Assembly: GCA_046754105.1 (NCBI GenBank)
Contig: JBHHVD010000001.1
Location: 42,733-106,732, forward strand
Direction: 5' to 3'
DNA from: Candidatus Krumholzibacteriia bacterium
GTDB taxonomy: Bacteria > Krumholzibacteriota > Krumholzibacteriia > WVZY01
Length of the DNA stretch: 64,000 bases
Shown here: positions 1-64,000 of the stretch, in pieces
Numbering within the stretch: position 1 is the stretch's first letter
How the letters are laid out: the number at the start of each line of letters is the position of its first letter
The notes under the pieces: model-generated
The model's input: only the letters and a program-made list of their open reading frames with translations
Databases searched by the model: none
What the model was told of the DNA's origin: nothing
Translations under genes and position numbers: made by a program

Positions 1-224
1 GCCCACCCCAGCGCGAGATAGACGAGGGGGGTCAGGTCGTCGAGAACCCGGTGGGAGATCAGGTTGAGAAACCGCGGACCCAGGAGGATACCGAGAAAAA
101 AATACTCTACGCCGGTGAGGAACAGTATCTTGATGGACAGCCGCGGCCTGGTCCTCGTCAGTAGTCCTTGAGAGGCGACGAACCCAATGACCACACAGAG
201 GGCGAGTGCCAGGATTGTCTTCAT
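1..224 (-). CDS. N-terminal part of a membrane transporter, cation/proton antiporter-like; the gene runs off the window
   Basis: The minus-strand ATG at 222-224 opens MKTILALALCVVIGFVASQG...FFLGILLGPRFLNLI. It is hydrophobic, and the GxLLGP segment resembles CPA-family antiporter N-termini. It is absent from the ORF track only because no stop falls inside the window. Confidence 0.4.
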   Translation of the reverse strand, partial: MKTILALALCVVIGFVASQGLLTRTRPRLSIKILFLTGVEYFFLGILLGPRFLNLISHRVLDDLTPLVYLALGW

Positions 225-266
225 GAAGCGACCATAGCAGCAACGCCCGCGTTCCGCACGGCCCGT

Positions 267-608
267 TTACTCCAGTTCGGGCATGAGACCGCGAACCTCA
301 TCCAGCTTTACGGTGAAGGCGATGCCCACGCCCGGCGCGCCCAGCGTGCCGCAAATCTCCTCGATCATGTCCAGCGATTCCTTGACCTTTTCCGGCTCTT
401 TTATCACGGAGAGAATCGTCTTGTTGTACGCGCTCGCCGCACTGAACAACGCCTGGAAGCCGGCGAAAATAGGCACTTCGCTGGCAAGCAGATGACCCAT
501 GCCCAGGCTGTCGATAATCGTCGAACCCGTTATACCGACTTCGAGATAGCCTTCGAGAACCTCTTCGAGCTTTTCGGGATTGTTGCATATGAAGACGAGA
601 AGGGTCAT
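267..608 (-). CDS. P-II (GlnB)-like small signalling protein
   Basis: 113 aa, MTLLVFICNNPEKLEEVLEGYLEVGITGSTIID..., consistent with a P-II-like fold. Immediately upstream of the transporter gene, as in SbtB-like pairings. The overlapping plus-strand ORF 168-731 is judged antisense. Confidence 0.5.
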   Translation of the reverse strand: MTLLVFICNNPEKLEEVLEGYLEVGITGSTIIDSLGMGHLLASEVPIFAGFQALFSAASAYNKTILSVIKEPEKVKESLDMIEEICGTLGAPGVGIAFTVKLDEVRGLMPELE

Positions 609-787
609 AAGGCAATGCCGTTTACAGCGTTAGGCCCCGACGATAGCTACCGGCGTGGCAGAAGTCAAGGCAAATGGACCCACGGTCGGCACCGGCGTGG
701 AGATCGGCGCCGCGCGTACGGGAAACTCTAGAAGGCGCCTCTTTTTCGTGCTATTTTAGTTTTTCTCGAATCAGCGAAAGGAAGAGA

Positions 788-3712
788 ATGAAACGCGTTA
801 TTCCGTTGATCCTGTGCGCGTCGCTTCTGTGGCCGGTGCGCGTCGCGTCGCAAGATTATTTTCAACAGTTTGTCCATTATACGATCAAGGTGCGCCTGGA
901 CACGCAGAACCACACGCTGACGGGGACGGAGTCCATCAACTACGTCAATAACTCGCCCGATACGCTCCGCCAGTTCTATCTTCATTTGTATCCCAACGCC
1001 TATCGCTCCAAAGAATCCGCGCTCATCAAGGACGTACGGCGCGGATTCAACGGCACCCTGTTCGACCTGCCCAATAAGCATCGGAGCCATCTCGGCGTCT
1101 CCGAAGTCACCATCGGCGGGCAACCCGTTGAGGTGGAAGTCGACGACACGATCGCCCGCATGGACCTGCCCGTCCCCCTTGCACCCGGACAGTCGATGGA
1201 AGTACGCCTTCGCTTTGAGGAGAAGATCCGGCGCCACGTGGGGCGCGCGGGATACAAGGGTAAGCACTATGATCTCGCACAGTGGTACCCCAAGGTCGTC
1301 GTCTACGACCAGAACGGTTTTCACCCGGACAAGTTCCGCGTGGGTGAATTTTACGGCGAGTTCGGCACTTTCGACGTCCACATCGAGGTACCGGCAAACT
1401 ACGTGATCGCGGCAACGGGCGTCGTCCGGGCCGGTGACCCCGGCTGGTCACTCAATCCCCCGGCCGGCGGGCGCGGCGCGGCGGGCGCAAACGACGCCGA
1501 TCCTGCAACCAAGACCGTCCATTTTCATGCAGAGGACGTGCACGACTTCGCCTGGAGTGCGGATCCGGACTTCGTCGTTCAGGACACGACCGTCGGCGAT
1601 GTCGAAATCCGCAGCTTCTATCGCAAACACAACAAGGCCTGGCGTGACAGCACGCTGGCACACGGCGTGAGGGCGATCGAATGGCTGTCGGAAAAGGTCG
1701 GGCTCTATCCCTACCCGCAGGTGAGCGTTGTCGACGCGCTGCTGCGGGGCGGCATGGAGTACCCCATGCTCGTGATGAACGGGAGGGTCAGCGAAGGGCT
1801 CGTCCTGCACGAGGTCGGGCATATCTATTTCTTCGGTATCTTCGGCAACGACGAGCGAGAGGAAGCGTGGCTCGACGAAGGATTCACGACGTTTCAGACC
1901 AGTTGGTACATGCAAGATCGTTACGGCCCCTACGGACCGACGCGTGAATGGAACTGGTACGATCGCCTCACGCCCCAGTTTACCGAACGGGGCCGGCTGC
2001 ACGATCGCGTCTTTCCGCTTCTCAGATTGGGCTACGGCGAACGTGTGTCAACGCGCGCGGAGGATTTCGAGCACGACTATTACACGATGGTCTATCGCAA
2101 GGCCGCGTTGATGTTTTTTGCGCTGCGCTACGTGGTCGGCGAGGAGACAATGGAGCGCATTCTCAAGAAGTACTTCGAGGAATGGAAGCTGAAGCACGTC
2201 AACGAGGAAAGATTTCGCAAGGTGTGCGAGGAGGTAAGCGGGCAGGATCTCGGGTGGTTTTTCGAAGAGTGGCTGCACACGAAGAAACTGTGCGACTACC
2301 GGCTGGCGGAAATGAAGTCGAGCGCCAGCGAGCGCGGCGACTCCTATACGACCCGCGTCAAGATCGAGAGGCTTGGAGAGATCATTATGCCGCTGGCGGT
2401 GGAGTTTACCTTCGCAGACGGCTCCACACAGACGGTGAGCGTTGACGGACGGCCCCGGACCATCAACAAGTCGTATAGTTTTCCGGAGAAAGCCGTCCGG
2501 GCGGCGATCAACCCCGCCAACGAAATAGCGGACATGAGCCCGTGGGACAACTTTGTGCCGCGGCGTCGGGCGCTGAGCGTCGACTGGCCGAACAACCATT
2601 ACTACCGGGAGGATGCTTACCAGATCCGCTATCGCCCCGCGGGCTGGTACAACGACATCGACGGGGGCAAGGCGGGCCTGCACCTGAGCGGCAGTTACGC
2701 GAACTGGTTCCGGCGGCTGAAGCTCGGGCTCTACTGGGGATTCAAGAGCGAGCGGCTCGATTTCTCGGCATCTTACCTGAAGCCGGTTCGGATCCTGGGC
2801 GCAAACGGCGGGCTCGGGTTGTCCGGATACAAGATGGAGGGGCGTAACGATTTCACGTTCCGCATGAACCTGAGGAAACGAAAGCAGCTGATCCACCCAC
2901 CCACGAAGGAGTTCGTGTTCGGGGTGAATTATCACGAGCTCACCAACACGCGATTCGTTTCCAACCCGGAAACCTACGAGAAGGGATCCGAGGTCGCCCC
3001 GTTTTTTGGACTCTCACTGGACCCGCAGTACGACGTGATGAGCACGAAATTCAACGTGGGGGTCAGATTCGGGCGGGAATGGTTCGGCGGCGATTTCAAG
3101 TACACTGCGCTGACCGCCTCCGCGGTGTTCAAGACCCGGACGTCGATCGTGCCGTTCGACGGCCGGCTGCGGTTGTTCGCCGGCAGCGTCAGCGGCAGCG
3201 TGCCGTTCCAGGAGAAACTTTCCCTGGCAGGGGGCGGCCCCCTGGCCGAGGAAAGGCGGTTTTTCCTGCGCAGCCCGGGCGCTATCTGGGACGAAGCGAA
3301 CTATCACGAGCCGGGCCACGGCAACCTCCGGGGCTACCGCGAGGGCACATTCGGAGTCAACAAGCTGGTGGCGCTGAACCTCGAGGTGGGACGCTCGCTT
3401 CCCCTTCTATCCGGCGCGGCCGACAAGCTGCTCGGCGCCGTCAAAGCGTACGCGTTTCTGGACATGGGCGCCACGGCGGACAGCGACAACCCTATCCTCA
3501 GCAGCCAGCGCGTGCAGGTGCTGGTGGACGGCGGCCTCCTGGACGAAGCGCTGGTGGACGCCGGGATCGGCTTTACTTTCCACAGAGTTTTTCCGTTTTA
3601 CGACGCTTTTGTGCGCTTCGACATTCCCTTTTACGTGAACAACCCGCAGCTCAACGGCGAGAGCAAAGAGACCGAGTACCGGTACGTGCTGAGTCTGACA
3701 TCGACGTTCTGA
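788..3712 (+). CDS. Secreted M1-family zinc metallopeptidase fused to a C-terminal Omp85/BamA-like outer-membrane beta-barrel
   Basis: Internal Met at 788 is preceded by the RBS gaaaggaag and opens a signal peptide, MKRVIPLILCASLLWPVRVASQ. M1 motifs are present: GGMEYPM (GxMEN-like), HEVGH, and WLDEGF 19 residues later. The last ~400 aa show alternating hydrophobic beta-strand patterns, an LRGY motif resembling Omp85 loop-6 (V/I)RG(F/Y), and a terminal ...LSLTSTF-COOH. Confidence 0.8.
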   Translation: MKRVIPLILCASLLWPVRVASQDYFQQFVHYTIKVRLDTQNHTLTGTESINYVNNSPDTLRQFYLHLYPNAYRSKESALIKDVRRGFNGTLFDLPNKHRSHLGVSEVTIGGQPVEVEVDDTIARMDLPVPLAPGQSMEVRLRFEEKIRRHVGRAGYKGKHYDLAQWYPKVVVYDQNGFHPDKFRVGEFYGEFGTFDVHIEVPANYVIAATGVVRAGDPGWSLNPPAGGRGAAGANDADPATKTVHFHAEDVHDFAWSADPDFVVQDTTVGDVEIRSFYRKHNKAWRDSTLAHGVRAIEWLSEKVGLYPYPQVSVVDALLRGGMEYPMLVMNGRVSEGLVLHEVGHIYFFGIFGNDEREEAWLDEGFTTFQTSWYMQDRYGPYGPTREWNWYDRLTPQFTERGRLHDRVFPLLRLGYGERVSTRAEDFEHDYYTMVYRKAALMFFALRYVVGEETMERILKKYFEEWKLKHVNEERFRKVCEEVSGQDLGWFFEEWLHTKKLCDYRLAEMKSSASERGDSYTTRVKIERLGEIIMPLAVEFTFADGSTQTVSVDGRPRTINKSYSFPEKAVRAAINPANEIADMSPWDNFVPRRRALSVDWPNNHYYREDAYQIRYRPAGWYNDIDGGKAGLHLSGSYANWFRRLKLGLYWGFKSERLDFSASYLKPVRILGANGGLGLSGYKMEGRNDFTFRMNLRKRKQLIHPPTKEFVFGVNYHELTNTRFVSNPETYEKGSEVAPFFGLSLDPQYDVMSTKFNVGVRFGREWFGGDFKYTALTASAVFKTRTSIVPFDGRLRLFAGSVSGSVPFQEKLSLAGGGPLAEERRFFLRSPGAIWDEANYHEPGHGNLRGYREGTFGVNKLVALNLEVGRSLPLLSGAADKLLGAVKAYAFLDMGATADSDNPILSSQRVQVLVDGGLLDEALVDAGIGFTFHRVFPFYDAFVRFDIPFYVNNPQLNGESKETEYRYVLSLTSTF

Positions 3713-3716
3713 GCAC

Positions 3717-4817
3717 CTACGCGAGGATTTCCTTGACCGAGGACGTCACGGCGTCAACCATCTCGTCGGTTAACTCGGGATACATCGGCAGTGAGAGGAT
3801 TTCATCGGAGGCTTGTTCCGCCACCGGAAAGTCGCCGCGCTCGAGTCCGAGGTGTTTGTAGGCCTCCTGAAGGTGGAGCGGCAACGGGTAGTGAATCCCG
3901 CACGCGATGTGCCGCACTTCCAGTTGCGTCAACAGTTTTTCCCTCTCCGGGGTCCGAACCACGTACAAATGGTAGACGTGACGGCAGTCCGGCGCTTCCC
4001 GTACCGGGCGGACCGGACCCTCGGCAAACGCTTCGTCGTACCGCTTCGCGCGGCTCCGCCGCAACTCGGTCCATTCGTCGAGGTGCCGCAGCTTGACGTC
4101 GAGGATTGCCGCCTGCAACGTGTCGAGACGATAGTTGAACCCTTCGCTGCGGTGGTTGTACTTGCCGTCGCGGCCGTGGTCGATGAGCATTCTCACGCGC
4201 GCCGCGAGCGTCTCGTCATCGGTTACCACCATACCGGCGTCACCGTAGGCCCCAAGATTCTTGCCCGGATAGAAGCTGTAGCACGAAACCTTGCCGTGGA
4301 TCCCCCGGCGGCTTCCCTTGAATTCCGCGCCGTGTGCCTGGGCCGCGTCCGAGACAATCGTGATTCCGTGCCGGTCGGCAACGGCGTGCAGCGCCTCCAT
4401 GTCCGCGCTCTGCCCGTAGAGATGAACGGGAATAATGGCCCGGGTGCGCGGCGTGATCGCCTCCTCCACTTTTTGCGGATCGATGTTCAGCGTGTCCGGC
4501 AGGACGTCGACCAGCACCGGCGCAGCCCCACTGTGACTAATGGCGGCTGTTGTCGCGATAAACGTGTTGCAGGCCGTAATCACCTCGTCTCCGCGCCCGA
4601 TGCCGAGCGCCTCCAGCGCTACGTGCAGCGCGGTCGTGCCGCTGCTCGTCCCTACCCCGAAGCCCGCTCCCACGTAGTGCGCGAAAGCGCTCTCGAACTC
4701 CTGGAGTTTCTCGCCGCCAACGAACCGCGTCGTTTCGAGGATCCTGCCTATCGCGGGGTCAATCTCGCCCCGGATGCTCTCGTACTGTGCCTTCAAGTCG
4801 ACAAAGGGAATCTTCAT
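3717..4817 (-). CDS. DegT/DnrJ/EryC1/StrS-family PLP-dependent sugar aminotransferase (ArnB-like)
   Basis: MKIPFVDLKAQYESIRGEID... has the typical N-terminus. The lysine-region SFYPGKNLGAYGDAG is present. 366 aa. Confidence 0.9.
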   Translation of the reverse strand: MKIPFVDLKAQYESIRGEIDPAIGRILETTRFVGGEKLQEFESAFAHYVGAGFGVGTSSGTTALHVALEALGIGRGDEVITACNTFIATTAAISHSGAAPVLVDVLPDTLNIDPQKVEEAITPRTRAIIPVHLYGQSADMEALHAVADRHGITIVSDAAQAHGAEFKGSRRGIHGKVSCYSFYPGKNLGAYGDAGMVVTDDETLAARVRMLIDHGRDGKYNHRSEGFNYRLDTLQAAILDVKLRHLDEWTELRRSRAKRYDEAFAEGPVRPVREAPDCRHVYHLYVVRTPEREKLLTQLEVRHIACGIHYPLPLHLQEAYKHLGLERGDFPVAEQASDEILSLPMYPELTDEMVDAVTSSVKEILA

Positions 4818-4978
4818 ATGTGGAATTAGCCTCTCGATGGGTCTGCGGGTCGCCGATATCGCCTGATAATCCTACCATATCGAGTACCTGCGGGCAACAC
4901 GCTCGCGCGTGGCGGCGGCGGTGGATTCAATTGACATGCCCGGCATCGGGCCGATACACTTTCAGTAAAGGGAGTTGA

Positions 4979-6205
4979 ATGACACCGGAACGGCGCACAA
5001 TTCTGGTTCTGTTTGCGATAGCCCTTGGCCTGCGTGTCCTGTACGCCGCGTTCGCCAGCACCCAGCCCGACATCATCACGGGCGCCGTCACCGGCGATCT
5101 CCTCTACGCCCGGGAAATCGTCGCGGGGCTCGACTGGATCAAGACTCCATACTCCCCGCTGGCCCCGGGTTACCCGGCGTTGCTAGCCATTCTTTACCTC
5201 CTGGCGTTCAAGCAACTGTGGCTGGTGCTGTTCTACCAGTCCGCCCTCGGTGCGGCGACCGTCCTGGTGCTCCATCGCATGGGGGTCGATCTTCTAGGCA
5301 AGACCATGGGCCTGGTGGCGGCAGTGTGGTTCGCCGGCGCCGTTCTCCATATGCAGTACACCAGTCTTTTCACGCGTGACGCTCTCGCCGTTTTCCTGCT
5401 GCTGCTGCTGCTATTCTTCGTTATCAGACCCCTGCGGAGAATGCGCTTCGGGCTCTTCACCGGCATCGTCTACGCGGCGTTGGTACATGTCGATCCTCAG
5501 TTCGTGCTGCTCTTTCCCCTTCTTGCCGTATTCATTCTTTTTTTCAAGAGCCGGCACAACATTCTGAACCTGCAGTATTTCTTCTTGTTCACCGCCGCGG
5601 TGTTCCTGGTGTCCGTCCCGTGGGCCGTTCGCAACCAGGTCGTTTACCGGCAGGCCGTGCCCATAGCATTGGAAGCTTCGAAATACTTTCGTCCGTTCAA
5701 GGTGTTTACAACCGAAGCGGACAAAACGGTGTCTCAAATCGAGAGGAAAATCAGCAGTGCGTCGCGCAGCCGCCGCGTCCAGACCAACACGACGGAGTTC
5801 TGGCGAGTCACAAGAACCGGTGAATCATCCGTTACGCCCACAGGCGACCGGCCGCCGGCCGAACCCGCCTGGTCGCTGCGACACAACCTGATCAGCGCGG
5901 TGAGTTACGGCCTGTTGCTACCGTTTTTCCTGCTTGGAATCATTCTGGCGGTACGGACGAGGAATCGCACGGCGTTGATGATCGTGGCAACGGCGTTGTA
6001 CTACTTCCTGATGAGAGCCTACCTGGGCGGGAGCGAACGAGCTCGTCTCGTCGCCGATCCGTTGATCGTGCTGGTCGCTTTCTACGGGGTGCTCTTCGTA
6101 ACGCGCAGGATGTTTTCTTTTCCACGCCCGGACGGCGAACGCGGTCAACAATCCTCACGGAGGTCGCGGCCGGTTATTTCGGGGGGCACGTCGACGCCCA
6201 TGTAG
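4979..6205 (+). CDS. GT39/ArnT/PMT-like polytopic membrane glycosyltransferase, paralogue 1 (no TPR tail)
   Basis: Multi-TM protein. Its AVRNQVVYRQAVPI segment aligns to LVRNYVVGRD(V/F)VPIASQGGVNF in the two GT39-TPR proteins at 21.6-25.5 kb. Divergent from the DegT aminotransferase. The 3' end overlaps gpmI convergently, so the exact stop is uncertain. Confidence 0.55.
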   Translation: MTPERRTILVLFAIALGLRVLYAAFASTQPDIITGAVTGDLLYAREIVAGLDWIKTPYSPLAPGYPALLAILYLLAFKQLWLVLFYQSALGAATVLVLHRMGVDLLGKTMGLVAAVWFAGAVLHMQYTSLFTRDALAVFLLLLLLFFVIRPLRRMRFGLFTGIVYAALVHVDPQFVLLFPLLAVFILFFKSRHNILNLQYFFLFTAAVFLVSVPWAVRNQVVYRQAVPIALEASKYFRPFKVFTTEADKTVSQIERKISSASRSRRVQTNTTEFWRVTRTGESSVTPTGDRPPAEPAWSLRHNLISAVSYGLLLPFFLLGIILAVRTRNRTALMIVATALYYFLMRAYLGGSERARLVADPLIVLVAFYGVLFVTRRMFSFPRPDGERGQQSSRRSRPVISGGTSTPM

Positions 6206-7698
6206 TGGCACATGGTCGGCGCGATTTCCTTCAGAGATCCCCCCTCGATCAGGTTGCCGTCGTACCGCTCATCGACCAGAATGCAGGGTACCGGGTTGGT
6301 GGTGTGCGCCGTGTGCGGCCCGCCCGTCTCGGGGTCGATCATCAACTCCGCGTTGCCGTGGTCCGCGGTCACGATCGCGGCGTCCCGCCCGGGGTCCAGC
6401 GCTTCGATCACCCGCCCGACACAGGTATCCACCGTCTCCACCGCCTCGATCGCCGCTTCGAGCACTCCGGTGTGGCCGACCATGTCGGGATTGGCGAAGT
6501 TACATACAACGTAGTCGTGGCGATTCTCCCCCAGTGTCTGGATCAGGGCCTCGGTGACCCCGAGGGCGCTCATGGCCGGTTGCAGGTCGTACGTCGCCAC
6601 GCTGGGAGACGGCACCAGGATCCGGTCCTCACCCTCGAACGGCTCTTCAACACCCCCGTTGAAGAAATAGGTGACGTGCGCGTATTTTTCCGTCTCAGCC
6701 AGACGGAATCCCGTGCGGCCCGCCGCCGCCGCCACCGCGCCGAGGATGTTTTTCATTCCGGCGCGTGGGAACGCGACGGGCAGTTTGAAGCGCTTATCGT
6801 AGGCGGTCATACAGACGAAATCGACCTCAGGCCTGGCCTCGCGCGTGAACCCGGTGAAGCCGGCCTCGGTGAAGGCCGCCGTCAATTGCCGTGCGCGGTC
6901 GGCGCGAAAGTTGAAGAAGATGATCGAGTCGCCGTCGCGAACGGTGCCAACCGGTTTGCCCTTGCCGTCGGTTACGACTATGGGCTCGACGAATTCATCG
7001 GTGACGTCCCTGTCGTAGGATTCCCGCAACGCCCCCTGGTAGTCGGTGACGCGCCGACCCCGGCCGGCGGTAAGCGCGTCGTAGCCTTTCTGGACCCGGT
7101 CCCAGCGTTTGTCCCGGTCCATGCAGTAGTAGCGCCCGCACACCGTCGCCACCCGGCCGAGTCGTGCCGCATCGAGTTCGTCCTGCAAATCGGAGAGATA
7201 CCGCGTTCCGGCGGTCGGCGAGGTGTCACGGCCATCGAGAAACGCGTGTACGCAAACGTCTCGTACGCCTCGGCGGCGGGCCATCTCCAGGAGCGCGTAG
7301 AGATGCTCCCGGGTGCTGTGTACGCCGCCGGTCGACAACAGGCCCATCAAGTGCAGGGTGCCGCGGTCCCCGACCGCGTCGCAGGCGCCGGTCAGCGCGC
7401 CGTTCTCGAAGAACTCACCGCTCTCGATCGCCCTGGATATCCGCATGATGTCCTGGTAAACCACGCGGCCGGCGCCGAGGTTGAGGTGGCCGACCTCGCT
7501 GTTTCCCATCTGGCCCGCGGGCAGACCTACTTCGGTACCCGACGGATCCAGCGTCGTGTGCGGATACCGATTCCACAGGCCGTCGACGATCGGTGTTGCG
7601 GCCTGCGCCACGGCGTTCGCTTGCCCGTCGGCCCTGAGGCCCCATCCGTCCATGATCAGTAGCACGATTCGTCGCTTCACTCTTTCCACCTTCTTCAC
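6145..7698 (-). CDS. gpmI: 2,3-bisphosphoglycerate-independent phosphoglycerate mutase
   Basis: LLIMDGWGLR...NSEVGHLNLGAGRVVYQD...ADHGNAE are canonical iPGM motifs. 517 aa. Confidence 0.95.
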   Translation of the reverse strand: MKKVERVKRRIVLLIMDGWGLRADGQANAVAQAATPIVDGLWNRYPHTTLDPSGTEVGLPAGQMGNSEVGHLNLGAGRVVYQDIMRISRAIESGEFFENGALTGACDAVGDRGTLHLMGLLSTGGVHSTREHLYALLEMARRRGVRDVCVHAFLDGRDTSPTAGTRYLSDLQDELDAARLGRVATVCGRYYCMDRDKRWDRVQKGYDALTAGRGRRVTDYQGALRESYDRDVTDEFVEPIVVTDGKGKPVGTVRDGDSIIFFNFRADRARQLTAAFTEAGFTGFTREARPEVDFVCMTAYDKRFKLPVAFPRAGMKNILGAVAAAAGRTGFRLAETEKYAHVTYFFNGGVEEPFEGEDRILVPSPSVATYDLQPAMSALGVTEALIQTLGENRHDYVVCNFANPDMVGHTGVLEAAIEAVETVDTCVGRVIEALDPGRDAAIVTADHGNAELMIDPETGGPHTAHTTNPVPCILVDERYDGNLIEGGSLKEIAPTMCHYMGVDVPPEITGRDLREDC

Positions 7699-9992
7699 TA
7701 CGGCTCGTTCCTCTCGAGATCGGCGCGCACGCGCTCGAGATTCACCTGGGCGTTCCGGTTCGAGGGGTCTATTTCAAGGGCCTTCACGAACTCCTTCTCG
7801 GCCCGCTCGAATTCGCCCATGTTTGCATATACCGACCCGAGGGTGATGTGCCCGTTGGAGTAGTTCGGCTCGACACGTACGGCGCGGGCTCCGTACCGGT
7901 GCGCGGCATCGAGCTCGCCGAGCTGGAGGAACATGATCGCCAGGTTGTTCATGGCGAAGACGTTCTCCGGGTTCAACTCGATCGCCCTCTCGAAGGCCTG
8001 CCTGGCGAGATCGTACTGCTTCAGTTTACCGTAGCACACGCCGAGGTTGTTGAGCGCCGCCGGAAAGTCGGGCCTGAGGGAGAGCGCCTTGTTGAATTCT
8101 TCAACGGCCTTGCGGTACTCGCCCTTCTCCTGGTATCGCTGGCCGAGGTTGTTGTGGGCGTCCGGGTTGCCGCTGCCGGTGCGCTCGGGCGTAATATAGG
8201 CCAGGGCCTCTAGCTTCTTCATCACCTGTTCGGCTGCCTCGTCGTCCGCCTCGAAAGACTCTGCGTCATTCGTGCGCGTCCGCTGCAAGGTGGCGAGCCG
8301 CGTCGTGTTCAGCCGTTCGACCAGCGGCTCCTCCAGGGCCTCCGACAGCACCTTGCCGGGCATGTCGGCGGGCACCGGCAGCCCCTGCAGTCCCAGCACC
8401 GTCGGGGTGACGTCGAGGACCGATGCGTTTTCTATGCGTCGTCCGGGGCGTATGCCGTTTCCGTACAGGCAGATGATCCCGTCCAGCTTGTGCCAGAACG
8501 CGGCCTTTCCCGCCCATATCTCCGGACGCAGTCGCGGCCGCAGGGCGCCGCTCTTGAAACCGTGATCCGACGCCACGATCACTACGGTGCGGTCGTCGCA
8601 TTTCTCCAGTAGCTCTCCGATGATGCGATCCTGTAGCACGTAGGCCTCGGCGACCGCGTTCTTGAACTTCCGGTAGGCGGTGTCGTCCGTGTCGGGCAAC
8701 CTCGGCGGGGCATAATGCATGAAGAGATGCTTGGTCGCGTCCACGAGTTCGAAATAAACGGCCAGAAAATCCGGCTGCTCGGGGCCGAGCAGCTCCATGG
8801 CGATCCGGTGGTAACTCAGGGTCGAGGCGTAGAGCATGATCATACTGTTGATCGGGTTCTTGGGATCGAACGCGGAGGCCCGGTTTTTCAGGAAAGTGTC
8901 GCGGTCGATGTCGATGAACGGTTTGAATTCATCGTAGGTTACAGACTCGCTCGGCAAGACCAATTCCGATATCTCGGCCAGCCGCTCCGCGGGCGATACG
9001 CTCCCCGGCAATACCGCGGAGTCATCCGCGGCGTCTGCATAGGCCAGGTAGCCGACACGATCCGTTACCATGGTGCCGTTGATCGCTTCTGCGGGAAACG
9101 TTGCCAGCCAGCCGACAATACTCACCCTGCGTCCGGCGTCGCTCAGCATGTTCCAGAATGCGTCGACCCTTCGCGCCCGGCGGCTGATCGGCACTTTCTT
9201 GCCCGTCTTCGGATCGACGACGGTAAAGTTGAGTACGCCGTGGTCCTCCGGGAGCTTGCCCGTGGCCACGGTCGTCCAAATCAGGGGCGAGAGAAGCGGT
9301 TCGATGGATCGCAGCGGGCCGCTGGTGCCGCCTTCCACGATCTTGCGGAAATTCGGCAGCCGGTCTCCGGCCATCATCGCTCGCAGGATGTCCCAGTCCG
9401 CACCGTCGACACCGACGAAGAGCACCTTGCGCAGCGGCTCGGGCTCGACAGCGACGACGGGTGCTTCCCCACCCGACCTCCATCCCTCGAGCCGGTACTC
9501 GGCGACCTCGAGGCCCGCGGGGGTAAGCGCCTTTATCACCTCGCCGATCACCGCCTTGTCGTAGCCGGCCGGCATGGCGCCGCCCGTCACCAGCGGCCAG
9601 CGCGCGGTCTCTATTTCAACCGTCTCCCGAACGATCCTGGAAAGCCCTGCGTAGAATTCATCGCCGACCAGCGGCTGGATCAGGGCCCCCGCCCGGTCGG
9701 GTACCCGCATGCGGAGGCCGAGGGCCAGATGCGCCTTGCCACCCTCCTTGCCCAGCAGAGAGTACACCCCCTCGTCGGGAAAACGGTATTCGACCTCCCC
9801 GGCGGGGTAGAGCAACCAGCGGGCCGAGAACGGCGGTACGAAGTGAAGGCCCCGCCCGTACGACGTCGCCTCGCCGTCGTCTCCGATGCGGACCGCCTGG
9901 TACCCCTGCGGCACGCGCCGGACGACCAGGGCCGATACCAGGCCCACGACGGCCGCGGCGAGGGCGAGCGCTATGATCGCGCGTTGTTTCAT
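7698..9992 (-). CDS. Alkaline-phosphatase superfamily (type I phosphodiesterase/nucleotide pyrophosphatase-like) protein with a C-terminal TPR array; N-terminal signal anchor
   Basis: VLFVGVDGADWDIL and VVIVASDHGFKSG are AlkP-core motifs. The C-terminus carries five or more TPR repeats (NNLGQRYQEKGEYRKAVEEFNKAL...). Start placed at the internal Met MKQRAIIALALAAAVV (signal anchor); the track ORF extends to 10130. Confidence 0.75.
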   Translation of the reverse strand: MKQRAIIALALAAAVVGLVSALVVRRVPQGYQAVRIGDDGEATSYGRGLHFVPPFSARWLLYPAGEVEYRFPDEGVYSLLGKEGGKAHLALGLRMRVPDRAGALIQPLVGDEFYAGLSRIVRETVEIETARWPLVTGGAMPAGYDKAVIGEVIKALTPAGLEVAEYRLEGWRSGGEAPVVAVEPEPLRKVLFVGVDGADWDILRAMMAGDRLPNFRKIVEGGTSGPLRSIEPLLSPLIWTTVATGKLPEDHGVLNFTVVDPKTGKKVPISRRARRVDAFWNMLSDAGRRVSIVGWLATFPAEAINGTMVTDRVGYLAYADAADDSAVLPGSVSPAERLAEISELVLPSESVTYDEFKPFIDIDRDTFLKNRASAFDPKNPINSMIMLYASTLSYHRIAMELLGPEQPDFLAVYFELVDATKHLFMHYAPPRLPDTDDTAYRKFKNAVAEAYVLQDRIIGELLEKCDDRTVVIVASDHGFKSGALRPRLRPEIWAGKAAFWHKLDGIICLYGNGIRPGRRIENASVLDVTPTVLGLQGLPVPADMPGKVLSEALEEPLVERLNTTRLATLQRTRTNDAESFEADDEAAEQVMKKLEALAYITPERTGSGNPDAHNNLGQRYQEKGEYRKAVEEFNKALSLRPDFPAALNNLGVCYGKLKQYDLARQAFERAIELNPENVFAMNNLAIMFLQLGELDAAHRYGARAVRVEPNYSNGHITLGSVYANMGEFERAEKEFVKALEIDPSNRNAQVNLERVRADLERNEP

Positions 9993-10058
9993 GATGGCAT
10001 GATAATACGCGATTGCCCGGGGTAGATGTGAGAACAATCCAATCAAGCGGCGTCGCTT

Positions 10059-11033
10059 TTGCGCTGGCGAGAACTCGCGAACACGGTTATAATGAGCTTT
10101 TTTCGCGCCCCACCTCCACCACGATCGCAAACGAACGTGCCGTCACCGGATACATCTGCCAGGAAAGTCGCTGTCGTCGTCCTGACGTGGAACGGCAGAT
10201 CGCTGACGCTCGACTGCCTGGAATCGCTCGCGGCCTTGACATGGGGCAATCTGGAAACCGTGGTAGTGGACAACCACTCGACCGATGGTACCGCGGAAGC
10301 GATAAAAAGTTCCTGCGGCGAGACCGTCTCGGTGCTCGTTAACCCGGAAAACCTTGGATTTTCCGGTGGAAACAACGTCGGGATACGGTACGCGCTCGAC
10401 CGCGGCGCCGACTGGGTTCTTCTTCTCAACAACGATACCATCGTCGACCCCGGGCTCGTGGATCGTCTGGTTGAGGCGGCGGCCTGCGCTCCGGATGTCG
10501 GCGTCGTCGGCCCAAAGATCTATTATTCACACCCTCCCGATCGCATATGGTCCGCCGGCGGCGAGATTTTTCTCTCGCGGGGCACCGCCCGCCACATCGG
10601 CATACGCCGGCGCGACACGGGCGAGTACGACACGCCGCGCGACGTGGATTATGTCAGCGGATGCGCTCTGATGGCGAGCCGCGACGTGTTCGAAACCATC
10701 GGTCTTCTCGACTCCTCCTACGTCCTCTACTTCGAAGACGCGGATTTTTGCACGCGGGCGAGGATGCACGGCTTTCGCGTGAGGTATGCGCCGGGCGCCG
10801 TAGTATGGCACCGGATATCCTCGGCGACCGGCGGACAATTCGGCCGCCGGAAGGTCGCGCTCAAACTGCGGAGTGCGGTCAAGTTCTTTCGCCGGTACGC
10901 ATCCCCGCACCACTGGCTTACCATTCCTTTGTTTTTTACAATCGACGTCATCCGTATTATCATCCTCGTCCTTGCCGGACGCATTCACAACACCACCGAG
11001 CGGGACGGAACGTCCCACGGGAGCAGGCCATGA
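10059..11033 (+). CDS. Family-2 glycosyltransferase (rhamnosyltransferase-like)
   Basis: VAVVVLTWNGRSL...VVVDNHSTDGT...NLGFSGGNNVG...LLNNDTIV is a GT2-A fold. C-terminal TM segment. The start may instead be Met at 10092. Overlaps rmlD by 4 nt (ATGA). Confidence 0.85.
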   Translation: MRWRELANTVIMSFFRAPPPPRSQTNVPSPDTSARKVAVVVLTWNGRSLTLDCLESLAALTWGNLETVVVDNHSTDGTAEAIKSSCGETVSVLVNPENLGFSGGNNVGIRYALDRGADWVLLLNNDTIVDPGLVDRLVEAAACAPDVGVVGPKIYYSHPPDRIWSAGGEIFLSRGTARHIGIRRRDTGEYDTPRDVDYVSGCALMASRDVFETIGLLDSSYVLYFEDADFCTRARMHGFRVRYAPGAVVWHRISSATGGQFGRRKVALKLRSAVKFFRRYASPHHWLTIPLFFTIDVIRIIILVLAGRIHNTTERDGTSHGSRP

Positions 11034-11890
11034 CCATCGTAATCTTTGGCGGAGACGGCCAGTTAGGGTCCGACCTGCGGCAAGCCCTGTCTGCGGGCGA
11101 CGTCGTGCCGGTGGGCCACGAGGACGCCGATATCGTAGACGCCAACGCCGTCGCCGGGGCCGTCGCCGGGGCCCGACCGCAATGGGTCATCAACTCGGCC
11201 GCAATGACGCACGTCGACCGCTGCGAGGAAGAGGACGTCAGGGCATTCGAGATCAACGCGCTCGGCGCGCGCAACGTGGCCGTGGCGGCCCGGTCGCACG
11301 GCGCCCGGATCGTTCACATCAGCACCGATTACGTGTTCGACGGTTCCAAGGGCGAGCCCTACGTGGAGGAAGACCTGCCGCGCCCGATAAGCGCGTACGG
11401 ATTGTCCAAGCTCGCCGGCGAGATGTTTGTCCGGACGCTGCACCCCGAACACTACATCATCCGCACGAGCGGCCTGTACGGTCTTCACCGCTGCCGTGGA
11501 AAAGGCACCAACTTCGTGGATACGATGCTCCGGTTGTCAAGGGAAAGGGACGTGCTGCGAGTCGTAAGTGACGAGGTGCTGACGCCAACGTTTTCCCACG
11601 ATCTTGCCCAACAGATACGCGTGATGATCGAGGAGAATCCCCCGTACGGGATCTACCACGCCACCAACTTGGGACAATGTTCCTGGCATGAATTCGCTGC
11701 GGAGATCTTTCGCCTGGCAGGTAGCGGCGCGCGGCTGGAAGAGACCACGGCGGCCGAATGGAAGGCTCCGGCAAGGCGCCCCGCCTGCTCGGTACTGAAA
11801 AACGCCGCGCTCGAGGGCGCGGGCATCCAGTCGATGCCTGACTGGAAGGACGCCCTGCGGCGGTACCTCGAAGCCCGGCCCGCCGCCTAG
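11030..11890 (+). CDS. rfbD: dTDP-4-dehydrorhamnose reductase
   Basis: MTIVIFGGDGQLGSDL...STDYVFDGSKGEPYVEEDLPRPISAYGLSKLAGE matches the RmlD family (the YxxxK catalytic motif lies in SAYGLSK). Confidence 0.9.
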   Translation: MTIVIFGGDGQLGSDLRQALSAGDVVPVGHEDADIVDANAVAGAVAGARPQWVINSAAMTHVDRCEEEDVRAFEINALGARNVAVAARSHGARIVHISTDYVFDGSKGEPYVEEDLPRPISAYGLSKLAGEMFVRTLHPEHYIIRTSGLYGLHRCRGKGTNFVDTMLRLSRERDVLRVVSDEVLTPTFSHDLAQQIRVMIEENPPYGIYHATNLGQCSWHEFAAEIFRLAGSGARLEETTAAEWKAPARRPACSVLKNAALEGAGIQSMPDWKDALRRYLEARPAA

Positions 11891-12165
11891 AACACCGCGT
11901 TCACTACCGCGAAAGCGACGAACACGAGGACCAGGACGGGAATTGCGACAACGGCGAGCACGAGAGGAAGTACGCTGGACACGGCCCAGGCGGCGACGAT
12001 AGCGGCCGGAATCAGGAGCACGAGCCCCACCGCGCCCTTGACGACCCACCAGCCCAACTTGAGCGGCAGAACTACCAGCCAGAACAGGAACTTGAGCAAA
12101 CCGATGAACATCGCGCCCGCGAGAAAAATAAGCCCTACGACAACCAGAAATTCCAACATCACCAC
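11887..12165 (-). CDS. Small hydrophobic membrane protein (92 aa, three predicted TM helices), function unknown
   Basis: Almost entirely hydrophobic ORF. Convergent with rfbD. Confidence 0.35.
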   Translation of the reverse strand: MVMLEFLVVVGLIFLAGAMFIGLLKFLFWLVVLPLKLGWWVVKGAVGLVLLIPAAIVAAWAVSSVLPLVLAVVAIPVLVLVFVAFAVVNAVF

Positions 12166-12380
12166 ATCCTCTTAATCGGCTGTTAGAGTCTACGACGGGA
12201 GTTCAGGAATGTTACACGGGCGGCGTCCGGTTTATTCGACCTCGGCGGGAGCCTCGACGGGCCCCGGTGGCGGCCGCGCCCCGACCGTCGGCCCGGTTCC
12301 CCACACCCCACGTGGTTTTCATGACATTTCTCAAGAATCGTCTTGTTTGTGAGAAATATTTCACATATGTTGTTTGTGGG

Positions 12381-12409
12381 TTGACTTTGAGAATCGATTC
12401 ACCTAACGT
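12381..12409 (+). promoter_or_regulatory. Candidate sigma70 promoter of the atp operon: TTGACT, 17-nt spacer, TAACGT
   Basis: The -35 is TTGACT at 12381-12386 and the -10 is TAACGT at 12404-12409. It sits in an AT-richer 310-bp intergenic region that also holds a 7-bp inverted repeat, TTTCTCA-N16-TGAGAAA. Confidence 0.4.
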
Positions 12410-12480
12410 GCATTGATAATTTGCGTCATCGGTGAATAAACGAACCAGCCCCTGGCTGGGTCCCTTCGTTTGACGTCTCC

Positions 12481-12726
12481 TTGCAAAAAAAGAACGACCG
12501 AAACCGCTTTGAGGGTGTGCGCCAGGCCGGTCTACTGACGACCATCCCCGTTCTGCTGGCGATATCGCCGCTGATCGGATTTTTTATCGGTCGGTTTCTC
12601 GACGGCAAGTTCAAGACGGATCCGCTTTTTACCATTATATTCCTGATCCTGGGATTCGTCGCCGGGGCCATGCAGACCGCTCGCGTAATCCGGCTGGCGA
12701 ACCGTGACTCGGACGAGAAGGACTAA
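12481..12726 (+). CDS. atpZ: AtpZ-like small membrane protein (ATPase_gene1 family) preceding the F-ATPase genes
   Basis: 81 aa with two TM segments (TTIPVLLAISPLIGFFIGRFLDG...). Lies directly upstream of the atpI-like gene and atpB. Begins with TTG. Confidence 0.5.
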   Translation: MQKKNDRNRFEGVRQAGLLTTIPVLLAISPLIGFFIGRFLDGKFKTDPLFTIIFLILGFVAGAMQTARVIRLANRDSDEKD

Positions 12727-13150
12727 CGTCGTGGGTTTGGAGTTTCTGCAGCGTGTGCGAAAGACATCGATCGTAACGGGTCTCGTCGTTCTCCCCGTGG
12801 TCTCCGCCTACGTGGGGCTGGCGGCCGGCGTGGCCTGGGCTCTGGGCGTGACGTGGTCGCTCGTCAACGTCTATGTCATCGGGCTGCTGGTACGGTTCGC
12901 CTACACGGACGGGAAAAAGGAGCGGCTGCGGGCGGCGCTCCTCTTTGTGGTCAAGATCCCGGTGCTCTACCTGATCGGCTACCTGCTGCTCAGGAGCGAC
13001 CGCCTGCCCGATCCCGGACTGCTGGCCGGCTTCATGTGGCCGCTGTCGGTGATCGTCTTGAAGGCATTCGCAAGGCTCATCCTGAGAATGGACGAGCGGA
13101 AGCAGACACCTTACGACGCCGAACCCGACGTCATGCACGGGGACAAGTAG
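12704..13150 (+). CDS. atpI: ATP synthase protein I-like membrane protein
   Basis: 148 aa, four hydrophobic segments, positioned between atpZ and atpB. The real start may be the GTG near 12731. Confidence 0.5.
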   Translation: MTRTRRTNVVGLEFLQRVRKTSIVTGLVVLPVVSAYVGLAAGVAWALGVTWSLVNVYVIGLLVRFAYTDGKKERLRAALLFVVKIPVLYLIGYLLLRSDRLPDPGLLAGFMWPLSVIVLKAFARLILRMDERKQTPYDAEPDVMHGDK

Positions 13151-13151
13151 C

Positions 13152-13988
13152 GTGGTAGTATTGGAGAGACTCAGAGGCTTTCTCGAGGTGGCCCTCGCCG
13201 CCGCCCAGGAAACGCACGGTGGCGGAGGTGAGCAGCACGAGCTGCCCAACTTTCTCACCATCGTCATCGAACTCGTCGGCGGAGGCAGCGCGGCGGCCTT
13301 CCTGCACCGGTGGGAAAACGTCATTTTTTCGCTGATTATTATTACGGTGCTGGTGCTGATCGCCCGCGCCGCCTCGAGGAACCCCAAGATGGTGCCCGGC
13401 GGGCTGCAAAACGTCGTCGAAATGGTCGTCGAGACCCTTGAAAATTTCATCGTCGGCGTAATCGGGCCGCGCGGGCGCAAATTCGTTCCATTTCTTGGCA
13501 CGCTGTTCCTGTACATCTATTTCATGAACATAGCCGGGCTCATCCCTTTTCTGAAATCACCATCGGCAAGCATCAACACCACGGTGGCACTCGCCCTGTG
13601 CGTGTTTTTGTACGTGCAGTACACCGGCATCAGGGAAAACGGCATCATCGGTTATGTCGACCATCTGATGGGGCAACCGCGCAACGCCATGCAATGGGCC
13701 TTCGTGCCGCTCATGCTTCCGATCCACATCATCGGCGAGTTCGCCAAGCCGATGAGTCTCTCTTTACGCTTGTTCGGCAACGTCACCGGCGAGGACATCC
13801 TGATCTTCATTTTTGTAAGCCTCGGGGTGACGGTAATGAGTTTTACGCATGCACCAATCGGCATTCCGCTTCAGCTGCCTTTTATTTTTCTTGCCTTGTT
13901 GACGAGCTTCATTCAGGCGCTCGTGTTTACGTTGTTGAGCACTATTTACTTCGCGATGATGCTTCCCCATGAGGAAGAGCATCACTAG
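13152..13988 (+). CDS. atpB: F0F1 ATP synthase subunit a
   Basis: ...[22 protein letters not shown]... carries the conserved Arg of the a subunit. Five or six TM segments. Confidence 0.9.
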
Positions 13989-14008
13989 CCACGAGGAGGA
14001 GAAACGCA

Positions 14009-14245
14009 ATGGACTATCAAGCGATGTTGGCCTGGGCGCTTCCCATCGGCATCGGTTTCGCTGCAATCGGCAGCGGTATCGGCCTGGGCCGCGCAGTGGG
14101 TTCCGCCATGGAGGCCATCGGCCGCCAGCCGGAGGCGTCGGGCAAGATCCAGACCGCGATGATCATCGGAGCGGCCCTGATCGAAGCGCTCACGATCTAC
14201 GCGCTGGTTACAATGTTCATGCTCAAGGGTCTGATCGGTCACTGA
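14009..14245 (+). CDS. atpE: F0F1 ATP synthase subunit c (H+-type)
   Basis: 78-aa hairpin, GIGLGRAVG...[13 protein letters not shown], with the carboxylate Glu. Confidence 0.9.
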
Positions 14246-14328
14246 TCAATTCGCGCCCATTCGCCTGATGCGCCGGCCCCGCGGCTTCGAGCGCACAGGC
14301 CGTCGTTCGAAACGGCAAGGAGCTCAAC

Positions 14329-14811
14329 ATGAACATTGATCCAGGACAGATCGTCACTCATATCATCGGCTTTCTCCTGGCGTGCTGGCTGCTGAAACGC
14401 TACGCGTGGGAAAGCGTTCTCGGCTTCGTGGAAAAGCGCCGCGCGGCCATCGCGGCGTCGTTCGACCAGATCGAGAAGGACCAGGCCCTGGTCGCCACGC
14501 AAAAGGAGAACCTCGACAGGGAGTTCCTCAAGATCGAAGAAACGCGCAGGGAGAGGATACAGGAAGCAGCCCGCGAAGCGGACACCCTGGCCGGCGAGAT
14601 CAAGGAAGAAGCACGGAGGGAGGCCCTGGCGGCACGCGAGAAATCGAAGCAGGACATCGCCCTCGAACTCGACAAGGCCAACGAGGTTCTCAAGGACCGC
14701 ATCATCGACGCGGTCATCCACACGACCGAGAAGATGATACTGGAACGGCTGGACAAGAAGAAACACGGCGAACTCATCGATCGATTCCTTTCCTCGGTAA
14801 AGGTGAGTTGA
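14329..14811 (+). CDS. atpF: F0F1 ATP synthase subunit b
   Basis: N-terminal TM segment followed by a long charged coiled coil. Position in the operon. Confidence 0.8.
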   Translation: MNIDPGQIVTHIIGFLLACWLLKRYAWESVLGFVEKRRAAIAASFDQIEKDQALVATQKENLDREFLKIEETRRERIQEAAREADTLAGEIKEEARREALAAREKSKQDIALELDKANEVLKDRIIDAVIHTTEKMILERLDKKKHGELIDRFLSSVKVS

Positions 14812-14872
14812 TGGGAAGCCGCACAGCAGACGGTGCCGCGGGAGCGGCTGCGACAGGGGGGGGCGCGACCTG

Positions 14873-15421
14873 ATGCTTTTGCGTGGGGTGGCCAACCGGT
14901 ACTCGACCGCACTCTTCAACGCGGCGCTCGACGCGGGCGTGGCCGGAGAGGTGCGCGACGAGCTCCTCGGCTTCAAGGATGTGCTGTCGGCGAGCCCTGA
15001 GTTCCGCAGTTTCCTTCTCTCGCCGCAGGTGTTGACGGAACACAAGCGGGACATCGTCAACTCGACGATCGGCAAGAAGGGGTCGCCGCTCTTCGCGCGG
15101 TTCGTGCTGCTGCTGCTCGACAAGAAGCGTTTTTTCTTCATCGATGAAATTGCTGATTCCTACATCGAAATCTATGAGCGCCACGAGGGCATTCTGAAAG
15201 TGGAAGTCGTTACCGCGGTGCCACTGGACGCCAGCATGGAGAAAAAGGTGGTCGCCAAACTGGAAAAAGAAACCGGCAAGAAGATACGAATTACACCTGT
15301 AACGGACCCCGAGATCATCGGGGGCATGATTCTCATGATGGAAGACAAAATTATTGACGGCAGCATTCGCTTCCAGTTGGAAAAGCTTCGGCGGGACCTG
15401 GGCGCGATTCGCGTCGCTTGA
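14873..15421 (+). CDS. atpH: F0F1 ATP synthase subunit delta (OSCP)
   Basis: LLRGVANRYSTALFNAALDAG... matches the OSCP family. Position in the operon. Confidence 0.8.
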   Translation: MLLRGVANRYSTALFNAALDAGVAGEVRDELLGFKDVLSASPEFRSFLLSPQVLTEHKRDIVNSTIGKKGSPLFARFVLLLLDKKRFFFIDEIADSYIEIYERHEGILKVEVVTAVPLDASMEKKVVAKLEKETGKKIRITPVTDPEIIGGMILMMEDKIIDGSIRFQLEKLRRDLGAIRVA

Positions 15422-15439
15422 TCAAGAGGAGAACACAGG

Positions 15440-16960
15440 ATGGCTTTTCGACCCGAAGAAGTAAGCTCGATCATCCAGACGGAACTGGAGAAGCACGAAA
15501 CGACGCTCGAGACGGAGTCCGTCGGAACGATCCTCCAGATCGGCGACGGCATCGTGCGTATCTGGGGACTGTGGGAGGCGATGGCGGGCGAGTTGATCGA
15601 GTTTCCCGGCGGCGTAATGGGCATGGTGCTAAACCTCGAAGAAGACAACGTGGGCGCCGTCCTCTTGGGGCCCGATACGGAGATCAAGGAAGGCGACACG
15701 GTCAAGCGAACGGGCAAGATCGTGCAGGTTCCCGTCGGTGACGGCCTGCTCGGAAGGGTCGTGAACTCGCTGGGGCAGCCTATCGACGGCAAGGGGCCCA
15801 TCGTGGCCGACCAGTACCGTCCCGTGGAGACCATCGCCCCGAACGTCGTTCAGAGACAACCGGTGAAGGAGCCCCTCCATACGGGGCTAAAAGCCATCGA
15901 CTCGATGATTCCCATCGGCCGGGGACAGCGGGAGCTGATCATCGGCGACCGGCAGACGGGAAAGACAGCCATCGCGATTGACACCATTATCAATCAAAAG
16001 GACACGGACGTATACTGTATCTACGTTGCAGTTGGCCAGAAGGAGTCGACCGTCGCACGCGTCGTGAAAGTGCTCGAGGAGCACGGCGCGATGGATTATA
16101 CGATCGTTGTCAGCGCGTCCTCCAGCGAGCCGGCGCCGCTGCAGTTCCTGGCGCCCTACGCGGGATGCTCGATGGGTGAGCACCTGCGCGACTCCGGCAA
16201 GCATTCGGTCGTGTTCTACGACGATCTCTCGAAACACGCGCAGGCCTATCGCCAGTTGTCACTGCTGCTGAGACGGCCCCCGGGACGCGAGGCGTACCCC
16301 GGCGATGTATTCTACGTGCACTCGCGGCTGCTCGAAAGGGCTGCCAAGCTCAGCGATGAGCTCGGTGCGGGATCGCTGACCGCGCTCCCCATCATCGAGA
16401 CCCAGTTGGGTGACGTAACGGCGTATATTCCAACCAACGTCATCTCGATCACGGACGGTCAGATCTTCCTGCAGGGCGACCTTTTCTATGCCGGTATCCG
16501 GCCGGCGATCAACGTCGGCATTTCAGTATCCAGGGTCGGCGGCAACGCCCAGACCAAGATGATGCGGCAGGTGGCCGGCCAGCTACGCCTCGACCTCGCC
16601 CAATACCGCGAACTGGTCGACTTCGCGCGTTTCGGTTCGGATCTCGATAAGTCCACCATCGCGCAGCTGACCCGGGGAGAGCGCATGGTCGAGATCTTGA
16701 AGCAGGACGAGTACGTGCCGCAACCCGTTCAAAAACAGGTCATGATCATTTTCGCCGCCAACCAGGGGCTACTCGACGATCTCGAACCCGAGTACCTGGC
16801 ACGGTTCGAGAAGGAGTTCCTCGAGTTCATGGACGCGGATTACCCCGACGTGGTTCGCGACCTTGCCGGCGAACTCAAGATCAGCGAGAAGACCGGGGCG
16901 GAACTCACGGGAGCAGTGGAAAAGTTCAAGGCTCGATTTGTGGAGAGTATCCAGTCCTGA
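15440..16960 (+). CDS. atpA: F0F1 ATP synthase subunit alpha
   Basis: P-loop GDRQTGKT. Conserved alpha signature sequences throughout. 506 aa. Confidence 0.97.
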
Positions 16961-16987
16961 TCCGGCGCGGAGAGCCGACAAAAAGCG

Positions 16988-17899
16988 ATGCCATCGTTAC
17001 TGGACATAAAGGCCCGTATAAAGGCCGTCGAGAATATCAAGAAGATCACGCGGGCGATGCAGCTCGTCGCAGCCGCCAAGTTCAACCGCGCGCAGAATCG
17101 CGCTCGCTCGGCCCGCCCGTACAGTGACGAACTGGATACGGTTCTTGGAGCGCTGGCGGGCCTCTCCGAAGACGCGGCCGTTGATGAGACGCTCTCGCTG
17201 TCCTTCGTCGAGGAGCAGGCCCCGATCGTGGTCGACCGCGCCAGGTTGTTCCGGCAGGTAGAAGTCAAGTGCCCCGGCATAGTGCTCGTTACCGCCGACC
17301 GGGGGTTGTGCGGAGCGTTCAACACGCGCCTGATCCGGGCGGCGCTCGACTTCGTCAAGCGACACTCCGACAAGGACTGCCGGCTGATCACGATCGGCCG
17401 CAAAGGCCACACGTATTTCAAAAAGAGGGATATCCCCATACTCCACCACGAGGAGCACGTCAGCGACCGGCTCGTACTCGATGAGATCCGGCGTATTACC
17501 TCCACGCTGATTCGCTTTTTCGTGGAGGGTAAGGTCGACGCACTCTACATCATTTACTCGCAGTTCAAGACGGCGATGCGATCGGACGTGCGGACCGAAA
17601 AATTTCTCAGCATCCCCCCGGTGGAGGGAAAGAAGGAAGACGACGTCTACATTCTCGAACCCGGAGAGGAAGCGGTCTACGAGACACTGATACCGCTCTA
17701 CGCCACGACCAAAATATTTGCGACCCTGGCGGATTCGTTTGCGTCCGAGTATGGCGCGAGGATGTCGGCGATGGCGTCGGCAACCAGCAACGCAGAAGAA
17801 ATGCTCGAGGAGCAGATCCTGCTCCGTAACCGGATGCGCCAGGCGATCATCACGAAAGAACTGGCTGAAATCGTCGGAGGCGCTGCGTCCCAGGAATAG
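16988..17899 (+). CDS. atpG: F0F1 ATP synthase subunit gamma
   Basis: MPSLLDIKARIKAVENIKKITRAMQLVAAAKFNRAQ... is the canonical gamma N-terminus. Confidence 0.9.
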   Translation: MPSLLDIKARIKAVENIKKITRAMQLVAAAKFNRAQNRARSARPYSDELDTVLGALAGLSEDAAVDETLSLSFVEEQAPIVVDRARLFRQVEVKCPGIVLVTADRGLCGAFNTRLIRAALDFVKRHSDKDCRLITIGRKGHTYFKKRDIPILHHEEHVSDRLVLDEIRRITSTLIRFFVEGKVDALYIIYSQFKTAMRSDVRTEKFLSIPPVEGKKEDDVYILEPGEEAVYETLIPLYATTKIFATLADSFASEYGARMSAMASATSNAEEMLEEQILLRNRMRQAIITKELAEIVGGAASQE

Positions 17900-17976
17900 G
17901 AAAAGACGCGGCAATAGGTCGCCGGCAGCGGGTGCCTCGCGCGCCAAACAATCACAAGGCAGAAGGAGCGATGTAA

Positions 17977-19392
<1,416 letters not shown>

Positions 19393-19412
19393 CAACGGAT
19401 GGAGAGTTTGCC

Positions 19413-19685
19413 TTGGCCGCTACCTTTCACTTCAAGATTCTAACCCCCAGCGACAATGTCCTGGCCGCGGACGTCGTGTCGATAGTCGCCCCCGGCGAAG
19501 CGGGTTACCTGGGGGTTCTGGCGAATCACGCTCCGTTGATCACGACACTCGTCCCCGGCACGTTGACCGTGAGCCGCGAGGGGATGGAAGACGTGTATTA
19601 CCGAGTCGGGGGCGGGATCCTGCGCGTGGCCCGCAACTCCGCTGTCTTGCTGAGCGAAAGTGTTGAAGAAGCAGGAAGCGACTAA
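19413..19685 (+). CDS. atpC: F0F1 ATP synthase subunit epsilon, short form with only the beta-sandwich domain
   Basis: FHFKILTPSDNVLAADVVSIVAPGEAGYLGVLANHAPLITTLVPG is an epsilon N-domain. It is only 90 aa. TTG start with no in-frame ATG upstream. Overlaps the convergent histidine-kinase gene by 4 nt. Confidence 0.75.
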   Translation: MAATFHFKILTPSDNVLAADVVSIVAPGEAGYLGVLANHAPLITTLVPGTLTVSREGMEDVYYRVGGGILRVARNSAVLLSESVEEAGSD

Positions 19686-21445
19686 TGCTCGTCGGCGCCT
19701 CCGGCGGGTTCGGCGGCGGCGGCCGTCTCCCCGTCTTCGGGTGTCCGGTCGGCTTTGGTGGTTCCATGAAGAAACTGTTCTTCCGTGTCCACCGGTAGCG
19801 CGACGGTGAAAGTGCTTCCCTCGCCGTACTCGCTCTCGACCGACAACCTGCCTTTGTGCAGCTCGACGATGTGCTTGGCGAGGGCCAACCCGATACCCAT
19901 CCCCCCCCATTTTCGCGAGCTCGAACCATCCAGCTGCTGAAAGGTCTCGAAGATCGTACTGAGCTTGTCGGTGCGGATACCGGGCCCGGTATCCTTTACC
20001 GACATGTAAATCTCACCCCTCCGTGACCCCGTGCGTACCGTTACCGATCCCCCGTGGTCGGTGAATTTCACCGCATTCTGAATGAGGCACGTAACAACCT
20101 GCAGCAGCTGGGTGTTGTCCAGATACATCACGGGCAAGTTGCCCCCCGGTTTCAACGTCAGCCGGACGCCTTTATCCTTCGCTCTTCTCTCCAACTGCGG
20201 CCACACGGACCTGATAACGTCGTGGATATGTGAGAGAGACATGGTCAGTCTGCGGGCGGATATCTCCAGTTTCGAAAGATCCAGGAGGTTGTTGATCAAC
20301 ATTAACAGCTGCTCACCGTTCTCCTCGATGACTTCGAGGAAGGTGTCGCGGTTCTTGGCCGACAGATCCGGATCCTTCAACGATTCCGTGTAGGCGATGA
20401 TGATGCTCAACGGTGTTCGCAACTCGTGGCTGATGTTGGCAAGAAACTCGCTCTTCATCCGATCGACCTGCGTTAACTTGCGGTTGACCTCCTGCAGATT
20501 CTTGTTTTGATGAATAATTTGCTGCTCGAGCATACGACGTTGTGACACGTTGTGCGCGATCATCTGGATAAACAGGTCATCCTTGAACTTGATGAGGTTT
20601 GCGTTTATGTCCACGTAGATGACCGCCCCGTCTCGACCGATCATCCGGCGGTCCAGAAACGCCCTTTCCTTCTCGCTCAGAACGTTTATGAAATCGCGGC
20701 GCGCCAGGTACTGGTCCTCTTGCGCGAAGAGATCGAAATACGACCTGTCGAGCAGTTCCCTTTTGGTATACCCGAGCACGCTCTGGCATTTGCGGTTGAC
20801 TTCGATGAGCCGTCCCGTGTTTCGATCGACGGTCATGATGATGTCGTTGGCCGTCTCCAGCAGAACCTTGTAGCGCCGGCTCAGCTCCTGCGCCTCGAGC
20901 CGGAGGAGCGTATGCTCGATGGCCAGGCTGGCGAAACTCGCGCAGTTCTGGAGCACCTCCAGGTCGTTGTCGCTGAAGGCATAGGGCCGGTAGCTGCCGA
21001 CGTTCAAAGTGCCGATGAGCTCGCCCCTCAACGTCAAGGGCACGACCATATCGCTGCGCAGCGGCTCCTCGGTCACTACTTCCTCGAACTGACCGTGATC
21101 CCGAATGTCCAGGCGCACGAAGGGCTGGTTGTGAATCGCGACCCACCCAATGACTGAATCCTTGTTTATGGGTATCTCGCGCCCGTCTCCGAATTTTTCC
21201 TCTTTATCGGAGCCCTTATGGATACTGCGGAGGATGAGCGCGTCCTTGCCCGGTGTCAAAAAGGCAACGCTCGACCGATCGAAGTCGATTACACGCCCGA
21301 CTTCGCGCGTGATAGAGGACAGAATCTGCTCGAGGTCGTTCGCCTCGATCATCGTGTTGGCAATCCTCACGAAGGCGAGGAGTTGCTCGTTGAGGTTCGT
21401 AAGGGGGAATCGTATTTCCTTGTTACTCGTCGTGTCGTGCGGCAT
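19682..21445 (-). CDS. Cytoplasmic GAF-PAS sensor histidine kinase (HisKA + HATPase_c)
   Basis: H-box ISHELRTPLSII and G-box GGMGIGLALAKHIVELHKGRL are present. An N-terminal GAF domain and a PAS domain precede them. No TM segment and no cognate response regulator nearby. Confidence 0.9.
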   Translation of the reverse strand: MPHDTTSNKEIRFPLTNLNEQLLAFVRIANTMIEANDLEQILSSITREVGRVIDFDRSSVAFLTPGKDALILRSIHKGSDKEEKFGDGREIPINKDSVIGWVAIHNQPFVRLDIRDHGQFEEVVTEEPLRSDMVVPLTLRGELIGTLNVGSYRPYAFSDNDLEVLQNCASFASLAIEHTLLRLEAQELSRRYKVLLETANDIIMTVDRNTGRLIEVNRKCQSVLGYTKRELLDRSYFDLFAQEDQYLARRDFINVLSEKERAFLDRRMIGRDGAVIYVDINANLIKFKDDLFIQMIAHNVSQRRMLEQQIIHQNKNLQEVNRKLTQVDRMKSEFLANISHELRTPLSIIIAYTESLKDPDLSAKNRDTFLEVIEENGEQLLMLINNLLDLSKLEISARRLTMSLSHIHDVIRSVWPQLERRAKDKGVRLTLKPGGNLPVMYLDNTQLLQVVTCLIQNAVKFTDHGGSVTVRTGSRRGEIYMSVKDTGPGIRTDKLSTIFETFQQLDGSSSRKWGGMGIGLALAKHIVELHKGRLSVESEYGEGSTFTVALPVDTEEQFLHGTTKADRTPEDGETAAAAEPAGGADEH

Positions 21446-21567
21446 CGGTTACCTTTGCATGACTCCTGAGCTATTTTGCACAGCAAACCGGGCGTAGTGG
21501 TTTGCAAGCCCCTTATTGGCAACGTGTTACTAAACCACCCCAACGGAACAGCAGGAAGCGTTCCAAT

Positions 21568-21596
21568 TTGAAACCAACCACTTATTCCGCTAGAAT
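21568..21596 (+). promoter_or_regulatory. Candidate sigma70 promoter, TTGAAA-17-TAGAAT, only ~10 nt upstream of the GT39-TPR A start codon
   Basis: The -35 is TTGAAA at 21568-21573. The spacer is 17 nt. The -10 is TAGAAT at 21591-21596. The ATG is at 21607, so the mRNA would be near-leaderless. Confidence 0.45.
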
Positions 21597-21606
21597 ACGT
21601 TGACTT

Positions 21607-23553
21607 ATGGGAAAGTCAGAGCGCAAAAAGAAGCGCCGCAGCGGCCGTGTTGCCGCGTCTCCACGGCCGGACGCCTCTCAGAGGCTGCGGGCAAGACAGC
21701 CGTTCCACCGGGGCGAAATACGAGTACTGGCGATTTTGTTCGTCGCGGCGCTGGTGCTCCGCCTCGCGTATTTTTTCGTCAACCGTCACGGCAACCCCCT
21801 CTTCTACTACCCAATCCTCGACTCTCTCTTTCATCACCAGTGGGCGGGGAAGATTTTGTCCGGGGATTTCTGGGGCCAGGAGGTGTTTTTTCGCGCGCCG
21901 CTCTACCCGTACACACTCGCACTCCTCTACAAGCTGAGCGGCTCCAGTATCGCCTTCGCCGTGCTGTGCCAGCACGTGACCGGCGCGCTGAGCGTCGTTC
22001 TCGTCTACCTGCTGTCGCGGGAGTTCTTCACGGCCCGCGTGGCTGTCTTGTCGGGTTCGCTGGCCGCGCTCTACTGGCCGCTGGTCTATTTCGAGGGGAG
22101 CCTGCTCATCGTCACGATGATCGTGTTTCTCGACCTGCTTGCACTGCTGCTGCTCCAAATGTCCATACGCCGACCGCGCTTCGGGTTACTCCTGGCGGCC
22201 GGAGCGGTGTTCGGCCTGTCGGCCGTGGCGCGTCCGAGTATTCTGATTGTCGCTCCGTTGATTCCGCTGGTGCTCTATCTCACACGGCGCTCCGCCGCGC
22301 ATGCCGCGGAAGCAGCCAACCAGCCGTGGCGAAGGCGAAGCGCCGTCGTGCTCGCAGGGATAGTGGCCGTCGTAACACCCGTCCTCGTAAGAAACTACGT
22401 CGTCGGCCGCGACGTGGTGCCGATCGCTTCCCAAGGGGGAGTGAACTTTTTTATCGGCAACAACCCGCTGTCCAACGGCAGCCAGGCGGTCGTACCTGGG
22501 GCGAGGGCCGACCTGTACGGGACGTTTCACGGTGCGATCGAACTCGCCGAGCGTGATGTCGGCCGGCGGATGAAGCCGTCCGAGGTCTCCAATTATTACT
22601 TCAAGAAGGGTTTTGGTTTTGTCTTTGGATCACCGGTCGAATCCGCATCACTTGCCTTCAAGAAGCTCTATTTTTTCTGGGCCGGTGTGGAGCGGTCCAA
22701 CAACCAGTATGTCCAGTTCTTCTGGCGCCGATTCGGCCTGGGTAAGTTGCCGCTGCCCGGGTTCTGGCTGATCGGACCACTGGCGCTGATGGGGGGCGTG
22801 GTGTTGTGGCGGCAGCGGCGGGAACTGTCATTGCTCTATCTCTTTGTCATCAGTTATATGGTCGGTGTCGTGGCGTTCTTCGTCAACGCCCGTTTCCGGC
22901 TACCGGTCGCGCCGGTCCTGATGATTTTTGCCGCATATGCGATGTGCTACCTGTTCCACGCGTTTCGTTACGACCGTGGGACGCTATGGAAATCGATCGG
23001 GGTTCTCGTGGCGTGCGGCCTCTTTGTGAATTATGACTACGTGGCCTTCCGAGGGGTTCGCGCTCTGGATGAAGCGGTATCCTGGTACGAACTGGGCACC
23101 GCCTACCTCAAGATGGACAAGGACAACTCCGCCCTGGGGGCGTTCGAAAAGGCCCGCGGCGTCCAGGAAAAATATCCGACCCGCGGATACGGCCAGATAT
23201 CAGACATCGTCGACTACAACCTCGGTGTCCTGTACTGGGAAAAGGGTCTCTATTCGAGGGCCATACCGGCCCTCGAGCGCATCCAAAATGAGGAGGCGGC
23301 CGCGCGCAGCACGCGGCACATCCTCGCCGACAGCTATCTGAACACGGGACGTTTGCAGGAGGCGCAAGCCACGTACTTGCGAATACTGAGCACGACCCCG
23401 GACGACCGGCAGGGGCTCGTCGGGATGGCGAGGGTGTACAAGAAGCTCGGCGAGCCGGGCAAGACCGACGAGATCGTTCGCAGGCTGCGATCGCTCTATC
23501 CGGGTGACCGCGGGCTTGCCAAGGAGTTGCAGGAGTTGGAGAGCGGCCGGTAG
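21607..23553 (+). CDS. GT39/ArnT/PMT-like membrane glycosyltransferase with C-terminal TPR repeats, tandem paralogue A
   Basis: Basic N-terminus MGKSERKKKRR, about 11 TM helices, and the motif FFRAPLYPYTLALLYKLSGSSIAFAVLCQH. A C-terminal TPR array follows. About 60 % identical to the adjacent gene. Confidence 0.75.
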   Translation: MGKSERKKKRRSGRVAASPRPDASQRLRARQPFHRGEIRVLAILFVAALVLRLAYFFVNRHGNPLFYYPILDSLFHHQWAGKILSGDFWGQEVFFRAPLYPYTLALLYKLSGSSIAFAVLCQHVTGALSVVLVYLLSREFFTARVAVLSGSLAALYWPLVYFEGSLLIVTMIVFLDLLALLLLQMSIRRPRFGLLLAAGAVFGLSAVARPSILIVAPLIPLVLYLTRRSAAHAAEAANQPWRRRSAVVLAGIVAVVTPVLVRNYVVGRDVVPIASQGGVNFFIGNNPLSNGSQAVVPGARADLYGTFHGAIELAERDVGRRMKPSEVSNYYFKKGFGFVFGSPVESASLAFKKLYFFWAGVERSNNQYVQFFWRRFGLGKLPLPGFWLIGPLALMGGVVLWRQRRELSLLYLFVISYMVGVVAFFVNARFRLPVAPVLMIFAAYAMCYLFHAFRYDRGTLWKSIGVLVACGLFVNYDYVAFRGVRALDEAVSWYELGTAYLKMDKDNSALGAFEKARGVQEKYPTRGYGQISDIVDYNLGVLYWEKGLYSRAIPALERIQNEEAAARSTRHILADSYLNTGRLQEAQATYLRILSTTPDDRQGLVGMARVYKKLGEPGKTDEIVRRLRSLYPGDRGLAKELQELESGR

Positions 23554-23570
23554 CGGCGGGAGACCCGACG

Positions 23571-25514
23571 GTGGCAAAACGATCCAGAAAAAGGAAGCAG
23601 GCCGCACGGGCGGCCGCAGCGGCGCCGTTCGACGGGCTCGATCCGCCGGCCGGCTTCGGCCGCGCCGACGGCCGGAACGTCGCCATCGTCGCGGGGCTGG
23701 CGCTTGCGGTACGCCTTGTTTTCTTCTTTCTCAGCCGGGCAAACAATCCTCTCTTCTTCAACCCGATCATGGACGGGCTTTACCATCACCAGTGGGCCAC
23801 GGATATTCTGGGCGGGAATTTCCGGGGCACGGAGGTTTTTTTCCGCGCGCCGCTCTACCCCTATTTTCTGGCTCTGCTCTACAAGGTTTCCGGTTCGAGT
23901 ATCGCGTTTGCGCTGTTGTGCCAGCATCTGATCGGCACCGGCACGGCGGTGCTCGCCTACCTGCTTTCCCGCCGGTTTTTCACCCGCAATATCTCGCTGC
24001 TCGCCGGCGCCACCGCGGCGCTCTACTGGCCGTTTCTCTATTTCGAAGGCGACCTGCTGATCGTCACCCTCGTCATGTTTCTCAACATGCTCGCGCTCCT
24101 GCTCCTGACCGGACGGCCCGGCGGTGCTGCCGTGCCCGTCATCGCCGGTCTCGTGCTGGGGCTGTCCGCCATCGCGCGTCCGAGCGTGCTGGTTTTTCTG
24201 CCCGTCGTGCCGCTCGCGATTCATCTGGGGGGGCGCAACGGGGGAGCCGCGGCGTCACATCGCTGGCTGCGGCGGAGCCTGCTCGTGTACGCGGGAGCTG
24301 CCATCGTAATCACGCCGGTACTGATCCGAAACTACGTCGTCGGGCGGGATTTCGTCCCCATTGCCTCCCAGGGAGGCGTGAATTTCTATATCGGCAACAA
24401 TCCCGGCTCCGACGGCGCCACCGCCATCGTCCCGGGAACGAGATGGGACTGGTGGGGAGGCTACGAGGACGCGATCCGCCTCGCCGAGAAGGACCGGGGG
24501 AGACCCCTGAAACCATCGCAGGTATCCAACTACTATTTCCGAAAGGGATTCGGCTTCATCCTCTCCTCACCGGGGAAGTCGCTGCCGCTGCTCGCGAAGA
24601 AATTCTACATGTTCTGGGCCGGAGGCGAGCGATCCAACAACAAGTCGGTTTATTTCTTCTGGCATCAATCGGGAATGGGAAAAGTGCCGCTGCCGGGGTT
24701 CTGGCTCGTCGCGCCCCTGGGCATCCTGGGCGGAATCCTCTTGTGGGGAAAGCGGCCCGGTTTGTGGATGCTCCATCTGTTTGTTATCAGTTATATGCTG
24801 GGCGTCGTTGCGTTTTTCGTCAACGCGAGGTTCCGGCTGCCGGTCGTGCCGGTGTTGATCGTTTTCGCAGCCTACGCGGCCTCGTACCTGTGGCACACCG
24901 TCCGCGCGGGCGGCGCTGCGGGCGTAAAAGGGGCAATCCTGCTCGTGCTTTGTTTCCTCGCCGTCGATCTCGAATTTACCCGCTTTCGCGAAAACAAGGT
25001 GCATGCCCTGTCGATTCCCCACTACACGCTCGGTAACGCGTACCTGAAGATGGACGACCCGCGAAACGCCATTCGTGAGTACGAGGAAGCGCTGCGGACA
25101 TATCGCGCGTACCGACTGCCGGGTTTCGAGCTCATCTCGCGCAACGTCATCTACAATCTCGGACGGCTCTACTGGTCGCAGGGAAACTGCGCGCGCGCCA
25201 TCGATTACCTGGAACGCGTGGGGGGCGACGATCGCTTCACCGCGATGGCCAACGTCTGTCTCGCCGACTGCTACGTACAGGTGAGCCGCTTCCGGGACGC
25301 GATCCGTCTCTACGGGCAGATCCTCACGGCCGCCCCGCAAACGGCGGGAGCCCGCACGGGTCTGGTAAGCGCGCTGCTGGGCCAGGCCAGGGTCCACCGT
25401 CGCGCGGGGAGCACGCAAAAGGCGCTCGAGTATTACAGCCGGGCCAGGGAGGTCGATCCCGGCAACTCCTCGATAGAGAGTGAAATCCGGTCATTGGAAT
25501 CGGACGGCCAATGA
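23571..25514 (+). CDS. GT39/ArnT/PMT-like membrane glycosyltransferase with C-terminal TPR repeats, tandem paralogue B
   Basis: MAKRSRKRKQA...FFRAPLYPYFLALLYKVSGSSIAFALLCQH... is collinear with paralogue A. Its stop overlaps the ppx/gppA start (ATGA). Confidence 0.75.
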   Translation: MAKRSRKRKQAARAAAAAPFDGLDPPAGFGRADGRNVAIVAGLALAVRLVFFFLSRANNPLFFNPIMDGLYHHQWATDILGGNFRGTEVFFRAPLYPYFLALLYKVSGSSIAFALLCQHLIGTGTAVLAYLLSRRFFTRNISLLAGATAALYWPFLYFEGDLLIVTLVMFLNMLALLLLTGRPGGAAVPVIAGLVLGLSAIARPSVLVFLPVVPLAIHLGGRNGGAAASHRWLRRSLLVYAGAAIVITPVLIRNYVVGRDFVPIASQGGVNFYIGNNPGSDGATAIVPGTRWDWWGGYEDAIRLAEKDRGRPLKPSQVSNYYFRKGFGFILSSPGKSLPLLAKKFYMFWAGGERSNNKSVYFFWHQSGMGKVPLPGFWLVAPLGILGGILLWGKRPGLWMLHLFVISYMLGVVAFFVNARFRLPVVPVLIVFAAYAASYLWHTVRAGGAAGVKGAILLVLCFLAVDLEFTRFRENKVHALSIPHYTLGNAYLKMDDPRNAIREYEEALRTYRAYRLPGFELISRNVIYNLGRLYWSQGNCARAIDYLERVGGDDRFTAMANVCLADCYVQVSRFRDAIRLYGQILTAAPQTAGARTGLVSALLGQARVHRRAGSTQKALEYYSRAREVDPGNSSIESEIRSLESDGQ

Positions 25515-26461
25515 GACCCCGGGCAGACGCGCCGCGTATCGCCGTCATCGAGATTGGCACCAACTCAACCAAACTCGTGGTGGCGCAGGAGACGGGCGGA
25601 GGTAGTTTTCGCGTCCTCCACTTTTCGAGACGAACCACGCGCATCGGGCGCGGACTGGGCCGGGGTGGAAAGCTCTCAGCCCGCGCCGTCGAGGACACCG
25701 CCCGCGCCATTGGCAAGTTCCAGAAACACGTTACGACTTGCAAGCACCGTTTTGCATTCGGCACCTACGCGCTGCGCAAGGCGCGGTTGACAGCACGTGC
25801 CACTCGCCGCCTGCGGGGCGCCCTCGGATGTCCCCTGAAGATTCTCACCGGACGGGAAGAGGCCCACCTTGCGTTCCGGAGCGCGCGGCACGGGTTGCGT
25901 TTATCGAAACCGGCGGCCGTGCTGGTCGACGTCGGCGGTGGTTCGACGGAAGTGGTCCTCGCCGTGAGTGGCCGGGTCGTGTGCACGCGCTCCCTTCCAC
26001 TCGGCGCCCTTCATCTGACCGAGCGCTTTCTGGCGAGCGATCCGGTCGCGCCGAACGAGTTTTCCGCGATGGAAAGACACATCCGCTCCAGAGTCGAATC
26101 GGCATTCCGCAGCATGGCCGTCGATCGCTGCCCTCCCGGCGGGCTGGAGATGGTCGCGTCGGGCGGAGCCGTGACGACGGCCGCCGGGCTTACCGGCGGC
26201 GATCCTTTCCGTGCGGGAACGACCGTGCGCGTGGGTGACGTGTCCACGTTGCTGCGGCGTCTGCTGGCGATGTCGGTCGCAGCACGGAGACAACTCCCGG
26301 GTCTCGAACCGGACCGGGCCGATATAATACCCGCCGGTCTCGCCCTGATCCGCGAGTTTTTGCGTGGCACGGGCAAACGCGTGCTGCGGATAGACCCGGG
26401 CGGCGTGAGGGAAGGGGCGGTGCTACACCTCATCGAAAATGGTTTTCGATGGCAGGCATGA
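25511..26461 (+). CDS. ppx: Ppx/GppA-family phosphatase (exopolyphosphatase / guanosine pentaphosphate phosphohydrolase)
   Basis: IAVIEIGTNSTKLVVA... is the actin-like ATPase fold N-terminus typical of Ppx/GppA. 316 aa. Confidence 0.8.
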   Translation: MRPRADAPRIAVIEIGTNSTKLVVAQETGGGSFRVLHFSRRTTRIGRGLGRGGKLSARAVEDTARAIGKFQKHVTTCKHRFAFGTYALRKARLTARATRRLRGALGCPLKILTGREEAHLAFRSARHGLRLSKPAAVLVDVGGGSTEVVLAVSGRVVCTRSLPLGALHLTERFLASDPVAPNEFSAMERHIRSRVESAFRSMAVDRCPPGGLEMVASGGAVTTAAGLTGGDPFRAGTTVRVGDVSTLLRRLLAMSVAARRQLPGLEPDRADIIPAGLALIREFLRGTGKRVLRIDPGGVREGAVLHLIENGFRWQA

Positions 26462-27149
26462 AGCCCCGCCAGGGCTGCGACCGCGGCGGGGCGGCCGCTA
26501 ATCGAACCTGCATGTCGCGGGTGGGGTGCTGGACGGTGAGGACGGCGGCATGGAGTGCGATGGACCGCCCGGGAATCGGCTCGCGGGCGCCGTACTTGAG
26601 GTCCCCCGCGACCGGATGTCCCATGTCGGCCAGTTGCAGGCGGATCTGGTGATGACGCCCCGTGCCGGGTGTGACCTCGAGCAGGGTGTGGTCGCGCTTC
26701 CGCTCGAGCACCCGGTAGGAGAGAACGGACGGTTTGGCGTCGGCACCCGGCCCGGACTCGATACGTGACTTCAAGTGGGTCCTCTTGATGAACGCTTCGA
26801 GTCGTCCCTCGTTCGCCGCCACGCGGCCGACCACGACCGCAAGATACGTTTTTTCAACCCGCCGCATTTGAAACTCGCGGGTCAGGCGCGACGCTGCTTT
26901 CGACGTACGGGCGAAAAGAACGACCCCGGACACCGGCCGGTCGATCCGGTGCACCAGCCCCAGGAACACGTTACCCGGCTTGTCATACTTCTGCTTGAGG
27001 TATGCCCTCCCCGCTTCGAGCAGGGTAGGGTCCCCCGTCCTGTCCCCCTGGACCAGGACCCCGGCCGGCTTTTCCACACCGAGCAGGTGGTTGTCCTCGT
27101 AAAGCACCCGGAGGCGTACGGGGCTTTTTCTATCTTCGGATTGGGCCAT
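26430..27149 (-). CDS. RluA-family pseudouridine synthase
   Basis: HRIDRPVSGVVLFARTSKAASRL holds the catalytic Asp motif. VLYEDNHLLGVEKPAGVLV is also present. Confidence 0.9.
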   Translation of the reverse strand: MAQSEDRKSPVRLRVLYEDNHLLGVEKPAGVLVQGDRTGDPTLLEAGRAYLKQKYDKPGNVFLGLVHRIDRPVSGVVLFARTSKAASRLTREFQMRRVEKTYLAVVVGRVAANEGRLEAFIKRTHLKSRIESGPGADAKPSVLSYRVLERKRDHTLLEVTPGTGRHHQIRLQLADMGHPVAGDLKYGAREPIPGRSIALHAAVLTVQHPTRDMQVRLAAAPPRSQPWRGFMPAIENHFR

Positions 27150-27177
27150 TGACAGTCCCGGGGTTGCAGGCTATACT
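27149..27177 (+). promoter_or_regulatory. Strong sigma70-type promoter, TTGACA-17-TATACT, for the arsR / P-type ATPase operon
   Basis: The -35 is TTGACA at 27149-27154 and the -10 is TATACT at 27172-27177. Both are perfect or near-perfect consensus. Divergent from the rluA start. Confidence 0.6.
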
Positions 27178-27183
27178 AACGAT

Positions 27184-27197
27184 TGAACAGCTGTTCA
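27184..27197 (+). promoter_or_regulatory. Perfect 14-bp palindrome TGAACAGCTGTTCA, the putative ArsR/SmtB-family operator
   Basis: Lies 7 nt downstream of the -10 element and 31 nt upstream of the arsR ATG. The 6-2-6 TGAACA..TGTTCA arrangement resembles the 12-2-12 operators of SmtB/CzrA-type metalloregulators. Confidence 0.6.
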
Positions 27198-27228
27198 TAT
27201 GTTAAACTGTTCTCCACAGGGACAATCG

Positions 27229-27612
27229 ATGGATAACCTAATAAAAAACAAGAAGATAGAAAGCTCCACCGACACGTGTGAAGTGCCGTTTGTCGACGAG
27301 GTCCGGGTGGCCGCGGTGCGGGCCGTGATGAAACCGCAAGCGGTGTTTCATTCGATGGCCGAGATCTTCAAGGCGCTCTCTGACCCCACCCGGGTGCGGA
27401 TACTCTACGCGCTCTCCGTGCGGGAGTTGTGCGTGTGTGACCTCGCCAATCTGCTCGGCCGTTCCAGTTCGTCCATCTCGCACCAGCTGCGACTTCTCCG
27501 CCACATGAAGCTCGTGAGATTCAGGAAGGCGGGCAAGAGCACCTACTACTCGCTGGACGACGAGCACATTCACAACCTCTTCCGTGAAGGATTAAAGCAC
27601 GCCGAGGAGTAG
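27229..27612 (+). CDS. ArsR/SmtB-family metal-sensing transcriptional repressor
   Basis: [42 protein letters not shown] is a winged-HTH ArsR domain with the ELCVCD metal site. Start chosen at MDNLIK; the track ORF begins at 27199, inside the operator. Confidence 0.85.
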
Positions 27613-27661
27613 TTTTCCTCCGAAAACTCCCCGCCTGCTGCCCGGAACCCTGGAATCGATC

Positions 27662-29767
27662 ATGCCCGAAAATTCCATAACCGTACAATTCGATATCGAG
27701 GGCCTGTGCTGCAACGATGACCAGGCCCTCATCGAGAAGAAAATGCGCGCGCTCGGCGGCGTCCGCGCGTGCGACGTCAACATCGTCAGCCAGGTACTGC
27801 GCGTGGAATACGACCCGGGCCGGCTGTCCCCACAGAGCATCATCAAGTCGGTTGCCGAAACGGGGATGAAGGCGCTCGCCGCCGACCGGCGGCATCCGCG
27901 GCCCGCGTGGTGGCGTGAACGCCGCGTCCTCCTGCTCGTGCTCTCGGGGCTCCTTACCGGCGCGGGTCTGATCACCGCGGCGGCGGGCGCCCACGTGTGG
28001 ATCGCCCGATCACTCTACGCGCTCGGCATTGCGGCCGGCGGTTTTTACCCGGTTCGATCCGGTCTCTCGGCGGCACGGTCCTTTTCCATGAACATCAATA
28101 CCCTGCTCATACTGGGTGTGGTCGGCGCGGTGGGCCTGGACTTGTGGGCGGAGGCTGCGGTCCTCGTCGTCGTGTACTCGCTGGGTAACGTGCTGGAGAC
28201 CTTCGTCGTCCGCAAGGCGAGAGGAGCGATCAAGTCGTTTGTCCAGCTGATGCCCAGGGAGGCCCTGGTCATTCGGGGAAGGAACGAGTCGCTCGTGGCG
28301 ACGAAAGACCTGCGGGTGGGCGATACGGTGCGCGTTCGCCCGGGGGAAAAGATCCCGGTAGACGGCACGGTGATCGACGGCGAGTCCTACGTCGACGAAT
28401 CGGCGGTCACCGGCGAACCGGTGCCGCTGCGCAAGACCGGCGGGCGGCGAGTGTTCGCCGGCACGATGAACCAGCAGGGTTCGTTCACCGCCCGCGTCGA
28501 CAAGGAGGTGGAGGACACGACCCTCGCCAGGATCATCCACTCCGTCGAAGAAGCGCAAACCAGGAAGTCGCGCTACCAGCTCTTCGGCGAACGGTTCTCG
28601 CGCGTTTACACACCGGTGATGTTCCTGCTGGGTGCGATCGTGGCCGTGGTGCCGCCTCTGCTCTTCGGCGCCGCCTGGCAGGATTGGATCTACCGGGCGC
28701 TCGTGGTGTTTGTCGTATCGTGTTCGTGCGGGATCGCTCTGTCGGTGCCCGTGGCCGTCGTTGCGGCCGTCGGCAACGCGGCCCGTCACGGTATCTTGAT
28801 GAAGGGCGGTCTCTACCTGGAGAAGACGGCACGAATAAAGGTCGTGGCCTTCGACAAGACCGGCACGCTCACCATCGGCAGGCCTTCGTTGCAACACGTC
28901 GTCACCGGCGACGGCGCATCGGGAGAGGAAATCCTGTCGCTGGCCGCTTCGATGGAATCCATGTCGGAACACCCCCTCGGAGAGGCCATCGTCCGCAGGG
29001 CGAGGGAATCGGACGTGTACCGCGACCGGAAGGTGTCTGATTTCGAAGCCGTCCCCGGCCGTGGTGTCCGCGCGCGTGTCGACGGGCACGAGTACCTCCT
29101 GGGCAATCGAAGGTTTTTCGAGGAGGCGCGCGTCGCCCTCGGCGGACTGGCAGCGGCCATCGCGGACTTCGAGTCGCAAGCGCACACGCCCGTCATTTTC
29201 GGCACGCGGCAGAGCGTGCTGGGCGTGTTCGCCATTTCCGATTCGTTGAAGCTCGAGTCCCGGGACTCGGTGGCCCGGCTCAAGGCGCGCGGGCTGCGGG
29301 TCACCATGCTGACCGGGGATACGGCAGGCACGGCCGCGGCGGTGGCACTCTCCGCGGGTATCGGTCGTTACCGCTCGGAGCTCCTGCCGCAAGACAAGAT
29401 CCGCGCCGTGACCGAGATCCAGGGCACCGTCGGCGCCGTGATGATGGTGGGAGACGGCATCAACGACGCCCCCGCCATGGCCGTGGCCGACATCGGCGTT
29501 GCGATGGGCGCGGCCGGCACGGACGTGGCGATGGAAACCGGCGATGTCGTGCTCCTCACCGACGATCTGTCGCGCCTGCACCGGCTCTTCGGGCTGGGTC
29601 GCCGGACGGTGCGCACCATCCACCAGAATATCTTCTTTTCCCTCTTCGTAATCGCAGTTCTGGTGCCCGCCGCGCTCTTCGGGCGGATCGATTTGCTGTC
29701 CGGACTGCTGATCAACGAGGGGGGCGCCATCCTCGTTATTCTGAACGGGTTGAGGCTTCTGAAGTGA
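27662..29767 (+). CDS. Heavy-metal-translocating P1B-type ATPase (Zn/Cd/Pb/Co-class exporter)
   Basis: DKTGTLT and GDGINDAP are present, with a TGE actuator region. The N-terminal HMA-like domain reads GLCCNDD instead of the usual MxCxxC. The TM6 metal motif reads [13 protein letters not shown] where CPC is expected. Confidence 0.9.
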
Positions 29768-29907
29768 GCGCCGCCCGCCGCACATCGTATGCACGGTGGC
29801 CGCGCCGGCCCGCCGGGCAGAGCAGACGGTCGCCGCCGCGCGTGCCGCCGACGATTTGTACCGTGCAATGACGAACGGCCTGCCGAGTAGCAGCACCAGA
29901 ACACGGG

Positions 29908-30945
29908 CTACGGTCGGTTTCCCTCCGTCGTCCGGATCGAGTCCGCGAGCGCGGCTGCGATGATACGATGCGCTACGGCGCCCCACACGTGGCCCTCCGC
30001 AGAGTTGAAATCGCGCACACCTTCGAACCACGGCGTCACCTCGATATAGTCGAGATCTCCCCGGCGGTCCATTTCCAACACGGTGTTCTTGATGTGCGGG
30101 TGCCGATCCAGCTGTTCGTTGACTGCGATCATCACGAGCGCGGCCCCATCACGCTTGAGACCCGCCGCGAACTGCCCCAACAACTCGGCGTAGAACCGCT
30201 CCTGCATCGGCACTTCGTCCCCATCGGTGCGAGTGTCGTACTCACGTTCCTTCTGTTTGACCCTGGTAGCCTTCAGCATGAGATAGACGCGGTTTCTAAA
30301 AAAATTGTAGAGCTGCGACCGCTGAATGATCGAGCGTGACAGGTATTTCTTGGCCCAGTTGATTCCGCCGTCCCCGTCGACGAACTCGAGCCGGCCGTCC
30401 TCGACGCGAGTCACCATGTTGTTGAAATTGTCCTCGGGGTCGTTCGAGCAGTACTGCAAGACGACTATTTCGGGGTGAAACAAACTGCCGAAATCGTAGT
30501 AACGCCGCACCTCCTGAGTGAGCCCCCAGCCGGGGTTTCCGAGGTTGACGACGTCGTATCGTCCGTCCAGCTCTCTCGCCAGCCGCTGCGGATATTCCTC
30601 GCCGTCGTCGACACCCATGCCGAACGTGTACGAGTCTCCGAGGGTAACGATTGTCGGCTTTTGCGGAGGGCTCGTCAGCTCGACCGCGTCACCGCGGTAA
30701 CCCTGTTTGTTGATCGTGTAATGAAACTTGTACCTGCCGGGAACGGAATGAACCATGCGCGTGTTCTCGAAAAGCACAAACCCGTACCTGGGCGAGTACT
30801 TGTAGCGGGGCGAAAGGTACTCCACGGGGCTGAACAACCTCAGAGTCACCTCGCCCGCCGCGAGGACGAATACCGCCGTAATCGCCAACATGAATATATA
30901 CAAGCGCAACTTCTTGATGCCGTTTTCCCCTATGTGTGGGTTCAT
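29908..30945 (-). CDS. SGNH/GDSL-family hydrolase with an N-terminal membrane anchor
   Basis: Internal Met gives MNPHIGENGIKKLRLYIFMLAITAVFVLAAG, a TM segment. Block I is TLGDSYTFG, and block V is near the C-terminus at AEGHVWGAVAH. The track ORF extends further 5' without support. Confidence 0.7.
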   Translation of the reverse strand: MNPHIGENGIKKLRLYIFMLAITAVFVLAAGEVTLRLFSPVEYLSPRYKYSPRYGFVLFENTRMVHSVPGRYKFHYTINKQGYRGDAVELTSPPQKPTIVTLGDSYTFGMGVDDGEEYPQRLARELDGRYDVVNLGNPGWGLTQEVRRYYDFGSLFHPEIVVLQYCSNDPEDNFNNMVTRVEDGRLEFVDGDGGINWAKKYLSRSIIQRSQLYNFFRNRVYLMLKATRVKQKEREYDTRTDGDEVPMQERFYAELLGQFAAGLKRDGAALVMIAVNEQLDRHPHIKNTVLEMDRRGDLDYIEVTPWFEGVRDFNSAEGHVWGAVAHRIIAAALADSIRTTEGNRP

Positions 30946-31217
30946 GCCGGACCACCAGTATACCGTTCGCAGGCGACCCCCTTCAACATCTTCGCGGCTC
31001 CCGAGCGGGCAAGACACGGGCCCGCGGGCCCGTGGCGCGCCAATTGCCCCGTCGTCACGAGGCCGCCGCCCCGTTGGGCGTCTCGTACAGCGTATGGGTC
31101 GCACCCCCGGCATCGTGGCATGTTGACTTACCCTACCATCCGCCTTTATACTCGGGCGCGCAAATCACCGGTCTTACGCCGCGCCCACTTCGCCGCAGCC
31201 AGGAAAAGGACGAACCC

Positions 31218-32927
31218 ATGAAAGCTCCCAGGTCCCTGCTTTTTTTCGCGATCCTCATGTCTGCACCGCTGGTCTCGTGTCACCCGCACGATTCCTCCGC
31301 GGAGCACCCCTCTGCGGGTCCCGCTCGCCAATCGATCGAGACGATGGCGGCCGGGTTCTCGGCCGACCGTCTCCGGACGCACATCGAGTACCTGTCCGCG
31401 GACGAGCTCGAAGGCCGTTCGCCGGGTTCCGAGGGAGAGGCTCTCACGCTCGATTACCTGGCCGAACAGTACCGGGAGATGGGACTGTCACCGGGCAACC
31501 CGGACGGCTCCTTCCTGCAGGAAGTGCCGCTCATCGGCTCCACCGTGATCAACCGGCCGCCGTTGAGATTGGAATCCGGGGACGGGGTTGTCGAGCTCCG
31601 CTACATGGAGGACTTCATGGGCTGGACGCTTCGCAAACAGGAAAACGTGTCGGTGGACGACGCGGAGCTGGTGTTCGTGGGGTACGGGATCGTCGCGCCC
31701 GAGTACGACTGGAACGACTACAAGGACGTAGACGTAGCGGGCAAGGTCATCGTTATGCTCGTAGGTGACCCACCGCTGCCCGACACAACGCTTTTCGGCG
31801 GCCGCGCGATGACCTACTACGGTCGCTGGACGTACAAGTTCGAGATTGCGGCGGAGAAAGGAGCGGCCGGGGCGATCGTGATCCACGAGGACGCGGCGGC
31901 CGGCTACCCGTGGGAAGTCGTGTCAAATTCATGGTCAGGCGAGCAGTTTGACATCGAGCGTCCCGGGAAGGGTGCGGATCGTTGTGCCCTGGAGAGCTGG
32001 ATCACCACGCCGTCCGCGACGCGCGTGTTCGAGGGCGCCGGGCTCGAGCTGGCCCACATGTACGAATCGGCGTTGTCGAGAGAATTCCGCCCGGTTCCAC
32101 TGGGAATAAACGCCCGATGCGCGATCCGAAGCACCTTTCGCAATATTCGATCGTATAATCTCGTGGCACGTCTCGAAGGTACCGACGCGAAGCTCAAGGA
32201 CGAGTGTATTATTTATACCGCCCACTGGGACCACCTCGGCATGGGCAACCCGGCGCAGGGGGACTCCATCTACAACGGCGCGCTGGACAACGCGACAGGT
32301 GTCGCAGCCACGCTGGAGATCGCGAGGGCGTTCGTAGCCAATAGACGGCTGGCCCGCCGCTCGATACTCTTCGTCAATACGACGGGGGAAGAAAGCGGGC
32401 TCCTCGGATCGAAGCATTACGCGGAACACCCGCTCTACCCGCTGGCCAGCACCGTTGCCATGATCAATATCGACGGACTCAACGTCTGGGGCCGAACGAA
32501 AGACGTCGTCGTGATCGGGTACGGTTTCTCCGATCTCGACCAATACCTCGGCCGGGCCATCCGCGCCGAGAACCGCTACCTCAAGCCCGACTCGGAACCA
32601 GAGAAGGGCTACTACTATCGCTCCGACCATTTCCCCTTTGCGAAGAAAGGTGTCCCCGCGCTGTACGCGGATAGCGGCACCGAATTCGTGGACAGACCCG
32701 GCGACTGGGGCAGCAAGGTCCGCGACGAGTACACGCGGACCCGATACCACAAGCCGCAGGACGAGTTCGATCCGGAATGGAACCTCAGCGGGGCCGTCGA
32801 GGACCTGAATGCGTACTTCCGCGTCGGGATGATGATCGCCGCCGCCGACGCCTATCCGAGGTGGAGCGCCAGGAGTGAGTTCCGCGAAATCAGGGAGCGA
32901 TCCCTGCGGGCGAGCGGCCGCAAGTAG
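31218..32927 (+). CDS. Secreted M28-family zinc aminopeptidase with a PA domain
   Basis: Signal peptide MKAPRSLLFFAILMSAPLVSC after the RBS aggaaaagga. M28 core: HWDHLGMG...DNATGVAATLEIARAF...TTGEESGLLGSKHYAEH...YYRSDHFPF. Confidence 0.85.
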   Translation: MKAPRSLLFFAILMSAPLVSCHPHDSSAEHPSAGPARQSIETMAAGFSADRLRTHIEYLSADELEGRSPGSEGEALTLDYLAEQYREMGLSPGNPDGSFLQEVPLIGSTVINRPPLRLESGDGVVELRYMEDFMGWTLRKQENVSVDDAELVFVGYGIVAPEYDWNDYKDVDVAGKVIVMLVGDPPLPDTTLFGGRAMTYYGRWTYKFEIAAEKGAAGAIVIHEDAAAGYPWEVVSNSWSGEQFDIERPGKGADRCALESWITTPSATRVFEGAGLELAHMYESALSREFRPVPLGINARCAIRSTFRNIRSYNLVARLEGTDAKLKDECIIYTAHWDHLGMGNPAQGDSIYNGALDNATGVAATLEIARAFVANRRLARRSILFVNTTGEESGLLGSKHYAEHPLYPLASTVAMINIDGLNVWGRTKDVVVIGYGFSDLDQYLGRAIRAENRYLKPDSEPEKGYYYRSDHFPFAKKGVPALYADSGTEFVDRPGDWGSKVRDEYTRTRYHKPQDEFDPEWNLSGAVEDLNAYFRVGMMIAAADAYPRWSARSEFREIRERSLRASGRK

Positions 32928-33019
32928 TCCGCGTCTCGCGCGACCAGTATTAGCCAACCAATTATCTTCAAGTTGGTTACCCGCTTCCCGGCCGACCGGG
33001 CACCCGTACTCTGGTCGAG

Positions 33020-33044
33020 AAACTTGACTTTTGTCAAGTTTTGT
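33020..33044 (+). terminator. Perfect hairpin AAACTTGAC-TTTT-GTCAAGTTT followed by TGTC: a rho-independent terminator for the M28 gene, or an operator-like palindrome (coordinates +/-1)
   Basis: A 9-bp stem with a 4-nt loop and a trailing T-run. It sits ~95 nt after the M28 stop, in an AT-richer 300-bp intergenic region upstream of secreted paralogue A. Confidence 0.5.
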
Positions 33045-33226
33045 CGGATAATACGCTTCCTCCGTGCCACAAGTTTGCGAGCCTCAAATCGTCCGCGCAG
33101 CTCCCACTCCTGCGCGGGCAATCGCATGTTGCAGAAGGTGGCATCGAGATTCCTTCTAGCCACATTTCGATCTAGAGAACCAGTCGCCGAATGACAGGAT
33201 GTCGTCGGCGGAAAGGAGATCGTCCA

Positions 33227-33943
33227 ATGAGAACCGTCAGCGGACTCCTGTTCGTTCTGTGTCTCGCCATGCCGGCCCTCGCCGGTCCGCCCATCAATGG
33301 CGTCTACCAGTCGACCGACCTCGGTGGCCCCATGCTGGCGGGACGCTACAGCGTGTCGTGGACCGCGCCGAACGGCGCCTTATCCGTGGGCAATACGACA
33401 GACAAGTTTTCGTGGGACGGGCTGACGCTCGGAACCCAGTGGTGGATGTACTGTGCCGAGCTCGCGATTCCTCCGAGTTTGATCGATGACACGGTCGATG
33501 TGAACGGGAACGGCACGCAGACCTGGTCCGGCACCTTCACCGGCGGATTCTGCATCCTGGCCGGCAACGGCCCGTGGGGTGACGGGTCGCAGCCCTCGTA
33601 CATGGCGCCGTACACGTCATATTCGGAGGTCAAAACCCTGACGTTCTCGAACTTCCAGGTGGTCGGAGTCGTAAGCAGCGTCAATGTCCAGGCGGGGCCT
33701 TTCGTCGGCTTCAACAACGCGTGCATGTCCCTCTCGATTTCCAACCAGGATGAACTTGCCACGACCGATACGGCGGCGCTGCCGGCGGATTTTCCGGGCT
33801 TTATAGACCCGCTCACCTGCTCGTCGACCCGGACCATGGGTAGTTGGGGTACCTCGGACGGGTTTACGCTGGTCATCCTGGGATGCACGGTACCCGTCGA
33901 GGAATCCACGTGGGGTGCGATCAAGGCCCTCTACAACGAATAG
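33227..33943 (+). CDS. Secreted Cys-containing protein of unknown function, family member A, with the C-terminal tag ...PVEESTWGAIKALYNE
   Basis: Signal peptide MRTVSGLLFVLCLAMPALAGPP. About 35-40 % identical to the next gene over its full length. No recognisable catalytic motif. Confidence 0.7.
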   Translation: MRTVSGLLFVLCLAMPALAGPPINGVYQSTDLGGPMLAGRYSVSWTAPNGALSVGNTTDKFSWDGLTLGTQWWMYCAELAIPPSLIDDTVDVNGNGTQTWSGTFTGGFCILAGNGPWGDGSQPSYMAPYTSYSEVKTLTFSNFQVVGVVSSVNVQAGPFVGFNNACMSLSISNQDELATTDTAALPADFPGFIDPLTCSSTRTMGSWGTSDGFTLVILGCTVPVEESTWGAIKALYNE

Positions 33944-33980
33944 CGGTAATACGCCACTTTTCGGTGACAGGAGGATAACG

Positions 33981-34676
33981 ATGAGAATTGCGAAAAAAAT
34001 TTTGTTGCTCTTGGCGGTTTTCGCGGCGTTGGCGGTTTCGTCCCGCGCCGGCGCACCCATTCAGGGGACGTACAAGAGCTCCGCGGGTCAGGTAATGGCT
34101 GGGCGCTACGCGGAGTCATTCGCGAACGCGGGTGAGTTTCTCACCCCCGGCAACGTGATGACGACGGAATCATGGAATGGAGCGTCGCTCGCTACGCAGT
34201 ATTTCTTTTCCTGCCCGCAGCTGGTCTCCGTCAACCTCGTCCAGGACAACACGGGCGGAACCGGAAACGGCTCCATCATCTGGTCGAAGGTCTACCTGGG
34301 AGGCGCGTTCTTTATGAACGGCGCGGGCGAGGCCTGGGACGGCGGCGACGCGACCTACTCCGGCGTGATCGATACGTATACCGAGCGCGTCACCGTTCTC
34401 TTCATCGGCGGGGTCAGGGTGTCCGCGACGTCAAACATCGAGGGGAGCGGGCGCTTCAACGGCTTTCCCAACGCGTGCATCAGCTGGATTGCAAACGGGG
34501 TGGACGTGGCGGGCGCCAAGCCGGCCGGATTTCCCGACTACGTCGATTCCTCGTGCAATCCGAATCGCGTCTTCGGCCGCTTCGGCAACCGTACTGATTA
34601 TACGATCAATGTCATCCCCTGCGTTGTGCCGGTCGAGGACGCCACGTGGGGACACATCAAGGCCCTGTACGAGTAG
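33981..34676 (+). CDS. Secreted Cys-containing protein of unknown function, family member B, with the C-terminal tag ...PVEDATWGHIKALYE
   Basis: Strong RBS gacaggaggataacgATG. Signal peptide MRIAKKILLLLAVFAALAVSSRAGAP. Collinear with member A: GxYxS...AGRY; NACxS; GFPxxxD; CxVPVE. Confidence 0.75.
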   Translation: MRIAKKILLLLAVFAALAVSSRAGAPIQGTYKSSAGQVMAGRYAESFANAGEFLTPGNVMTTESWNGASLATQYFFSCPQLVSVNLVQDNTGGTGNGSIIWSKVYLGGAFFMNGAGEAWDGGDATYSGVIDTYTERVTVLFIGGVRVSATSNIEGSGRFNGFPNACISWIANGVDVAGAKPAGFPDYVDSSCNPNRVFGRFGNRTDYTINVIPCVVPVEDATWGHIKALYE

Positions 34677-34718
34677 AGGGAAACAAACGTGGGCACAGCC
34701 CGGCCCGCGCCGGCGGCC

Positions 34719-36197
34719 TTAAATAAAGAACCGGCCGGCCAGGTAGATGAACAGCGTCACCACGACGATCGCGGCCAGGTTCAACCACAACCCCGCGCCG
34801 GCCATCTCGGCAACGGTAAGGCGCCGGGTGCCGAACACGATGGCGTTCGGCGGCGTTGCCACCGGCAACATGAACGCGCACGAGGCAGCAAGCGTCGCCG
34901 GCGCCATGAGCAACAGCGGTGGTACGCCGATGACCGTGCTGAGCGAGGCAATGATCGGCAGCACGACCTGCGTGGTAGCCGTGTTGGAGGTAAGCTCGGT
35001 GAGGAACGTGATCAGACCACACACCGCCAGCACCATCAGAACCGTCGGCAGCCCCTGCAGGGCGGCGAGTTGTCCGCCGAGGTAGGCGGACAGACCCGAC
35101 TCCTGGAATCCCTTCGCCAGGGCGAACCCGCCGCCAAGAAGTACGACGATATCCCACGGCAGCTTCGCCACCATCCCTCGATCCATGATGAACTCGGGCC
35201 TGCCCCTTGCGGGCACCAGGAAGAGTGTCAGGGCGACGGCGATGGCGACCGTGCCGTCATCGATGAACGAGACGTCCCCGAACAGTGACGCCCAGCCGTG
35301 CAGCACCGTGTTGCCGAGCGTGATATCAGCCCTCGTCACAAGCAACAGCGCGAAGAGCGCGAACGCGGCCAGGACGACTTTTTCCTCGAAGGACGGCCGT
35401 CCCAGGGCCCGGTATTCCCGCTCGAGAACCTCGGGATCCACCCCGAAGGCGATGCGCCGGGTCAACCGAAGCCGGAGCACGGCATAGGTCACCAGGAAGA
35501 GCAGCGCGGAAACCGGCAGCCCGAGCGACATCCACGAGAGAAACGTAATCTCCCGGGCCTCCGGGAACGAGATGGAATAGATTCTCGCCAGGGACAAATT
35601 CGGGGCGGTTCCTACCAGCGTGGCCATGCCACCGATCGATGCCGCGTAGGCGACGCCGAGCAGGAGGGCGACCTGGAGCTTTTTCACGTCGCCCGCGGCC
35701 GTCTCCTCGAGCTTCACGAGGAGTGCGACCACGATCGGCACCATCATCATCGCCGTCGCCGTATTTGAAATCCACATCGACAACAGCCAGCTCCCCAGCA
35801 TAAAACCGAGGAGGAGCCGGTTTGGGCTCTTGCCGACGGCCAGGATGACCTTGAGCGCAATGCGGCGGTGAAGATTCCAGCGCTCCATGGCAAGCGCAAT
35901 GATGAACCCGCCGATGAACAGAAAAAGAATGTTGTTGAGGTAGAGCGGCGCCACTTCCCTGCCCTTCATGATGCCCAGCGCGGGGAAGAGGGCGATCGGG
36001 AACAGTGCAGTCACGGCGAGCGGTATCGCGTCGGTAAGCCAGAATATCGCCATCAACACGCCGACGGCCAGAGTCCTGGCGACGGCGGGGTGCTCCGGAT
36101 CCACACGGACGAACACGAGCAGTATCAGGAAGACGGTCAATCCCGCCAGGACATACGCGCGACGGCGATTCATACGCAATGCGAGCGGTTTCTCCAT
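34719..36197 (-). CDS. DASS/SLC13-family anion:sodium symporter (CitT / sulfate-dicarboxylate type permease)
   Basis: Start at the internal Met MEKPLALRMNRRRAYVLAG. Multi-TM. The duplicated motifs ...SNTATAMMMVPI... and ...TSNTATTQVVLPI... are the hairpin-loop signatures of DASS transporters. Confidence 0.85.
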   Translation of the reverse strand: MEKPLALRMNRRRAYVLAGLTVFLILLVFVRVDPEHPAVARTLAVGVLMAIFWLTDAIPLAVTALFPIALFPALGIMKGREVAPLYLNNILFLFIGGFIIALAMERWNLHRRIALKVILAVGKSPNRLLLGFMLGSWLLSMWISNTATAMMMVPIVVALLVKLEETAAGDVKKLQVALLLGVAYAASIGGMATLVGTAPNLSLARIYSISFPEAREITFLSWMSLGLPVSALLFLVTYAVLRLRLTRRIAFGVDPEVLEREYRALGRPSFEEKVVLAAFALFALLLVTRADITLGNTVLHGWASLFGDVSFIDDGTVAIAVALTLFLVPARGRPEFIMDRGMVAKLPWDIVVLLGGGFALAKGFQESGLSAYLGGQLAALQGLPTVLMVLAVCGLITFLTELTSNTATTQVVLPIIASLSTVIGVPPLLLMAPATLAASCAFMLPVATPPNAIVFGTRRLTVAEMAGAGLWLNLAAIVVVTLFIYLAGRFFI

Positions 36198-36202
36198 TGA
36201 CA

Positions 36203-36826
36203 CTAGCCGGCGCTTCCAGCCGTGGGTACGCCGTCCATACCAGCCCACAGATACCAGGTCGCTACGGTGCGGTAGGGTCGCCAGCGGTCCGTGATCTCCG
36301 CCAGATTCGTGTCCCCCGGGCGCCGGTAGTGTCGCTCGATCGCCTTGCGCAGCCCCAGGTCGCCCAGGGGAAAGACGTCGGGGCGGTTCAAACCGAATAT
36401 GAGGAACATCTCCGCGCTCCATCTGCCGATGCCTCGCACGCGCGTCAACTCGCTCACTATTTCCTCATCGCTGAGACGTCTTATCTCTCGGCGCGGAAAG
36501 CGATCGGATTCGAAGTATCGCGCCAGTTCGACGACGTACTCCGCCTTGCGCCGCGAGAGACCGGCTGCGATGAGTTGCGCGCTCGAAACCCGCAGGAAGT
36601 CGGCCGGCTTGGGATGGCGCCCGCCGATAGCTCTCAACAGGCGCCTGTGAATCGCACAGGCCGCTTTCCAGCTGAGCTGTTGCCAGACGATCGATTCGAA
36701 CAGCGCAACAAAATAACTTCTTGCCCGCCTCAGCCGGCACGGCCCGATTTCCGCGATGAGGTGCCTCATGGTCGGATCGCAGCGGGCGAGGTATTCGCAC
36801 GCCCGGTCGAAATCTCCCGGATTCAA
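36203..36826 (-). CDS. HhH-GPD superfamily DNA glycosylase (AlkA-like DNA-3-methyladenine glycosylase II)
   Basis: ELTRVRGIGRWSAEMFLIFGLNRPDVFPLGDLGLRKA carries the HhH-GPD motif with the catalytic Asp. Confidence 0.85.
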   Translation of the reverse strand: MNPGDFDRACEYLARCDPTMRHLIAEIGPCRLRRARSYFVALFESIVWQQLSWKAACAIHRRLLRAIGGRHPKPADFLRVSSAQLIAAGLSRRKAEYVVELARYFESDRFPRREIRRLSDEEIVSELTRVRGIGRWSAEMFLIFGLNRPDVFPLGDLGLRKAIERHYRRPGDTNLAEITDRWRPYRTVATWYLWAGMDGVPTAGSAG

Positions 36827-36869
36827 CGGGTGATCCTTTCACTGATTGCGTTGAAATGGCAGGTGTCGT

Positions 36870-38150
36870 TTGTTAGCTTACAACAATGATGACGACGTTG
36901 CAAAGACCGGGGACCCGGAAATGAGCGGGTTCCGTAGAGAGGACCTCATCTACGACTGGAACGAGGTGGAGGCGCCGCCCCAGCACGCGCTCAAGCTCAA
37001 CGACGAAACGCTTCGCGACGGTCTCCAATCCCCGTCGGTGGCAACCCCCGCCATAGAGAGCAAGATCAAGATCCTCCGCCTCATGGAGGATCTCGGCATT
37101 TACAGCGCCGATATAGGGTTACCCGGTGCCGGCCCACAGGCCTTCAACAGCACGCTCGCCCTCGCCGCCGAGATCGCGCGGGCGAAGATGCGACTGTACC
37201 CCTACTGCGCCGCGCGGACCATCGTTAATGACATCGCGCCCATTATCGAGATCTCCCAAAAGACGGGGCTGCGGATCCAGGCGGCGCTGTTCATGTTCTC
37301 GAGCCCCATCCGGCAACTGACCGAAAGCTGGGACGCGGACCGCATGCTCAAAACCAGCGAGGATGCCATCGCTTTCGCTCTCAAGAACGACGTCCCGGTA
37401 ATGTACGTTACCGAGGACACGACGCGCTCCCGGCCGGAGACGTTGACCCGCCTCTACCGGATGGCGCTCGACAACGGCGTCGAACGCGTCTGTATCGCCG
37501 ATACCGTCGGGCACGCAACCCCGACCGGCGTGCGAAGAATCGTCGGTTTTCTAAAGGAAATGGTCGATGAAACGAGTGTCGACGTGGGAATCGACTGGCA
37601 CGGCCACCGGGATCGCGGCTTGAGCATCATCAATGCGCTGACCGCTTACTACGCGGGCGCCGACCGCATCCACGGCTGCGCCCTCGGCATCGGAGAGCGT
37701 GTCGGCAACACGCCGCTCGACCTGCTCATGGTCAACTTCAAATTGCTCGGGATACTGGACCAGGACCTGACGAGGCTGCCCGAGTACTGCCGCACGGTTT
37801 CGGAGGCGTGCAACGTACCGATTCCGGATAACTACCCGGTCGTCGGAGCCGATGCGTTCCGGACGGCGACCGGTGTCCACGCGGACGCCATTATCAAGGC
37901 GTTCAAGAAGGGCGACGCCTGGCTGGCAAATCGAGTGTATAGCGCGGTGCCGGCGGACGAATTTGGACTGACGCAGATTATCGAAATCGGTCCAATGAGC
38001 GGCAAATCCAACGTCCGCTACTGGCTGGAACAGCACGACGTCCGCGTAACGGATGAAGTCGTGAACAGGATCTTTGCGGAAGCAAAACGCGTGGACTCGG
38101 TGTTGTCGGAGAAACAAATAGTGGCCCTGGTGTCAAAGTCCGCCGATTGA
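36870..38150 (+). CDS. HMGL-like family protein (2-isopropylmalate / citramalate / homocitrate synthase-like), lacking the LeuA C-terminal regulatory domain
   Basis: LNDETLRDGLQSP is a DRE-TIM metallolyase N-motif. The region ...IADTVGHATP...DWHGHRDRG...N is also present. 426 aa. Confidence 0.7.
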   Translation: MLAYNNDDDVAKTGDPEMSGFRREDLIYDWNEVEAPPQHALKLNDETLRDGLQSPSVATPAIESKIKILRLMEDLGIYSADIGLPGAGPQAFNSTLALAAEIARAKMRLYPYCAARTIVNDIAPIIEISQKTGLRIQAALFMFSSPIRQLTESWDADRMLKTSEDAIAFALKNDVPVMYVTEDTTRSRPETLTRLYRMALDNGVERVCIADTVGHATPTGVRRIVGFLKEMVDETSVDVGIDWHGHRDRGLSIINALTAYYAGADRIHGCALGIGERVGNTPLDLLMVNFKLLGILDQDLTRLPEYCRTVSEACNVPIPDNYPVVGADAFRTATGVHADAIIKAFKKGDAWLANRVYSAVPADEFGLTQIIEIGPMSGKSNVRYWLEQHDVRVTDEVVNRIFAEAKRVDSVLSEKQIVALVSKSAD

Positions 38151-38176
38151 TCCGGCGAGACTCCGGTCATCCGGTT

Positions 38177-38863
38177 TCATTCCCCGCGGTACATGGCTTT
38201 TATGGCACCCCAGGTTCGTTCCTCGACCGGAATCGTGAAGTCTTCCATGATGACGGTTATGCACCGCTCGCCGTCCAGAATCCGGTTGCCGTTGCGGTCC
38301 TGGTAGACGGCGACCTCCAGCCGTAGCACGCCGCTGGACTTGATATTGATCGTCGTCTTATCCGAAAAATACCCGTTGCCGGTCGGCGTCGATACCACGA
38401 TGCGGGGGAGGTGGTAGCGGAGGTCCTGGACCGGCTCGCCGTCGACCTGGATCGCCGCCGGAACGCCCAGGGGGCGAGGTGTGAACTGAACGAAGACATC
38501 GCTCAACTGGCGGGGCGTGTCCGCGAAACCATCGATGACGAGCGCCATTTCCGCGCCGAAGAACAGGAACTCATTTCGGCCCGACGTGGAAGGAGAAAAT
38601 CCGTCGAGCCCCGGCGCCTGGTAAATCTCAAAGGCTACGCGCTCGCCGAACTTGTCCCACAACATCAGTCCCCCGACCGAATACGCGGGATCAAAAAGCG
38701 GATCGCCCGGGCCCTTGGTCTCGTATTGTGTGGGGTCGAACCGAAAGCTCACGCGGCCCGCCGGGTAGGCGAGAATGCACGGCTCCGCAGAAGCCGCAAC
38801 GGCGCTCGCCGTGATCGCGACTACCAGTAGTAAAATCAGACGCAGAGTATGCCCTTGGCCCAC
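38177..38863 (-). CDS. Secreted protein of unknown function, family member C, with the C-terminal tag ...IPVEERTWGAIKAMYRGE
   Basis: Signal peptide MGQGHTLRLILLLVVAITASAVAASA. Divergent in body but shares the invariant Cys-PVEE-x-TWG-x-IKA-x-Y C-terminus with members A and B. Confidence 0.65.
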   Translation of the reverse strand: MGQGHTLRLILLLVVAITASAVAASAEPCILAYPAGRVSFRFDPTQYETKGPGDPLFDPAYSVGGLMLWDKFGERVAFEIYQAPGLDGFSPSTSGRNEFLFFGAEMALVIDGFADTPRQLSDVFVQFTPRPLGVPAAIQVDGEPVQDLRYHLPRIVVSTPTGNGYFSDKTTINIKSSGVLRLEVAVYQDRNGNRILDGERCITVIMEDFTIPVEERTWGAIKAMYRGE

Positions 38864-39233
38864 CTATCCACCTCCGAAAAGCTGCAGACGCAGATGGGCG
38901 TTAATCAATCCGAACCTGCCCGCGCGGAGAGCGCGGACCCCCATTGCAGGGAAGCTGCACTGTTGTAGTAGCGACTCAAGCTGCCCTTGCCCTTAGTTTT
39001 AGCCGAATAATTATACCATACACGGCCCCGGGCTGGAAGCGCGATGTTGGCCTCGCGGCGCGGAGAAAACCGTCCGGCGTGACCGCCTCCGTCCGGTTTC
39101 GGCCCGTGGACGGCCGTCTCATCCCCGGGGCTTTTGGCTTTACAAAGCAGCACGTATGTTTAATAGTTCAAGGTGAATGCGCCGTTTCCGCCGCGCTTGC
39201 GCCCGGACGATACGCCGCAATCAGGATATCCTA

Positions 39234-40883
39234 ATGAGGCTTCCACCAAGCATCCAGACGGCGATCTTCGCCCTGTGCCTGGCGCTGCCGGCCTGCGGTG
39301 GCGGGGACGAACAAGCCACGCCCGGCACGGCCGGCACCACGACGGAAGCGGCAACCCCGGGAGGTACCGTCATCCGGCACTTGCAGGCGGATTGCAAGAC
39401 CCTAAACTGGGTCTTGTACACGACCGTATACGAGGATTACGTGCTGCGCTGCCTCTACGATAACCTCCTCGATTATGACGCGAAAATGGAGATACAGCCC
39501 GTGCTCGCGAAGAGCGTCAAGGTCAGCGATGACCACCTGCGCATCACCGTCGAGCTGCGCGACAGCCTTTTCTGGCACGACGGCGAGCCGATCACCTCCG
39601 AGGACGTCGCGTTTACAGTCGACAAGATACGAGACCCGGCCGTTCCGGCGGTGAACAAGGAGGGTTGGTTCAACAAACTCGATAAGGTCGAAGTGGTCGA
39701 TGACAAGACGATCGTGTTCGTTTGGTCTGTACCGTATGCGCCCGCGCTCCACGCGCTGACGAAGCTCTCACCGATCCCCAAACATATCTACGGAAAGGGC
39801 GATTTCCTGACCAATCCGGCGAACCGGGCCCCGGTGGGCAGCGGAGCGTTCCGGTTCGAGGAGTGGCAAACGTCGCGGATGATCAGCGTGGTACGCAACG
39901 ATAACTATTACCGCCGCAAGGCGTACCTCGACCGTATCATTTTTCGCGTGATTCCCGACCGATCAGTGGCGCTCAATGCCATGAAGACGGGCCAGCTCGA
40001 CGAAATGCGTTTGCGGCAACAACAGTGGGAACAAGTGAGTGGGGACAAAGCGTTCGTCGACAAATTCAACATGAACTACTACGACGTACCGCAGTACAAC
40101 TATCTGTCCTGGAACTGTCGCGCGATCTGGTTCAAGGACAAGCGCGTTCGCAGGGCCCTGACAATGCTGTTCGACCGCGAGGAAATCATCGCCACCCTGT
40201 ATTCGGGGTTCTCAAAACCGGTGAGCGGCCCGTTTTACATCAACTCGCCCGCCTACGATCATTCGGTAGCACCGTATCCCTACGACCCGCAGGCCGCGGT
40301 TCGGTTGCTGGAGGACGCCGGCTGGATCGATAACAACGGAGACGGCGTGCGTGAGAAGGATGACGTGAACTTCGAGTTCGAGTTCTACGTTACTTCCGGA
40401 AGTCGTATCGGGCAGTCCTTCGCTCAGCTGCTGCAGGAGCAGTGTGAAAAGGCGGGCATCATTGTTAAGATTCGGCGTCTCGAGTCGGCGACGTTCTTCG
40501 ACAAGGTGTTCAAAGGTGAATACGACGCCGCGGCTCTGGCCTGGCAGCTTGACATCGACCCGGATTTGTACGACACGTTCCACTCCACACAGGTCCCGCC
40601 GATCGGTTTGAACCATGCGTTTTATAACAACCCGGAGGTGGACACGCTGCTCGAGCGGGCACGGGTCGAATTCGACAAAGACAAACGCAACGAGCTATAC
40701 CACCAGGTTCATCGGTTGATACACGAGGATTCGCCGTACACCTTTGTCAACTCCGTTCCCGAGAAACGTCCCGTCCATCATCGAATCGGCAACGTGGCTA
40801 TTTCGCCCAGCGGGCCGTTTCGATTCTATCCCGGCGGCATTTACTGGTATGTCAAGAGTGATATGATGGAAGCGAGAAAATAA
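39234..40883 (+). CDS. ABC transporter substrate-binding lipoprotein, family 5 (peptide/nickel; OppA/DppA-like)
   Basis: Lipoprotein signal MRLPPSIQTAIFALCLALPACGGG. SBP_bac_5-type sequence follows (…YDNLLDYD...). 549 aa. Confidence 0.85.
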   Translation: MRLPPSIQTAIFALCLALPACGGGDEQATPGTAGTTTEAATPGGTVIRHLQADCKTLNWVLYTTVYEDYVLRCLYDNLLDYDAKMEIQPVLAKSVKVSDDHLRITVELRDSLFWHDGEPITSEDVAFTVDKIRDPAVPAVNKEGWFNKLDKVEVVDDKTIVFVWSVPYAPALHALTKLSPIPKHIYGKGDFLTNPANRAPVGSGAFRFEEWQTSRMISVVRNDNYYRRKAYLDRIIFRVIPDRSVALNAMKTGQLDEMRLRQQQWEQVSGDKAFVDKFNMNYYDVPQYNYLSWNCRAIWFKDKRVRRALTMLFDREEIIATLYSGFSKPVSGPFYINSPAYDHSVAPYPYDPQAAVRLLEDAGWIDNNGDGVREKDDVNFEFEFYVTSGSRIGQSFAQLLQEQCEKAGIIVKIRRLESATFFDKVFKGEYDAAALAWQLDIDPDLYDTFHSTQVPPIGLNHAFYNNPEVDTLLERARVEFDKDKRNELYHQVHRLIHEDSPYTFVNSVPEKRPVHHRIGNVAISPSGPFRFYPGGIYWYVKSDMMEARK

Positions 40884-40899
40884 CCCATCACGTCCCGGT

Positions 40900-41877
40900 A
40901 TGCTGATCTATACCCTTCGCCGTCTGGCATATTTGTTTCCAACCCTTCTCGGCATCACCTTCATCACGTTTTTCATAATCTCACTGGCTCCGGGCAATCC
41001 GGTCGACGTGATGCAGGAAGGCACGATGAGTACCCGCATCTCGCCGGAGGCCTATCAGGAAATGCTCCGTCTCTACGGGCTGGACAAGCCCTTTCACACC
41101 CGGTACGTGGTGTGGCTCAAGCGGCTGCTCACGCTCGACTTTGGAAATTCGTTCCTGGATCACCGCCCAGTCATCACAAAGATAACCGAACGCCTGCCGG
41201 CGACGCTGCTGCTCGGCGGTGTATCGCTGCTGTTGGTGCTCGTACTGGCGATTCCGTTCGGGCTGTACTCGGCGGTCCGGCAGCATTCCCGCTTCGATAA
41301 GATCGGCGGGACCGTGCTGTATATGCTCTACTCCCTTCCCGAATTCTGGGTGGCGCTTCTCTTGATTCTTTTCTTTGGAGTCAAGCTCGACGTTCTTCCC
41401 TTTATAGGCATCGAATCCCTCGGAGCCCGACACCTCGGGTTCTTCGCCTATTTGTGGGACCGCATTCTCCATATGATCCTGCCTACGATATGTTTGACAT
41501 ACGGGGCTTTGGCCTTTCTCTCGCGGTTTGTGCGGGGTTCCACCCTGGAGGTCATCCACCAGGACTACATTCGAACCGCGCGCGCCAAAGGCCTGGATGA
41601 TCATCGAGTGGTCTACAAGCACGTTTTCAAGAACACACTGATTCCCCTGGTCACCCTGTTCGGCATCCTGCTGCCGACGCTGATCAGCGGCAGCGTCATC
41701 CTGGAATACATATTCAGTTGGCCCGGGATCGGAGCGTTGTTTTTCGATTCCGTAATGGCAAGGGACTATCCGACGGTAATGGGTCTGAGCTTCGTTACAT
41801 CGGTGCTCGTCTTGATGGGCACGCTGATCGCAGACCTGTTGTACACGTGGATCGATCCGCGGATTTCGTATGAGTGA
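40900..41877 (+). CDS. ABC peptide transporter permease (DppB/OppB-like)
   Basis: MLIYTLRRLAYLFPTLLGITFITFFI... has six TM helices and the EAA-like loop. Confidence 0.9.
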   Translation: MLIYTLRRLAYLFPTLLGITFITFFIISLAPGNPVDVMQEGTMSTRISPEAYQEMLRLYGLDKPFHTRYVVWLKRLLTLDFGNSFLDHRPVITKITERLPATLLLGGVSLLLVLVLAIPFGLYSAVRQHSRFDKIGGTVLYMLYSLPEFWVALLLILFFGVKLDVLPFIGIESLGARHLGFFAYLWDRILHMILPTICLTYGALAFLSRFVRGSTLEVIHQDYIRTARAKGLDDHRVVYKHVFKNTLIPLVTLFGILLPTLISGSVILEYIFSWPGIGALFFDSVMARDYPTVMGLSFVTSVLVLMGTLIADLLYTWIDPRISYE

Positions 41878-42937
41878 TCGCCTGGAGACAACCGGCGGCG
41901 TGGACGGCGCCACCGACAAGAGTGCGGGCCTGGCCGGCATCCTTTGGCAGAGGCTCCGGCGCGACCGGTTCGCCATGACCGGTCTCTATATCGTTCTCTT
42001 GCTTTGCGCCGTCTCCTACCTGGCACCCACCCTGGCGAACGACAAGCCGTTGATAATGAGATACGAGGGGCGACTCTATTTCCCCGCGGTGGCGGAGCTG
42101 TTTCCGCTGAACAAGATCCTCCGCTACCCGGAATTGAGAGGTGTTGATTACGACAATTTGCGCGACGACCCGGCGATCGCTATCCTGAACCCCCCCGTGC
42201 CCTACTCGCCCTACGAAACCTCGCTCTCGGAACGATTCCAGGCGCCGAGCCGCCGGCACTGGATGGGCACCGACGATCTGGGCCGTGACGTGTCCAGCCG
42301 CATGATCCACGGCGCTTCCGTCTCACTGCTGGTGGGCTTTGTAGCGGTAGGGATCGCGCTCTTCATCGGCCTGCTCGCCGGCGCCCTGGCCGGGTTTTAC
42401 GGCGGCATGGTAGACATCGTCGTTTCGAGAATAATTGAAGTCGTGATGTGTTTCCCGTCGTTCTTCCTCATCCTGGCGGTTATCGCGTTTCTGCCGCCGA
42501 GCATTTACAACATCATGGTGGTTATCGGAATCACTCGCTGGACGGCGATTGCTCGTTATACGAGGGGGGAGTTTCTACGCCTCAAGAAACAGGACTTCGC
42601 GTACGCGGCGAGGGCACTGGGGGCCAGCGATCGCAAGATCATCTTTCGTCACATCCTGCCCAACTCGCTGGCGCCGATACTCGTATCGGCCACGTTCGGC
42701 ATAGCGAACGCGATCCTGATAGAAGCGGCGTTGAGCTTTCTGGGCTTTGGCGTACAACCCCCGGCGGCGAGTTGGGGAGGCATTCTATCGCTGGCCCGCG
42801 AGTACATCGAAGTGGCGTGGTGGCTGGCTACGATCCCCGGTCTCGCGATCTTTGTCACGGTAACGGGCTACAACATTCTCGGCGAGGGGTTGCGGGACGC
42901 GAGCGACCCCCGTCAGACGCTCACCGAGAGCCGCTAG
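41870..42937 (+). CDS. ABC peptide transporter permease (DppC/OppC-like)
   Basis: BPD_transp_1-type permease with an N-terminal OppC-like extension. Overlaps the upstream permease by 8 nt. Confidence 0.9.
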   Translation: MSDRLETTGGVDGATDKSAGLAGILWQRLRRDRFAMTGLYIVLLLCAVSYLAPTLANDKPLIMRYEGRLYFPAVAELFPLNKILRYPELRGVDYDNLRDDPAIAILNPPVPYSPYETSLSERFQAPSRRHWMGTDDLGRDVSSRMIHGASVSLLVGFVAVGIALFIGLLAGALAGFYGGMVDIVVSRIIEVVMCFPSFFLILAVIAFLPPSIYNIMVVIGITRWTAIARYTRGEFLRLKKQDFAYAARALGASDRKIIFRHILPNSLAPILVSATFGIANAILIEAALSFLGFGVQPPAASWGGILSLAREYIEVAWWLATIPGLAIFVTVTGYNILGEGLRDASDPRQTLTESR

Positions 42938-42952
42938 GGCTCGGTGAACGGA

Positions 42953-43759
42953 CTAGCGCTGGCACACGGGGCAGAAATGCGTGCCGCGCCCGGCGAGCAC
43001 GATCCTCTCTATTGCGTTGCCGCATTCGAGGCAAGCGTCGCCCTCGCGCCCGTAGACGGCATGGAAATGCTGGAAGCTACCGCTGGCGCCGTCCGCGCCG
43101 CGATAGTCCCGAATCGTCGATCCCCCACGCGCGATGGCCCGCCCGAGAACCGAGCGCGCCCGTGCCAGGAGCCGCGCCGACTTCGCGGCGACTCCGCGCC
43201 CCGGCGTGCGCGGGTCGATCCCCGAGTAGAACAGGAGTTCGTCCGCGTAGATGTTGCCGATCCCGGACAGTATCCCCTGGTCCAGCAGGAGTGCCTTGAT
43301 CGGCGCTCGGCGATTCCGGAGACGATTGCCGAGATATCGTGCCGTCGCGACGAACGGGTCCGGTCCGATGTTAAGGTCGCTGGTGAAGTCGCACCGCTCC
43401 GCGATGAAGATGTGGCCGAAACGTCTGGGATCGTAGAATCGCAACTCTTCCCCGTTGTCCAGATAGAAACGCCCGTGCAGGTGTCTTCGCCCGGAGCCGT
43501 TTTCGTCGCGCGACTGCACGCACAAGCGTCCCGTCATTCCCAGGTTGATCACCACGAGGCCCGATGGGCCAAGCCTCAGCAGCGCGTTCTTGCCGATTCG
43601 TTCCACCGAATCGACACTGCGGCCGGCGAGCCACGGCATGCGCAGACTCCCCCGCCGGTACAAACTCCTGTGCCGAAGGCGTGCCCGCACGATACGGCGG
43701 TCGAGGAGCCGGGGGCGGAGTACGCGTACAATCGTTTCCAGTTCGGGTAGCTCGGGCAT
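42953..43759 (-). CDS. mutM: Formamidopyrimidine-DNA glycosylase
   Basis: Start at the internal MPELPELETI (catalytic Pro2/Glu3). C-terminal zinc finger CLECG...CPVCQ. The track ORF is extended 5' by 103 codons without support. Confidence 0.9.
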   Translation of the reverse strand: MPELPELETIVRVLRPRLLDRRIVRARLRHRSLYRRGSLRMPWLAGRSVDSVERIGKNALLRLGPSGLVVINLGMTGRLCVQSRDENGSGRRHLHGRFYLDNGEELRFYDPRRFGHIFIAERCDFTSDLNIGPDPFVATARYLGNRLRNRRAPIKALLLDQGILSGIGNIYADELLFYSGIDPRTPGRGVAAKSARLLARARSVLGRAIARGGSTIRDYRGADGASGSFQHFHAVYGREGDACLECGNAIERIVLAGRGTHFCPVCQR

Positions 43760-43916
43760 TTCTTCACCTGCGCCCGCGGCGCATACCATTACGGATTCCA
43801 TGGCCTGAACCGTCGCGACATCCGACGGCGGCACGCGTCGAATTCGTTTCCGCAGCGGCGGCCCATCCATTATACTGTCATTCAGACCCAACTCCAAACA
43901 CGGCCGGAGGAACCCA

Positions 43917-45692
43917 TTGCGCAGCGACCGCAGCATCTCCACAATCGTCCACGACCAGATCCTGCCCATGGTCAAGACCCCGGGACAGTACGCGGGCGGC
44001 GAACGCAATATCGTGGTCAAGGACCACGCAGCGGTGGACCTGAAAGTGGCACTGGCCTTTCCGGACACCTACACGATCGGCATGTCACATCTGGGGTTGC
44101 AGATCCTCTATCACATGTTGAACGAGCGCGAGGACACGGCGGCGGAGCGCGTGTTCGCTCCCTGGATCGACATGGAAGACCAGCTGCGCCGCCGCGAGAT
44201 CCCGCTGCATACGCTCGAGACGTGCACGCCGCTCTCGGAGTTCGACGTCATCGGGTTCTCGATGCAGTACGAGTTGTGTTTCACGAACTTCATGAACATG
44301 CTCGAGCTCGGTGGTATCCCGGTATGGACGGAGGACCGCTCGAGTGGCGACCCGGTGGTTCTGGGCGGAGGATCCATCAGCCTGGCTATGGAGCCGGTGG
44401 CTCCATTCTTCGACGCCGTCCTGGTGGGGGACGCCGAGGACGTACTCCATCCCACGATGGATGTGATCAAGGAGTGGAGGCGAAGCGGCCTGCCCCGACG
44501 CTCCCTTCATGAAGCCCTGTGCCGGATCCCCGGCATGTACGTCCCGTCGCTCTACGATGTTTCCTACAACGAAGACGGTACCGTGCGCGGCATTGAAAAC
44601 ATTCCACCCGCGCCGCCGTACGTCGCCAAGACCTCTGTCCGCGATTTCGAGAACGCGCCCTACCCGACCAGACCGGTGGTGCCGAACGTGTCCGTGGTCC
44701 ACGAACGCATCAACGTCGAGATCATGCGCGGGTGTCCCAACCAGTGCCGTTTCTGCCAGGCGGTCAAGCACTACCGGCCGCTCAAGCGCCGCACCACGGA
44801 CCGGATAATCGAGCTATGCGAGGAAACGTACCGCAACACCGGCTACGACGAAATCTCCCTGACCAGCTTGTCGACCGCGGACTATCCGGGCATCGAAGAA
44901 CTGATCCCGGCGATCACGAGGCGTTTCGACGCCCGCAGGGTGAACATCTCGCTGCCCTCCCTCCGTGTAAAGGGAGAGCTGGAGCACCTCCCCGGCCTGG
45001 TCAGTACCGTTCGCAAGTCCGGCCTGACCATGGCTCCGGAAGTGGCAACGGACCGCCTGCGCGAAATCATCCGCAAGCCGATTCTCAACCGCGACTTGCT
45101 AGGCGGCTCCGCGGCCGCCTGGAGGGTGGGCTATCGCCTTATCAAGTTTTACTTCATGATCGGCGTGCCCACGGAGACCCGGGAAGACCTCAAGGGCATC
45201 ATCGATCTTTGCGACGAGGCAAGTCGTCTGCGCAAGAAGCAGTTTCGCCGCCGTGGACGGATCAACGTGGCGATGTCCTCCCACATCCCCAAACCCCACA
45301 CCCCGTTCCAGTGGGAGGCCATGGACACAACAGAGGAGCTCCTGGCAAAGCAGGCCTACATCCGGTCGTGCAGCAGATCCTCGTATTTGAAGCTGAAGTT
45401 TCACAATGTCGACGAGAGCTATCTCGAGGCCGTATTTTCGAGAGGCGACCGGCGGCTGGCGGACGTGTTGATCAAGGGCCGGGAACGCGGGTTGCGGATG
45501 GACGCATGGGGCGAATGCTTTGACATGCGCGCGTGGCGCGAGGTGTTCGAGGAGGCACGGGTCGACCCCGATTGGTACGCGCGGCGCACGCGCGGCGACG
45601 ACGAAATCCTGCCGTGGGACCTCATCGCGGTGGGCACGCCCACGGAGTACCTGGTCAAGGAGCAGCGGCGAGCGCGCGCCGCGATGGCGTAG
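43917..45692 (+). CDS. B12-binding-domain-containing radical SAM protein
   Basis: The CxxxCxxC cluster RGCPNQCRFCQA follows an N-terminal B12-like/Rossmann region (...VIGFSMQYELCF...). About 590 aa. The start may be 43968 (MVKTPGQYAGG). Confidence 0.8.
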   Translation: MRSDRSISTIVHDQILPMVKTPGQYAGGERNIVVKDHAAVDLKVALAFPDTYTIGMSHLGLQILYHMLNEREDTAAERVFAPWIDMEDQLRRREIPLHTLETCTPLSEFDVIGFSMQYELCFTNFMNMLELGGIPVWTEDRSSGDPVVLGGGSISLAMEPVAPFFDAVLVGDAEDVLHPTMDVIKEWRRSGLPRRSLHEALCRIPGMYVPSLYDVSYNEDGTVRGIENIPPAPPYVAKTSVRDFENAPYPTRPVVPNVSVVHERINVEIMRGCPNQCRFCQAVKHYRPLKRRTTDRIIELCEETYRNTGYDEISLTSLSTADYPGIEELIPAITRRFDARRVNISLPSLRVKGELEHLPGLVSTVRKSGLTMAPEVATDRLREIIRKPILNRDLLGGSAAAWRVGYRLIKFYFMIGVPTETREDLKGIIDLCDEASRLRKKQFRRRGRINVAMSSHIPKPHTPFQWEAMDTTEELLAKQAYIRSCSRSSYLKLKFHNVDESYLEAVFSRGDRRLADVLIKGRERGLRMDAWGECFDMRAWREVFEEARVDPDWYARRTRGDDEILPWDLIAVGTPTEYLVKEQRRARAAMA

Positions 45693-45727
45693 GTGTTGAC
45701 GCTCGGCGGGACACGAAAGGAGTTCGC

Positions 45728-46195
45728 GTGCCGAAAAACCTCTTGTTGAAACTCTATAGTTACACTTATCAGGTGGCATGCGCCAACGTTGACGGTGTCT
45801 CCAACGCCGAGAGCCTCGTGCAGCCCGAGAAACACGGCAACTGCCTGAACTGGGTCATGGGGCATATCGTCGCCTACCGCAACGAGGTACTCAAGGTCCT
45901 CGGGGAAGAACCGGTGATGAGCGAAACGGATGTCGAACGTTACAAACGAGGATCGGAACCCATCACCTGCGAGGGATCGAGCACGCCCCTCGACCGGCTG
46001 CTGGACGACTTCGACACCTCCCAGGAGCGCCTGAACCGCGCGCTCGAGAACATCTCGGAGGAGACCCTGAACCGCAAGATGGGCGAGGAGACCGTCGCGT
46101 CCGCACTCGGCGGCCTGCAGTTCCACGAGGCGTACCACGTGGGGCAGTTGGGTGTTCTGCGCCGCATCGTGGGCAAGTCCGGCGCCATAACGTAG
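45728..46195 (+). CDS. DinB/YfiT-like four-helix-bundle protein
   Basis: GTG start 35 nt after the radical-SAM stop. ...NWVMGHIVAYRNEVL...FHEAYHVGQLGVLRR carries the His-rich DinB_2-like signatures. Confidence 0.5.
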   Translation: MPKNLLLKLYSYTYQVACANVDGVSNAESLVQPEKHGNCLNWVMGHIVAYRNEVLKVLGEEPVMSETDVERYKRGSEPITCEGSSTPLDRLLDDFDTSQERLNRALENISEETLNRKMGEETVASALGGLQFHEAYHVGQLGVLRRIVGKSGAIT

Positions 46196-46225
46196 TCGCG
46201 AGCGGGGACCGGCTGCCGCAAAACA

Positions 46226-46256
46226 AATGGGGAAGCCTGCGAGAGGCTTCCCCATT
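46226..46256. terminator. Bidirectional rho-independent terminator between convergent genes: a 13-bp perfect stem AATGGGGAAGCCT, a 5-nt loop, and a T-tract on the minus side
   Basis: Stem is 46226-46238 paired with 46244-46256. On the minus strand the hairpin is followed by TTTGTTTTGCGG. The plus-side tail is GTTGTCG. Confidence 0.6.
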
Positions 46257-46288
46257 GTTGTCGTGGAGCCGGCGTGTCGAGTTGGAAA

Positions 46289-46912
46289 TCAGCTGCGCGT
46301 GTACACAATCTCCATTTGTTTGAACTCGTTGCCGCCGTCTCCGATTACGTACCACTCGAAAGTGTGCTTGTTCTCGTCGATGATATTGTTGACGAACCGG
46401 ACCTTCATCTGGTTGCCAAGAGGGCCGGTAACCGTGGCGTAGTGGGTTTCCGTCTTGCAGTGGTTCTCACAATCGCCCTCGGTGTAGAGCATCTGGGTGC
46501 CCATATTGTCGAGCCAAAGGCTCGTATGCTTCTTGGTGACCTTGTCGTAGCCGACCATGCCCACGCCTTTGAACGGCATGCCCATCATCTCACTCGACAT
46601 GTGCGACATGACGAACCGGCCGCCCAGGATCATCTCGGCAGCCGCGGTTCCCTCCGAGACCGTGGCCTCGGCACCCGGGCGTTCCCACATCATGATCTTG
46701 GCGTTCCATTTGCCAACGAGATTCTTCAGCTGCTTGTGGTGGCTGCCGGGAGAAATGGCTTCCTGGTAGGCGGCCATCTGCTCGGCGCTGTATTCGTGAC
46801 TGTGCCCGGCTTCCTTCTTGTCCTTGTCCTTGCCGGCGTGCGACACGTTCACGGCCAGTCCGGCGGCGATGACCACAGCTGCCAGCGTCGAAAACAAACG
46901 TAACGATTTCAT
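46289..46912 (-). CDS. Secreted protein, DUF1579-like, function unknown
   Basis: Signal peptide MKSLRLFSTLAAVVIAAGLAVNVSHA, then a KDKDKK linker and a His/Met-rich segment. The GKWNAKIMMW region is reminiscent of DUF1579. Confidence 0.45.
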   Translation of the reverse strand: MKSLRLFSTLAAVVIAAGLAVNVSHAGKDKDKKEAGHSHEYSAEQMAAYQEAISPGSHHKQLKNLVGKWNAKIMMWERPGAEATVSEGTAAAEMILGGRFVMSHMSSEMMGMPFKGVGMVGYDKVTKKHTSLWLDNMGTQMLYTEGDCENHCKTETHYATVTGPLGNQMKVRFVNNIIDENKHTFEWYVIGDGGNEFKQMEIVYTRS

Positions 46913-47270
46913 CTTCTGACTCCTTTCGATCCCCTAACTAACGTACGGCTCGCCCATCCCCGGGGGGGGCGAACCGCCAACCCCGGCATGGTTCGGGTGC
47001 AATCCATCCACTCCCGCCACGACTGGATTATGGACGATGGGGTGATTCTGCTATCCGAAGTTGAGAACACCTGCGCACGGTTCCCCCGAAAATTAGCACT
47101 TCGACCTGCGCCGGGCAACCTCAAAAAGAGGAGTCCCGGACGACGGGCGTCCCGGCCATCGCCGCTGTCCGGTGCGCGCCCCGGCGCTCGTTGCGAGGCG
47201 GCCGCAATTCGGCAGCGACTCCGTGGTTTAAGGTGTTATTCAGAAGCTTCTTGGGGCATAATGGGGTCGA

Positions 47271-48074
47271 ATGATCTTTCGCAAGACAGATGATGCCCCT
47301 GCTGGCCAGTCCACACCGGAGGTGCCGCCTGCGCCGGGTCGTGCCGGTCGGGCTCGGACCCTCCTGGAGACGAGCGGCAACGCAATGGTGGTGTTGACCA
47401 TTTTGAGCGTAATCGTATCGACGGCCGTCGGGTTTAAATGGCTCTCCCCATTCTTGCACGTGGCCGCCGTGTTTCCCTCGTTCGGCGCAGCGATGAGAGC
47501 CCGCCGACACCGCCTGGCCCTGGCGTTGGCGGTGCGATGGGCGGTCGCTGTGTTCGCCACAACGGTCGTCGTCGGCGTTTTCGTGCCCGACCAGGTGGGC
47601 AGGAGCGTTGTCTTCGCGTACGCGAGCGTTACGGGTATTTCCCAATGGCTCAACACGCCCGGAGCCCCGCCGCCGGCGGACTACGCCTACCTCCTGTGGG
47701 GTATCGCCGTTTTTCTCGCCGGCGCGCTTCTCAGCGGGGGCGCGGTCGCGTTCGTCGTGGCTTCGGTCGCACTGGGAAATGCCGCTTTTGGAGTTCTGTT
47801 TCTTCTCAAGTACGCGTTCAACATCGTTCAAATCGCGCTCGTCGCCATCCCACCCTGGCAGGCGAGCATCCTGGGAGCCGCCCTGCTCATGCTCGTCCCG
47901 GCATCGTTGCCGTTCTACGAGCGGGTCGTACGGACCGGGCCGGAGACCTCGGACCGGAGGGTAGTGCGCGGATTGATGTACGCGGGCGCCGTCCTCGTGG
48001 TGGCCAGCCTGCTGCTGAGGGTCGCAGTGGCAGGTCCCTGGCACACCGTGCTCCGCGAATGGACGCTTTTCTAA
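47271..48074 (+). CDS. Integral membrane protein, function unknown
   Basis: Six or seven clear hydrophobic helices. Preferred over the overlapping minus-strand Arg/Gly-rich ORF 47121-48134. Confidence 0.45.
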   Translation: MIFRKTDDAPAGQSTPEVPPAPGRAGRARTLLETSGNAMVVLTILSVIVSTAVGFKWLSPFLHVAAVFPSFGAAMRARRHRLALALAVRWAVAVFATTVVVGVFVPDQVGRSVVFAYASVTGISQWLNTPGAPPPADYAYLLWGIAVFLAGALLSGGAVAFVVASVALGNAAFGVLFLLKYAFNIVQIALVAIPPWQASILGAALLMLVPASLPFYERVVRTGPETSDRRVVRGLMYAGAVLVVASLLLRVAVAGPWHTVLREWTLF

Positions 48075-48484
48075 TCCGGCCGTCTCCACACGGTGATCGA
48101 TGCGCGACTGTCGTGGTTCGACTGCGCCCGCCACGGCAAGAGCACCTACAACATACCGGCCTCACGACCGCCCCCCTACCATATATGGCGTACCGCGATC
48201 TGCGCCGTCGGATTGCCGGTCTCATAACCTGTTATTAATGAATTTATTGCCGGGGCCGGATTGCCGATGGTGCAATTGTCCTGATTCTTGCTAGTGTGCT
48301 GTCCCGGTGGGGCCGTGCCCCCTTGGCAGGTGGCGCGCCGATCGGCCCCTCCGGCAGGCCAGTTAGGGCTGGGGCGCCCGGAGTCATCGGCGACGGGGGC
48401 TGTACCTGCACAGGTCCGGCAGGGGAACGGCTTCCCGGACCGGACGCCGGGGATTTCCACCCGCCAAGGTGCCAGGAGCGACGT

Positions 48485-50026
48485 ATGCTGTACCTTACAA
48501 TCGTGCGCAGCCCGAGCAAGCAGGAGACCCTGTCGATCCCCGACAAGGAACTGCCCTTTACCATCGGACGCGACAAAGAGAACAAGCTCTTCATCAACAG
48601 TACCGCCGTCTCGCGGTTTCATGCCGTCCTGTTCGCCGAGCATGGGGAATATTTCGTCCAGGACATGGAGAGCACGAACGGCACCTTTCTCAACGGCAAG
48701 AAAGTCAAGAAATCCAGGGTCCACCCCGGCGACCGGGTCACGGTTGCCAACATCGATATCGTCATCGACGCGGCTCCCACGCCCCTGACGGATTTCAAGC
48801 TTCCGCTGGACCTGACCGTGTCCATCGACAATCCGATCGCCAGCGGTGCGACCATCACCATCAAGAATCCGGACCGCGAGCTCCTGCTCGACGACCTGGA
48901 GACCACGGCCGCCCACGACCTGTCGAAGTCGTATTCGGCTCTGCAGGTGCTCTACCGCGCGGACCGCGTGCTGCGGGATATAGAAGATTTCAAACAGCTG
49001 CTGGAGAACTTCATGGACCTCATCGCCGAAGTTATACCCTCGACCCGTGGGTACATATTCCTCCTCAACGCGGAGAACGGGCTGCCGGTACCGTACGTGC
49101 GCCGGGCACCGGGCTCGGCGGGCACCGACACCGAAATCGTTGTCAGCAAGACGATCTTGAAAACGGCAGTTGAGAAAAAAGAATCGTTGATCTCAAAAGA
49201 CGCGCTCGTCGACGAGCGGTTCGCGCATTCGAGGAGCGTGGCCGACTACAAGGTGAGAAGCGCTGTTTGCGCGCCCCTGCTAAACCGGGGAAAGGTCCTC
49301 GGCATTATCTATCTGGACTCGACGGACAAGTCGAATCTGTACTCGAAGGACGACCTTTCGCTGCTCTCAGCCATGGCACTCAAGGCCGGCATCGCTCTGG
49401 ACAACGCGCGGCTCTACGACGACATGCGCAACCTGTTCTTCAACACCGTCGAGACTCTGGTACGCGCCATCCAGGCGCGCGACCCCTACACAAGCGGCCA
49501 CTCCGCACGGGTCACGCGGTACTGCCTGTTGATTGCGGAAAGACTACAGCTGAGCACAAAGGAAAAGCAGCATCTCTATTTGACGTCGATGCTTCACGAC
49601 ATCGGCAAGATCGGCATACCTGACGACCTCCTCAACCGGCCGGGAAAGCTCAGCGAGGAAGAAATCGCGCGGGTACGGGACCACGTCAAGGTCGGTGCGA
49701 GTATGTTGAGAGCGTTGGGTGAGATGCACCCGATCGTTCCGCTCATCCTCCACCACCACGAGGCCTACGACGGATCGGGCTACCCGGACGGGTTAAAGGG
49801 CCAGAAGATACCCCTCATCTCGCGGATCGTCGCCGTCGCGGATACATGGGACGCGATGACGTCGGACCGCCCCTACCGCAAAGCAAGAACCATCGAGGAG
49901 GCGGTCGCGGAACTGAAGCGTTGCTCCGGAACGAACTTCGATCCCAAAGTGGTCAAGGTATTCCTGCAAACCCTCGAGGAACAATCCACCGCGGTGCTGG
50001 ACAAAGTCCCGCAACCGATCACTTGA
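48485..50026 (+). CDS. FHA-GAF-HD-GYP three-domain protein (putative c-di-GMP phosphodiesterase gated by phospho-Thr recognition)
   Basis: Start at internal Met MLYLTIV. FHA: FTIGRDKENKLFINSTAVSRFHAVL...STNGTFLNG. A central GAF domain follows. HD-GYP: LHDIGKIGIP...HHHEAYDGSGYPDGL. Confidence 0.85.
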   Translation: MLYLTIVRSPSKQETLSIPDKELPFTIGRDKENKLFINSTAVSRFHAVLFAEHGEYFVQDMESTNGTFLNGKKVKKSRVHPGDRVTVANIDIVIDAAPTPLTDFKLPLDLTVSIDNPIASGATITIKNPDRELLLDDLETTAAHDLSKSYSALQVLYRADRVLRDIEDFKQLLENFMDLIAEVIPSTRGYIFLLNAENGLPVPYVRRAPGSAGTDTEIVVSKTILKTAVEKKESLISKDALVDERFAHSRSVADYKVRSAVCAPLLNRGKVLGIIYLDSTDKSNLYSKDDLSLLSAMALKAGIALDNARLYDDMRNLFFNTVETLVRAIQARDPYTSGHSARVTRYCLLIAERLQLSTKEKQHLYLTSMLHDIGKIGIPDDLLNRPGKLSEEEIARVRDHVKVGASMLRALGEMHPIVPLILHHHEAYDGSGYPDGLKGQKIPLISRIVAVADTWDAMTSDRPYRKARTIEEAVAELKRCSGTNFDPKVVKVFLQTLEEQSTAVLDKVPQPIT

Positions 50027-50882
50027 GTTCGAGCTCTGCGATTTCCACCGTCGTTGCCCCTCCGTGTGTCGAGGCGAACTCGAGTCGGATTTGCCGGGCG
50101 CCCACCACTCCCCGGTCCAGTTGAATCATTTGCTTGGCGGCTTTGGCCTCCAGCTCGAACTGCTGGATCTCCTTGCCGTCGGCATAGAGCTTGCAGTTTT
50201 TTGGTTGCCCCGCGTCTAGCGTCCGCAGGCTGAGAACGCCTTCTACGACCCCGAAGGGACACGGGATATCCACGTAGGCCTTGCCCTGTGCGGCGACCGG
50301 CGAGCGCCACGCCGTCGTCGTGTCGCCGTCGAACGCCTTCCAAAGCGCGTCGCCTTCGGAAAGGGGCGCGGAGGCGGTTCCGTTCATCGCGATCCAGTCC
50401 GCGCGCTCTCCGGCCATGAGGCTGAACGATTCATCCTGGACGAGGGACACGACCCGGCTTCCCGCAACTACCCGGACGTCCCACAATCCGTCGTCGTTGA
50501 GTTCGACGGGCACCACGCTGTCGGGCACCATGTCCGCGAAATACCAGTGCCACCCGTGGGTCACCTGCGAACCCTTCTTGTTGATGTAGATGATCCCTCC
50601 CGGCGGTTTGCCGCCCTTGCCCCCATAGACGAGAACGCGGCCTTTATCCCCCGTCTCCTGACCCGGGAACGGCTCGTAGATCTTCTTCTCGTATCCGGCC
50701 GCCTCTGCCATTTCCGCGATGGACGCCACTTCTTCCTCCAGCGTCACCGTGCCGCCGGCGCGCCTCGCGATGGCCTGCAGATCCACTGCTCCACCGCTCT
50801 CGTCCTCGGACTTGCCACAAGACCCCAGCAGCAGGGCTGCGAGGACACCCGCGAACAACATTTCCCTGGATCCGAACCTCAT
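50019..50882 (-). CDS. Lipoprotein with a C-terminal beta-sandwich (discoidin/F5-8-type-C-like) domain, function unknown
   Basis: Internal Met gives MRFGSREMLFAGVLAALLLGSCGK, a lipobox. Last gene of the Ser/Thr-kinase operon. Confidence 0.55.
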   Translation of the reverse strand: MRFGSREMLFAGVLAALLLGSCGKSEDESGGAVDLQAIARRAGGTVTLEEEVASIAEMAEAAGYEKKIYEPFPGQETGDKGRVLVYGGKGGKPPGGIIYINKKGSQVTHGWHWYFADMVPDSVVPVELNDDGLWDVRVVAGSRVVSLVQDESFSLMAGERADWIAMNGTASAPLSEGDALWKAFDGDTTTAWRSPVAAQGKAYVDIPCPFGVVEGVLSLRTLDAGQPKNCKLYADGKEIQQFELEAKAAKQMIQLDRGVVGARQIRLEFASTHGGATTVEIAELELK

Positions 50883-51040
50883 ATGTACCTTCCTTTTCGC
50901 AGAAAAAATGAACCGGAGCATTATGCGGGACTCCGCGTCGAATGTCAAGACGCAACTCATTATACCGCTGGTGATTGTGGAAGTTGCAGAGGACGTGGAA
51001 AAAACCCGTGGGTACCGAGTACCCACGGGGAAGCCGGTGA

Positions 51041-52684
51041 CTAACGGTGCGCGGCTGGGACGACGACGCCCCCCGCAGTCTTGCCCAGCAAGTAGACGAC
51101 CACGTTTTCCAACAGCCAGGCGCCGTCTTGCGTCAGGTTGTCGGGGCTGACCTCCACGCCGTTGAAACCCCATAAAAGGTTGGTCGCCGTTCCCAGGACG
51201 ACGGTGGTGGTTTCCTCGACCAGGGGATGCAGGAGCATCAGCGGTGCCCGGGCGGCGAAAGGGGTCACGTTGTTGTTGCCGGAAAACGGGACGGAAAGCA
51301 TCTCGAGGTTGCGCGTGTAGACGCCCAGAAGCGACCCCGCGGTGGCGTTCAGCGGGTTCGGCAGATTATAAACGTCGTCGGCCGGGTCGACCACGTAGAG
51401 CCCCGACTGAAAGCTGGTCTGGGCACCACCGAAGCCAAGTGTCAGACCGATATTCTCGAAATAGGACGCCCCGCCGGCGCCTATACCGAGCACCATCGTG
51501 CCACTCTGCGCGATGGCATCGGTCTGGGGCTGGTATGCCCCCTGCCAGCCGGTGACGTCCTGGGCCGCGTCCCAGCCGATAACGACCACGTCGAACAACA
51601 CCGGGCTCACGGCGAAATCCTTTGGCAGCACGCGTACGGCCGCCTGTCCGGTGGTTTCCCAGTACGACTCGATCTCCTGTTCGAAGAGCGCCGCCGCTGC
51701 CGTATCTCCCTGACCCTGGACGTCGGTGATGTAGGCGATGTTCTGCACGCGCACGTAATCGGCCGACCAGGCGGTGCCCAGAGCGTTGTCCACCATAACC
51801 ACGTCAGAGGTGCCTTTCAGCGGCACCTGCACCTGGACGAGCAACTGGTCGGTCGCCGCGGTGACGATGCTGGCCGCGCGGCCGAAGATCCAGACCTGGG
51901 TGCCGGGGTAATCGAGATGCTCACCGAATACCGTCAGCTGAACCACCTGGCTCCTCATGGCCTCCGGTGCCGAGATTCCCGAGATCGCGGGAGCGGCATA
52001 GATGTGAACGTATTGCTCCGCGAACTCACTCTGCGTGTAGATGTTCTCGGCGGCCACCCGAAAATAGTAGTCGCCGCCCGGCAGGTCCCCTCCGTTTACC
52101 TGGGTAAACGTGTCCGTCAGGCCCGCTTCAAAACTGATAACGGAGAAATCGGGTACCGGACTTTCCTGAAACCGGTAGAAACCCGCGCCGGGCGTACGGT
52201 TCCACATCAAATTGAACGTGGTCCCTTCATCCACGACGGAGATATCCCGCCAGAACGCCGGTAACACGAACGATCTGGCCACGATCGAAACGCTGGTGTT
52301 CTGGTCTCTCAGCACGTCCACCGCCTCGTCGACGCCGAAAAAGGTCATGAGCCCGGCTTGAAACAACTCTACCGCCACACGCTTGCCGGCCTCCGCGATG
52401 ACGGTCAGCTGGACCTGGGCCGTGCCGGCGGGCGGGTTCAGCGCTACGCCCTTGGTCGCTTCCGGCTGGCTGCCCGTACCCGGGCGGTAGACCTTTACCA
52501 CGACGGAATCCGCCGTGGGCAGCGCACGTGCGAGGGCATCGTCCATAGGGGCCGCTGCGCTCCCACCGCCGGAGAGCCGCAGGACGATCACGCCGTGCTC
52601 CTCCACGTCGGGGCTTTCCAAGAGCGAACATCCCACCGCGGCGAGGCTGATTGCGACCGCTAGTACAAGAATCTTTTTGGACAT
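51041..52684 (-). CDS. Large surface lipoprotein with Fn3/IPT-like repeats, function unknown
   Basis: Lipobox MSKKILVLAVAISLAAVGCS. Ig-like segments (…YYFRVAAENIYTQSEF…). Confidence 0.6.
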   Translation of the reverse strand: MSKKILVLAVAISLAAVGCSLLESPDVEEHGVIVLRLSGGGSAAAPMDDALARALPTADSVVVKVYRPGTGSQPEATKGVALNPPAGTAQVQLTVIAEAGKRVAVELFQAGLMTFFGVDEAVDVLRDQNTSVSIVARSFVLPAFWRDISVVDEGTTFNLMWNRTPGAGFYRFQESPVPDFSVISFEAGLTDTFTQVNGGDLPGGDYYFRVAAENIYTQSEFAEQYVHIYAAPAISGISAPEAMRSQVVQLTVFGEHLDYPGTQVWIFGRAASIVTAATDQLLVQVQVPLKGTSDVVMVDNALGTAWSADYVRVQNIAYITDVQGQGDTAAAALFEQEIESYWETTGQAAVRVLPKDFAVSPVLFDVVVIGWDAAQDVTGWQGAYQPQTDAIAQSGTMVLGIGAGGASYFENIGLTLGFGGAQTSFQSGLYVVDPADDVYNLPNPLNATAGSLLGVYTRNLEMLSVPFSGNNNVTPFAARAPLMLLHPLVEETTTVVLGTATNLLWGFNGVEVSPDNLTQDGAWLLENVVVYLLGKTAGGVVVPAAHR

Positions 52685-52705
52685 GTCTTTGACCTCCGTC
52701 GCGAT

Positions 52706-53323
52706 TTACTGGACTTGTATGCCAACGGTCACGCGGCCGGTATCGGCGGGGGGCGCATTGTCGCCCCCACCAGAGGCCGCTCCCGCGATGGCGAGGAGTA
52801 CGACACCCATGGTCGCGTAGAACCACCATTTCTTGTAGACCGGTTTGCCCGCCGGCGCGGCGGCCTCGGTACTGGAATCGGCCGCACTGGTGATGCCGGT
52901 GTCCGGCGCGGTGCGGATTACCGCCGAGGCGTATTCCGATTTGGCCTGGTCGAACGTCGAGACGACGATCGATTTGAAAACACCCGGATCCGGGCCCTTG
53001 TAGGCACCGTCTTTTTTCAGGAGTTTCAGGAACTGAGCTTTTCCCTCGTCGCTCGCGCCCGTCATGATCAGCGACGCGGCCAGATACTCCCGCGCCTCCC
53101 GGACCTGTTCGTCTGCAACGTCCTCGCGCTCGAGGAACTGACGCAGCTCTGAGATGGCCTTTGTGTAGTCGCCGCGAAAATAGTACTTGTATTCAATTCG
53201 TTTCAGATCGGTGTCCGCCCCGGCGAGCGCTTCGCGCGGGAAAAGGCACGTCGCCTGGAAACCGAAGAAGCAGATCATGACGACCGTCGATACGACCTTG
53301 AGACCCCTGCTTTGCCTCAACAT
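52706..53323 (-). CDS. Bitopic membrane protein with a TPR-like helical region, function unknown
   Basis: N-terminal signal or anchor, and a C-terminal TM WWFYATMGVVLLAIAGAA. Lies 37 nt downstream of the kinase gene. Confidence 0.45.
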   Translation of the reverse strand: MLRQSRGLKVVSTVVMICFFGFQATCLFPREALAGADTDLKRIEYKYYFRGDYTKAISELRQFLEREDVADEQVREAREYLAASLIMTGASDEGKAQFLKLLKKDGAYKGPDPGVFKSIVVSTFDQAKSEYASAVIRTAPDTGITSAADSSTEAAAPAGKPVYKKWWFYATMGVVLLAIAGAASGGGDNAPPADTGRVTVGIQVQ

Positions 53324-53360
53324 GGTAAACCTCCGTCAGCAAGGAACCGCGGGAATGTTT

Positions 53361-55676
53361 TCATCCATCCAGCTCTTCATATGTCACCGTGGGTTCGCTT
53401 CCCACTTCGTACTCGATAACGGTATCCACGCCCTCTTTCACCGTGACGCCCACCTCGCGTGAGTCCTGTTCCCGAAACATGTTGCAGAGAATCGTATGGC
53501 GCCCCGCGGGTACGACGGCGCCGGTAAAGGGCGGTTGCTGCTTGAACTTGCGACCGTCGAACCACAACTCGCCGACACCGCCGAGGAAGTACACGGATAG
53601 CCTCCCGTAGGCGAGCTTCGGTGGCTCGAGCGTGGTCCTGGAACCCTTTCTCACCGTCACCACTTCTTCGAACGCCGTCACACCGTCGAGCAGTTCCGCA
53701 CGCACTTTGTGTTTCCCCGCGGGCAGCTGGATCGACAGGTACGTATCTTCACGGACCTTTAGGTCTCCATCGACGTAGATGTTGGCCAGTTTCGGCAGCA
53801 CCCAATCCAGCCGGCCCGAACCCGTGCCCGTCTTCCTCCGGGCCCGCTGCCCGGGTTTGACCTGGACGACCAGCGTCTGCTCGGAGCTGGCGATTCCATC
53901 GCTGCCGTGGACGGGAACGCGATGGGTTCCCGCCTGGTTCTTACGGGGAGTCCAGACGATACGATCGCCGTTCAACGCCATTCCGGCGGGCGCGTCTTCG
54001 AGCGAGAACTGCACCGGCCGGCCGGACGCGCTCGCCGCTTGCAGTTTTACGTTCAGTTTCTTGCCGACCTGCGCGGTTGCGCCGCCGATCGCCTTGAAGT
54101 CCAGGGAAACGGGTTCGTCCACCACCTCGACCAGCGTTTGCGCCTGTGCCACGTCGTTTCCGTCGTCGGCAAAGAACCTGAGCTCGTGTGTGCCGGCCTG
54201 CGAATAGTCGACCTTCCACGTAAATTCCCCCTCCGCGGACAGGTCTGCACCGTCGGGCAGGTTGTCGCTGTAGAGACGTACCTTATCGCCGTCCGCGTCG
54301 ACGACCTCGATCCGGAATTTGACGTGTTGCCCTTCGCTGACCGTCATGCGGGGGGGCGGGGACAGGACCGGTGCGGCGTTCGCGCTGCCGCTCGATCGAA
54401 TCGCCGTCCATCCCCACCAGCCGCCGAAAGCGGCGCTGGCCGCAACAAGGACGATGAGCGGGGCCGCCAACCGGCCGCGGCGCGAGCCGGCAGCGCGGCG
54501 GGGCGGTCGTCCCCGGGTTGGTTTCGCCTTCGCCCGGCCGCGTATCCGGGATTTCGAGTCCTCCCCGTCTGCCTTTTTGGATAGCCCGGCTTTGTCGAGG
54601 GCGACGGTCGAATTCTCGTCGGGATACTCTGCCATGAGCCTGGCGAGATGTTTCCGTGCGCGGTCGTTGGTCGGATCGAGGTAGAGGATCCGCTTGAACT
54701 CCTGTACCGCATCGGTGATGTGGGTCTTGCCCTTCTGCATGAAGTAGGTTCCCTGTGACAAACACCGGGCGACCATCTTGTCTTTGTAGGCCTTCTCGTA
54801 CGCCTCGGGGTCCTTCATGTACCGCTGCAGGCGACGGCGATCCCGTTTGATCTCGAACTTCTCCATCGCCTTTTCAACGTCGGTAATGATATCGACGATG
54901 CTCTCGTAACGCCGGGAGACGTCCTTCTCCAGCATCCTGGCGACGATGTTTTCGAAATCGGGCTGGATGAGAGGGTTCTTGTGGGTGAGTGATGGAACAT
55001 CGTGGGTCTGGATCTTCTCGAGCACTTCCGAATAGGATTTTCCCTCGAACGGGCGTTTCTGACAGAACAACTCGTATGCCACGACGCCCAGCGAAAAGAT
55101 GTCGCTCTGCGGCCCAACGTTGTCACCCGCCGCCTGTTCCGGTGACATGTAGGCGGGTGTTCCGAGCACTTTTCCGGGCTGGGTGACGACGGTCATCGCG
55201 TCGGATTTCTTGGCCAGCCCGAAGTCGGCAATCTTGATTCCGCCCTGCCGCGTGTAGATGATATTCGCGGGCTTGATGTCCCGGTGAACGATTTCCTTGT
55301 TGTGCGCAGCCTCCAGCCCGAGGCAAACATCCAGCAGGATCGAGACCGCGATGTCGAGGGGGATTCTCTCGTAGTCCTTGATGAGGTCGGCGATCGTCAT
55401 GCCCTCGTAGTACTCCATGACGATGTAGTAGCAGCCGCCCGACTCGCCGAAATCGACGACGTTGACGATGTTCTCGTGCTGGACCTTGGCGGCCGATCGG
55501 GCCTCGCGTTCGAAGCGGCTGATGAAGCTCTCGTCGCTCGCCAGGTAGGGAAACAGCACCTTGATGGCGACGGTTTTGCCGATGGACACCTTGCGGGCCT
55601 TGTAAACGGCCGCCATGCCGCCCACGGCGACCTGCTCCATCGAATCGTAACCGTCTATGCGGACTTCTATTGCCAT
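53361..55676 (-). CDS. Transmembrane eukaryotic-like Ser/Thr protein kinase with extracellular Ig-like and PEGA domains
   Basis: Start at internal Met MAIEVRIDGYD. Kinase motifs VAIKVL, HRDIKPANII, DFGLAK, GTPAYMSPE. One TM segment. Two Ig-like repeats, then two PEGA-like repeats (…YVDGDLKVREDTYLSIQLPAGKHKVRAEL…). Confidence 0.9.
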   Translation of the reverse strand: MAIEVRIDGYDSMEQVAVGGMAAVYKARKVSIGKTVAIKVLFPYLASDESFISRFEREARSAAKVQHENIVNVVDFGESGGCYYIVMEYYEGMTIADLIKDYERIPLDIAVSILLDVCLGLEAAHNKEIVHRDIKPANIIYTRQGGIKIADFGLAKKSDAMTVVTQPGKVLGTPAYMSPEQAAGDNVGPQSDIFSLGVVAYELFCQKRPFEGKSYSEVLEKIQTHDVPSLTHKNPLIQPDFENIVARMLEKDVSRRYESIVDIITDVEKAMEKFEIKRDRRRLQRYMKDPEAYEKAYKDKMVARCLSQGTYFMQKGKTHITDAVQEFKRILYLDPTNDRARKHLARLMAEYPDENSTVALDKAGLSKKADGEDSKSRIRGRAKAKPTRGRPPRRAAGSRRGRLAAPLIVLVAASAAFGGWWGWTAIRSSGSANAAPVLSPPPRMTVSEGQHVKFRIEVVDADGDKVRLYSDNLPDGADLSAEGEFTWKVDYSQAGTHELRFFADDGNDVAQAQTLVEVVDEPVSLDFKAIGGATAQVGKKLNVKLQAASASGRPVQFSLEDAPAGMALNGDRIVWTPRKNQAGTHRVPVHGSDGIASSEQTLVVQVKPGQRARRKTGTGSGRLDWVLPKLANIYVDGDLKVREDTYLSIQLPAGKHKVRAELLDGVTAFEEVVTVRKGSRTTLEPPKLAYGRLSVYFLGGVGELWFDGRKFKQQPPFTGAVVPAGRHTILCNMFREQDSREVGVTVKEGVDTVIEYEVGSEPTVTYEELDG

Positions 55677-55985
55677 TTGCAAGATTCTCCGGCCGCCGTA
55701 TCCCGCCCATCGACGGAACGCAGCGTAACGCACTATTACGCAACAGGTTAAAAACCTGCATCCCATGTCCCGCGGGGCTAGTTGCAATAATTACGCCACC
55801 GGCGCCGAGGGGCCACCCCCCCCCAATCACGGCCACCGCGCTCGTCCGCGGCACACGCGGGACGGGGGAGCGCGCCGGCGGCGGCGGGGTACGGAGTTTT
55901 TGCTTGAGCGGCCGGAACGGGGGTTGTATAACTTGCCGAGCCCGAAGCCCGGCAAGAAACCACTCGGGGGGAAAAGGAGTCATCC

Positions 55986-56615
55986 TTGAGACGGATCGTC
56001 GTGATCGTAGTCGTCGTGCTGTCCGTGTGCTGCCACGCACCCGCATTCTCGCAGGTTTTTTACACGTTTGCGAACGCCCCCGTCGTTGCACCGGACAACG
56101 TGGTCACCGGCGCGTACGCGGCGGTCGGTGAGAACGACCTCTTCCGGCTCGGTGGTTTCGGGCGCCTGGGGCTTGTGAAATACTTCGACGTCGGCGTGGA
56201 GGTCCAGCTGGACCTTGTCGACGGAGACGCGCGTGGAGGCGCCGGGGTGGACGTCAAGCTGGCCGCCTTTCCAGAGACGGCCGCGATACCGTTCGACTTG
56301 TCGCTCAACGCCGGCGTGGGGTTTGTCGGTGACGGCGACTTTACACTGATCCGTGTGCCCATTGGCGGTATCATCAGCAGCCCGTTCAAACTGGATTCCG
56401 GAAAAGTGCTCGTCCCCTACGTTGGCGCGTATCTGCTCGTCGACAATATCGATGTCGAAGGCGGCCCGCTCCAACCGGACATCTCGGATACCGACGTGGA
56501 TGCCGAGCTCAGGGGAGGCGTGCGCTACGAGCTGGAGGGTCGATTGGACCTCTTCGGCACGCTGCACATAGGCCGCGGCGCGCTCTTTGCCGTGGGTGTA
56601 ACCCTCAAACTCTAG
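55986..56615 (+). CDS. Small outer-membrane beta-barrel-like protein, function unknown
   Basis: Signal peptide MRRIVVIVVVVLSVCCHAPAFSQ. Eight to ten amphipathic beta-strand segments (…VGVEVQLDLVDG…, …LSLNAGVGFVG…). Confidence 0.5.
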   Translation: MRRIVVIVVVVLSVCCHAPAFSQVFYTFANAPVVAPDNVVTGAYAAVGENDLFRLGGFGRLGLVKYFDVGVEVQLDLVDGDARGGAGVDVKLAAFPETAAIPFDLSLNAGVGFVGDGDFTLIRVPIGGIISSPFKLDSGKVLVPYVGAYLLVDNIDVEGGPLQPDISDTDVDAELRGGVRYELEGRLDLFGTLHIGRGALFAVGVTLKL

Positions 56616-56655
56616 GGGGGATGTGGCGCCCGGTGCGGCGGTGGCCACGCGCGGG

Positions 56656-57411
56656 TCAGCGGGCGCTGTCGATCTTCACGATCTGGACGGTGACGTTGTC
56701 CTTGCCGCCCTTCTTGTTCGCCAGTTCTACCAGTTCCTTGCACGCTTTCCGGGGGGAATTCGCCTTGAGGATCGCCTCAACTTCGTCGTCGGTTACCATC
56801 GTAGTCAGGCCATCGGAGCACAGAAGAAAAACGTCACCGTCGGCGGTCTTGTAAGGAGACGACGGAAAATCCGTCGCGAGTTCCTCTTGCGTCCCCAGTG
56901 AGCGCGTGATGACGTTGCGCTTGGGATGATTTTGCGCGTCTTCGTCGGACAGAATGCCGGACCGGACCATTTCGCCGACCAGCGAGTGATCTTCCGTCAC
57001 CTGCTTCAGCTTGCCGCCCCTGAGCACGTACGCTCTCGAATCACCGACATGCGCGAAGAAAGCGTCGCCCTGCTTGAGCACCATCGTCGTACATGTCGTA
57101 CCCATTCCGAATAGCTCGACGTCGGCGATGGATTTCCGATGGATTACGTCGTTTGCCTTGATGAACGACTGGCGCAACGCCTCGATGGCGTCGTCCGATT
57201 CGCTTGCGTAGTACCAGGAGATAATCGTATCGACCGCCAATTTGCTGGCGATCTCGCCGCCGCGGTGGCCTCCCATACCGTCCGCCACCACGTAGAGGGA
57301 ACCTTTTTCCGCCTGCGCCGTCTCGCCGTTGGGCTCACATTTCCCCACGGCGTCTTCGTTGTTTTGCCGAACCTTGCCGTCATCCGTAAGTTCAAAAGAA
57401 TCGAGCTTCAT
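56656..57411 (-). CDS. PP2C-family Ser/Thr protein phosphatase
   Basis: Start at internal Met MKLDSFELTDDGKVRQNNEDA. LYVVADGMGGHRGGEIAS and the downstream Asp motifs are present. Confidence 0.9.
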   Translation of the reverse strand: MKLDSFELTDDGKVRQNNEDAVGKCEPNGETAQAEKGSLYVVADGMGGHRGGEIASKLAVDTIISWYYASESDDAIEALRQSFIKANDVIHRKSIADVELFGMGTTCTTMVLKQGDAFFAHVGDSRAYVLRGGKLKQVTEDHSLVGEMVRSGILSDEDAQNHPKRNVITRSLGTQEELATDFPSSPYKTADGDVFLLCSDGLTTMVTDDEVEAILKANSPRKACKELVELANKKGGKDNVTVQIVKIDSAR

Positions 57412-57698
57412 TCGTCCCTTCCTGGACCCGCAACGTGTCTTGACCTTATCTTCGACTCGAAACCGAGTCAAGGGCAATGATTCGCGCCGTCCCGCAGCGC
57501 GCTGCCGCTTAAAAAATGCCAAAAACTTCTTCCTGGTGGAACAATCTGGCATATTTTACGCAGAAGATCCACGGAGTTGGGGTCCTGACAACGGCGTCCG
57601 GCCGGTCGTACTGTCAACCCTGTCGATGGGAAAATTCGACCCGTTTTCGCGTAAGCCCAGAGAATGTCTTCAATTGGAGACTCCACCGGAGGATATTG

Positions 57699-59009
57699 AT
57701 GGACAAGAAGAACTCTCAGAGCACGGAAAAGCATCTTGCAAAATATCAGGAGCTTGTAGGAAAGCGCAAGACATTGCAAGCGCGCCTGGAGAGAATCAAT
57801 GCGGAAAAGGGATCGGTCAAGGAAGCGATCTACGAAAAGGTCCGGGGCGAGTACGAGAAGCAGTTGGGCGAACTCGAGAACGAGATCCAACCCGTGAAAG
57901 ATGAGGTAGACAAGACCCGCCGTATGATCAAGGACCAGCTGGCCAGGATCGACGAGGAAGTCGCCGCACTCGAAGATCAGCTGCAGGAATTCGATCTTCG
58001 CCACCGCGTGGGCGAGTTTGACGAGAATGAACTATCGAAGCTGCGGGATCCGGTCCACCGGCAATCGGACGAGCTATCCGAGAGAAGAAAGCACCTGGCG
58101 CAGACTCACCAGCAGTTGGACGACCCGGACGCGGCCCCGCCGGCCGAAACGACGCGGACGGCCGCCGGCGAGGCACCCACTCCCGACGCCGCGGAACCGG
58201 TTTCGAAAGTGCCGCCCCCAGGTCCCGTCACCAGGCCGAGGCCACCGGCCCCGGTCACAGCGAAGGGTAAGCCACCGGCACCGGATACCGGCGAGCCGGC
58301 AGCCCCCACCGTTCCCCGGAAAGCACCGGCCCCATCGCCACAGCCCACGGCCGCGGCCGCTCCGCCACAACCGCCGGAAGCACCCGAAGCACCCACCGTT
58401 GACGCGCCCGAGATACCCGCTGCCTCACCACCACCCGCCGAGCCGGACGACGGGCTCGTACTGTCCGGAGCCAAGCCCAGCAAGCGCGTGAACAAGATGC
58501 AGGGGCTCGTGGACACGAGCGAGTGGTCGAAGGAGTTTCAGGAAGAGACCCACAAAGGCGGCAAGGGCAGGCGCCACACCGATACGCCGGACGCGCCCAC
58601 GGCCGCCACGGACGACGATCCGCTCGCGGCCCTCTCCGATTCGTCGGCCCCGGCCGGTCCCGCGGCGACCACCCGGGGAAAGAAGCGGGGGGGCGTCGGT
58701 ACGCGGGAGAAGCCCAGGGGCTTTCCCGTCCTCATTATCACCAAGGGTCCCGGTGCGGGCAAGAAGCTGCCGCTAGTGCCGATGACAATGACCATCGGCC
58801 GCGAGCACGACAACAACATCGAGCTGAAAGACGAGGAAGTTTCCCGGTACCACGCGAGAATCTCATACGAAAGCGGCGAATACGTAATAAAGGACCTCGA
58901 CAGTTCCTCGGGGACTTGGGTCAATGAGGAGAGGATCGCGGAGGCAGCACTCAACCAGGGAGACAGAATCCAGGTCGGCGCCACCGAACTGGTCATTGAC
59001 TTTGAGTAG
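57699..59009 (+). CDS. FHA-domain protein: N-terminal coiled coil, Pro/Ala-rich linker, C-terminal FHA
   Basis: Start at internal Met MDKKNSQ. FHA: MTIGREHDNNIELKDEEVSRYHARISYESGEYVIKDLDSSSGTWVNEERI. About 170 residues of PAPxP low complexity. Confidence 0.85.
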   Translation: MDKKNSQSTEKHLAKYQELVGKRKTLQARLERINAEKGSVKEAIYEKVRGEYEKQLGELENEIQPVKDEVDKTRRMIKDQLARIDEEVAALEDQLQEFDLRHRVGEFDENELSKLRDPVHRQSDELSERRKHLAQTHQQLDDPDAAPPAETTRTAAGEAPTPDAAEPVSKVPPPGPVTRPRPPAPVTAKGKPPAPDTGEPAAPTVPRKAPAPSPQPTAAAAPPQPPEAPEAPTVDAPEIPAASPPPAEPDDGLVLSGAKPSKRVNKMQGLVDTSEWSKEFQEETHKGGKGRRHTDTPDAPTAATDDDPLAALSDSSAPAGPAATTRGKKRGGVGTREKPRGFPVLIITKGPGAGKKLPLVPMTMTIGREHDNNIELKDEEVSRYHARISYESGEYVIKDLDSSSGTWVNEERIAEAALNQGDRIQVGATELVIDFE

Positions 59010-59026
59010 CCGGCGCCGCTGGAGCG

Positions 59027-59890
59027 CTAGACCCGCTCGACGGAATTGGCGGATACCCACCCCGAGAGCCCTCCCGGCAGCTGAATCCTCACCCAACCAC
59101 GACGCGCCTCTCCCACCGTTACCATTGTTCCTTCGTGAATCTTGAACCGCAGGGTCGCGTCCTCCGTCGGGCTGCCGAATACAGGTATCTCGCGGGCCAA
59201 CACTACTGCGTCAGGGCGGCGCATTTCCTCCTGCAGCTTGAGATACGAAGAAAAGCCCGTCGTCGCCACCAGGATCACCAGTAACGCGATGGCCGCGAGC
59301 AGTTCCTGGGTTAGTGTCAGACCGAACAATCTTCCCGGCGAAATGACGGACAGCCTGTGATGTACGATCGTGACAAACCGCGTCTCGCGAAAAATGAAAA
59401 CCACGGCCAGAGTGCACAACAGCAGGTAGGCCAGCGATGCAAAAGACAACATCTCGGCGGTTCGCAGGTTGTCGTGAAACCAGATCATTCGCTGCGCCAG
59501 GCGACTCTTGTTCTCGACGAACTGCTTGTCTTTGAGTTGGGTCCTGACCAGAGTCAGGTTTTCTCTCACGTCCGGATCGCGCGGCGACAGCCGCGCCGAC
59601 CTCTCGTAGAACAGCACGGCCCTGCCCAGATCGTTGGTCTTGTAATAAGCGTTACCCAGGTTGTAATAGAGCGTTTCATCCACGACGCCGCCGTCCATTA
59701 CTCCGGTGTACGCTTCTATCGCGCCGGCATAGTCCCCCGACTCGTACAGCGCGTTCGCCCTCGCGAAGAGCGCCCGCGCCGATTCCGCCGCCACCGGCTC
59801 CTCGGCGCGCGCACGCCGTGGTCCCCCTCCTGCCGCATACGCGATCAAGAGTAGCGCGGTGACAAGCCCGAAGCGGCGCATGATCCTCAC
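59027..59890 (-). CDS. batE: BatE-like protein (TPR + TM + C-terminal SH3-like domain)
   Basis: Signal peptide, TPR motifs (YYNLGNAYYKTNDLGRAVLFYERSARLSP), one TM segment, and the C-terminal ...GTMVTVGEARRGWVRIQLPGGLSGWV. Last gene of the bat cluster. Confidence 0.6.
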   Translation of the reverse strand: MRIMRRFGLVTALLLIAYAAGGGPRRARAEEPVAAESARALFARANALYESGDYAGAIEAYTGVMDGGVVDETLYYNLGNAYYKTNDLGRAVLFYERSARLSPRDPDVRENLTLVRTQLKDKQFVENKSRLAQRMIWFHDNLRTAEMLSFASLAYLLLCTLAVVFIFRETRFVTIVHHRLSVISPGRLFGLTLTQELLAAIALLVILVATTGFSSYLKLQEEMRRPDAVVLAREIPVFGSPTEDATLRFKIHEGTMVTVGEARRGWVRIQLPGGLSGWVSANSVERV

Positions 59891-61710
59891 GAAAGGTACC
59901 TCTTCTCTAGGTGTTTCATTATGGCCGCCGCTTCGCGAACCATCTCCGCAACTCCGGCGGCTCCGTCCGACGGCGAGTACTGGACGCTATCACATGCTCT
60001 GAGTACCGCACCGAACCGCTCCCGCTCCTTCGCGTCCGTTCCACACTCCAGGAGAAAGCGGTCGAGGTCCGGGAAAGTGAGTCCCGATGCCGCCAGATTC
60101 ATTTTGTCGGCAACGTATTCGCGGAGCGCACCCGAGATCATGCCGCACGCTTCTTCCGTGCGGCCTTTGCCGTCCAATTCGGCTGCCTTCTTGAGTTTTC
60201 TGGAGGCTTCCCGTGCCGCGCGGCTGGACCGGGCCAGCGAGACGTCGTCCCGCCATCGCCTGCGCCTCCGTTCGAAGGCGAGAGAAACGAGAACGGCCAG
60301 CAGCGGGAAGACATGAAGAGCCGCAAAGAGGCCACTGCGGTAGAAACCCCTGGCCGCTGACGACAACGTCGCGGGAACCGGGTGAATAAAGTTGATGTCC
60401 TTGCCGAGTACCTCGATGTCCTCGCCAGAGCCGGCAAAAATAACCTGCCGCCCCCCTTCCTGCTGCTCGGCCGGTTTAATCTCCATCGATATCGACGCTG
60501 ACCGGATACTCTTGTACTCCTTTGCGATGGGGTCGAAGTAGGACAATCTCACGGGCGGAATGACGGCCTGCCCCTCGTTCCGGGGAACGAGAACGAAGTT
60601 CGACTGTTTTCTCCCTGCGACGACGTAGTCTCGTTTGAAAAGGTCGGCGCTGGAACCGGACTCGTAGATCTTGAACCCGTCGATCTGCGGGAGAACGGGA
60701 GCCGCCATGGTCTTGAAATTTCCCTCGCCGCTGACCTCGAGTGTCACGTTGACCGGCTCGCCGGCCCGAATCACCTGTTTGTCGGCACGGAGCGATATCT
60801 CGAGGTTGCGCCCCACCAGACCCGAGAAGTCGGCCGGCTTGCCCTCGACGGGCAACGGCAGCACGACGATCGGTATTTCGTCCGTCGAAAGCCGCCTGGC
60901 GTCGCCGAAACCGAAGGACGAGAACGGTCTCCGGAAGAAATCGTCGAAGGAACGCGCCGCAAAATCGTCGACCACGACGTCCACCCGCGCCGGTCCTATC
61001 GTGTACGTGCCCGGCACGGTTGGAAAGAACCCGCGCTTGATTTCGTTGATCAGATACTTCCGGCCGCCGATCATCTTGTAGTAGTTTTTCTGCGGGGGCA
61101 AGTCTTCCGCCCAGAAACCTTCGGCCGACGGTGCCGAGTAATAGGGACTCTTCGACAAATCGAGGCGGCCATCGGTGTAAAACCCCAGCGTCCAGGTGAC
61201 CTGCTGGCTTACGTAGACGGTGTCCCGGTCCACCCGTGCTCTGATGAAAATATGTGCGTCATCGCTGACCTGCTCCGGTTGTCCACCCGGCGTATCGGGC
61301 GGTGGCAGTTGGCTCGAAGATGCCACGACTTCGATGCTTACCGGATCGGCGGTATAGACCTTACTACCGACCTTGAAGCGAATGGGGGCGATCGTGTAAT
61401 GACCTTCCTTACGGGGCACAACCACGTACGTAAACTTGAGCGAAGAGCTTCTCTGGCCGTTGGAAATGCTGAAGCTCTGCGACGTGCCTGCCTGGTAGAC
61501 CGAGAACTCGTCGAGCACGGGAAGCTCCGGCTGGGACGAGCGGCGAAACTTGCCCTGAACCGCGACGACCAGCGTGGCCTCGCTGCCAACGGGAACGACG
61601 GAAGGTTCGAGCACCGCGGTGATAGTCACGTCTTCGGCCACCGCCGGACCGGCCCCCAGCACCGCGGCCATGATGAAAACCACCACCAGCCATCTTGTCA
61701 AAGGTCTCAC
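59887..61710 (-). CDS. batD: BatD-like oxygen-tolerance protein
   Basis: ~600-aa protein with a signal peptide and a C-proximal TM segment. Positioned between batB/C and batE with 4-nt overlaps. Confidence 0.65.
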   Translation of the reverse strand: MRPLTRWLVVVFIMAAVLGAGPAVAEDVTITAVLEPSVVPVGSEATLVVAVQGKFRRSSQPELPVLDEFSVYQAGTSQSFSISNGQRSSSLKFTYVVVPRKEGHYTIAPIRFKVGSKVYTADPVSIEVVASSSQLPPPDTPGGQPEQVSDDAHIFIRARVDRDTVYVSQQVTWTLGFYTDGRLDLSKSPYYSAPSAEGFWAEDLPPQKNYYKMIGGRKYLINEIKRGFFPTVPGTYTIGPARVDVVVDDFAARSFDDFFRRPFSSFGFGDARRLSTDEIPIVVLPLPVEGKPADFSGLVGRNLEISLRADKQVIRAGEPVNVTLEVSGEGNFKTMAAPVLPQIDGFKIYESGSSADLFKRDYVVAGRKQSNFVLVPRNEGQAVIPPVRLSYFDPIAKEYKSIRSASISMEIKPAEQQEGGRQVIFAGSGEDIEVLGKDINFIHPVPATLSSAARGFYRSGLFAALHVFPLLAVLVSLAFERRRRRWRDDVSLARSSRAAREASRKLKKAAELDGKGRTEEACGMISGALREYVADKMNLAASGLTFPDLDRFLLECGTDAKERERFGAVLRACDSVQYSPSDGAAGVAEMVREAAAIMKHLEKRYLS

Positions 61711-63542
61711 CAGTCCTTTCCTGAACGGCTGACGCGCTTGAACGCAGCCTTGCGTTTTGCCTTCTGCAGTTCCTTCTCCTGCTCTTCGAGCAGCTTCAGG
61801 ATCCGAAGCGCGTCTTCCCGGGTGAGCTTGATGCTCCGGGCTTGTTGTTGCTGCGGGTCGGTCTGGGCTGAATCGGATTCAGACGGGGACGGCGCTTGCG
61901 ACGAGTCAGGCTGTTCTTCATTCGCGTCCGGTTGCTGCTGTTGGTCCTGGTCGGAACCCTGTTGCCCCTCCTGCGACTCCCGGTCCTTGTCGCGGTCGCC
62001 AGGCTTCTGGTCGCTCTGGTCCTGGTTCTGGTCCTGCGATTTGTTCTGTTGATCCTGTTTGTTTTGCTGCTGCTGTTGCTGGTTCTGTTGCTGCTGCTTC
62101 AGGGCCAGCTCGAGATTGTGTCGTGCGTCCCGGTCGTCCGGCAGGTACTGCAGCGTCCGGAGGTAGGATTCAATCGCCTCGCCGAGCTTGCCCATGCGCG
62201 CGAGCGTATTGCCGCGGTTGTAGAATACGCGCCCGGCGCTGAGGCTATCCTCCGTAAAACTTCTGTTGTATCGATTCAAGGCGTCTTCGTACTTGCCCAT
62301 CATGTGCAGCGCGTTGCCCTGGTTATAGAGCACACCCTCCGCTCTCTTTGGCAGTGTCGTCGTATCGCCCATAGCCTCTCGATACAGAAGCAGCGCTTTC
62401 TGGTACTCACCGGCATCGTAGTATTCGTTCCCCGCCTTGACCCGGCCACGGTCGATGCTTCCCGCACACGCCGCGCCGGGAAGGAACGCCACGAGCACAA
62501 TGGCACCCATGATCCCCGTGTGCAGGGGTCTGCGGCGGTTCCTCATCGATCCGCGCCGGGAGACGACCGTCTCCAACCCCAGCAACAGGAACGCCGCGGC
62601 AAGAAACCAGGTAAAGCGATCACTTTTGCGCTCCACGAATTCGCCCTCTATCGTTGTCTTCTGCATACCCGAAATCTCGCGATAAAGAACCTTCAGTTCG
62701 AGTCCCTGCCGGGTGGCCGGCAGGAATTTTCCACCGCTGGCGTCGGATACGAGGCGGAGCGTCTTTTCATCGAGCCTCGTGAGTACCGTTTCTCCCGTCT
62801 TGTCCTTCTTGTACCCCGCGACGGATCCGTCCGTTCCCCTCAGGGGTATCAACTCGCCAGCCGGATTGCCGATGCCAATCGTGTATATACGAATACTTTT
62901 GTCGTTCGCGCGGCGGGCGGATGCGACCGGGTCGCCGGCATGGCCCTCTCCATCCGTTACGAGGATGACCACCCGATCGCTCTTCGCCTTCTCCGCAAAC
63001 AGCGCTATGCTCGTATCGATCGCCTTGTCCAGAGCCGTGCCCGGTTGCGAGATAATATCGACGTCCGCCGTCTGCACAAACATTAGCGCGGCGTCGTAGT
63101 CGACGGTAAGCGGGCAAAGGACGAAGGCCTCTCCCGCGAACGCGACCAGGCCTACACGATCGCCTTTGAGTCCCCGGATCAGATCCACGATTTCCTGCTT
63201 GGCGCGCTCCAGGCGGTTGGGTTTCATGTCCTCCGCCATCATGCTGAGCGAAGTATCGAGCGCGATAACGAGGTCGATTCCTTCTCGCTCCAGCTTGACC
63301 AACTGCTTGCCAAACTGCGGGCGAGCCAGCGCGAGCACCAGCAGTGCAAAGCCCGTGATCTTCAGGATGCTCTTGAGGAGTGTTTTTCGCCAGCTCGCCC
63401 CCGGGGCCAGCGAATCCCTCAGATGCGGACCGGCAAAACGCAGGAGTTCCTTGCGCCGCCGCCGCGCCCCATAGATAAGAAGCCACGCGAGAAATGGCAC
63501 CGCGTACAAGGCACTCAACCATTCTGGATCTGCAAATTCCAT
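61707..63542 (-). CDS. batB: BatB-BatC fusion: membrane-anchored vWA-domain protein with TPR repeats and a Gln/Asp/Ser-rich low-complexity tail
   Basis: Two N-terminal TM segments. vWA with the MIDAS motif DLVIALDTSLSM...TDG. TPR repeats follow. The C-terminus is QQQQNQQQQQQNKQDQQNKSQDQNQDQSDQ.... Confidence 0.75.
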   Translation of the reverse strand: MEFADPEWLSALYAVPFLAWLLIYGARRRRKELLRFAGPHLRDSLAPGASWRKTLLKSILKITGFALLVLALARPQFGKQLVKLEREGIDLVIALDTSLSMMAEDMKPNRLERAKQEIVDLIRGLKGDRVGLVAFAGEAFVLCPLTVDYDAALMFVQTADVDIISQPGTALDKAIDTSIALFAEKAKSDRVVILVTDGEGHAGDPVASARRANDKSIRIYTIGIGNPAGELIPLRGTDGSVAGYKKDKTGETVLTRLDEKTLRLVSDASGGKFLPATRQGLELKVLYREISGMQKTTIEGEFVERKSDRFTWFLAAAFLLLGLETVVSRRGSMRNRRRPLHTGIMGAIVLVAFLPGAACAGSIDRGRVKAGNEYYDAGEYQKALLLYREAMGDTTTLPKRAEGVLYNQGNALHMMGKYEDALNRYNRSFTEDSLSAGRVFYNRGNTLARMGKLGEAIESYLRTLQYLPDDRDARHNLELALKQQQQNQQQQQQNKQDQQNKSQDQNQDQSDQKPGDRDKDRESQEGQQGSDQDQQQQPDANEEQPDSSQAPSPSESDSAQTDPQQQQARSIKLTREDALRILKLLEEQEKELQKAKRKAAFKRVSRSGKDW

Positions 63543-63644
63543 CGTCGTTCCTCGATGCCTTCTTCCAGGTCACCCCGGCGCCCGGTTGCGGTTTCCGGAT
63601 TCCCGCCGCGGGCGTGCGGGTCGCCGGCAAGCCCGCCGGCCGTG

Positions 63645-64000
63645 TCAGGGGATCCTGCGCAAGACGCTTTCGTCCAACCCCATCCGCAGCAGCAACAAGG
63701 CGAGCGCGGGCAGCACGAAGTAAGCAAAACGATCCGTGTAACTGGTGAACGTCTTCGACTCGATCTTGGTCTTCTCCAGTTCATCGATCCGATCGTATAT
63801 CTCGGCCAATTCCCGCGCGGCTGTCGCGTGAAAGTATTCGCCGTCGGTAAGCTGTGCGATCTCTTTCAGTGTATCTTCGTCGAGTTCCATCTCCATCGGC
63901 ACCGTGCGTCTTCCGAACAGCGGATCGTCGACGGGGACCGGCACCGGTCCCCGGGTCCCGACGCCGACGGTGTACACCTTGATGCCCAGCGACTGCGCCA
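63645..64000 (-). CDS. batA: C-terminal part of a BatA-like vWA-domain protein; the gene continues beyond the window edge
   Basis: ...TLKEIAQLTDGEYFHATAARELAEIYDRIDELEK..FAYFVLPALALLLL is the typical BatA/vWA C-terminus with a terminal TM segment. Confidence 0.55.
   Translation of the reverse strand, partial: AQSLGIKVYTVGVGTRGPVPVPVDDPLFGRRTVPMEMELDEDTLKEIAQLTDGEYFHATAARELAEIYDRIDELEKTKIESKTFTSYTDRFAYFVLPALALLLLRMGLDESVLRRIP

Follow-up and report, generated by a model that had tools for sequence, protein, structure and literature searches.

Gene and predicted precursor

The window analysed here, a stretch of 64,000 nucleotides from a Candidatus Krumholzibacteriia bacterium, carries an open reading frame at positions 674..3712 of its + strand. 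Within this frame, taken from the ORF list, the gene occupies 788..3712 (+ strand): an ATG at 788, with the purine-rich stretch GAAAGGAAGAGA immediately 5' of it, opens a precursor of 974 amino acids closed by a TGA stop, and both the start and stop codons were checked. The product from this start is NCBI protein P0001 (100% identity, 100% coverage), which comes from a Candidatus Krumholzibacteriia metagenome bin and is labelled "M1 family aminopeptidase" by NCBI. A sequence-only reading of the locus had proposed one secreted protein of 975 residues at 788-3712; the single secreted protein stands, but its translation is 974 residues long.

Residues 1-21 (MKRVIPLILCASLLWPVRVAS; 788..850, + strand), as read from the sequence, make up a putative signal peptide of the SPase-I type without a lipobox. 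The region has low pLDDT in the model, and the N-termini of the relatives are equivalent to it and end just before a conserved YFQQ. We also considered anchoring as a lipoprotein, which was ruled out on reading the sequence, as LILC has Leu at -1 and thus forms no lipobox.

The M1 peptidase module

Residues 22-576 constitute an M1 peptidase module. The Peptidase_M1 profile scores 54.8 bits on the protein against a cut-off of 27.7, the PF01433 domain of the family is canonical, and both a profile match and a fold match were obtained for M1 domains I and II. Domain I, the N-terminal beta domain, spans residues 22-285 (851..1642, + strand), and is followed by the thermolysin-like catalytic domain II at residues 286-500 (1643..2287, + strand). 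Conservation was counted over 45 relatives, and all members of the family derive from metagenome bins. The earlier claim of a complete M1 gluzincin active site, made up of GGMEYPM, HEVGH and WLDEGF, is borne out: all three lie at verified coordinates, and the active-site residues show no or almost no variation among the 45 relatives. HEVGH (residues 341-345) and WLDEGF (residues 361-366) together give the HExxH-x18-E spacing of the zinc site (HEVGH-x18-E, residues 341-364; 1808..1879, + strand), in which H341, E342 and H345 are kept in 45/45 relatives and E364 in 44/45. Tyr436 (2093..2095, + strand), the transition-state stabiliser of M1 enzymes, is present in every relative (45/45) and aligns with the Tyr of 'ITYAKGA' in a solved alanine aminopeptidase. 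GGMEYPM (residues 321-327; 1748..1768, + strand) is a variant of the GxMEN exopeptidase motif that keeps Glu324; G322, E324 and P326 are invariant (45/45), and M323 and Y325 are found in 44/45. In M1 enzymes the Glu of this motif binds the free N-terminus of the substrate (PMC10343166). The catalytic residues of the module are intact, and the module is predicted to act as an exopeptidase.

The exopeptidase motif does depart from the standard, reading GGMEY at residues 321-325 with Tyr in place of Asn in 44/45 relatives, whereas soluble M1 enzymes carry GxMEN.

After the catalytic domain comes a small all-beta domain at residues 501-576 (2288..2515, + strand), which both models build from six strands without any helix and which resembles domain III of M1 enzymes. 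Four-domain M1 enzymes align with the protein over ~100 more residues than the two-domain 6a8z or LTA4H.

A C-terminal barrel with Omp85 fold and signatures

The C-terminal 364 residues (611-974; 2618..3709, + strand) are modelled as an outer-membrane beta-barrel of the Omp85 type. In two AlphaFold2 models this part forms 16 long antiparallel strands, and the best structural matches of the barrel are all Omp85 proteins, namely TamA, BamA, Sam50 and FhaC, with CdiB also among the matches. The sequence-only reading had inferred a 16-strand barrel from an amphipathic array of beta-strands with LRGY and from the terminal LSLTSTF; both motifs lie at verified coordinates, and the models confirm the barrel. 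They equally dispose of the soluble alternatives for the C-terminus, an ERAP1-like beta-sandwich or an M1 domain IV, since the region is modelled as a barrel of 16 long strands with Omp85 proteins as its top structural matches. Where ordinary M1 enzymes have a helical domain IV, this protein has the barrel.

The signatures of the Omp85 family are found where they are expected. The so-called lid-lock is defined by a (V/L/I/M)RG(F/Y/W) motif in loop 6, between strands 11 and 12, together with FxDxG on strand 13 (PMC11358297). In the model, loop 6 comprises 54 residues (805-858; 3200..3361, + strand) between strands 11 and 12, and contains LRGY at residues 847-850 (3326..3337, + strand), in which R848 and G849 are kept in 45/45 relatives and Y850 in 44/45; with 62.5% identity, this loop is the best-conserved part of the barrel. 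The partner of the loop-6 Arg, FLDMG on strand 13 (residues 890-894; 3455..3469, + strand), has F890 and D892 in 45/45 relatives and G894 in 44/45. The hairpin of strands 1 and 2 carries a conserved WYNDVDG. The protein ends in strand 16 and its beta-signal, YRYVLSLTSTF with a terminal Phe (3677..3709, + strand); R965 is invariant, the last residue is F in 42/45 relatives, and the modelled strand 16 is short (residues 966-970).

Profile searches gave a divided answer. The Pfam Omp85 profile (PF01103) matched neither the window protein nor its C-terminus alone even at E <= 10, but scored above its cut-off in 18/45 relatives. Seven relatives scored singly reached 26-40 bits against the cut-off of 24, and a distant copy from Ignavibacteriota reached 36.5 bits. 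Sequence searches of PDB chains, by phmmer using the C-terminus and by hmmsearch using a family profile of 22 sequences, yielded no meaningful result: AvtR (E = 0.43) was the single match, and the profile matched no Omp85 protein of solved structure. Strand amphipathicity was dropped as a test of membrane embedding. The mean difference in alternation was 2.42 for the barrel strands, 2.58 for the strands of soluble M1 domain I and 2.88 for those of the small beta domain; soluble control strands thus alternate as strongly as barrel strands, and the measure cannot discriminate.

The junction between peptidase and barrel

The two halves are joined by a conserved linker of 34 residues (577-610; 2516..2617, + strand) with the pattern NEIxD...DNFxPRR...DWPNNxYY. 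In the model it holds one short strand and one helix of four residues, with no long helix that could span a pore. POTRA profiles found no match in the window protein (including its C-terminus alone, at E <= 10) or in the 45 relatives, and the region between peptidase and barrel is all-beta in the model. The absence of a POTRA domain, previously judged by eye, is therefore upheld.

Another idea is that of a coupled channel and enzyme, in which the barrel would conduct oligopeptides from outside to an active site lying under its periplasmic mouth, in place of the capping domain IV. The idea draws on three points: (i) in the sequence the barrel stands where M1 enzymes carry domain IV, a domain that walls their substrate chamber on one side, (ii) the pTM of 0.87 for the full-length model indicates that the two halves are fixed relative to each other, and (iii) the linker is strongly conserved, with a mean identity of 55% and with N578, I580, D582 and N588 invariant. 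Nevertheless, loops L4, L6 and L7 close barrels of the BamA and TamA type to the outside, and the lid-lock is conserved here; moreover, stand-alone barrels of the same subfamily (P0242, P0243, P0245, P0206 and locus L042) exist without any enzyme. We therefore regard such a conduit as highly improbable.

Predicted orientation in the outer membrane

In an Omp85 barrel, strand 1 starts at the periplasmic rim. The long loops of the modelled barrel, L4, L6, L7 and L8 (14, 54, 25 and 15 residues, respectively), are all located, as in BamA, at odd-to-even strand connections, and sit on the other face of the barrel from the N-terminal end of strand 1. As the long loops lie opposite the start of strand 1, the M1 module is predicted to be on the periplasmic side. 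The same orientation is suggested by the likeness to PlpD, the enzyme domain of which was placed in the periplasm by protease accessibility, disulfide mapping and lipidomics (PMC11116518).

These observations weigh on the sequence-only reading, which likened the architecture to that of a type-Vd autotransporter with a peptidase passenger. The layout of a peptidase followed by an Omp85-type barrel without POTRA holds, but the passenger mechanism is not supported. A type Vd protein has, by definition, a patatin domain and one POTRA; the patatin profile PF01734 had no match in the window protein, the N-terminal module of which is M1, and both the loops and the PlpD precedent point to a periplasmic enzyme. 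It is nonetheless conceivable that the barrel moves its own M1 module outside, as a POTRA-less relative of type Vd, and that the enzyme digests extracellular peptides. FhaC and CdiB, which are Omp85 relatives and structural matches of this barrel, translocate proteins; the type Va autotransporter AaaA carries an aminopeptidase on the cell surface (PMC3426542); for enzyme-Omp85 fusions, Heinz and Lithgow allowed for export to the surface; and a heterotroph that degrades proteins would have a use for a peptidase on its surface. Nevertheless, we hold self-export to be very unlikely, as (i) the paradigm, PlpD, keeps its enzyme domain in the periplasm (PMC11116518), (ii) the protein has neither POTRA nor patatin domain, (iii) the passenger would be a globular zinc enzyme of three domains and ~555 residues and not a beta-helix that can fold vectorially, (iv) LRGY and FxDxG, the lid-lock that closes BamA- and TamA-type barrels to the outside, are present, and (v) the linker has no helix to span the pore.

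The reading that we prefer, with a probability of about 0.6, is that the gene encodes an M1 zinc aminopeptidase anchored in the outer membrane, most likely on its inner face and not displayed on the surface. The precursor would be exported by Sec, and its signal peptide of 21 residues cleaved off. The C-terminal 364 residues would then enter the outer membrane, presumably by BAM via the beta-signal with its C-terminal Phe, and form the 16-strand Omp85-type barrel with the lid-lock of loop-6 LRGY and strand-13 FxDxG. The N-terminal ~555 residues would fold as M1 domains I (beta) and II (catalytic) and a domain-III-like beta-sandwich. The peptidase would thus sit in the periplasm, up against the outer membrane's inner face, probably with no export of a passenger. 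Its most likely job would be to trim oligopeptides from their N-termini once they have passed the outer membrane, which would serve the nutrition of a protein-degrading heterotroph.

Distribution, inactive paralogues and gene neighbourhood

We found more than 100 full-length relatives (43-80% identity) that retain both halves, and 45 clusters at 50% identity keep both parts intact. The fusion is present in at least six phylum-level groups and recurs in Latescibacterota, Zixibacteria, Ignavibacteriota, Bacteroidota and Gemmatimonadota. Across the 45 relatives, the catalytic residues and the signature residues of the barrel are alike (near-)invariant. Conservation on this scale speaks against a chance likeness and for selection on the fusion. 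Barrel relatives of middle length (450-850 aa) were considered as a third architecture, which was set aside for at least six of 17, as these are N-truncated gene calls that start inside the M1 domain. The few named relatives in NCBI and JGI are called "M1 family aminopeptidase/metallopeptidase", "aminopeptidase N" or "hypothetical protein"; under such peptidase-only names, the outer-membrane component is misread as an ordinary peptidase. The design of the fusion is widely conserved yet uncharacterised.

In nine related clusters the zinc site has been lost while the barrel is kept. Besides catalysis, the M1 module may therefore serve another purpose, for instance as a binding partner or scaffold, which the idea of peptide trimming leaves unexplained. 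Local synteny around the gene was seen in close relatives only, with no dedicated conserved partner, in keeping with a self-contained protein; among the genes beside it, none for BAM, TAM or chaperones is conserved.

The inactive paralogues also enter into another explanation, namely quality control or assembly in the envelope: the seam of strands 1 and 16 would engage nascent or misfolded outer-membrane proteins, and the M1 module would bind or degrade them in the manner of BepA. The features that recall BamA are indeed kept (the lid-lock, the short strand 16 at residues 966-970 and the WYNDVDG hairpin), the catalytically dead M1-barrel paralogues suggest a role in binding or scaffolding that needs no hydrolysis, BepA, itself a zinc peptidase of the periplasm, works at BAM (PMC8423444), and for the 'Metallo' class of Omp85 proteins a part in periplasmic quality control was proposed by Heinz and Lithgow. 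Nevertheless, M1 enzymes with the Glu of GxME are exopeptidases acting on free N-termini (PMC10343166) and not endoproteases, which the degradation of stalled barrels would call for, the protein has no POTRA to receive substrates, and the genes for BAM, TAM and chaperones are not conserved adjacent to it. Such a role seems quite unlikely to us.

Comparison with known Omp85 fusions and aminopeptidases

Omp85 barrels are best known as insertases (BamA, TamA and Sam50) and translocases (FhaC, CdiB and Toc75). We know of few enzyme-Omp85 fusions and, to our knowledge, PlpD alone has been studied. PlpD and FplA share with the window protein a single polypeptide with a Sec signal, an N-terminal hydrolase and a C-terminal 16-strand barrel of the Omp85 type, as well as an enzyme domain that is probably periplasmic (PMC11116518). 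PlpD differs in that its hydrolase is a patatin lipase followed by one POTRA, whereas the window protein has an M1 module with the small all-beta domain and the 34-residue linker instead. The soluble M1 enzymes (tricorn-interacting factor F3, ERAP1, PepN and the two-domain M1dr 6a8z) lack the barrel that follows the III-like domain here.

The barrel of classical type Va autotransporters has 12 strands and a helix that spans the pore, and the passenger of AaaA is a surface-exposed peptidase of the M28 family. AaaA, a type Va autotransporter with arginine-specific aminopeptidase activity, resembles the window protein in that a C-terminal barrel ties an aminopeptidase to the outer membrane (PMC3426542), but the barrel described here is a 16-strand one of the Omp85 type.

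The sequence-only reading knew of no M1 peptidase on such a barrel. This claim is only partly upheld. None of the papers listed in our literature searches described an M1-Omp85 fusion, but classes of enzyme-Omp85 fusions, including a 'WD40-like' class with M1 matches in Phyre2, were already reported in a survey of 2014. We take the structures 1z5h, 4kxd, 4fgm and 3qnf to be those of M1 aminopeptidases. [quoted passage not shown] Both the 'WD40-like' class and the window family have a barrel without POTRA and occur in Bacteroidota and their relatives. The two are nevertheless set apart by their descriptions, as the 'WD40-like' class is defined by TolB-like PD40 repeats (PF07676), whereas the window family carries PF01433, which is listed nowhere in the tables of Heinz and Lithgow 2014. 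No PF07676/PD40 repeats were found in the query, in the 45 relatives or in the nine longest barrel relatives, and domain I is the M1 beta domain. The 'noNterm', 'Metallo' and 'WD40-like' proteins are recognised as Omp85 subfamilies without POTRA. The first two resemble the window family as POTRA-less barrels with or without a fused metallo-hydrolase; the 'Metallo' domain (PF00149) is a calcineurin-like phosphoesterase and not an M1 peptidase, and 'noNterm' proteins have no enzyme. Fusions of Omp85 barrels with patatin, PF00149 and 'WD40-like' regions are thus precedents, to which the M1 fusion adds a variant.

Implications

We consider it rather unlikely that barrel and peptidase form one machine, which either exports its own M1 domain or serves as a gated peptide conduit with the barrel in the chamber role of domain IV. 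If self-export were the case, the family would represent a new subclass of type V secretion, and in either form an Omp85 barrel would be doing something beyond protein insertion or two-partner secretion. At the level of annotation, an outer-membrane component is hidden under peptidase names. A conserved, POTRA-less fusion with an intact M1 module across several phyla of the FCB group would be a second, unrelated class of enzyme on the Omp85 scaffold. The family would offer a natural test case for whether Omp85 barrels can be mere anchors of periplasmic enzymes or have a role in transport, and, within the same barrel subfamily, the catalytically dead paralogues and the barrels that stand alone would serve as natural controls to separate the roles of the two halves.

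Gene and precursor

The peptidase gene lies within an ORF at 674..3712 (+) of the window in the ORF listing, and ATG 788, with the purine-rich GAAAGGAAGAGA just ahead of it, is the biologically sensible start. Translation from this codon yields a protein of 974 aa, identical (100% over 100% of the length) to P0001, which is annotated by NCBI only as an "M1 family aminopeptidase" in a Krumholzibacteriia bin. Residues 1-21 form a signal peptide of the SPase-I type without a lipobox. The sequence-only reading had described a secreted protein of 975 aa; the length is in fact one residue shorter. Apart from this difference the observation was confirmed, as the quoted motifs GGMEYPM (residues 321-327), HEVGH (341-345), WLDEGF (361-366), LRGY (847-850) and the terminal ...LSLTSTF were all found and their coordinates verified.

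The gene is monocistronic in the window. A 113-aa protein with a marginal P-II match (PF00543, 28.6 bits vs the cut-off of 25) is encoded divergently at 267-608 (-), and a DegT-family aminotransferase gene on the minus strand is convergent. The two convergent stop codons, the peptidase TGA ending at 3712 and the aminotransferase TAG at 3717-3719 (-), are only 4 nt apart, too close for a terminator hairpin to fit between the genes. Farther away, 7698-10130 (-) encodes an 810-aa protein in which a type I phosphodiesterase / nucleotide pyrophosphatase domain is followed by an array of TPRs at the C-terminus; a relative's syntenic gene additionally matches Band_7. Neither tRNA genes nor Rfam families at the gathering threshold were found in the 64-kb window.

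M1 module

The N-terminal part of the protein constitutes a complete M1 peptidase. HEVGH and WLDEGF together make a canonical HExxH-x18-E zinc site, and Pfam Peptidase_M1 matches residues 336-495 (54.8 bits vs the cut-off of 27.7). H341, E342, H345, E324 and Y436 are invariant in 45 relatives, and E364 is kept in 44 of them. GxMEN, the exopeptidase motif, reads GGMEY here; in this variant the Glu that binds the free amino terminus of the substrate is kept.

AlphaFold2 modelled the full-length protein, with the 45 family sequences as the alignment, at a mean pLDDT of 90.5 and a pTM of 0.87. In this model the catalytic domain is followed by a six-strand all-beta domain and then by a conserved 34-residue linker leading to strand 1 of the barrel. 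About 100 more residues aligned with four-domain M1 enzymes than with 6a8z or LTA4H, which fits the view that the all-beta domain (residues 501-576) corresponds to M1 linker domain III (nomenclature as in PMC10343166). The helical domain IV of ordinary M1 enzymes is absent; that the protein is a channel-enzyme, with the barrel substituting for domain IV, seems quite improbable to us.

The absence of a POTRA domain, noted by eye in the sequence-only reading, held up. POTRA profiles matched neither the query, whose C-terminus was also scanned by itself up to E <= 10, nor any of the 45 relatives, and the intervening region of the model, being all-beta, is not a beta-alpha-alpha-beta-beta fold.

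C-terminal barrel

The C-terminal module (residues 611-974) is an Omp85-type barrel, on which four lines of evidence converge: profile matches of relatives, the modelled strands and loops, fold searches, and motifs. The Pfam Omp85 profiles matched neither the window protein nor its isolated C-terminus, even at E <= 10, and no PDB sequence matched the C-terminus. PF01103 nonetheless matched 18 of the 45 relatives individually (best E 4.2e-10); seven relatives scored singly gave 26-40 bits (cut-off 24), and their matches covered positions ~140-320 of the 325-position profile, which correspond to the LRGY region of the window protein. Sixteen long antiparallel strands appeared in both of two independent AlphaFold2 runs, on the C-terminus alone (pLDDT 77.7) and on the full-length protein, and both had a loop of 54 residues joining strand 11 to strand 12, the position of loop 6 in Omp85 proteins. 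The best 50 Foldseek matches were only BamA, TamA and Sam50 (E down to 1.5e-10). Thus, neither a soluble beta-sandwich nor a family lacking any Omp85 profile match is what we found, and the barrel reading stands.

In the Omp85 lid-lock, the Arg of the loop-6 (L/M)RG(W/Y) pairs with the Asp of the strand-13 FxDxG (PMC11358297). Both motifs are present and essentially invariant in the 45 relatives, judging from R848 (45/45), G849 (45/45) and Y850 (44/45) in loop 6, and F890 (45/45), D892 (45/45) and G894 (44/45) in strand 13. A terminal Phe occurs in 42 of 45. Outside loop 6, the sharpest conservation in the barrel is the strand 1-2 hairpin RPxxWYNDVDGxKxG (window 2618-2680, residues 611-631), where P617, Y621, N622, D625 and G630 are all 45/45.

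Distribution and relatives

A search of the protein database gave over 100 full-length relatives (~975 aa, identity 43-80%), of which those with a taxon name belong to Krumholzibacteria or Latescibacteria bins; a scan with one genome per species gave 39 loci. More distant copies, 22-32% identical, come from Zixibacteria, Ignavibacteriota, Cytophagia, Sphingobacteriales, a "Deferribacteres"-labelled bin and Gemmatimonadetes. Each of the six distant copies that are complete is a 1000-1094-aa fusion with HExxH and (L/V)RGY, ending in Phe in four cases and in Ile or Leu in the other two, and the Ignavibacteriota copy is above both Pfam cut-offs.

When the barrel alone was the phmmer query in an exhaustive search of 1.84 billion representatives, only 148 clusters matched. 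These comprised full-length M1-barrel proteins with an intact zinc motif (45), shorter proteins with the motif, probably fragments (10), long M1-like barrel proteins in which HExxH and GxME, and in most cases the catalytic Tyr as well, have been lost (9), barrel-only candidates of 340-450 aa (18), proteins of 450-850 aa without the motif, at least six of which are N-truncated gene calls (17), and fragments below 340 aa (49). Judged by alignment, the nine clusters without HExxH (P0158, P0167, P0180, P0193, P0219, P0228, P0229, P0233 and P0241; 913-1007 aa) look like catalytically dead pseudo-peptidase paralogues. Stand-alone barrels of ~400 aa from the same subfamily, without a peptidase, are P0242, P0243, P0245 and P0206, all four among the barrel-only candidates, and L042:2340-3557 from Balneolaceae; in these the conserved RPxxWYNDVDG first hairpin comes immediately after a signal peptide. 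Pfam matched none of L042, P0242 and P0243, and no PD40/WD40 repeats were found in the nine longest barrel relatives.

Gene neighbourhoods were collinear among close relatives only, and those compared held no dedicated partner gene. At the Latescibacteria relative P0013, a 359-aa ORF without a Pfam match (L001:4925-6004) ends 4 nt inside the M1-barrel start, which suggests that the two are co-transcribed; no counterpart of this ORF was found upstream of the peptidase gene in the window.

Comparison with known Omp85 classes

None of the papers that literature searches listed describes an M1-Omp85 fusion of this design. Four structures bear on possible precedents, all of which we take to be M1 structures: 1z5h (factor F3), 4kxd (aminopeptidase A), 4fgm (an aminopeptidase-N family protein) and 3qnf (ERAP1). 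A 2014 survey recognised ten bacterial Omp85 subfamilies, including the patatin-like (PlpD), "Metallo" (PF00149), "WD40-like" and "noNterm" ones; neither "peptidase" nor "aminopeptidase" occurs in its main text, PF01433 is absent from its supplementary tables, and the family of the window protein is not in its dataset (PMC4104836). Its Table S3, however, lists 1z5h, 4kxd, 4fgm and 3qnf as ~99%-confidence Phyre2 "best aminopeptidase hits" of WD40-like members (PMC4104836), and this class was later summarised as having "divergent WD40 and peptidase domains" (PMC11358297). Thus, M1-like modules on Omp85 barrels are not entirely without precedent. Compared by description, the family in the window differs from the WD40-like class in lacking a propeller and in carrying a canonical PF01433 domain that is catalytically intact by its residues. 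Nor should the window protein be classed as type Vd, since it lacks both defining features of PlpD-type proteins, the patatin domain and POTRA.

Topology and proposed role

The extracellular mouth of BamA and TamA is capped by their long loops L4, L6 and L7, and strand 1 starts at the periplasmic rim of the barrel (PMC11358297). In our model the long loops L4, L6, L7 and L8 (14, 54, 25 and 15 residues) each connect an odd strand to the next even one, the even-to-odd turns being mostly of 2-8 residues (one of 13). Following Omp85 topology, this pattern predicts that the N-terminus of strand 1 and the M1 module are periplasmic. We regard the architecture as well supported and infer the topology. 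PlpD, the only precedent that has been studied, was long termed a type Vd autotransporter; protease accessibility, disulfide mapping and lipidomics showed that its enzyme domain stays in the periplasm (PMC11116518).

Given the loop pattern, a linker without a helix long enough to span the pore, and the PlpD precedent, we favour, at a probability of roughly 0.6, an outer-membrane-anchored aminopeptidase that would face the periplasm and trim imported oligopeptides. The sequence-only reading was right about the fusion and the barrel; its proposal that the M1 module is a passenger exported to the surface is unlikely on the same loop pattern and precedent. A BepA-like role in envelope quality control is rather unlikely as well. 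Chief among the observations that trimming of peptides does not explain by itself are the paralogues with dead active sites.

The window protein is an enzyme-Omp85 fusion of a form conserved across several phyla, and its family is mis-annotated as plain M1 peptidase. If the barrel has a transport role, the fusion would be substantially more interesting.

Follow-up and report, generated by a model that had tools for sequence, protein, structure and literature searches.

A short C-terminal tail on unrelated exported proteins of Krumholzibacteriota and neighbouring phyla is probably an undescribed envelope sorting or docking tag linked to T9SS attachment

Why would three small exported proteins, encoded close together and only partly related, end in nearly the same short peptide? 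The question is raised by a 64-kb stretch of DNA from a Candidatus Krumholzibacteriia bacterium (the window), in which a preliminary description had placed three open reading frames (ORFs) of about 230 to 250 aa. All three exist and encode proteins of 238, 231, and 228 aa, here called A, B, and C.

Gene A, 33227..33943, + strand: 238 aa; N-terminus signal-peptide-like (approximately residues 1-20, by eye), body 21-220, then the tag.
Tag of A, 33884..33940, + strand: C220-TVPVEES-TWGAIKALY-NE; a Cys, an 8-residue Pro/Val/Glu linker, and an 8-residue helix.
Gene B, 33981..34676, + strand: 231 aa; tandem paralogue of A with the same architecture.
Tag of B, 34620..34673, + strand: C214-VVPVEDA-TWGHIKALY-E.
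Gene C, 38177..38863, - strand: 228-aa exported protein; Ig-like beta-sandwich body (residues 28-207), then the tag.
Tag of C, 38180..38236, - strand: FTIPVEER-TWGAIKAMY-RGE.

The C-terminal ends are ...GCTVPVEESTWGAIKALYNE for A, ...PCVVPVEDATWGHIKALYE for B, and ...FTIPVEERTWGAIKAMYRGE* for C, and all three finish with PVE[ED]xTWGxIKA[LM]Y followed by one to three residues, a tail of roughly 17 residues. The existence of this common motif was borne out by a six-frame scan of the window, which found [ST]WG.[IVL]K..[YF] only at the C-termini of A, B, and C, and by a shuffled-DNA test, in which the DNA pattern for TWGxIKA[LM]Y gave three matches in the window against 0.00 expected (100 shuffles). 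We also confirmed that none of the three proteins has a transmembrane helix or a basic tail beyond the motif. The conserved cysteines seen in the bodies are real, C76, C166, and C220 (the last being the Cys at the start of the tag of A) being invariant across the A/B family. An M28 peptidase gene lies on the upstream side and an SBP_bac_5/Opp-type importer on the downstream side, in agreement with the setting between a peptidase and a peptide importer described previously. NCBI has a protein identical to A and one identical to C, both from a Candidatus Krumholzibacteriia metagenome-assembled genome (MAG).

A and B share 36% identity over their full length, within the 35 to 40% first estimated, and are paralogues. 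Protein C had been regarded as a third paralogue, and this did not hold: BLASTP of C against A and B aligned the last 24 residues and nothing else, and profile-profile comparison (hhalign) of the A/B family with C gave an alignment limited to the last 27 columns. The AF2 models of the two bodies are both confident and differ in fold, that of A being beta-barrel-like and that of C an Ig-like sandwich. In each, the tail follows the final strand of the fold: residues 220-228 of A are coil and 229-236 a helix with a pLDDT of about 65, and residues 208-217 of C are coil and 218-225 a helix with a pLDDT of about 58 (58-68 for the tail helix across A and C, a low confidence). The presence of one tail on two unrelated bodies within a single window strengthens the idea of a tag. 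The beta-signal of outer-membrane barrels is a terminal strand whose carboxyl end is aromatic, usually Phe; A did not conform to this pattern, and its identification as such a barrel was rejected.

The tail was then sought outside the window. A degenerate DNA pattern of approximately 37 bits identified at least 116 tail loci in GTDB species-representative genomes, against about seven chance matches estimated; about six of the scan matches do look like chance, and viral contigs, scanned as a background control, produced no motif match. A stop codon is found 0 to 4 codons after the motif in 117 of the 123 matches listed, and across all DNA examined the motif is C-terminal in 182 cases and internal in six. 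The hosts, according to the taxonomy in the MAG records, are Krumholzibacteriota, Eisenbacteria/Eiseniibacteriota, Latescibacterota, and a few neighbouring FCB-group lineages; tag-positive genomes include OZ244990.1, CP070677.1, CP070631.1, and CP070727.1. Signal-peptide-like N-termini, called with a crude heuristic rather than a trained predictor, are present in 96 of 116 tagged ORFs (83%) and in 120 of 560 neighbouring ORFs (21%), an odds ratio of 17.6 (P = 5e-36), so that the enrichment on signal-peptide proteins anticipated for a sorting tag is strong. Some of the tagged proteins are lipoproteins. Protein-level searches returned less: a homologue search with a 40-aa tail profile yielded seven candidates and two matches, and a search of 1.84 billion representative proteins yielded 59 matches, mostly A-family members, whose dominance arose from all 42 columns being counted as profile positions, together with spurious repeat proteins. 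The larger search added two proteins with unusually placed or repeated tails, P0130 and P0138, and a few new bodies.

The breadth of the bodies bears on the simplest alternative, ordinary paralogy, under which the tail would be the conserved structural terminus of a single protein family. That A and B are true tandem paralogues fits such an origin, as does retention of the tail in every homologue of A and C defined by its body (92 of 92, down to 35% body identity). Against it, the tail is external to both predicted folds, which differ, 108 tagged ORFs fall by BLASTP into at least 49 unrelated body clusters, and the tagged bodies span many unrelated Pfam domains, including X25/CBM20/Big_5, BACON, beta-helix, CHRD, and PD40 and NHL propellers. 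Since C matches in the tail only, as do at least 47 further body families, we rejected ordinary paralogy, which is scarcely credible. The tail is thus not confined to the three proteins of the window, being found in at least 117 ORFs from at least 49 body families and several phyla, nor does it form the last strand of a shared fold in the AF2 models of A and C.

Known models do not describe the tail. Screening A, B, and C against NCBIfam, with all of its named CTERM and T9SS models, detected no family at E <= 10, and Pfam at the same threshold gave nothing apart from one irrelevant weak match, consistent with the original view that the tail lies outside the named CTERM classes. No significant match was obtained in a PDB sequence search with the tail profile (best E = 4); the sequence TSWGKIKAL of an ABCG-type transporter, retrieved at that value, is a chance look-alike. 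We found no description of the motif, or of T9SS or other sorting signals in these phyla, in literature of which our coverage was incomplete. The tail is a widespread, unannotated, and undescribed C-terminal tag.

If the tail is an address, the neighbourhoods of tail genes may indicate its reader. Across 116 loci, the recurrent non-tail neighbours are T9SS-CTD proteins and a PorU-like cassette, which also encodes a SurA-like PPIase and cyclophilin-domain proteins. ECF sigma factors turn up sporadically, and there is a small family of dockerin-like proteins. In 14 loci a PorU-like gene is found directly downstream of co-directional tail genes, and in seven GTDB loci arrays of one to four tail genes stand immediately upstream of the PorU-like gene in the same direction. 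The PorU-like neighbours have as their best NCBIfam match the T9SS sortase PorU (NF033707), with 116-403 bits against a cut-off of 420, and carry Peptidase_C25 and Propeptide_C25 domains and a TIGR04183 type-A CTD of their own. In the reverse direction, 80 metagenomic PorU-like loci were retrieved with a four-sequence PorU-like alignment, and all eight of the tail ORFs found there are upstream and on the same strand. Among PorU-like proteins with 47% or higher identity to their counterparts in tag-positive genomes, seven have assessable loci, and six of these loci contain tail ORFs; none was detected in approximately 70 remote metagenomic PorU-like loci. The tail proteins encoded upstream of PorU-like genes belong to at least five BLAST body groups, including an A-family member. 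Part of the association could nevertheless stem from certain small body families rather than from the tail. The preliminary description had envisaged linkage to a dedicated processing enzyme; the 14 loci lend this partial support, with a PorU-like C25 gene as the candidate, and the linkage is not general, because 109 of the 116 tail loci, including the three genes of the window, have no adjacent PorU-like gene. This counts against the connection, as do the NF033707 scores below the cut-off and the synteny of the window itself, with its M28 peptidase and Opp importer and no PorU-like neighbour.

A second connection to T9SS comes from the cargo. Homologous bodies carry either the tail or the type-A CTD in alternation, and we detected no protein bearing both; none of 20 tagged proteins scanned contained Por_Secre_tail or FlgD_ig. 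Type-A CTD proteins are common in tail-bearing loci, and the same genomes also hold PorU-like genes.

Taken together, the tail is probably an undescribed envelope sorting or docking tag with a link to T9SS attachment. In its specific form, a modular C-terminal address tag read by a common envelope partner, most likely the PorU-like T9SS attachment machinery, we put the chance of this reading at about even. A tagged protein would be exported by Sec and would then fold in the periplasm with its tail left exposed; the exposed tail would be bound by a shared envelope partner, and the protein would be retained or routed. The likeliest partner would be the T9SS attachment machinery built around the PorU-like C25 'sortase', and the tail would be a shorter substitute for the 70-100-residue T9SS type-A CTD. 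The proposal of an unrecognised sorting or docking tag is in this sense supported, with the function, the binding partner, the final location, and cleavage or persistence of the tail being what we infer. A more far-reaching version is possible, although we hold it only tentatively: the tail would be the signal of a new sorting route in uncultured FCB-group phyla, a helical or strand-forming peptide of about 10 residues whose reader would be a PorU-like C25 sortase or some other component of T9SS attachment. The tail might constitute a third T9SS signal class of minimal size or a handle by which small folded proteins ride with or dock onto CTD cargo; the proteins sent to the cell surface in this way could number in the dozens per genome, perhaps being cleaved and covalently attached.

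The anatomy of the tail allows other readers to be considered. The consensus of the tail reads [C]-x(1-2)-P-[VTS]-P-V-E-E-[ST]-T-W-G-x-I-K-[AS]-[LIM]-Y-[RKE]-COOH, and preferences extend to positions left unconstrained in the scan, with P at -6, V at -5, and E at -4. A Cys at -9/-10 from the Trp is found in 51% of scan matches and is probably disulfide-bonded; R at +8 and a stop at +9 are found in 58% and 75%, respectively. The tail had been called invariant: in homologue alignments this is true or nearly so of W and K, G and Y are conserved at 90% or above, and other positions vary. W, G, K, and the Thr preceding W hardly vary from phylum to phylum or family to family, and conservation extends to the linker. 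We rejected the possibility that this reflects an element acting in DNA or RNA, because synonymous codons are free to vary at the conserved positions; the tail is under protein-level selection.

One reader might be the membrane itself, the short helix lying in the plane of the inner or outer membrane surface and tethering periplasmic proteins, in the manner of the C-terminal amphipathic helix of E. coli PBP5/6 or the membrane-targeting sequence of MinD. The detached C-terminal helix of the AF2 models would suit this role, helical-wheel projection of the sequence puts W, I, L, and Y on one face with K/R flanking, and membrane affinity would rise with tandem copies. The helix is very short, though, and its hydrophobic moment of 0.32-0.58 is matched by 14-38% of shuffles; lipid-binding helices preserve character, yet here W, G, K, and Thr are near-invariant and the linker is conserved. 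With PorU-like synteny and the alternation with T9SS CTDs also left over, we regard an in-plane anchor as rather improbable.

Strict conservation of W, G, and K suggests a protein interface, and the occasional repetition of the tail a motif acting by avidity. Tandem copies are rare, with four in P0130 and two in L115; P0138 has an N-terminal copy, and L100 has a domain-tail-domain arrangement. The motif is followed after the Tyr by 0-4 residues, rarely 9-12, of which the last is usually Arg or Lys. For the rare tandem copies and the variable ending, a cleaved secretion signal is a poorer account than a binding motif, a point against the T9SS reading. Such features are compatible with a T9SS-independent docking peptide, resembling a 'mini-dockerin', that would bind non-covalently to a glycan or to a receptor domain on an envelope or surface scaffold, with no involvement of the PorU-like protein, and would gather numerous binding and degradative modules at the cell. 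Such a peptide would be expected at the C-terminus, carried by a Pro-rich linker on carbohydrate-binding and enzyme-like bodies, as the tail is, and the variable residues after the Tyr speak against recognition of the carboxylate. Docking of this kind leaves the directional PorU-like synteny without explanation, and no candidate receptor emerged, only T9SS-CTD proteins and the PorU-like cassette recurring beside tail genes; we consider it unlikely.

The same variable ending weighs against a quality-control or turnover tag, under which the peptide would be recognised in the periplasm by a PDZ protease or chaperone of the Prc/CtpA/DegS type to control protein stability or signal envelope stress. 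The peptide is C-terminal and exposed with an aromatic residue near its end, ECF sigma genes occur near a few tail loci, and a PDZ-containing protease is encoded close to one C-family gene. PDZ recognition, however, requires a fixed hydrophobic C-terminus, which a distance of 0-4 and occasionally 9-12 residues to an end that is usually Arg or Lys does not provide; the ECF and PDZ neighbours are sporadic, and a degron under strong purifying selection in at least 49 families is hard to explain. A turnover tag is therefore very improbable.

An address tag of the envelope would be of use beyond this locus. For LPXTG, PEP-CTERM, and the T9SS CTD alike, the tag pointed the way to an envelope machine of its own and made surface proteomes reliably predictable. 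The present tag marks a large unannotated exported set in Krumholzibacteriota, Eisenbacteria, and Latescibacterota, which are inferred to live off polymer and protein degradation and of which, to our knowledge, there are no cultured members; a model of the tag would label part of the envelope or surface proteome of those phyla. Conserved gene order makes the PorU-like peptidase a concrete partner candidate. The view of T9SS cargo recognition would change if 10 residues were enough to stand in for, or complement, a CTD of 70-100 residues, and the tail would then be a very compact targeting tag.

Among known C-terminal systems, the sortase-type signals (LPXTG/sortase, PEP-CTERM/exosortase, GlyGly-CTERM/rhombosortase, and MYXO-CTERM) resemble the tail in being short motifs on many unrelated exported proteins, with few substrate genes beside the processing enzyme and most dispersed. 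In those signals a transmembrane helix and then a basic cluster come after the motif, whereas the tail ends 0-4 residues past its motif with no hydrophobic span, and A, B, and C have neither the helix and cluster nor an NCBIfam CTERM match. Dockerins, the partners of cohesins, share with the tail a C-terminal position on a Pro-rich linker, diverse carbohydrate-active or carbohydrate-binding bodies, and occasional duplication; they comprise about 70 residues with two Ca-binding loops and known cohesin partners, whereas the tail of roughly 17 residues has neither loops nor a known partner, and Pfam detected no dockerin (PF00404) in A, B, or C. The PBP5/6 and MinD anchors are likewise short terminal helices detached from the fold, in which a tandem copy would strengthen binding, and the tail differs from them in its near-invariant residues, conserved linker, modest hydrophobic moment, and occurrence in many families. 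The T9SS type-A CTD (TIGR04183/PF18962, FlgD_ig-like) is a 70-100-residue Ig-like beta-sandwich, in contrast to the roughly 17-residue tail with its predicted 8-residue helix and no HMM match; A, B, and C have no beta-sandwich CTD (TIGR04183/PF18962/PF13860), and no known T9SS signal resembles a helix of about 10 residues, which counts against a T9SS reading. In other respects the two correspond: both are C-terminal on Sec-exported proteins of the FCB group, the tagged proteins being 83% signal-peptide-like and encoded in genomes that hold CTD and PorU-like genes. Both are borne by carbohydrate-binding modules, beta-helices, propellers, and peptidases, both usually end in hydrophobic-hydrophobic-Arg-COOH, a weak resemblance, and both show a genetic link to PorU-type C25 peptidases.

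Three genes of the window encode exported proteins, A, B and C, that share a C-terminal tail:
33227-33943, forward strand: A, 238 aa, identical to hypothetical protein ACE5EO_00290
33981-34676, forward strand: B, 231 aa, 37 nt downstream of A
38177-38863, reverse strand: C, 228 aa, identical to hypothetical protein ACE5EO_00315

The two database proteins identical to A and C come from a 112-kb contig of a Candidatus Krumholzibacteriia MAG. The three ORFs exist as claimed in the preliminary description, and their common ending is PVE[ED]xTWGxIKA[LM]Y followed by one to three residues. Six-frame translation shows [ST]WG.[IVL]K..[YF] nowhere in the window but at these three C-termini, and the back-translated TWGxIKA[LM]Y pattern gave 3 matches where 100 dinucleotide-preserving shuffles predict 0.00. 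The description of all three as paralogues holds for A and B, which share 36% identity from end to end, but does not extend to C: its BLASTP alignment with A and B is confined to the last 24 residues, and hhalign comparison of the A-family and C-family alignments covers the last 27 columns only (E = 5.6e-10). No Pfam or NCBIfam model matches A, B or C.

Body-based searches identified homologues that number 34 for A (identity 35-100%) and 58 for C (34-100%), and every one of them has the ending E-[ST]-T-W-G-x-[IV]-K-x-[LMI]-[YF] plus zero to four residues; in each family alignment the Trp and Lys are invariant and the Gly and Tyr at least 90% conserved. Codons at the conserved tail residues are freely synonymous, Ser being encoded by TCN as well as AGC, and Gly and Thr each by all four of their codons, so selection acts on the peptide, and conservation as a DNA element is ruled out. 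The tail is a conserved C-terminal module of about 17 residues under protein-level selection. AlphaFold2 models built from the family alignments place it outside the fold: A (mean pLDDT 88) is mostly above 90 over residues 21-220, with strands up to residue 219, and C (mean pLDDT 87.4) is above 90 over residues 28-207. The conserved cysteines pointed out earlier were borne out, C76, C166 and C220 being invariant in the A family. C220 probably closes a terminal disulfide, which would fit an oxidising compartment.

A degenerate DNA pattern of about 37 bits, encoding E-[ST]-T-W-G-x-I-K-x-[LMIV]-Y, was run against one genome per GTDB species (596 Gb) and hit at least 116 loci, compared with our estimate of about 7 chance matches; the same pattern had no match in 2.9 million viral contigs. 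Among the matches listed, a stop codon follows within 0-4 codons in 117 of 123 and exactly one codon after the match, as LY[RKE]-stop, in 80. The other six (L numbers denote GTDB or metagenomic loci) comprise L008, L019 and L097, with 9-49 extra residues after the tail, L100, where a domain duplication leaves the tail internal, and L034 and L105, Bacteroidota lipoproteins with an internal look-alike. The last two, from Bacteroidales and Polaribacter, look homologous and carry FETTWGxIKxxY within the fold; we treat them as chance or structural matches belonging to the expected background. Across all DNA examined, 182 occurrences of the protein motif stand at a C-terminus and 6 are internal.

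The tail is confined to a small set of related uncultured phyla. Where record titles of the matches listed name a phylum, the hosts are Krumholzibacteriota/-ia, Eisenbacteria/Eiseniibacteriota and Latescibacterota, with single matches labelled Gemmatimonadota, Effluviviaceae and Bacteroidota; two more are in bins labelled Verrucomicrobiota and Saccharimonadaceae, which are possibly mis-binned. Several MAGs hold at least 3-5 strict matches among those listed. With the tail removed, the 108 tagged ORFs that reach 100 aa fell into at least 49 BLASTP clusters, the larger ones including pullulanase X25, CBM20, Big_5, BACON, right-handed beta-helix, CHRD, and PD40 and NHL propeller bodies, kinds of binding or enzymatic module commonly seen outside the cytoplasm. 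Plain paralogy, by which the proteins would share the tail through common descent, is refuted and keeps a negligible chance, since C shares the tail alone with A and B and the tail occurs on at least 49 body families. These unrelated families predominantly bear signal peptides: by one crude heuristic applied alike to both sets, 96 of 116 tagged ORFs have a signal-peptide-like N-terminus, versus 120 of 560 other ORFs at the same loci (odds ratio 17.6, P = 5e-36), as the proposal of a signal on secreted proteins had anticipated. A few tagged proteins are lipoproteins (L171, P0130 and L100; P numbers denote proteins from homologue or profile searches). P0089, a match of the C-family search, has a Cys/His-rich pre-tail region, ECDHDWYRRPCPDCEEETTNCCHHCHHTCAHG, before a normal tail; this tagged body may bind metal.

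Residue preferences among the tails listed, at positions left free by the search pattern and numbered from the tail Trp:
-8: P, 36%
-7: V, T or S
-6: P, 53%
-5: V, 55%
-4: E, 44%
+5: A or S
+6: L, I or M
+8: R, 58%
+9: stop, 75%

In 51% of tagged proteins one of positions -9 and -10 is a Cys, which in the A family is C220. The hydrophobic moment of the predicted tail helix is modest and no different from that of shuffles. Rare variants point to a tail that would act as a binding motif: P0130 ends in four tandem copies, L115 760-2034 has two tandem tails, P0138 has one copy directly after the signal peptide and another at the C-terminus, and L100 is arranged domain-tail-domain.

[quoted passage not shown] Seven GTDB loci (L001, L022, L048, L076, L080, L084 and L096) have one to four tandem tail genes directly upstream of, and co-directional with, such a gene. 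Its product of about 1300-1500 aa has Propeptide_C25 and Peptidase_C25 domains and its own type-A T9SS C-terminal domain (CTD), and its best NCBIfam match is T9SS sortase PorU, NF033707, at 116-403 bits, below the 420 cut-off. In the reverse test, 80 metagenomic loci retrieved with the N-terminal part of PorU-like proteins contained eight tail ORFs in seven loci, 8/8 upstream and on the same strand; a looser tail regex found no further tails in these 829 kb. When the loci were ranked by PorU-like identity to proteins of tag-positive genomes, six of the seven assessable at 47% or more had upstream tail genes, and the seventh, L172, has just 2.6 kb of upstream sequence, roughly as much as the 2.3-kb gap in its close relative L001. 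The remote loci, about 70 with at most 34% identity, lack a tail throughout. By BLAST, the bodies of the upstream tail proteins sort into five or more groups, and one of these holds an A-family member that clusters with A and B of the window.

Two side observations concern these loci. L001 3375-4112, a fifth paralogue in the tandem array upstream of the PorU-like gene, ends in DPPPVAE and keeps the linker without the TWGxIKxxY helix, a natural tail-less variant. In tag-negative lineages, the remote C25/PorU-like genes of L126, L128 and L133 lie downstream of genes resembling radical-SAM/SPASM-type peptide maturation (by eye, with Cys-rich ORF ends), a setting that differs from the tail cassette.

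Another small family of exported proteins recurs in the cassette. Its members have a single dockerin-like Ca-loop plus helix and the C-terminus DFNCDGVVDIIDFSIFAQHYLHxC (variants IFALHWLH); the family matches nothing in Pfam, and its ending may be another short C-terminal module. In one lineage (L076, L161, L162 and L166), a conserved gene of about 450 aa precedes the PorU-like gene, its product being a SurA-like peptidyl-prolyl isomerase by domain scan of the L076 copy alone, and a protein of about 680 aa, cyclophilin-like at its C-terminus by eye, is encoded downstream. These neighbours suggest a chaperone-assisted cassette.

Other genes of the PorU-like cassette
FSIFAQHYLHxC family: L022 744-1451; L084 460-1242; L096 4202-5038, 5874-6638 and 6557-7243; L161 6677-7282; L162 5920-6519; L166 5039-5620
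About 450 aa: L161 8309-9754; L162 7659-9002; L166 6608-7942; L076 5194-6540
About 680 aa: L161 14174-16234; L162 13450-15531; L166 12130-14157

The expected linkage to a dedicated processing enzyme has partial support from seven GTDB and seven metagenomic loci, but A, B and C themselves are not adjacent to a PorU-like gene. The order at 25511-42937 is Ppx-GppA, pseudouridine synthase, M28 peptidase, A, B, DASS transporter, HhH-GPD glycosylase, HMGL-like enzyme, C and SBP_bac_5/Opp permeases, so that a peptidase and a peptide ABC importer do flank the genes, as first described. It is kept in the related metagenomic contigs L203 and L204 and reduced to M28, C-family gene and Opp in L117, a Latescibacterota chromosome; neighbours of other C-family genes vary and are often peptidases. 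The nearby peptidase and importer genes weakly hint that the A, B and C bodies could have a role in peptide acquisition.

Tail loci are rich in large proteins with classical type-A CTD endings (SGVYFYRL...TRKMVLLR), and Pfam FlgD_ig and Por_Secre_tail are annotated on neighbours of A-family and C-family genes. Tail and type-A CTD alternate on homologous bodies: the small tail proteins of L067, L032 and L095 align with the N-terminal domain of a CTD protein of 580 aa, and beta-helix proteins bearing the tail and L112 match CTD proteins of 933 and 1294 aa, respectively. Neither domain scans of tagged proteins nor a motif search of all DNA examined found tail and CTD on one protein. We consider it very probable that the tail is truly a modular tag for envelope targeting or docking. 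A shared envelope partner would read it as an address, and this partner would most likely belong to the T9SS attachment machinery, a combined reading whose chances we regard as evenly balanced; the PorU/T9SS link itself is plausible but somewhat doubtful. A docking peptide independent of T9SS is unlikely, an in-plane membrane anchor slightly less likely again, and a turnover or stress tag very improbable.

C-terminal sorting tags are well known as a general idea. Pfam-A (2025 copy) and NCBIfam 20.0 (June 2026), including the named CTERM and T9SS signal models, do not match the tail, in agreement with the initial impression that no named CTERM class fits; PDB sequences gave no match, and full-text literature searches no description. 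There is a weak likeness between the tail end, I-K-[AS]-L-Y-R-COOH, and the type-A CTD end of proteins from L004-L113, T-[RK]-K-[MVIL]-V-L-[LVI]-R-COOH: each closes with two hydrophobic residues and an Arg, and has a Lys 5-6 residues from the C-terminus. To our knowledge, a short peptide with neither a transmembrane segment nor a folded domain is unlike the described bacterial C-terminal signals, and a dedicated route for it, if one exists, would be new.

Follow-up and report, generated by a model that had tools for sequence, protein, structure and literature searches.

An FHA-GAF-HD-GYP gene of a Candidatus Krumholzibacteriia genome and a conserved box in its probably composite upstream gap

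The window analyzed here is a 64-kb stretch of DNA from a Candidatus Krumholzibacteriia MAG, in which a gene for a 513-aa protein with FHA, GAF, and HD-GYP domains lies behind a gap of 410 nt (48075-48484), extending from the stop codon of a membrane-protein gene to the ATG at 48485 (Table 1). An NCBI protein assigned to a MAG of Candidatus Krumholzibacteriia is 100% identical to it, and the N-terminus encoded from 48485, ML(Y/H)L, is common to 26 homologues of ~514 aa, in agreement with this start codon. Orthologous loci were obtained via 12 exact-protein look-ups, and 13 orthologous loci together with the window make up the 14 loci compared below. Scans of genome contigs (by alignment) and of metagenomes with generic HD-GYP peptides returned mostly unrelated GAF-HD-GYP loci and one true orthologue only, L001 (= L081). 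The convergent pairing with a predicted lipoprotein gene is found in every orthologous locus, where the partner encodes 267-309 aa on the minus strand and overlaps the HD-GYP gene in all cases. The lipoprotein of the window matches no Pfam family, with a weak NADase-type glycan-binding match below the cut-off, and the upstream membrane protein matches neither a Pfam nor an NCBIfam family. Homologues of the membrane protein with 39-49% identity were detected by tblastn in L001, L161, L162, and L166-L168.

Table 1. Features at and around the FHA-GAF-HD-GYP gene (window coordinates).
Feature	Position	Strand	Description
Predicted membrane protein, upstream neighbour	47271-48074	+	267 aa; ORF; stop codon is the left edge of the gap
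NrdR-box-like pair, 31 nt apart	48146-48190		Box 2 well preserved, box 1 decayed
Three ATTGCCG(G/A) copies	48212-48267	+	Starts at 48212, 48246, and 48260; lineage-specific, not conserved
Conserved cis element TTGTCCTGATTCTTGCTA	48276-48293	+	Consensus TTGNCCTGATTCTTGC(WW), 16-18 nt; just 3' of the ATTGCCG repeats
GC-rich spacer	48296-48470	+	~74% GC, ~175 nt; lineage-specific, non-coding; from the box to the ribosome-binding site
Shine-Dalgarno AGGAG	48474-48478	+	6 nt before the ATG, read from sequence; GGAG/AGGAG likewise in most orthologues
FHA-GAF-HD-GYP gene	48485-50026	+	513 aa; Pfam domains, homologue alignment, PDB matches, AlphaFold/Foldseek
FHA	48560-48745	+	Pfam E = 3e-17
Flexible linker	~48776-48919	+	Between FHA and GAF
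GAF	48989-49399	+	Pfam GAF, GAF_2, GAF_3; aligns with the PmGH GAF
HD-GYP	49454-49951	+	Pfam HD_5 E = 3e-43
Predicted lipoprotein	50019-50882	-	287 aa, LLGSC lipobox; convergent, 8-nt 3'-end overlap with the HD-GYP gene
Ser/Thr kinase with extracellular Ig-like domains	53361-55787	-	Pfam; 3.3 kb downstream
PP2C phosphatase	56656-57552	-	Pfam; 6.6 kb downstream
FHA/coiled-coil protein (second FHA protein)	57516-59009	+	Pfam

The domain architecture named in the original prediction was confirmed by Pfam, with FHA at residues 26-87, GAF at 169-305, and HD_5/HD-GYP at 324-489, and it is uniform in at least 120 clusters of 55-83% identity. Among 27 aligned sequences, the FHA residues G28, R29, S43, R44, H46, and S63-T67 are invariant, which include the conserved G-R, S-x-x-H, and N-G residues of the 11-stranded FHA β-sandwich (G28-R29, S43-R44-x-H46, and T64-N65-G66). 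In the HD-GYP domain, D333, H339, H371, D372, K375, H400, H423-H425, E426, and D453 are equally invariant, as is the GYP motif itself (G432-Y433-P434). The metal ligands of the HD superfamily are present (H339, H371-D372, H400, H423-H424, and D453) and align to the ligands of PmGH. The AlphaFold model shows an FHA domain with pLDDT about 90, whose first β-strand starts at residue 2 within the ML(H/Y)L sequence with which all homologues begin, and a linker (residues 98-145) with pLDDT below 50; the overall pTM of 0.46 renders the inter-domain geometry unreliable. In Foldseek searches, the top matches are 4MCW for the GAF-HD-GYP part and the FHA domains of GarA, OdhI, and DgcB for the FHA part, which also matches that of Rv1747, with TM values up to 0.9. 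By sequence, residues 160-500 match PmGH (4MCW, E = 1e-47), V-cGAP3 (5Z7C, 8e-44), and PA4781 (4R8Z, 3e-28) in the PDB, and the close matches include both c-di-GMP and cGAMP phosphodiesterases.

The GAF-HD-GYP c-di-GMP phosphodiesterase PmGH from Persephonella marina (PDB 4MCW; Bellini et al. 2014, PMC4159591) aligns end to end with residues 160-500, comprising the GAF domain, the long connecting helix, and the HD-GYP domain, and shares seven of its eight metal ligands, the catalytic pair D183/K225 (PmGH numbering), and the GYP motif. Two differences are apparent: the window protein adds an N-terminal FHA on a disordered linker, and PmGH E185 is replaced by the invariant Y335 (Y-T-S), such that the carboxylate of the trinuclear E/D-T-G signature is absent. 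This replacement places the protein in the Y/F subfamily of HD-GYPs, which was predicted to be binuclear, not trinuclear (Bellini et al., PMC4159591), and a binuclear metal site is accordingly predicted from its residues. The substrate is uncertain because the Y/F-subfamily HD-GYPs differ in what they hydrolyze (c-di-GMP, pGpG, or 3'3'-cGAMP).

For the FHA domain, the closest comparison is DgcB, an FHA-GGDEF protein of Bdellovibrio bacteriovorus, in which a phosphopeptide bound to FHA activates the enzyme (Meek et al. 2019, PMC6733907). Both proteins carry an N-terminal consensus FHA fused to a c-di-GMP-metabolizing domain, their FHA domains share a fold (the Foldseek matches include 6HC0 and 6HC1), and the phosphopeptide-occupancy mode of DgcB is the model proposed, by analogy, for the window protein. 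However, DgcB synthesizes the messenger (GGDEF) whereas the window protein would degrade it (HD-GYP), and GAF is interposed in the latter. The ligand in DgcB is the phosphorylated ~30-residue N-terminal tail ahead of its own FHA (PMC6733907); such a phosphorylatable tail is absent in the window protein, because its FHA begins at about residue 2. Also comparable is Tlr0485 from Thermosynechococcus, which has the same GAF-HD-GYP core and depends for its activity on cAMP at GAF, so that GAF gates the phosphodiesterase there, but which does not have FHA (bioRxiv 10.1101/2021.11.05.467447). In their census of HD-GYP proteins (bioRxiv 10.1101/2021.11.05.467447), Galperin and Chou do not mention FHA anywhere in the text, and FHA-GAF-HD-GYP is therefore not among the architectures described there.

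The kinase and PP2C genes, whose proximity had also been pointed out in the original prediction, were identified as such by Pfam and, together with the gene of the second FHA protein, lie 3.3-7.5 kb downstream of the HD-GYP gene. The PP2C and FHA pair adjoins two of the orthologues as well (L169 and L170); adjacency of the kinase is seen in this window, the flanks of most orthologous loci comprising 3 kb only. A mechanism that could be drawn from these components is as follows. The product would be a PmGH-type GAF-HD-GYP phosphodiesterase to whose extreme N-terminus a canonical pThr-binding FHA has been joined through a flexible linker of ~50 residues. The neighbouring Ser/Thr kinase and PP2C may control whether a partner, or this linker itself, is phosphorylated, and FHA would read this phosphorylation state, leading to an altered dimer or GAF arrangement and, in turn, to altered hydrolysis of c-di-GMP or a related dinucleotide. 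GAF could provide a second, small-molecule input. We infer the enzymatic activity and the pThr gating; the gene itself is real and conserved throughout the phylum, and its product probably couples protein-kinase signalling to cyclic-dinucleotide breakdown. DgcB is the one enzyme for which c-di-GMP synthesis is known to be controlled by FHA, and an FHA-gated HD-GYP, if true, would mean that Ser/Thr-kinase signalling can drive messenger breakdown too. The family is represented by a single, highly conserved gene with a constant neighbourhood of lipoproteins across an uncultured phylum, joined by the PP2C/FHA pair beside two orthologues and by the kinase too in this window, and this constancy offers a clean system for recombinant-protein tests.

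The gap in front of the gene had been described as an untranslated leader with no credible ORF. The latter point holds: the in-frame extension 48296-48484 is stop-free, as chance allows (P = 0.37), but its GC content is flat over the three codon positions (0.76/0.75/0.71, compared to 0.59/0.38/0.80 in the gene), indicating that it is non-coding. As for the leader, the 410 nt are unlikely to be wholly transcribed, and the sole conserved element in them is the box at 48276-48293. All 14 loci carry this box, including those whose protein identity is as low as 55%. Twelve of its columns are invariant, its flanks are not conserved, and the sequence 3' of it is unalignable among the orthologues. Its distance to the ATG is 50-63 nt in 11 of the 14 loci and 193 nt in the window. 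Copies of the leader elsewhere in the window are limited to chance matches of 11-15 nt, and the relatives share the conserved box only. The expectation of a regulatory DNA element in the gap is thus borne out in spirit by TTGTCCTGATTCTTGCTA, although the original prediction had flagged the repeats next to it and missed the box.

The box has its sole exact copy in the 64-kb window at this position and, among 168 loci scanned, was found upstream of orthologues only; it may occur at other genes, because the scan covered only ~160 kb of Krumholzibacteria DNA. Near-matches with three mismatches or fewer number 14 in the window (5.3 expected), and by the ORF map almost all of them are within coding regions and one is in the 3' tail of a gene. 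The one near-match that seemed intergenic, at 571, was rejected, as a minus-strand gene encodes part of its N-terminus there. A scan of viral contigs gave at least 120 matches, a number consistent with chance for 15 specified bases in that collection, and a literature search with the box sequence returned mouse primer sequences only. The box was also considered as coding sequence. Against a small ORF or an N-terminal extension, the box shares the frame of the ATG in no more than five of the 14 loci, equal to chance, and its TTGACC variants produce stop codons in two frames.

A sigma-70 promoter consists of -35 and -10 hexamers 16-19 nt apart. The TTGNCC part of the box resembles a -35 hexamer, but none of the 14 loci has a TAnnnT-like -10 hexamer 16-19 nt further on. 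A sigma-70 consensus scan of the gap gave no promoter, including the stretch just upstream of 48485 where an internal promoter had been envisaged, and terminator-like matches in the gap are weak and on the wrong strand. Most likely, the box serves this gene as its own core promoter or operator and is recognized by a dedicated regulator or alternative sigma factor. Since it fits neither sigma-70 nor sigma-54, this promoter or operator reading draws only on its position and conservation, from which we infer that the box acts at the DNA level.

Alternatively, transcription could start upstream of the box, which would then act in the mRNA as part of the 5' UTR, either as an anti-Shine-Dalgarno sequence or by binding an sRNA or an RNA-binding protein. 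Such a role would be in line with its pyrimidine-rich character (CCUGAUUCUU), with its lack of recognizable sigma-70 or sigma-54 features, and with a predicted pairing to the Shine-Dalgarno region in L165, L168, L170, and L171. However, over the 14 loci its duplex with the initiation region is energetically no more favourable than the duplexes of neighbouring 18-mers (mean rank 0.49), and a mean rank of 0.38 was obtained against shuffled versions of the box. Moreover, only 36 nt separate the end of the box from the ATG in L172, where the GC-rich sequence upstream of the box has no promoter-like stretch. No covariation is possible for the box because it does not vary. On this evidence, action in the mRNA appears unlikely, and the promoter or operator reading is preferred.

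The feature emphasized in the original prediction was a triple repeat next to an AT-rich island, and both are present in the sequence: ATTGCCGG at 48212-48219 and 48246-48253, ATTGCCGA at 48260-48267, and the island CCTGTTATTAATGAATTTATTG at 48228-48249, with GC falling to 0.43 over 48230-48289. These could form a regulator-binding array controlling the gene, given three copies inside 56 nt with a nominal expectation of 0.004 for the 410-nt gap, and given that every copy holds TTGCCG, which differs at a single position from TTGNCC, one half of the directly following box. This expectation applies to a pattern picked after looking, and the repeat proved statistically unremarkable. It is one of four 7-mer triples within 60 nt in the window, and a second-order Markov simulation yields 0.67 such triples per 64 kb, with at least one in 43% of simulated windows. 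The motif does not recur beyond chance, as the window holds eight copies of ATTGCCGR where 5.5 would be expected, and eight copies are reached in 18 of 100 shuffles. The spacings between the copies are irregular (34 and 14 nt), and a 10-nt direct repeat, CGGATTGCCG, has two copies only, at 48209 and 48257. The ATTGCCG triple and the 10-nt repeat are absent from all 13 orthologous upstream regions, the AT-rich island is likewise not conserved and statistically unremarkable, and we therefore regard a binding array made of these repeats as quite improbable.

Another assignment weighed for the box was a sigma-54 (-24/-12) promoter that works with an enhancer-binding protein. The sigma-54 consensus is TGGCACG-N4-TTGCW, with GG at -24, GC at -12, and 10 nt between them. 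The box is compact (~17 nt) and ends in CTTGC(T/A), like the -12 element TTGCW, but the GG at -24 is missing, the aligned G being followed by a variable base (A, T, or C), and an alternative alignment is spaced one base too long. In addition, the neighbouring genes include none for an enhancer-binding protein, which leaves this assignment very improbable.

The least probable explanation, with very little in its favour and already largely refuted, is that the gap encodes a riboswitch or other structured leader RNA, for instance a c-di-GMP sensor controlling expression of the phosphodiesterase: feedback on a c-di-GMP enzyme is biologically sensible, the gap is long and GC-rich, and an inverted repeat pairs 48316-48333 over a long range with 48457-48474, adjoining the Shine-Dalgarno sequence, but a permissive Rfam scan of 47900-48700 (E ≤ 10) gave at best E = 2.3, to an unrelated 26-nt leader model, and no c-di-GMP-I or -II riboswitch, a gathering-score scan of the 13 orthologous loci gave no family, the folding energy is no better than that of dinucleotide shuffles (z = +1.28 for 48075-48500 and +0.75 for 48296-48500), and the GC-rich block is unique to the lineage, the orthologues having ~50-60 nt from box to ATG.

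The promoter or operator reading of the box can be extended further, although only tentatively. The box would then be the candidate site of a factor that both Krumholzibacteriota and Latescibacterota have conserved, either a dedicated regulator or an alternative sigma factor, and that may itself be under Ser/Thr-kinase control, and the FHA-GAF-HD-GYP protein would be the first case of pThr-gated cyclic-dinucleotide degradation, with kinase (FHA) and small-molecule (GAF) inputs in one enzyme. An invariant box of this kind is a handle on a regulator, and perhaps on a regulon, in genomes for which nothing is known on promoters.

We consider it reasonably probable that the gene encodes an FHA-gated PmGH-type phosphodiesterase and that the gap in front of it is a composite of five parts, neither a structured leader nor a repeat array. 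The first part, 48075-48200, may be the remains of a divergent intergenic region whose class II ribonucleotide reductase gene has since been lost. It would be followed by the non-conserved AT-rich and ATTGCCG stretch (48200-48275), the box as the only conserved cis element, the lineage-specific GC-rich spacer, which would have lengthened the 5' UTR to ~190 nt, and the Shine-Dalgarno sequence with the ATG. Since the box probably marks the promoter or operator, the 5' UTR would be at most ~190 nt. In this arrangement, a long GC-rich gap and a local repeat would have mimicked a leader where there is instead a deletion scar with a lineage-specific spacer.

The possible origin of the first part is suggested by a pair of NrdR-box-like sequences. 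An NrdR operator precedes an nrd gene and comprises a pair of palindromic 16-bp boxes with a spacing of about 31-32 nt; Rodionov and Gelfand reportedly found, in 2005, such operators upstream of ribonucleotide reductase genes. In the window, box 2 (TACCATATATGGCG, 48177-48190) has three mismatches to TACAATATATTGTG, and box 1 (TACAACATACCGGC, 48146-48159), read from the sequence, is decayed, with five mismatches. The pair resembles NrdR operators in that one box is palindromic and ATAT-rich, with a CCATATATGG core, and has a partner 31 nt away, and its spacing and position match those of the pairs beside class II ribonucleotide reductase genes in related loci. It differs in that one box is decayed and in that no ribonucleotide reductase or nrd gene is adjacent or anywhere in the 64-kb window. 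With one good and one decayed box, the pair is most likely a relic of the promoter region of an ancestral divergent ribonucleotide reductase gene rather than a working operator. In L001 and L162, the homologue of the upstream membrane protein is placed beyond a ribonucleotide reductase gene, and NrdR-like box pairs spaced 30-32 nt are found in L162, L164, L165, and L171, which have a divergent class II ribonucleotide reductase gene. NrdR-like box 2 and the conserved box are separated by 99 nt in the window and by 82-103 nt in L162, L164, and L165.

The informative element in the 410-nt gap (48075-48484) upstream of the FHA-GAF-HD-GYP gene (48485-50026, +) is a conserved box of 16-18 nt adjoining three ATTGCCG(G/A) repeats. 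Its consensus, TTGNCCTGATTCTTGC followed by two A/T bases, is the lone alignable block in the orthologue upstream regions, over a range of 77% down to 55% protein identity. The box is found at 14/14 loci (the window and 13 orthologous loci) with 12 invariant columns, and its flanks are at background level. A single exact copy is contained in the 64-kb window, and a search across 168 loci returned sites only upstream of orthologues. The distance from the 3′ end of the box to the ATG is 50-63 nt in 11 loci, 36 nt in L172, 101 nt in L171, and 193 nt in the window. In four orthologous loci (L001, at 3917-3923, L162, L166, and L168), AATGGGT is also seen 0-37 nt 5′ of the box at variable distance, with the extended form AATGGGTTAC in L162 and L166; it is absent from the window.

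In the original prediction, the gap was an untranslated leader whose triple repeat and AT-rich island could mark a regulator-binding array or a structured RNA. The three copies and the island are indeed present at the coordinates given, but the repeat is unconserved and at chance level, with 8 occurrences of ATTGCCG(G/A) in the window compared to 5.5 expected. Four different 7-mers in the window each have three copies inside 60 nt, and at least one such triple arises in 43% of simulated 64-kb sequences. The reading of the gap as a leader, riboswitch, or array fails, since a permissive Rfam scan gave a best E of 2.3 and no c-di-GMP riboswitch, folding of the gap showed no excess stability over shuffles (z = +1.28 and +0.75), and both repeats and island are absent from the orthologous upstream regions (0/13). 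Rfam likewise gave no match in the 13 orthologous loci. A 15-nt exact repeat, GCCGGATTGCCGATG, at 48255-48269 and 62860-62874, joins the third ATTGCCG copy to a BatA/VWA-TPR gene (61707-63542); its blastn-short E-value is 0.02 and it is probably a chance match.

From its position, its strand-specific linkage to the HD-GYP gene, and its sharply defined edges, the box looks like a DNA-level signal, a putative core promoter or operator. A dedicated promoter or operator would be the best explanation, a DNA-level reading to which we give slightly better than even credence. Action at the RNA level is the main rival; a role as an anti-Shine-Dalgarno sequence is not supported, since the energies of the duplexes that the box would form with the initiation region rank at 0.49 among neighbouring 18-mers. 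It does not fit a standard sigma-70 promoter, having a −35-like TTGNCC but no −10 at 16-19 nt in any locus, nor a sigma-54 promoter, in which the −12-like TTGCW is there and the GG is missing. A location inside a conserved reading frame was rejected.

Coordinates of features in the window, the encoded protein and orthologous loci
Feature	Position	Strand	Remark
FHA	residues 26-87		Pfam
GAF	residues 169-305		Pfam
HD_5/HD-GYP	residues 324-489		Pfam
NrdR-box-like pair, window	48146-48190		good TACCATATATGGCG at 48177; decayed TACAACATACCGGC 31 nt upstream
Conserved box, window	48276-48293		TTGTCCTGATTCTTGCTA; directly 3′ of third ATTGCCG copy
GC-rich block	48296-48470		74% GC; accounts for extra box-ATG length in window
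AGGAG	6 nt 5′ of ATG 48485		
Convergent lipoprotein, 287 aa	3′ end overlaps HD-GYP gene at 50019-50026	−	8-nt overlap
Lipoprotein, 547 aa	51041-52684	−	lipoprotein signal AAVGCS
205-aa protein	52706-53323	−	
Ser/Thr kinase	53361-55787	−	Ig-like extracellular domains
222-aa protein	55980-56648	−	
PP2C phosphatase	56656-57552	−	
FHA/coiled-coil protein	57516-59009	+	CdvA-like
NrdR-box-like pair, L162	2797-2841		beside divergent class II RNR
NrdR-box-like pair, L164	1065-1109		beside divergent class II RNR
NrdR-box-like pair, L165	2791-2834		beside divergent class II RNR
NrdR-box-like pair, L171	2608-2653		beside divergent class II RNR

Upstream of the HD-GYP gene, most orthologous loci have a divergent class II ribonucleotide reductase (RNR) gene as the next gene, and in relatives paired NrdR-like palindromes lie 30-32 nt apart between the reductase gene and the box. 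The reductase has been lost from this position in the window, L161, and L166-L168, and no RNR gene is present anywhere in the window; in L001 and L162, a homologue of the window's 267-aa gene sits past the reductase gene. The window retains one good and one decayed palindrome, and a decayed AACCATATATAAAT is also kept in L167. From TACCATATATGGCG to the box there are 99 nt in the window and 82-103 nt in the relatives. Because the NrdR-like boxes and the conserved box are collinear with those of RNR-bearing relatives and the reductase has been lost, the left half of the gap would most simply be a scar left by the divergent promoter region of the ancestor. The right half is a lineage-specific GC-rich spacer; its GC-rich block is without counterpart in relatives, occurs once in the window, and shows no excess structure. 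An in-frame extension of the gene back to GTG 48296 is ruled out as coding by its flat GC at the three codon positions (0.76/0.75/0.71, compared to 0.59/0.38/0.80 in the gene), and 63 codons without a stop are expected by chance at its composition (P = 0.37). The start codon at ATG 48485 can be regarded as secure because 26 homologues of ~514 aa begin with ML(H/Y)L at the same alignment column and AGGAG precedes it.

The gene product matches an NCBI protein from a Candidatus Krumholzibacteriia MAG at 100% identity, and the predicted FHA-GAF-HD-GYP architecture holds. Alignment with PmGH, the GAF-HD-GYP c-di-GMP phosphodiesterase of Persephonella marina (4MCW, E = 1e-47), runs end to end over residues 160-500, and the cGAMP phosphodiesterase V-cGAP3 (5Z7C) and PA4781 (4R8Z) follow in rank. 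In the AlphaFold model (mean pLDDT 74), residues 1-95 form a confidently predicted FHA sandwich and residues 98-145 a disordered linker, after which a long helix connects the GAF domain to HD-GYP; the model's top Foldseek match is 4MCW, with GarA, OdhI, Rv1747, and DgcB for the FHA domain. Across 27 sequences there is no variation in the FHA signature (G28-R29, S43-R44-x-H46, and T64-N65-G66), in the metal ligands and GYP motif of HD-GYP, or in the catalytic pair D333/K375. Where PmGH has E185, the family has an invariant tyrosine, Y335, and so belongs to the Y/F subfamily, predicted to be without the third metal (Bellini et al. 2014, PMC4159591).

The family is large and uniform: among the best 120 clusters listed (55-83% identity), nearly all carry FHA, GAF, and HD-GYP, FHA alone is missing from a few that are truncated at the N-terminus, and those with a named source are from Krumholzibacteria or Latescibacteria. 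More distant proteins at three loci (L015, L022, and L065) from Gemmatales and Planctomycetota genomes share 34-36% identity with the query from FHA through the last part of HD-GYP, with alignments beginning at query residue 27 or 34, and the architecture therefore extends beyond that group; the box was not found at these three loci. FHA goes unmentioned in Galperin and Chou's census of HD-GYP proteins (bioRxiv 10.1101/2021.11.05.467447), the cyclase DgcB (PMC6733907) is the sole characterised FHA-controlled c-di-GMP enzyme found in the literature, and Microcystis has an annotated FHA-GGDEF-EAL hybrid. Judged from sequence, the protein, which is pipeline-annotated and has never been studied, would be a variant combination of known kinds, resembling PmGH in its GAF-HD-GYP core and DgcB in its predicted FHA gating.

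The kinase and PP2C genes were correctly placed near the HD-GYP gene, and synteny supports a putative functional link to Ser/Thr signalling. Pfam and NCBIfam give no family for the 547-aa, 205-aa, and 222-aa genes, of which the first two keep their place in most orthologous loci, and in L169 and L170 a divergent PP2C/FHA pair lies 2-4 kb from the HD-GYP orthologue. The convergent lipoprotein gene (~290 aa) is found in 13/13 orthologous loci, and its 3′ overlap with the HD-GYP gene occurs in every locus examined (the window, L001, and L161-L172), spanning ~8-26 nt outside the window. This convergent pairing is phylum-wide, and the overlap leaves no space for an intergenic terminator. The predicted starts of the PP2C and FHA/coiled-coil genes overlap by 37 nt, and at least one of the two is probably miscalled. 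Directly past the Ser/Thr signalling cluster lies a Bat-type aerotolerance-like operon (TPR/SH3, BatD, and BatA-VWA-TPR; 59027-63542, −).

Follow-up and report, generated by a model that had tools for sequence, protein, structure and literature searches.

A clade-wide phospho-threonine signalling locus with a putative envelope-sensing kinase operon in Candidatus Krumholzibacteriia

The PpkA/PppA/Fha1 system of Pseudomonas aeruginosa, together with TagQRST, combines a membrane-bound Hanks kinase bearing an extracytoplasmic domain, an antagonistic PP2C phosphatase, an FHA reader, and lipoprotein or periplasmic accessories whose genes accompany that of the kinase and whose action is plausibly upstream of it. 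All of these features recur in the locus described here, which lies within a window (the whole stretch of DNA analysed, 64 kb) from Candidatus Krumholzibacteriia. However, the locus has no T6SS, the kinase ectodomain is PEGA-like/Ig in place of the VWA domain of PpkA, and the FHA protein consists of a coiled coil with a C-terminal FHA domain and is not of the TagH type; the accessories are unrelated save for a weak TPR resemblance to TssQ, and there is a second FHA reader, fused to GAF and HD-GYP domains. The nearest families to the kinase domain and PP2C are those of the PknB/PstP/FhaA-FhaB system of Mycobacterium and Stk1/Stp1 of the Firmicutes, and the FHA domains are most similar to FhaB/FipA; in the PknB system a juxtamembrane phospho-threonine is a known docking site for FHA domains. 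In contrast to those systems, the locus has no PASTA repeats, cell-wall or division genes, belongs to a diderm organism with an outer-membrane barrel and lipoproteins, and carries a sigma-54-type promoter element. DgcB of Bdellovibrio bacteriovorus (FHA-GGDEF) likewise joins an FHA domain to one that metabolises c-di-GMP, and is activated when the FHA domain binds a phosphopeptide (PMC6733907); the present protein differs in carrying HD-GYP (degradation) and an intervening GAF, and in having a kinase encoded next door. To the Bat (Bacteroides aerotolerance) operon the relation is one of adjacency only. The locus is a lineage-specific form of a well-known signalling scheme and not a new kind of system, and we tentatively read it as a chromosomal, clade-wide envelope-sensing phospho-threonine module.

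Gene positions were taken from the ORF list and independent gene calls (Table 1), both of which matched the positions, lengths and gaps of a preliminary description of this DNA (37, 21 and 158 nt for kinase/anchor, anchor/547-aa lipoprotein and 547-aa lipoprotein/287-aa gene). The Hanks kinase, PP2C, FHA protein, outer-membrane barrel and Fn3/IPT lipoprotein named there were all borne out, as was the adjacency of a Bat operon with BatD, VWA/TPR and TPR/SH3 genes. However, the PP2C gene, which had been placed divergently, shares the kinase's strand and is monocistronic and convergent with the barrel gene; the barrel gene itself is divergent from the kinase operon. The BatE-like gene converges on the coiled-coil/FHA gene with a 17-nt gap, and at the other end the FHA-GAF-HD-GYP gene converges on the 287-aa gene with a tail-to-tail overlap of 8 nt. 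This last gene had been overlooked and is the most informative neighbour.

Table 1. Genes and sequence elements of the locus, numbered from the first base of the 64-kb window.
Feature	Position	Strand	Size or character	Basis
FHA-GAF-HD-GYP gene	48485..50026	+	513 aa	Pfam domains
Discoidin-like lipoprotein gene	50019..50882	-	287 aa	ORFs, gene calls
Sigma-70-type promoter of 287-aa gene, TTGACA-N17-CATAAT	50920..50948	-	11/12 consensus match	
Intrinsic-terminator-like hairpin	51005..51029	-	11-bp stem, 8 GC pairs, T6 tail; directly 3' of 547-aa lipoprotein stop	
Fn3/IPT lipoprotein gene	51041..52684	-	547 aa	ORFs, gene calls, lipobox
C-terminal alpha/beta domain of 547-aa lipoprotein	51044..51751	-	~235 aa	Domain-family search
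Bitopic TPR-like anchor gene	52706..53323	-	205 aa	ORFs, gene calls
Hanks-type Ser/Thr kinase gene	53361..55676	-	771 aa	ORFs, gene calls, Pfam
C-terminal PEGA-like module of kinase	53391..53606	-	~75 aa, residues 691-762	Ortholog alignments
Sigma-54-type -24/-12 element TGGCGTAATTATTGCA	55783..55798	-	Starts 122 nt upstream of kinase ATG	
Outer-membrane 10-stranded beta-barrel gene	55986..56615	+	209 aa	
PP2C phosphatase gene	56656..57411	-	251 aa	NCBIfam, Pfam
Back-to-back GG-N10-GC pair	57507..57561	.	PP2C/FHA intergenic region	
Coiled-coil/FHA gene	57699..59009	+	436 aa	Pfam FHA
Bat genes (TPR/SH3 BatE-like, BatD, VWA-TPR BatA/B-like)	59027..63542	-		Precomputed Pfam on gene calls

The kinase domain (residues 11-257; Pkinase, Pfam, E 2e-50) is followed by a helical TPR-like region, Thr357, one transmembrane helix, two Ig-like domains and two PEGA-like modules. 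Alignment of 15 kinase orthologs found K39, HRD131-133, DFG151-153, T165 and T357 to be invariant, with Thr357 juxtamembrane and lying within a T-[VL]-x-[ILM]-[DE] motif. The protein thus looks like an active Hanks kinase; it crosses the membrane once and has an extracytoplasmic PEGA-like/Ig domain. Of the ectodomain proposed in the preliminary description, the Ig part is supported by He_PIG, Big_9 and PKD (Pfam), but the PEGA match is sub-threshold (E 0.01, 16.2 bits vs a cut-off of 20.8) and falls on the neighbouring copy, at about residues 631-683. The C-terminal module, labelled PEGA-like from its sequence pattern, is the sole part of the ectodomain kept in all kinase orthologs, those of 575-653 aa being without the Ig modules; in relatives a DUF2846 match reaches 1e-4.

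Downstream of the kinase, the anchor protein comprises a signal peptide or anchor, a TPR-like domain of ~100 aa, a conserved GKPxYKKWWFY motif, a C-terminal transmembrane helix and a short tail, and its 62 homologs are all about 200-215 aa. The gene is real but its TPR assignment is weak and sub-threshold (E 0.03), and there are similarly weak matches to TssQ (E 0.0017) and YbgF (E 0.076). The 547-aa lipoprotein, with the lipobox AVGC, has a beta domain at the N-terminal end and an alpha/beta domain at the C-terminal end; between them lie Fn3 (PDB profile, E 7e-7) and IPT/TIG (detected in 4/18 homologs, E 9e-8). These proteins had been termed the cargo of the kinase operon, which is probably the wrong term; by analogy with TagQ/TagR and PpkA, the co-transcribed envelope proteins are more likely to be co-sensors of the kinase ectodomain.

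The operon had been said to include three surface proteins. Membership of the anchor and the 547-aa lipoprotein stood, but the 287-aa gene has its own conserved promoter and is preceded by a hairpin, so that the original wording was overstated. GC-rich hairpins with differing stem sequences occupy the same position in related loci L003, L005, L007, L010 and L041, whilst CTTGACA is found in 17/17 related loci and the full CTTGACA-N17-NAYAAT can be read in most of the 17. Intergenic gaps are 8-98 nt and 21-32 nt within the operon, compared with 43-237 nt, containing a hairpin and promoter, before the discoidin gene. It thus appears that the operon most likely has three genes (kinase, TPR anchor and 547-aa lipoprotein) and that the discoidin-like lipoprotein is predicted to be a separate transcription unit. 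The 287-aa protein itself pairs a conserved WHWYF...ELNxDGLWD domain with a galactose-binding-like (discoidin/CBM32-like) domain at its C terminus, the latter bearing an FDGDxxTxW motif; the gene is confirmed, but the discoidin assignment is weak and sub-threshold, although the matches are concordant (F5/8C 0.004-0.007, NADase_discoid 2e-4, NPCBM, and CBM32 in the PDB 0.078).

The remaining signalling proteins are more readily classified. The PP2C, a cytoplasmic protein, belongs to the Stp1/IreP family (NCBIfam NF033484, 268 bits vs a cut-off of 230; PP2C and PP2C_2 in Pfam). The 436-aa protein, also cytoplasmic, has in ortholog alignments a conserved N-terminal coiled coil, a Pro/Ala-rich linker and a C-terminal FHA domain (Pfam, FHA 3e-20; CdvA-like coiled coil 8e-6, sub-threshold). 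The FHA-GAF-HD-GYP protein (Pfam, FHA 3e-17, GAF 1e-14, HD_5 3e-43), in whose translation the motif HHHEAYDGSGYP is visible, is a candidate phospho-threonine-gated cyclic-dinucleotide phosphodiesterase. The 10-stranded outer-membrane barrel fold of the 209-aa protein was supported. The genes for these four proteins, like that of the discoidin-like lipoprotein, appear to lie outside the kinase operon under promoters of their own.

The element TGGCGTAATTATTGCA is the only TGGC-N7-TTGCW match within the window, and 118-133 nt upstream of the kinase GG-N10-GC with flanking (T/A)GGC and TTGC is present in 16/16 loci, the spacer varying. In the PP2C/FHA intergenic region TGGCATTTTTTAAGC (57521-57507, minus strand) faces the PP2C gene and TGGCATATTTTACGC (57547-57561, plus strand) the coiled-coil/FHA gene; within 0.5 Mb of related loci this pattern is confined to that region, with both copies in 10 distinct loci and a single copy in one. 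Sigma-54 and an enhancer-binding protein may be needed to transcribe the kinase operon and perhaps also the PP2C and FHA genes. However, the elements next to the PP2C and FHA genes read AAGC/ACGC in place of TTGC at -12 and could alternatively form a palindromic operator. A search of 0.5 Mb of sequence revealed neither rpoN nor a gene for an enhancer-binding protein, so that sigma-54 dependence is suggested by the motif alone.

All homologous loci come from one lineage, Candidatus Krumholzibacteriia and relatives. The clustering of the STK/PP2C/FHA phospho-threonine set with envelope proteins beside Bat was upheld, the arrangement being kept in every examinable relative: kinase precedes anchor in 33/33 loci, anchor precedes the 547-aa lipoprotein in 27/27, the latter precedes the discoidin gene in 18/19, the FHA-GAF-HD-GYP gene is adjacent in 15, and the order from Bat to HD-GYP is complete in every long locus. 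This order holds with identity down to 38% for the anchor and 26% for the 547-aa lipoprotein. To the question of whether the lipoproteins always accompany the kinase, the answer is yes for the 547-aa protein, but not for the discoidin-like one: L061 is without kinase, anchor and 547-aa lipoprotein and keeps the remainder of the block, L027 keeps the kinase operon and is without the discoidin and HD-GYP genes, and both break precisely at the boundary between the 547-aa lipoprotein and discoidin genes. As L061 retains the PP2C, both FHA proteins and HD-GYP, these need not depend on the kinase.

Because the loci belong to a single lineage, inheritance and not selection could account for a large share of the conservation of order. 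It is conceivable, if unlikely, that descent is the main reason for the order, that the STK, PP2C and FHA proteins are an ordinary global signalling set, and that the anchor, lipoproteins, barrel and Bat are functionally unrelated neighbours. Collinearity often extends to housekeeping flanks such as the DUF1579 and radical-SAM genes, parts have been lost independently in L061 and L027, and the envelope proteins evolve much faster (26-48% identity vs 55-73% for the signalling proteins). However, the kinase, anchor and 547-aa lipoprotein genes are never separated and were lost together in L061; their spacing is operon-like and they share one conserved promoter element, and in relatives rearrangements have affected the flank beyond HD-GYP whilst the block persists.

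Under the preferred envelope-sensing reading, the anchor and 547-aa lipoprotein would bind the kinase ectodomain and co-sense an envelope or surface cue, as TagQ/TagR feed PpkA. The kinase would autophosphorylate on T165 of the activation loop and on Thr357, whose surrounding motif agrees with the preference of FHA domains for a hydrophobic residue at pT+3. Both FHA proteins may then dock on phospho-threonine, the coiled-coil/FHA protein as a scaffold and FHA-GAF-HD-GYP turning the signal into altered hydrolysis of c-di-GMP (or a related dinucleotide), with PP2C resetting the system. A phospho-threonine signal read by FHA proteins would thus possibly alter c-di-GMP turnover, for which the gating of DgcB by phosphopeptide binding to its FHA domain is a precedent (PMC6733907).

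The preliminary description had likened the genes to the sets that gate T6SS firing or cell-wall synthesis, and neither analogy held, as T6SS genes were seen neither in the window nor in any related locus, PASTA repeats and rodA/pbpA/ftsW neighbours are absent and the FHA protein has neither TagH/Fha1 nor FhaA architecture. Control of cell-wall synthesis or division of the PknB/PstP/FhaA kind, with the anchor corresponding to YbgF/CpoB of Tol-Pal, is rather improbable: the kinase domain matches PknB/Stk1 best (327 bits), the PP2C falls in the Stp1/IreP family, FhaB/FipA is the nearest match of the FHA domains (E 1.5e-21) and NCBI names the anchor 'YbgF family', but the kinase and FhaB matches are under their cut-offs (327 vs 450 and 77 vs 125), that to YbgF is poor, and the ORFs and gene calls examined, both of the window and of the related loci, include no rodA, pbpA, ftsW or tol-pal. 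Slightly less probable again is a reading in which the Bat (MoxR-DUF58-BatA-E) envelope system has the signalling block as its regulatory appendage, with one functional unit from Bat to HD-GYP. The block has Bat genes beside it in all loci examined, and the BatE/FHA junction, with its 17-nt gap in the window, is kept in 9/9 loci reaching it and in L061, where the kinase operon is missing; however, the adjacency is examinable within one clade only, and the Bat and FHA genes converge, hence separate transcripts. STK/FHA genes are not known from the Bat operons of Bacteroides, Leptospira and Francisella, nor do descriptions of Bat operons in general include STK/PP2C/FHA genes.

A T6SS-type threonine phosphorylation pathway is very improbable; the STK, PP2C and FHA protein are present and the anchor is weakly TssQ-like, but the ORFs and gene calls examined in the window and about 40 related loci include no T6SS core gene, the kinase is without PpkA's VWA ectodomain, and the C-terminally placed FHA scores 44 bits against a TagH cut-off of 120. 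An anti-phage kinase of PD-T4-6 or Stk2 type is scarcely credible, since the match to the PADLOC PD-T4-6 models (E 4e-86) is limited to the generic kinase domain, no PADLOC model matched the other proteins of the locus except candidate model PDC-M21C, weakly, to the PP2C (E 2.6e-14), chromosomal synteny is stable across a deep clade, composition is uniform and there are no mobile-element genes.

The C-terminal domain of the 547-aa lipoprotein gave no match in sequence searches of Pfam and the PDB, and structure prediction for the lipoprotein was of low confidence (pLDDT 42). The domain family is widespread, with 750 representative clusters at E<=1e-3 and 472 at <=1e-10, and its partner domains include Por_Secre_tail, Laminin_G_3, S8 and M10 peptidases, CARDB, PKD and VWA.

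The ORFs and the independent gene calls of two assemblies of the same organism agree exactly with the gene boundaries of the preliminary description, in a window of about 61% G+C whose composition is unbroken across the region. The 547-aa protein has a counterpart of 100% identity in a 'Candidatus Krumholzibacteriia bacterium' MAG. The kinase gene is followed on the minus strand by three genes, at gaps of 37, 21 and 158 nt, which encode a TPR-like bitopic protein (the anchor), an Fn3/IPT lipoprotein and a discoidin-like lipoprotein, and the Bat genes do lie next to this neighborhood, as reported, in a conserved arrangement. The PP2C phosphatase gene was described as divergent, but it lies on the same strand as the kinase gene and is convergent with the gene of the outer-membrane barrel, and is therefore not divergent. 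The gene of an FHA-GAF-HD-GYP protein beside the discoidin gene was overlooked; with it, the neighborhood comprises a kinase, a phosphatase and two readers of phospho-threonine, one of which would be an enzyme of cyclic-dinucleotide turnover. The earlier observation was real and non-random, and its interpretation right in part.

Features of the kinase neighborhood and of other parts of the window discussed in the text
Feature	Position	Strand	Description
Histidine kinase gene	19682-21445	-	GAF-PAS-HisKA-HATPase
PMT_2 glycosyltransferase/TPR gene	21607-23553	+	
PMT_2 glycosyltransferase/TPR gene	23571-25514	+	
TTGTCCTGATTCTTGCTA element	48273-48295	+	~200 nt upstream of HD-GYP ATG
FHA-GAF-HD-GYP gene	48485-50026	+	converges on 287-aa gene, 8-nt overlap
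Discoidin gene	50019-50882	-	287 aa
Sigma-70-type promoter	50948-50920	-	TTGACA-N17-CATAAT, 80 nt past hairpin
Hairpin	51029-51005	-	11-bp, GC-rich, T6 tail, directly after lipoprotein stop
Lipoprotein gene	51041-52684	-	547 aa
Lipoprotein C-terminal domain	51044-51751	-	residues 312-547
Anchor gene	52706-53323	-	205 aa
Kinase gene	53361-55676	-	771 aa
Ig domains, second PEGA-like copy	53607-54400	-	kinase residues ~430-690
Kinase leader	55677-55782	-	
Kinase upstream element	55798-55783	-	
Barrel gene	55986-56615	+	209 aa
PP2C gene	56656-57411	-	passes NCBI Stp1/IreP cut-off
PP2C-FHA spacer pair	57507-57561		
FHA gene	57699-59009	+	436 aa, coiled-coil N-terminus, C-terminal FHA (3e-20)
Bat genes	59027-63542	-	BatE-like, BatD, BatA/B-like

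The kinase is of the Hanks type, defined here by a catalytic Lys (VAIK), HRD, DFG and an APE-like motif together with a score above the Pfam cut-off: Pkinase (PF00069) reaches 172 bits against 31.7 (2e-50), and all 15 orthologs keep K39, H131-R-D133 and D151-F-G153 unchanged. As described, Ig-like domains (Big_9/PKD and He_PIG in Pfam) follow the kinase domain. For the PEGA ectodomain the match lies below threshold (PF08308, 16.2 bits against 20.8; E 0.01), with weak matches also in 3 of 17 orthologs, and DUF2846, a family related to PEGA, matches at up to 1e-4. The phosphatase belongs to the Stp1/IreP family (NF033484, 268.2 bits against 230), residues 9-245 of its 251 being covered. The FHA domain (PF00498), for which we took a domain match plus the conserved GR...SxxH...N/S-G-T residues, scores 72.8 and 63.1 bits in the two FHA proteins against a cut-off of 20.7, with GRE and RYHARI invariant; the N-terminus of the FHA protein next to the Bat genes is a coiled coil, as had been proposed, with a sub-threshold CdvA-like match. 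In the FHA-GAF-HD-GYP protein HD_5 (PF13487) scores 147.9 bits against 27.2, and its translation, in which LHDIGK and HHHEAYDGSGYP are readable, retains intact HD and HHExxDGxGYP motifs, making it a candidate c-di-GMP phosphodiesterase.

On the envelope side, the lipoprotein has the lipobox, Fn3 domain and IPT/TIG domain attributed to it, and the barrel protein is an outer-membrane beta-barrel, judged by its signal peptide and a closed, antiparallel transmembrane fold. For the 287-aa lipoprotein, the discoidin assignment is backed by concordant matches and by a conserved FDGDxxTxW motif, but every match is sub-threshold: F5/8 type C (discoidin)/CBM32 is weak at 16.9 bits against 28.2, NADase_discoid gives 21 against 38, and CBM32 in the PDB gives a weak E of 0.078. 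The Bat operon is recognized from BatA/VWA/TPR, BatD (PF13584) and TPR/SH3 in the precomputed Pfam annotation of the gene calls of the locus L002.

The kinase and the three envelope genes were taken to form a single operon. The spacing of kinase, anchor and lipoprotein genes fits this, but a terminator hairpin and a separate promoter precede the fourth gene. GC-rich hairpins, with differing stem sequences, occupy the equivalent position in relatives, and the promoter, which matches the sigma-70 consensus at 11 of 12 positions, is represented by CTTGACA in 17/17 inspected loci, with N17-NAYAAT readable in most. With a hairpin and a conserved promoter at this boundary, the kinase operon therefore most likely comprises three genes, the discoidin lipoprotein being a separate unit.

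The window proteins were all mapped onto some 45 related loci of genomic and metagenomic origin. The anchor follows the kinase in 33/33 testable loci and the lipoprotein follows the anchor in 27/27; the discoidin gene follows the lipoprotein in 18/19 loci. All long loci read BatB-BatD-BatE> <FHA PP2C> <barrel kinase> anchor> lipoprotein> discoidin> <FHA-GAF-HD-GYP, an order which persists at anchor and lipoprotein identities of about 38% and 26%; in distant loci the flank beyond the HD-GYP gene is rearranged, for example by insertion of ribonucleotide reductase. Conservation is highest in the signaling proteins (kinase domain about 60-65%, PP2C 55-67%, HD-GYP 51-73%) and lowest in the envelope proteins (barrel 28-49%, lipoprotein 26-40%). 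The lipoprotein family comprises six clusters in a database of 5.8 billion proteins, the anchor family 62 and the barrel family 26. All loci come from one lineage, and collinearity alone is therefore weak proof of function. The Bat adjacency is likewise seen within the clade, and is one of convergent transcripts.

Natural variants agree with the three-gene operon. A piece of the scaffold CP070631.1 (L061:7977-15347) carries the HD-GYP, discoidin, barrel, PP2C, FHA, BatE and BatD genes in their usual order; precisely the genes of kinase, anchor and lipoprotein are missing from it, and the discoidin promoter abuts the barrel upstream region. Another locus (L027:1-7704) has the kinase, anchor and lipoprotein genes followed by unrelated genes, without the discoidin or HD-GYP gene. 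The breakpoints of both coincide with the predicted operon end. The lipoprotein slot itself varies in size between unchanged flanking genes, holding a 241-aa protein with the N-terminal part only at L011:9030-9755 and a 757-aa protein at L038:3976-6246 (L038/L039).

The kinase upstream element is the sole match to TGGC-N7-TTGCW in the whole window and is conserved in 16/16 loci, 118-133 nt before the ATG, with GG and GC invariant and the spacer variable. Such a pattern is typical of sigma-54 -24/-12 promoters, and transcription of the operon would then depend on sigma-54. For a full assignment the motif should read TGGCAC-N5-TTGCW, its invariant GG and GC separated by 10 nt, and the genome should encode rpoN and an enhancer-binding protein. 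A search of the window and related loci (0.5 Mb) for RpoN-box and GAFTGA/ESELFGH signatures found none, and the window ORFs scanned against Pfam included no enhancer-binding protein. The -12 element lies 100-104 nt from the ATG in 13/14 loci, and GCAA before the ATG is invariant; RNAalifold on 13 loci predicted zero pairs in this leader of about 100 nt, and an Rfam search of positions 47000-64000 returned only a sub-threshold SorX match. A conserved sigma-70-like element on the opposite strand belongs to the barrel gene.

The spacer between the PP2C and FHA genes contains, back to back, TGGCAYNNTTTAAGC toward the PP2C gene and TGGCAYNNTTTACGC toward the FHA gene, a pair of GG-N10-GC elements about 25 nt apart in an imperfect inverted repeat, a pattern absent elsewhere in 0.5 Mb of related sequence. 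The pair could be two divergent sigma-54-type promoters, and the FHA-proximal version in distant loci, TGGCACGGTTTACGCT, resembles E. coli glnAp2; a palindromic operator is just as likely. Another conserved element, TTGTCCTGATTCTTGCTA, precedes the ATG of the HD-GYP gene, at 30-110 nt in the eight related loci carrying it; it conforms to neither a sigma-70 nor a sigma-54 consensus.

Among the 15 kinase orthologs, the catalytic residues, the activation-loop T165 and the helical region after the kinase domain are all kept. The juxtamembrane Thr357 is also invariant, in the context T-[VL]-x-[ILM]-[DE]. A preference for a hydrophobic residue at pT+3 is common among FHA domains; the Thr357 context fits it, suggesting a putative docking threonine. 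Outside the membrane, the two Ig domains and the second PEGA-like copy are confined to a subclade of 761-771-aa kinases, and the other orthologs (575-653 aa) have a low-complexity S/T/P/A/K-rich linker in their place. As the last ~75 residues, the PEGA-like module, are the only universal extracytoplasmic region, this terminal module is likely to be the partner- or ligand-binding part.

The profile of the lipoprotein C-terminal domain matches 750 representative clusters, 472 of them at E<=1e-10, whose proteins range from 140 to 2258 aa; partner domains there include T9SS sorting, Laminin_G_3, subtilases, metalloproteases, CARDB, PKD and VWA. No Pfam family and, by sequence, no PDB structure matched it. 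This predicted alpha/beta module, with a beta-alpha-beta pattern and conserved DTG, GxGxGG and LWGF motifs, is common in secreted and surface proteins. AlphaFold2 modeling of the whole lipoprotein with six database homologs gave a pLDDT of 42, with the TIG domain alone usable. Candidate anchor homologs from gut and other metagenomes (L043-L060) were rejected, their match being limited to a short C-terminal juxtamembrane motif, KPIYKKWWFY, which appears to be a convergent membrane-interface motif; its carriers are membrane proteins of no relation to the anchor, many of which have a zinc ribbon at the N-terminus (e.g., L044:10001-10084, L055:10001-10117). The conserved C-terminal TGTVTV tail of the anchor was dropped as a phospho-site because its Thr positions vary, with R in the window protein, and its pattern suggests a beta-strand.

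Circuits of Hanks kinase, PP2C and FHA proteins are familiar from Actinobacteria, Firmicutes, Myxococcus and T6SS control, and the present system is a lineage-specific variant of that scheme. The evidence best supports an envelope-sensing Hanks-kinase module. In it, following the analogy of TagQ/TagR-PpkA, the anchor and lipoprotein, probably co-transcribed with the kinase, would serve its ectodomain, the PP2C would undo phosphorylation, both FHA proteins would read phospho-threonine, and the FHA-GAF-HD-GYP protein may provide a second-messenger output. There is precedent for an FHA-gated c-di-GMP enzyme in the FHA-GGDEF protein DgcB, which is activated by a phosphopeptide (PMC6733907). Directly observed are the domain identities, the gene order, the promoter and terminator elements and the invariant residues; the interactions, phosphorylation, sigma-54 dependence and enzymatic output are inferences. 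What is new is the sigma-54-type element, the minimal PEGA-like ectodomain with two apparently obligate envelope partners, and the putatively FHA-gated HD-GYP neighbor. A stronger version, in which a sigma-54-controlled kinase, TPR anchor and lipoprotein, the last bearing its widespread and as yet unnamed alpha/beta domain, constitute a trans-envelope sensor whose phospho-threonine is read directly by the FHA-GAF-HD-GYP protein, we consider rather unlikely; if true, it would be the first path on which a surface signal passes from a Ser/Thr kinase through FHA to HD-GYP and on to cyclic-di-GMP turnover, and it would be fixed throughout Krumholzibacteriia beside Bat envelope genes. Our literature search on FHA with HD-GYP and kinase, PEGA kinases and Krumholzibacteriota signaling found nothing specific.

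The functional analogies drawn earlier do not hold. Likeness to PknB in cell-wall synthesis fails on PASTA repeats, none being matched in the kinase by Pfam, and on linkage to cell-wall genes; the PknB/Stk1 model (NF033483) reached 327 bits against 450 with only the kinase domain aligned, and Pfam did not match in the FHA protein the DUF3662 which, N-terminal to a C-terminal FHA, defines the FhaA (Rv0020c) type. T6SS gating of the PpkA/PppA/Fha1 kind requires linkage to the T6SS core, a TagH-type FHA protein and a VWA ectodomain; neither the window nor the related loci showed a T6SS gene among the ORFs and gene calls that were examined, TIGR03354 scored 44 bits against 120, and the kinase has no VWA domain. 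A PADLOC call of the defense kinase PD-T4-6 was rejected, its matches being to the generic kinase domain.

The locus bears on how Hanks kinases are activated through their ectodomains and on their path to second-messenger networks. An uncultured host phylum, and functional steps that are all inferred, set a practical limit, but this compact, evolutionarily fixed candidate circuit has parts (the minimal ectodomain, its envelope partners, the putative docking threonine and the HD-GYP protein) open to in vitro work without culturing the organism. It also flags a large surface-domain family, of at least 750 sequence clusters, without Pfam or PDB match. Elsewhere in the window, a histidine kinase gene is adjoined by two paralogous PMT_2 glycosyltransferase/TPR genes.
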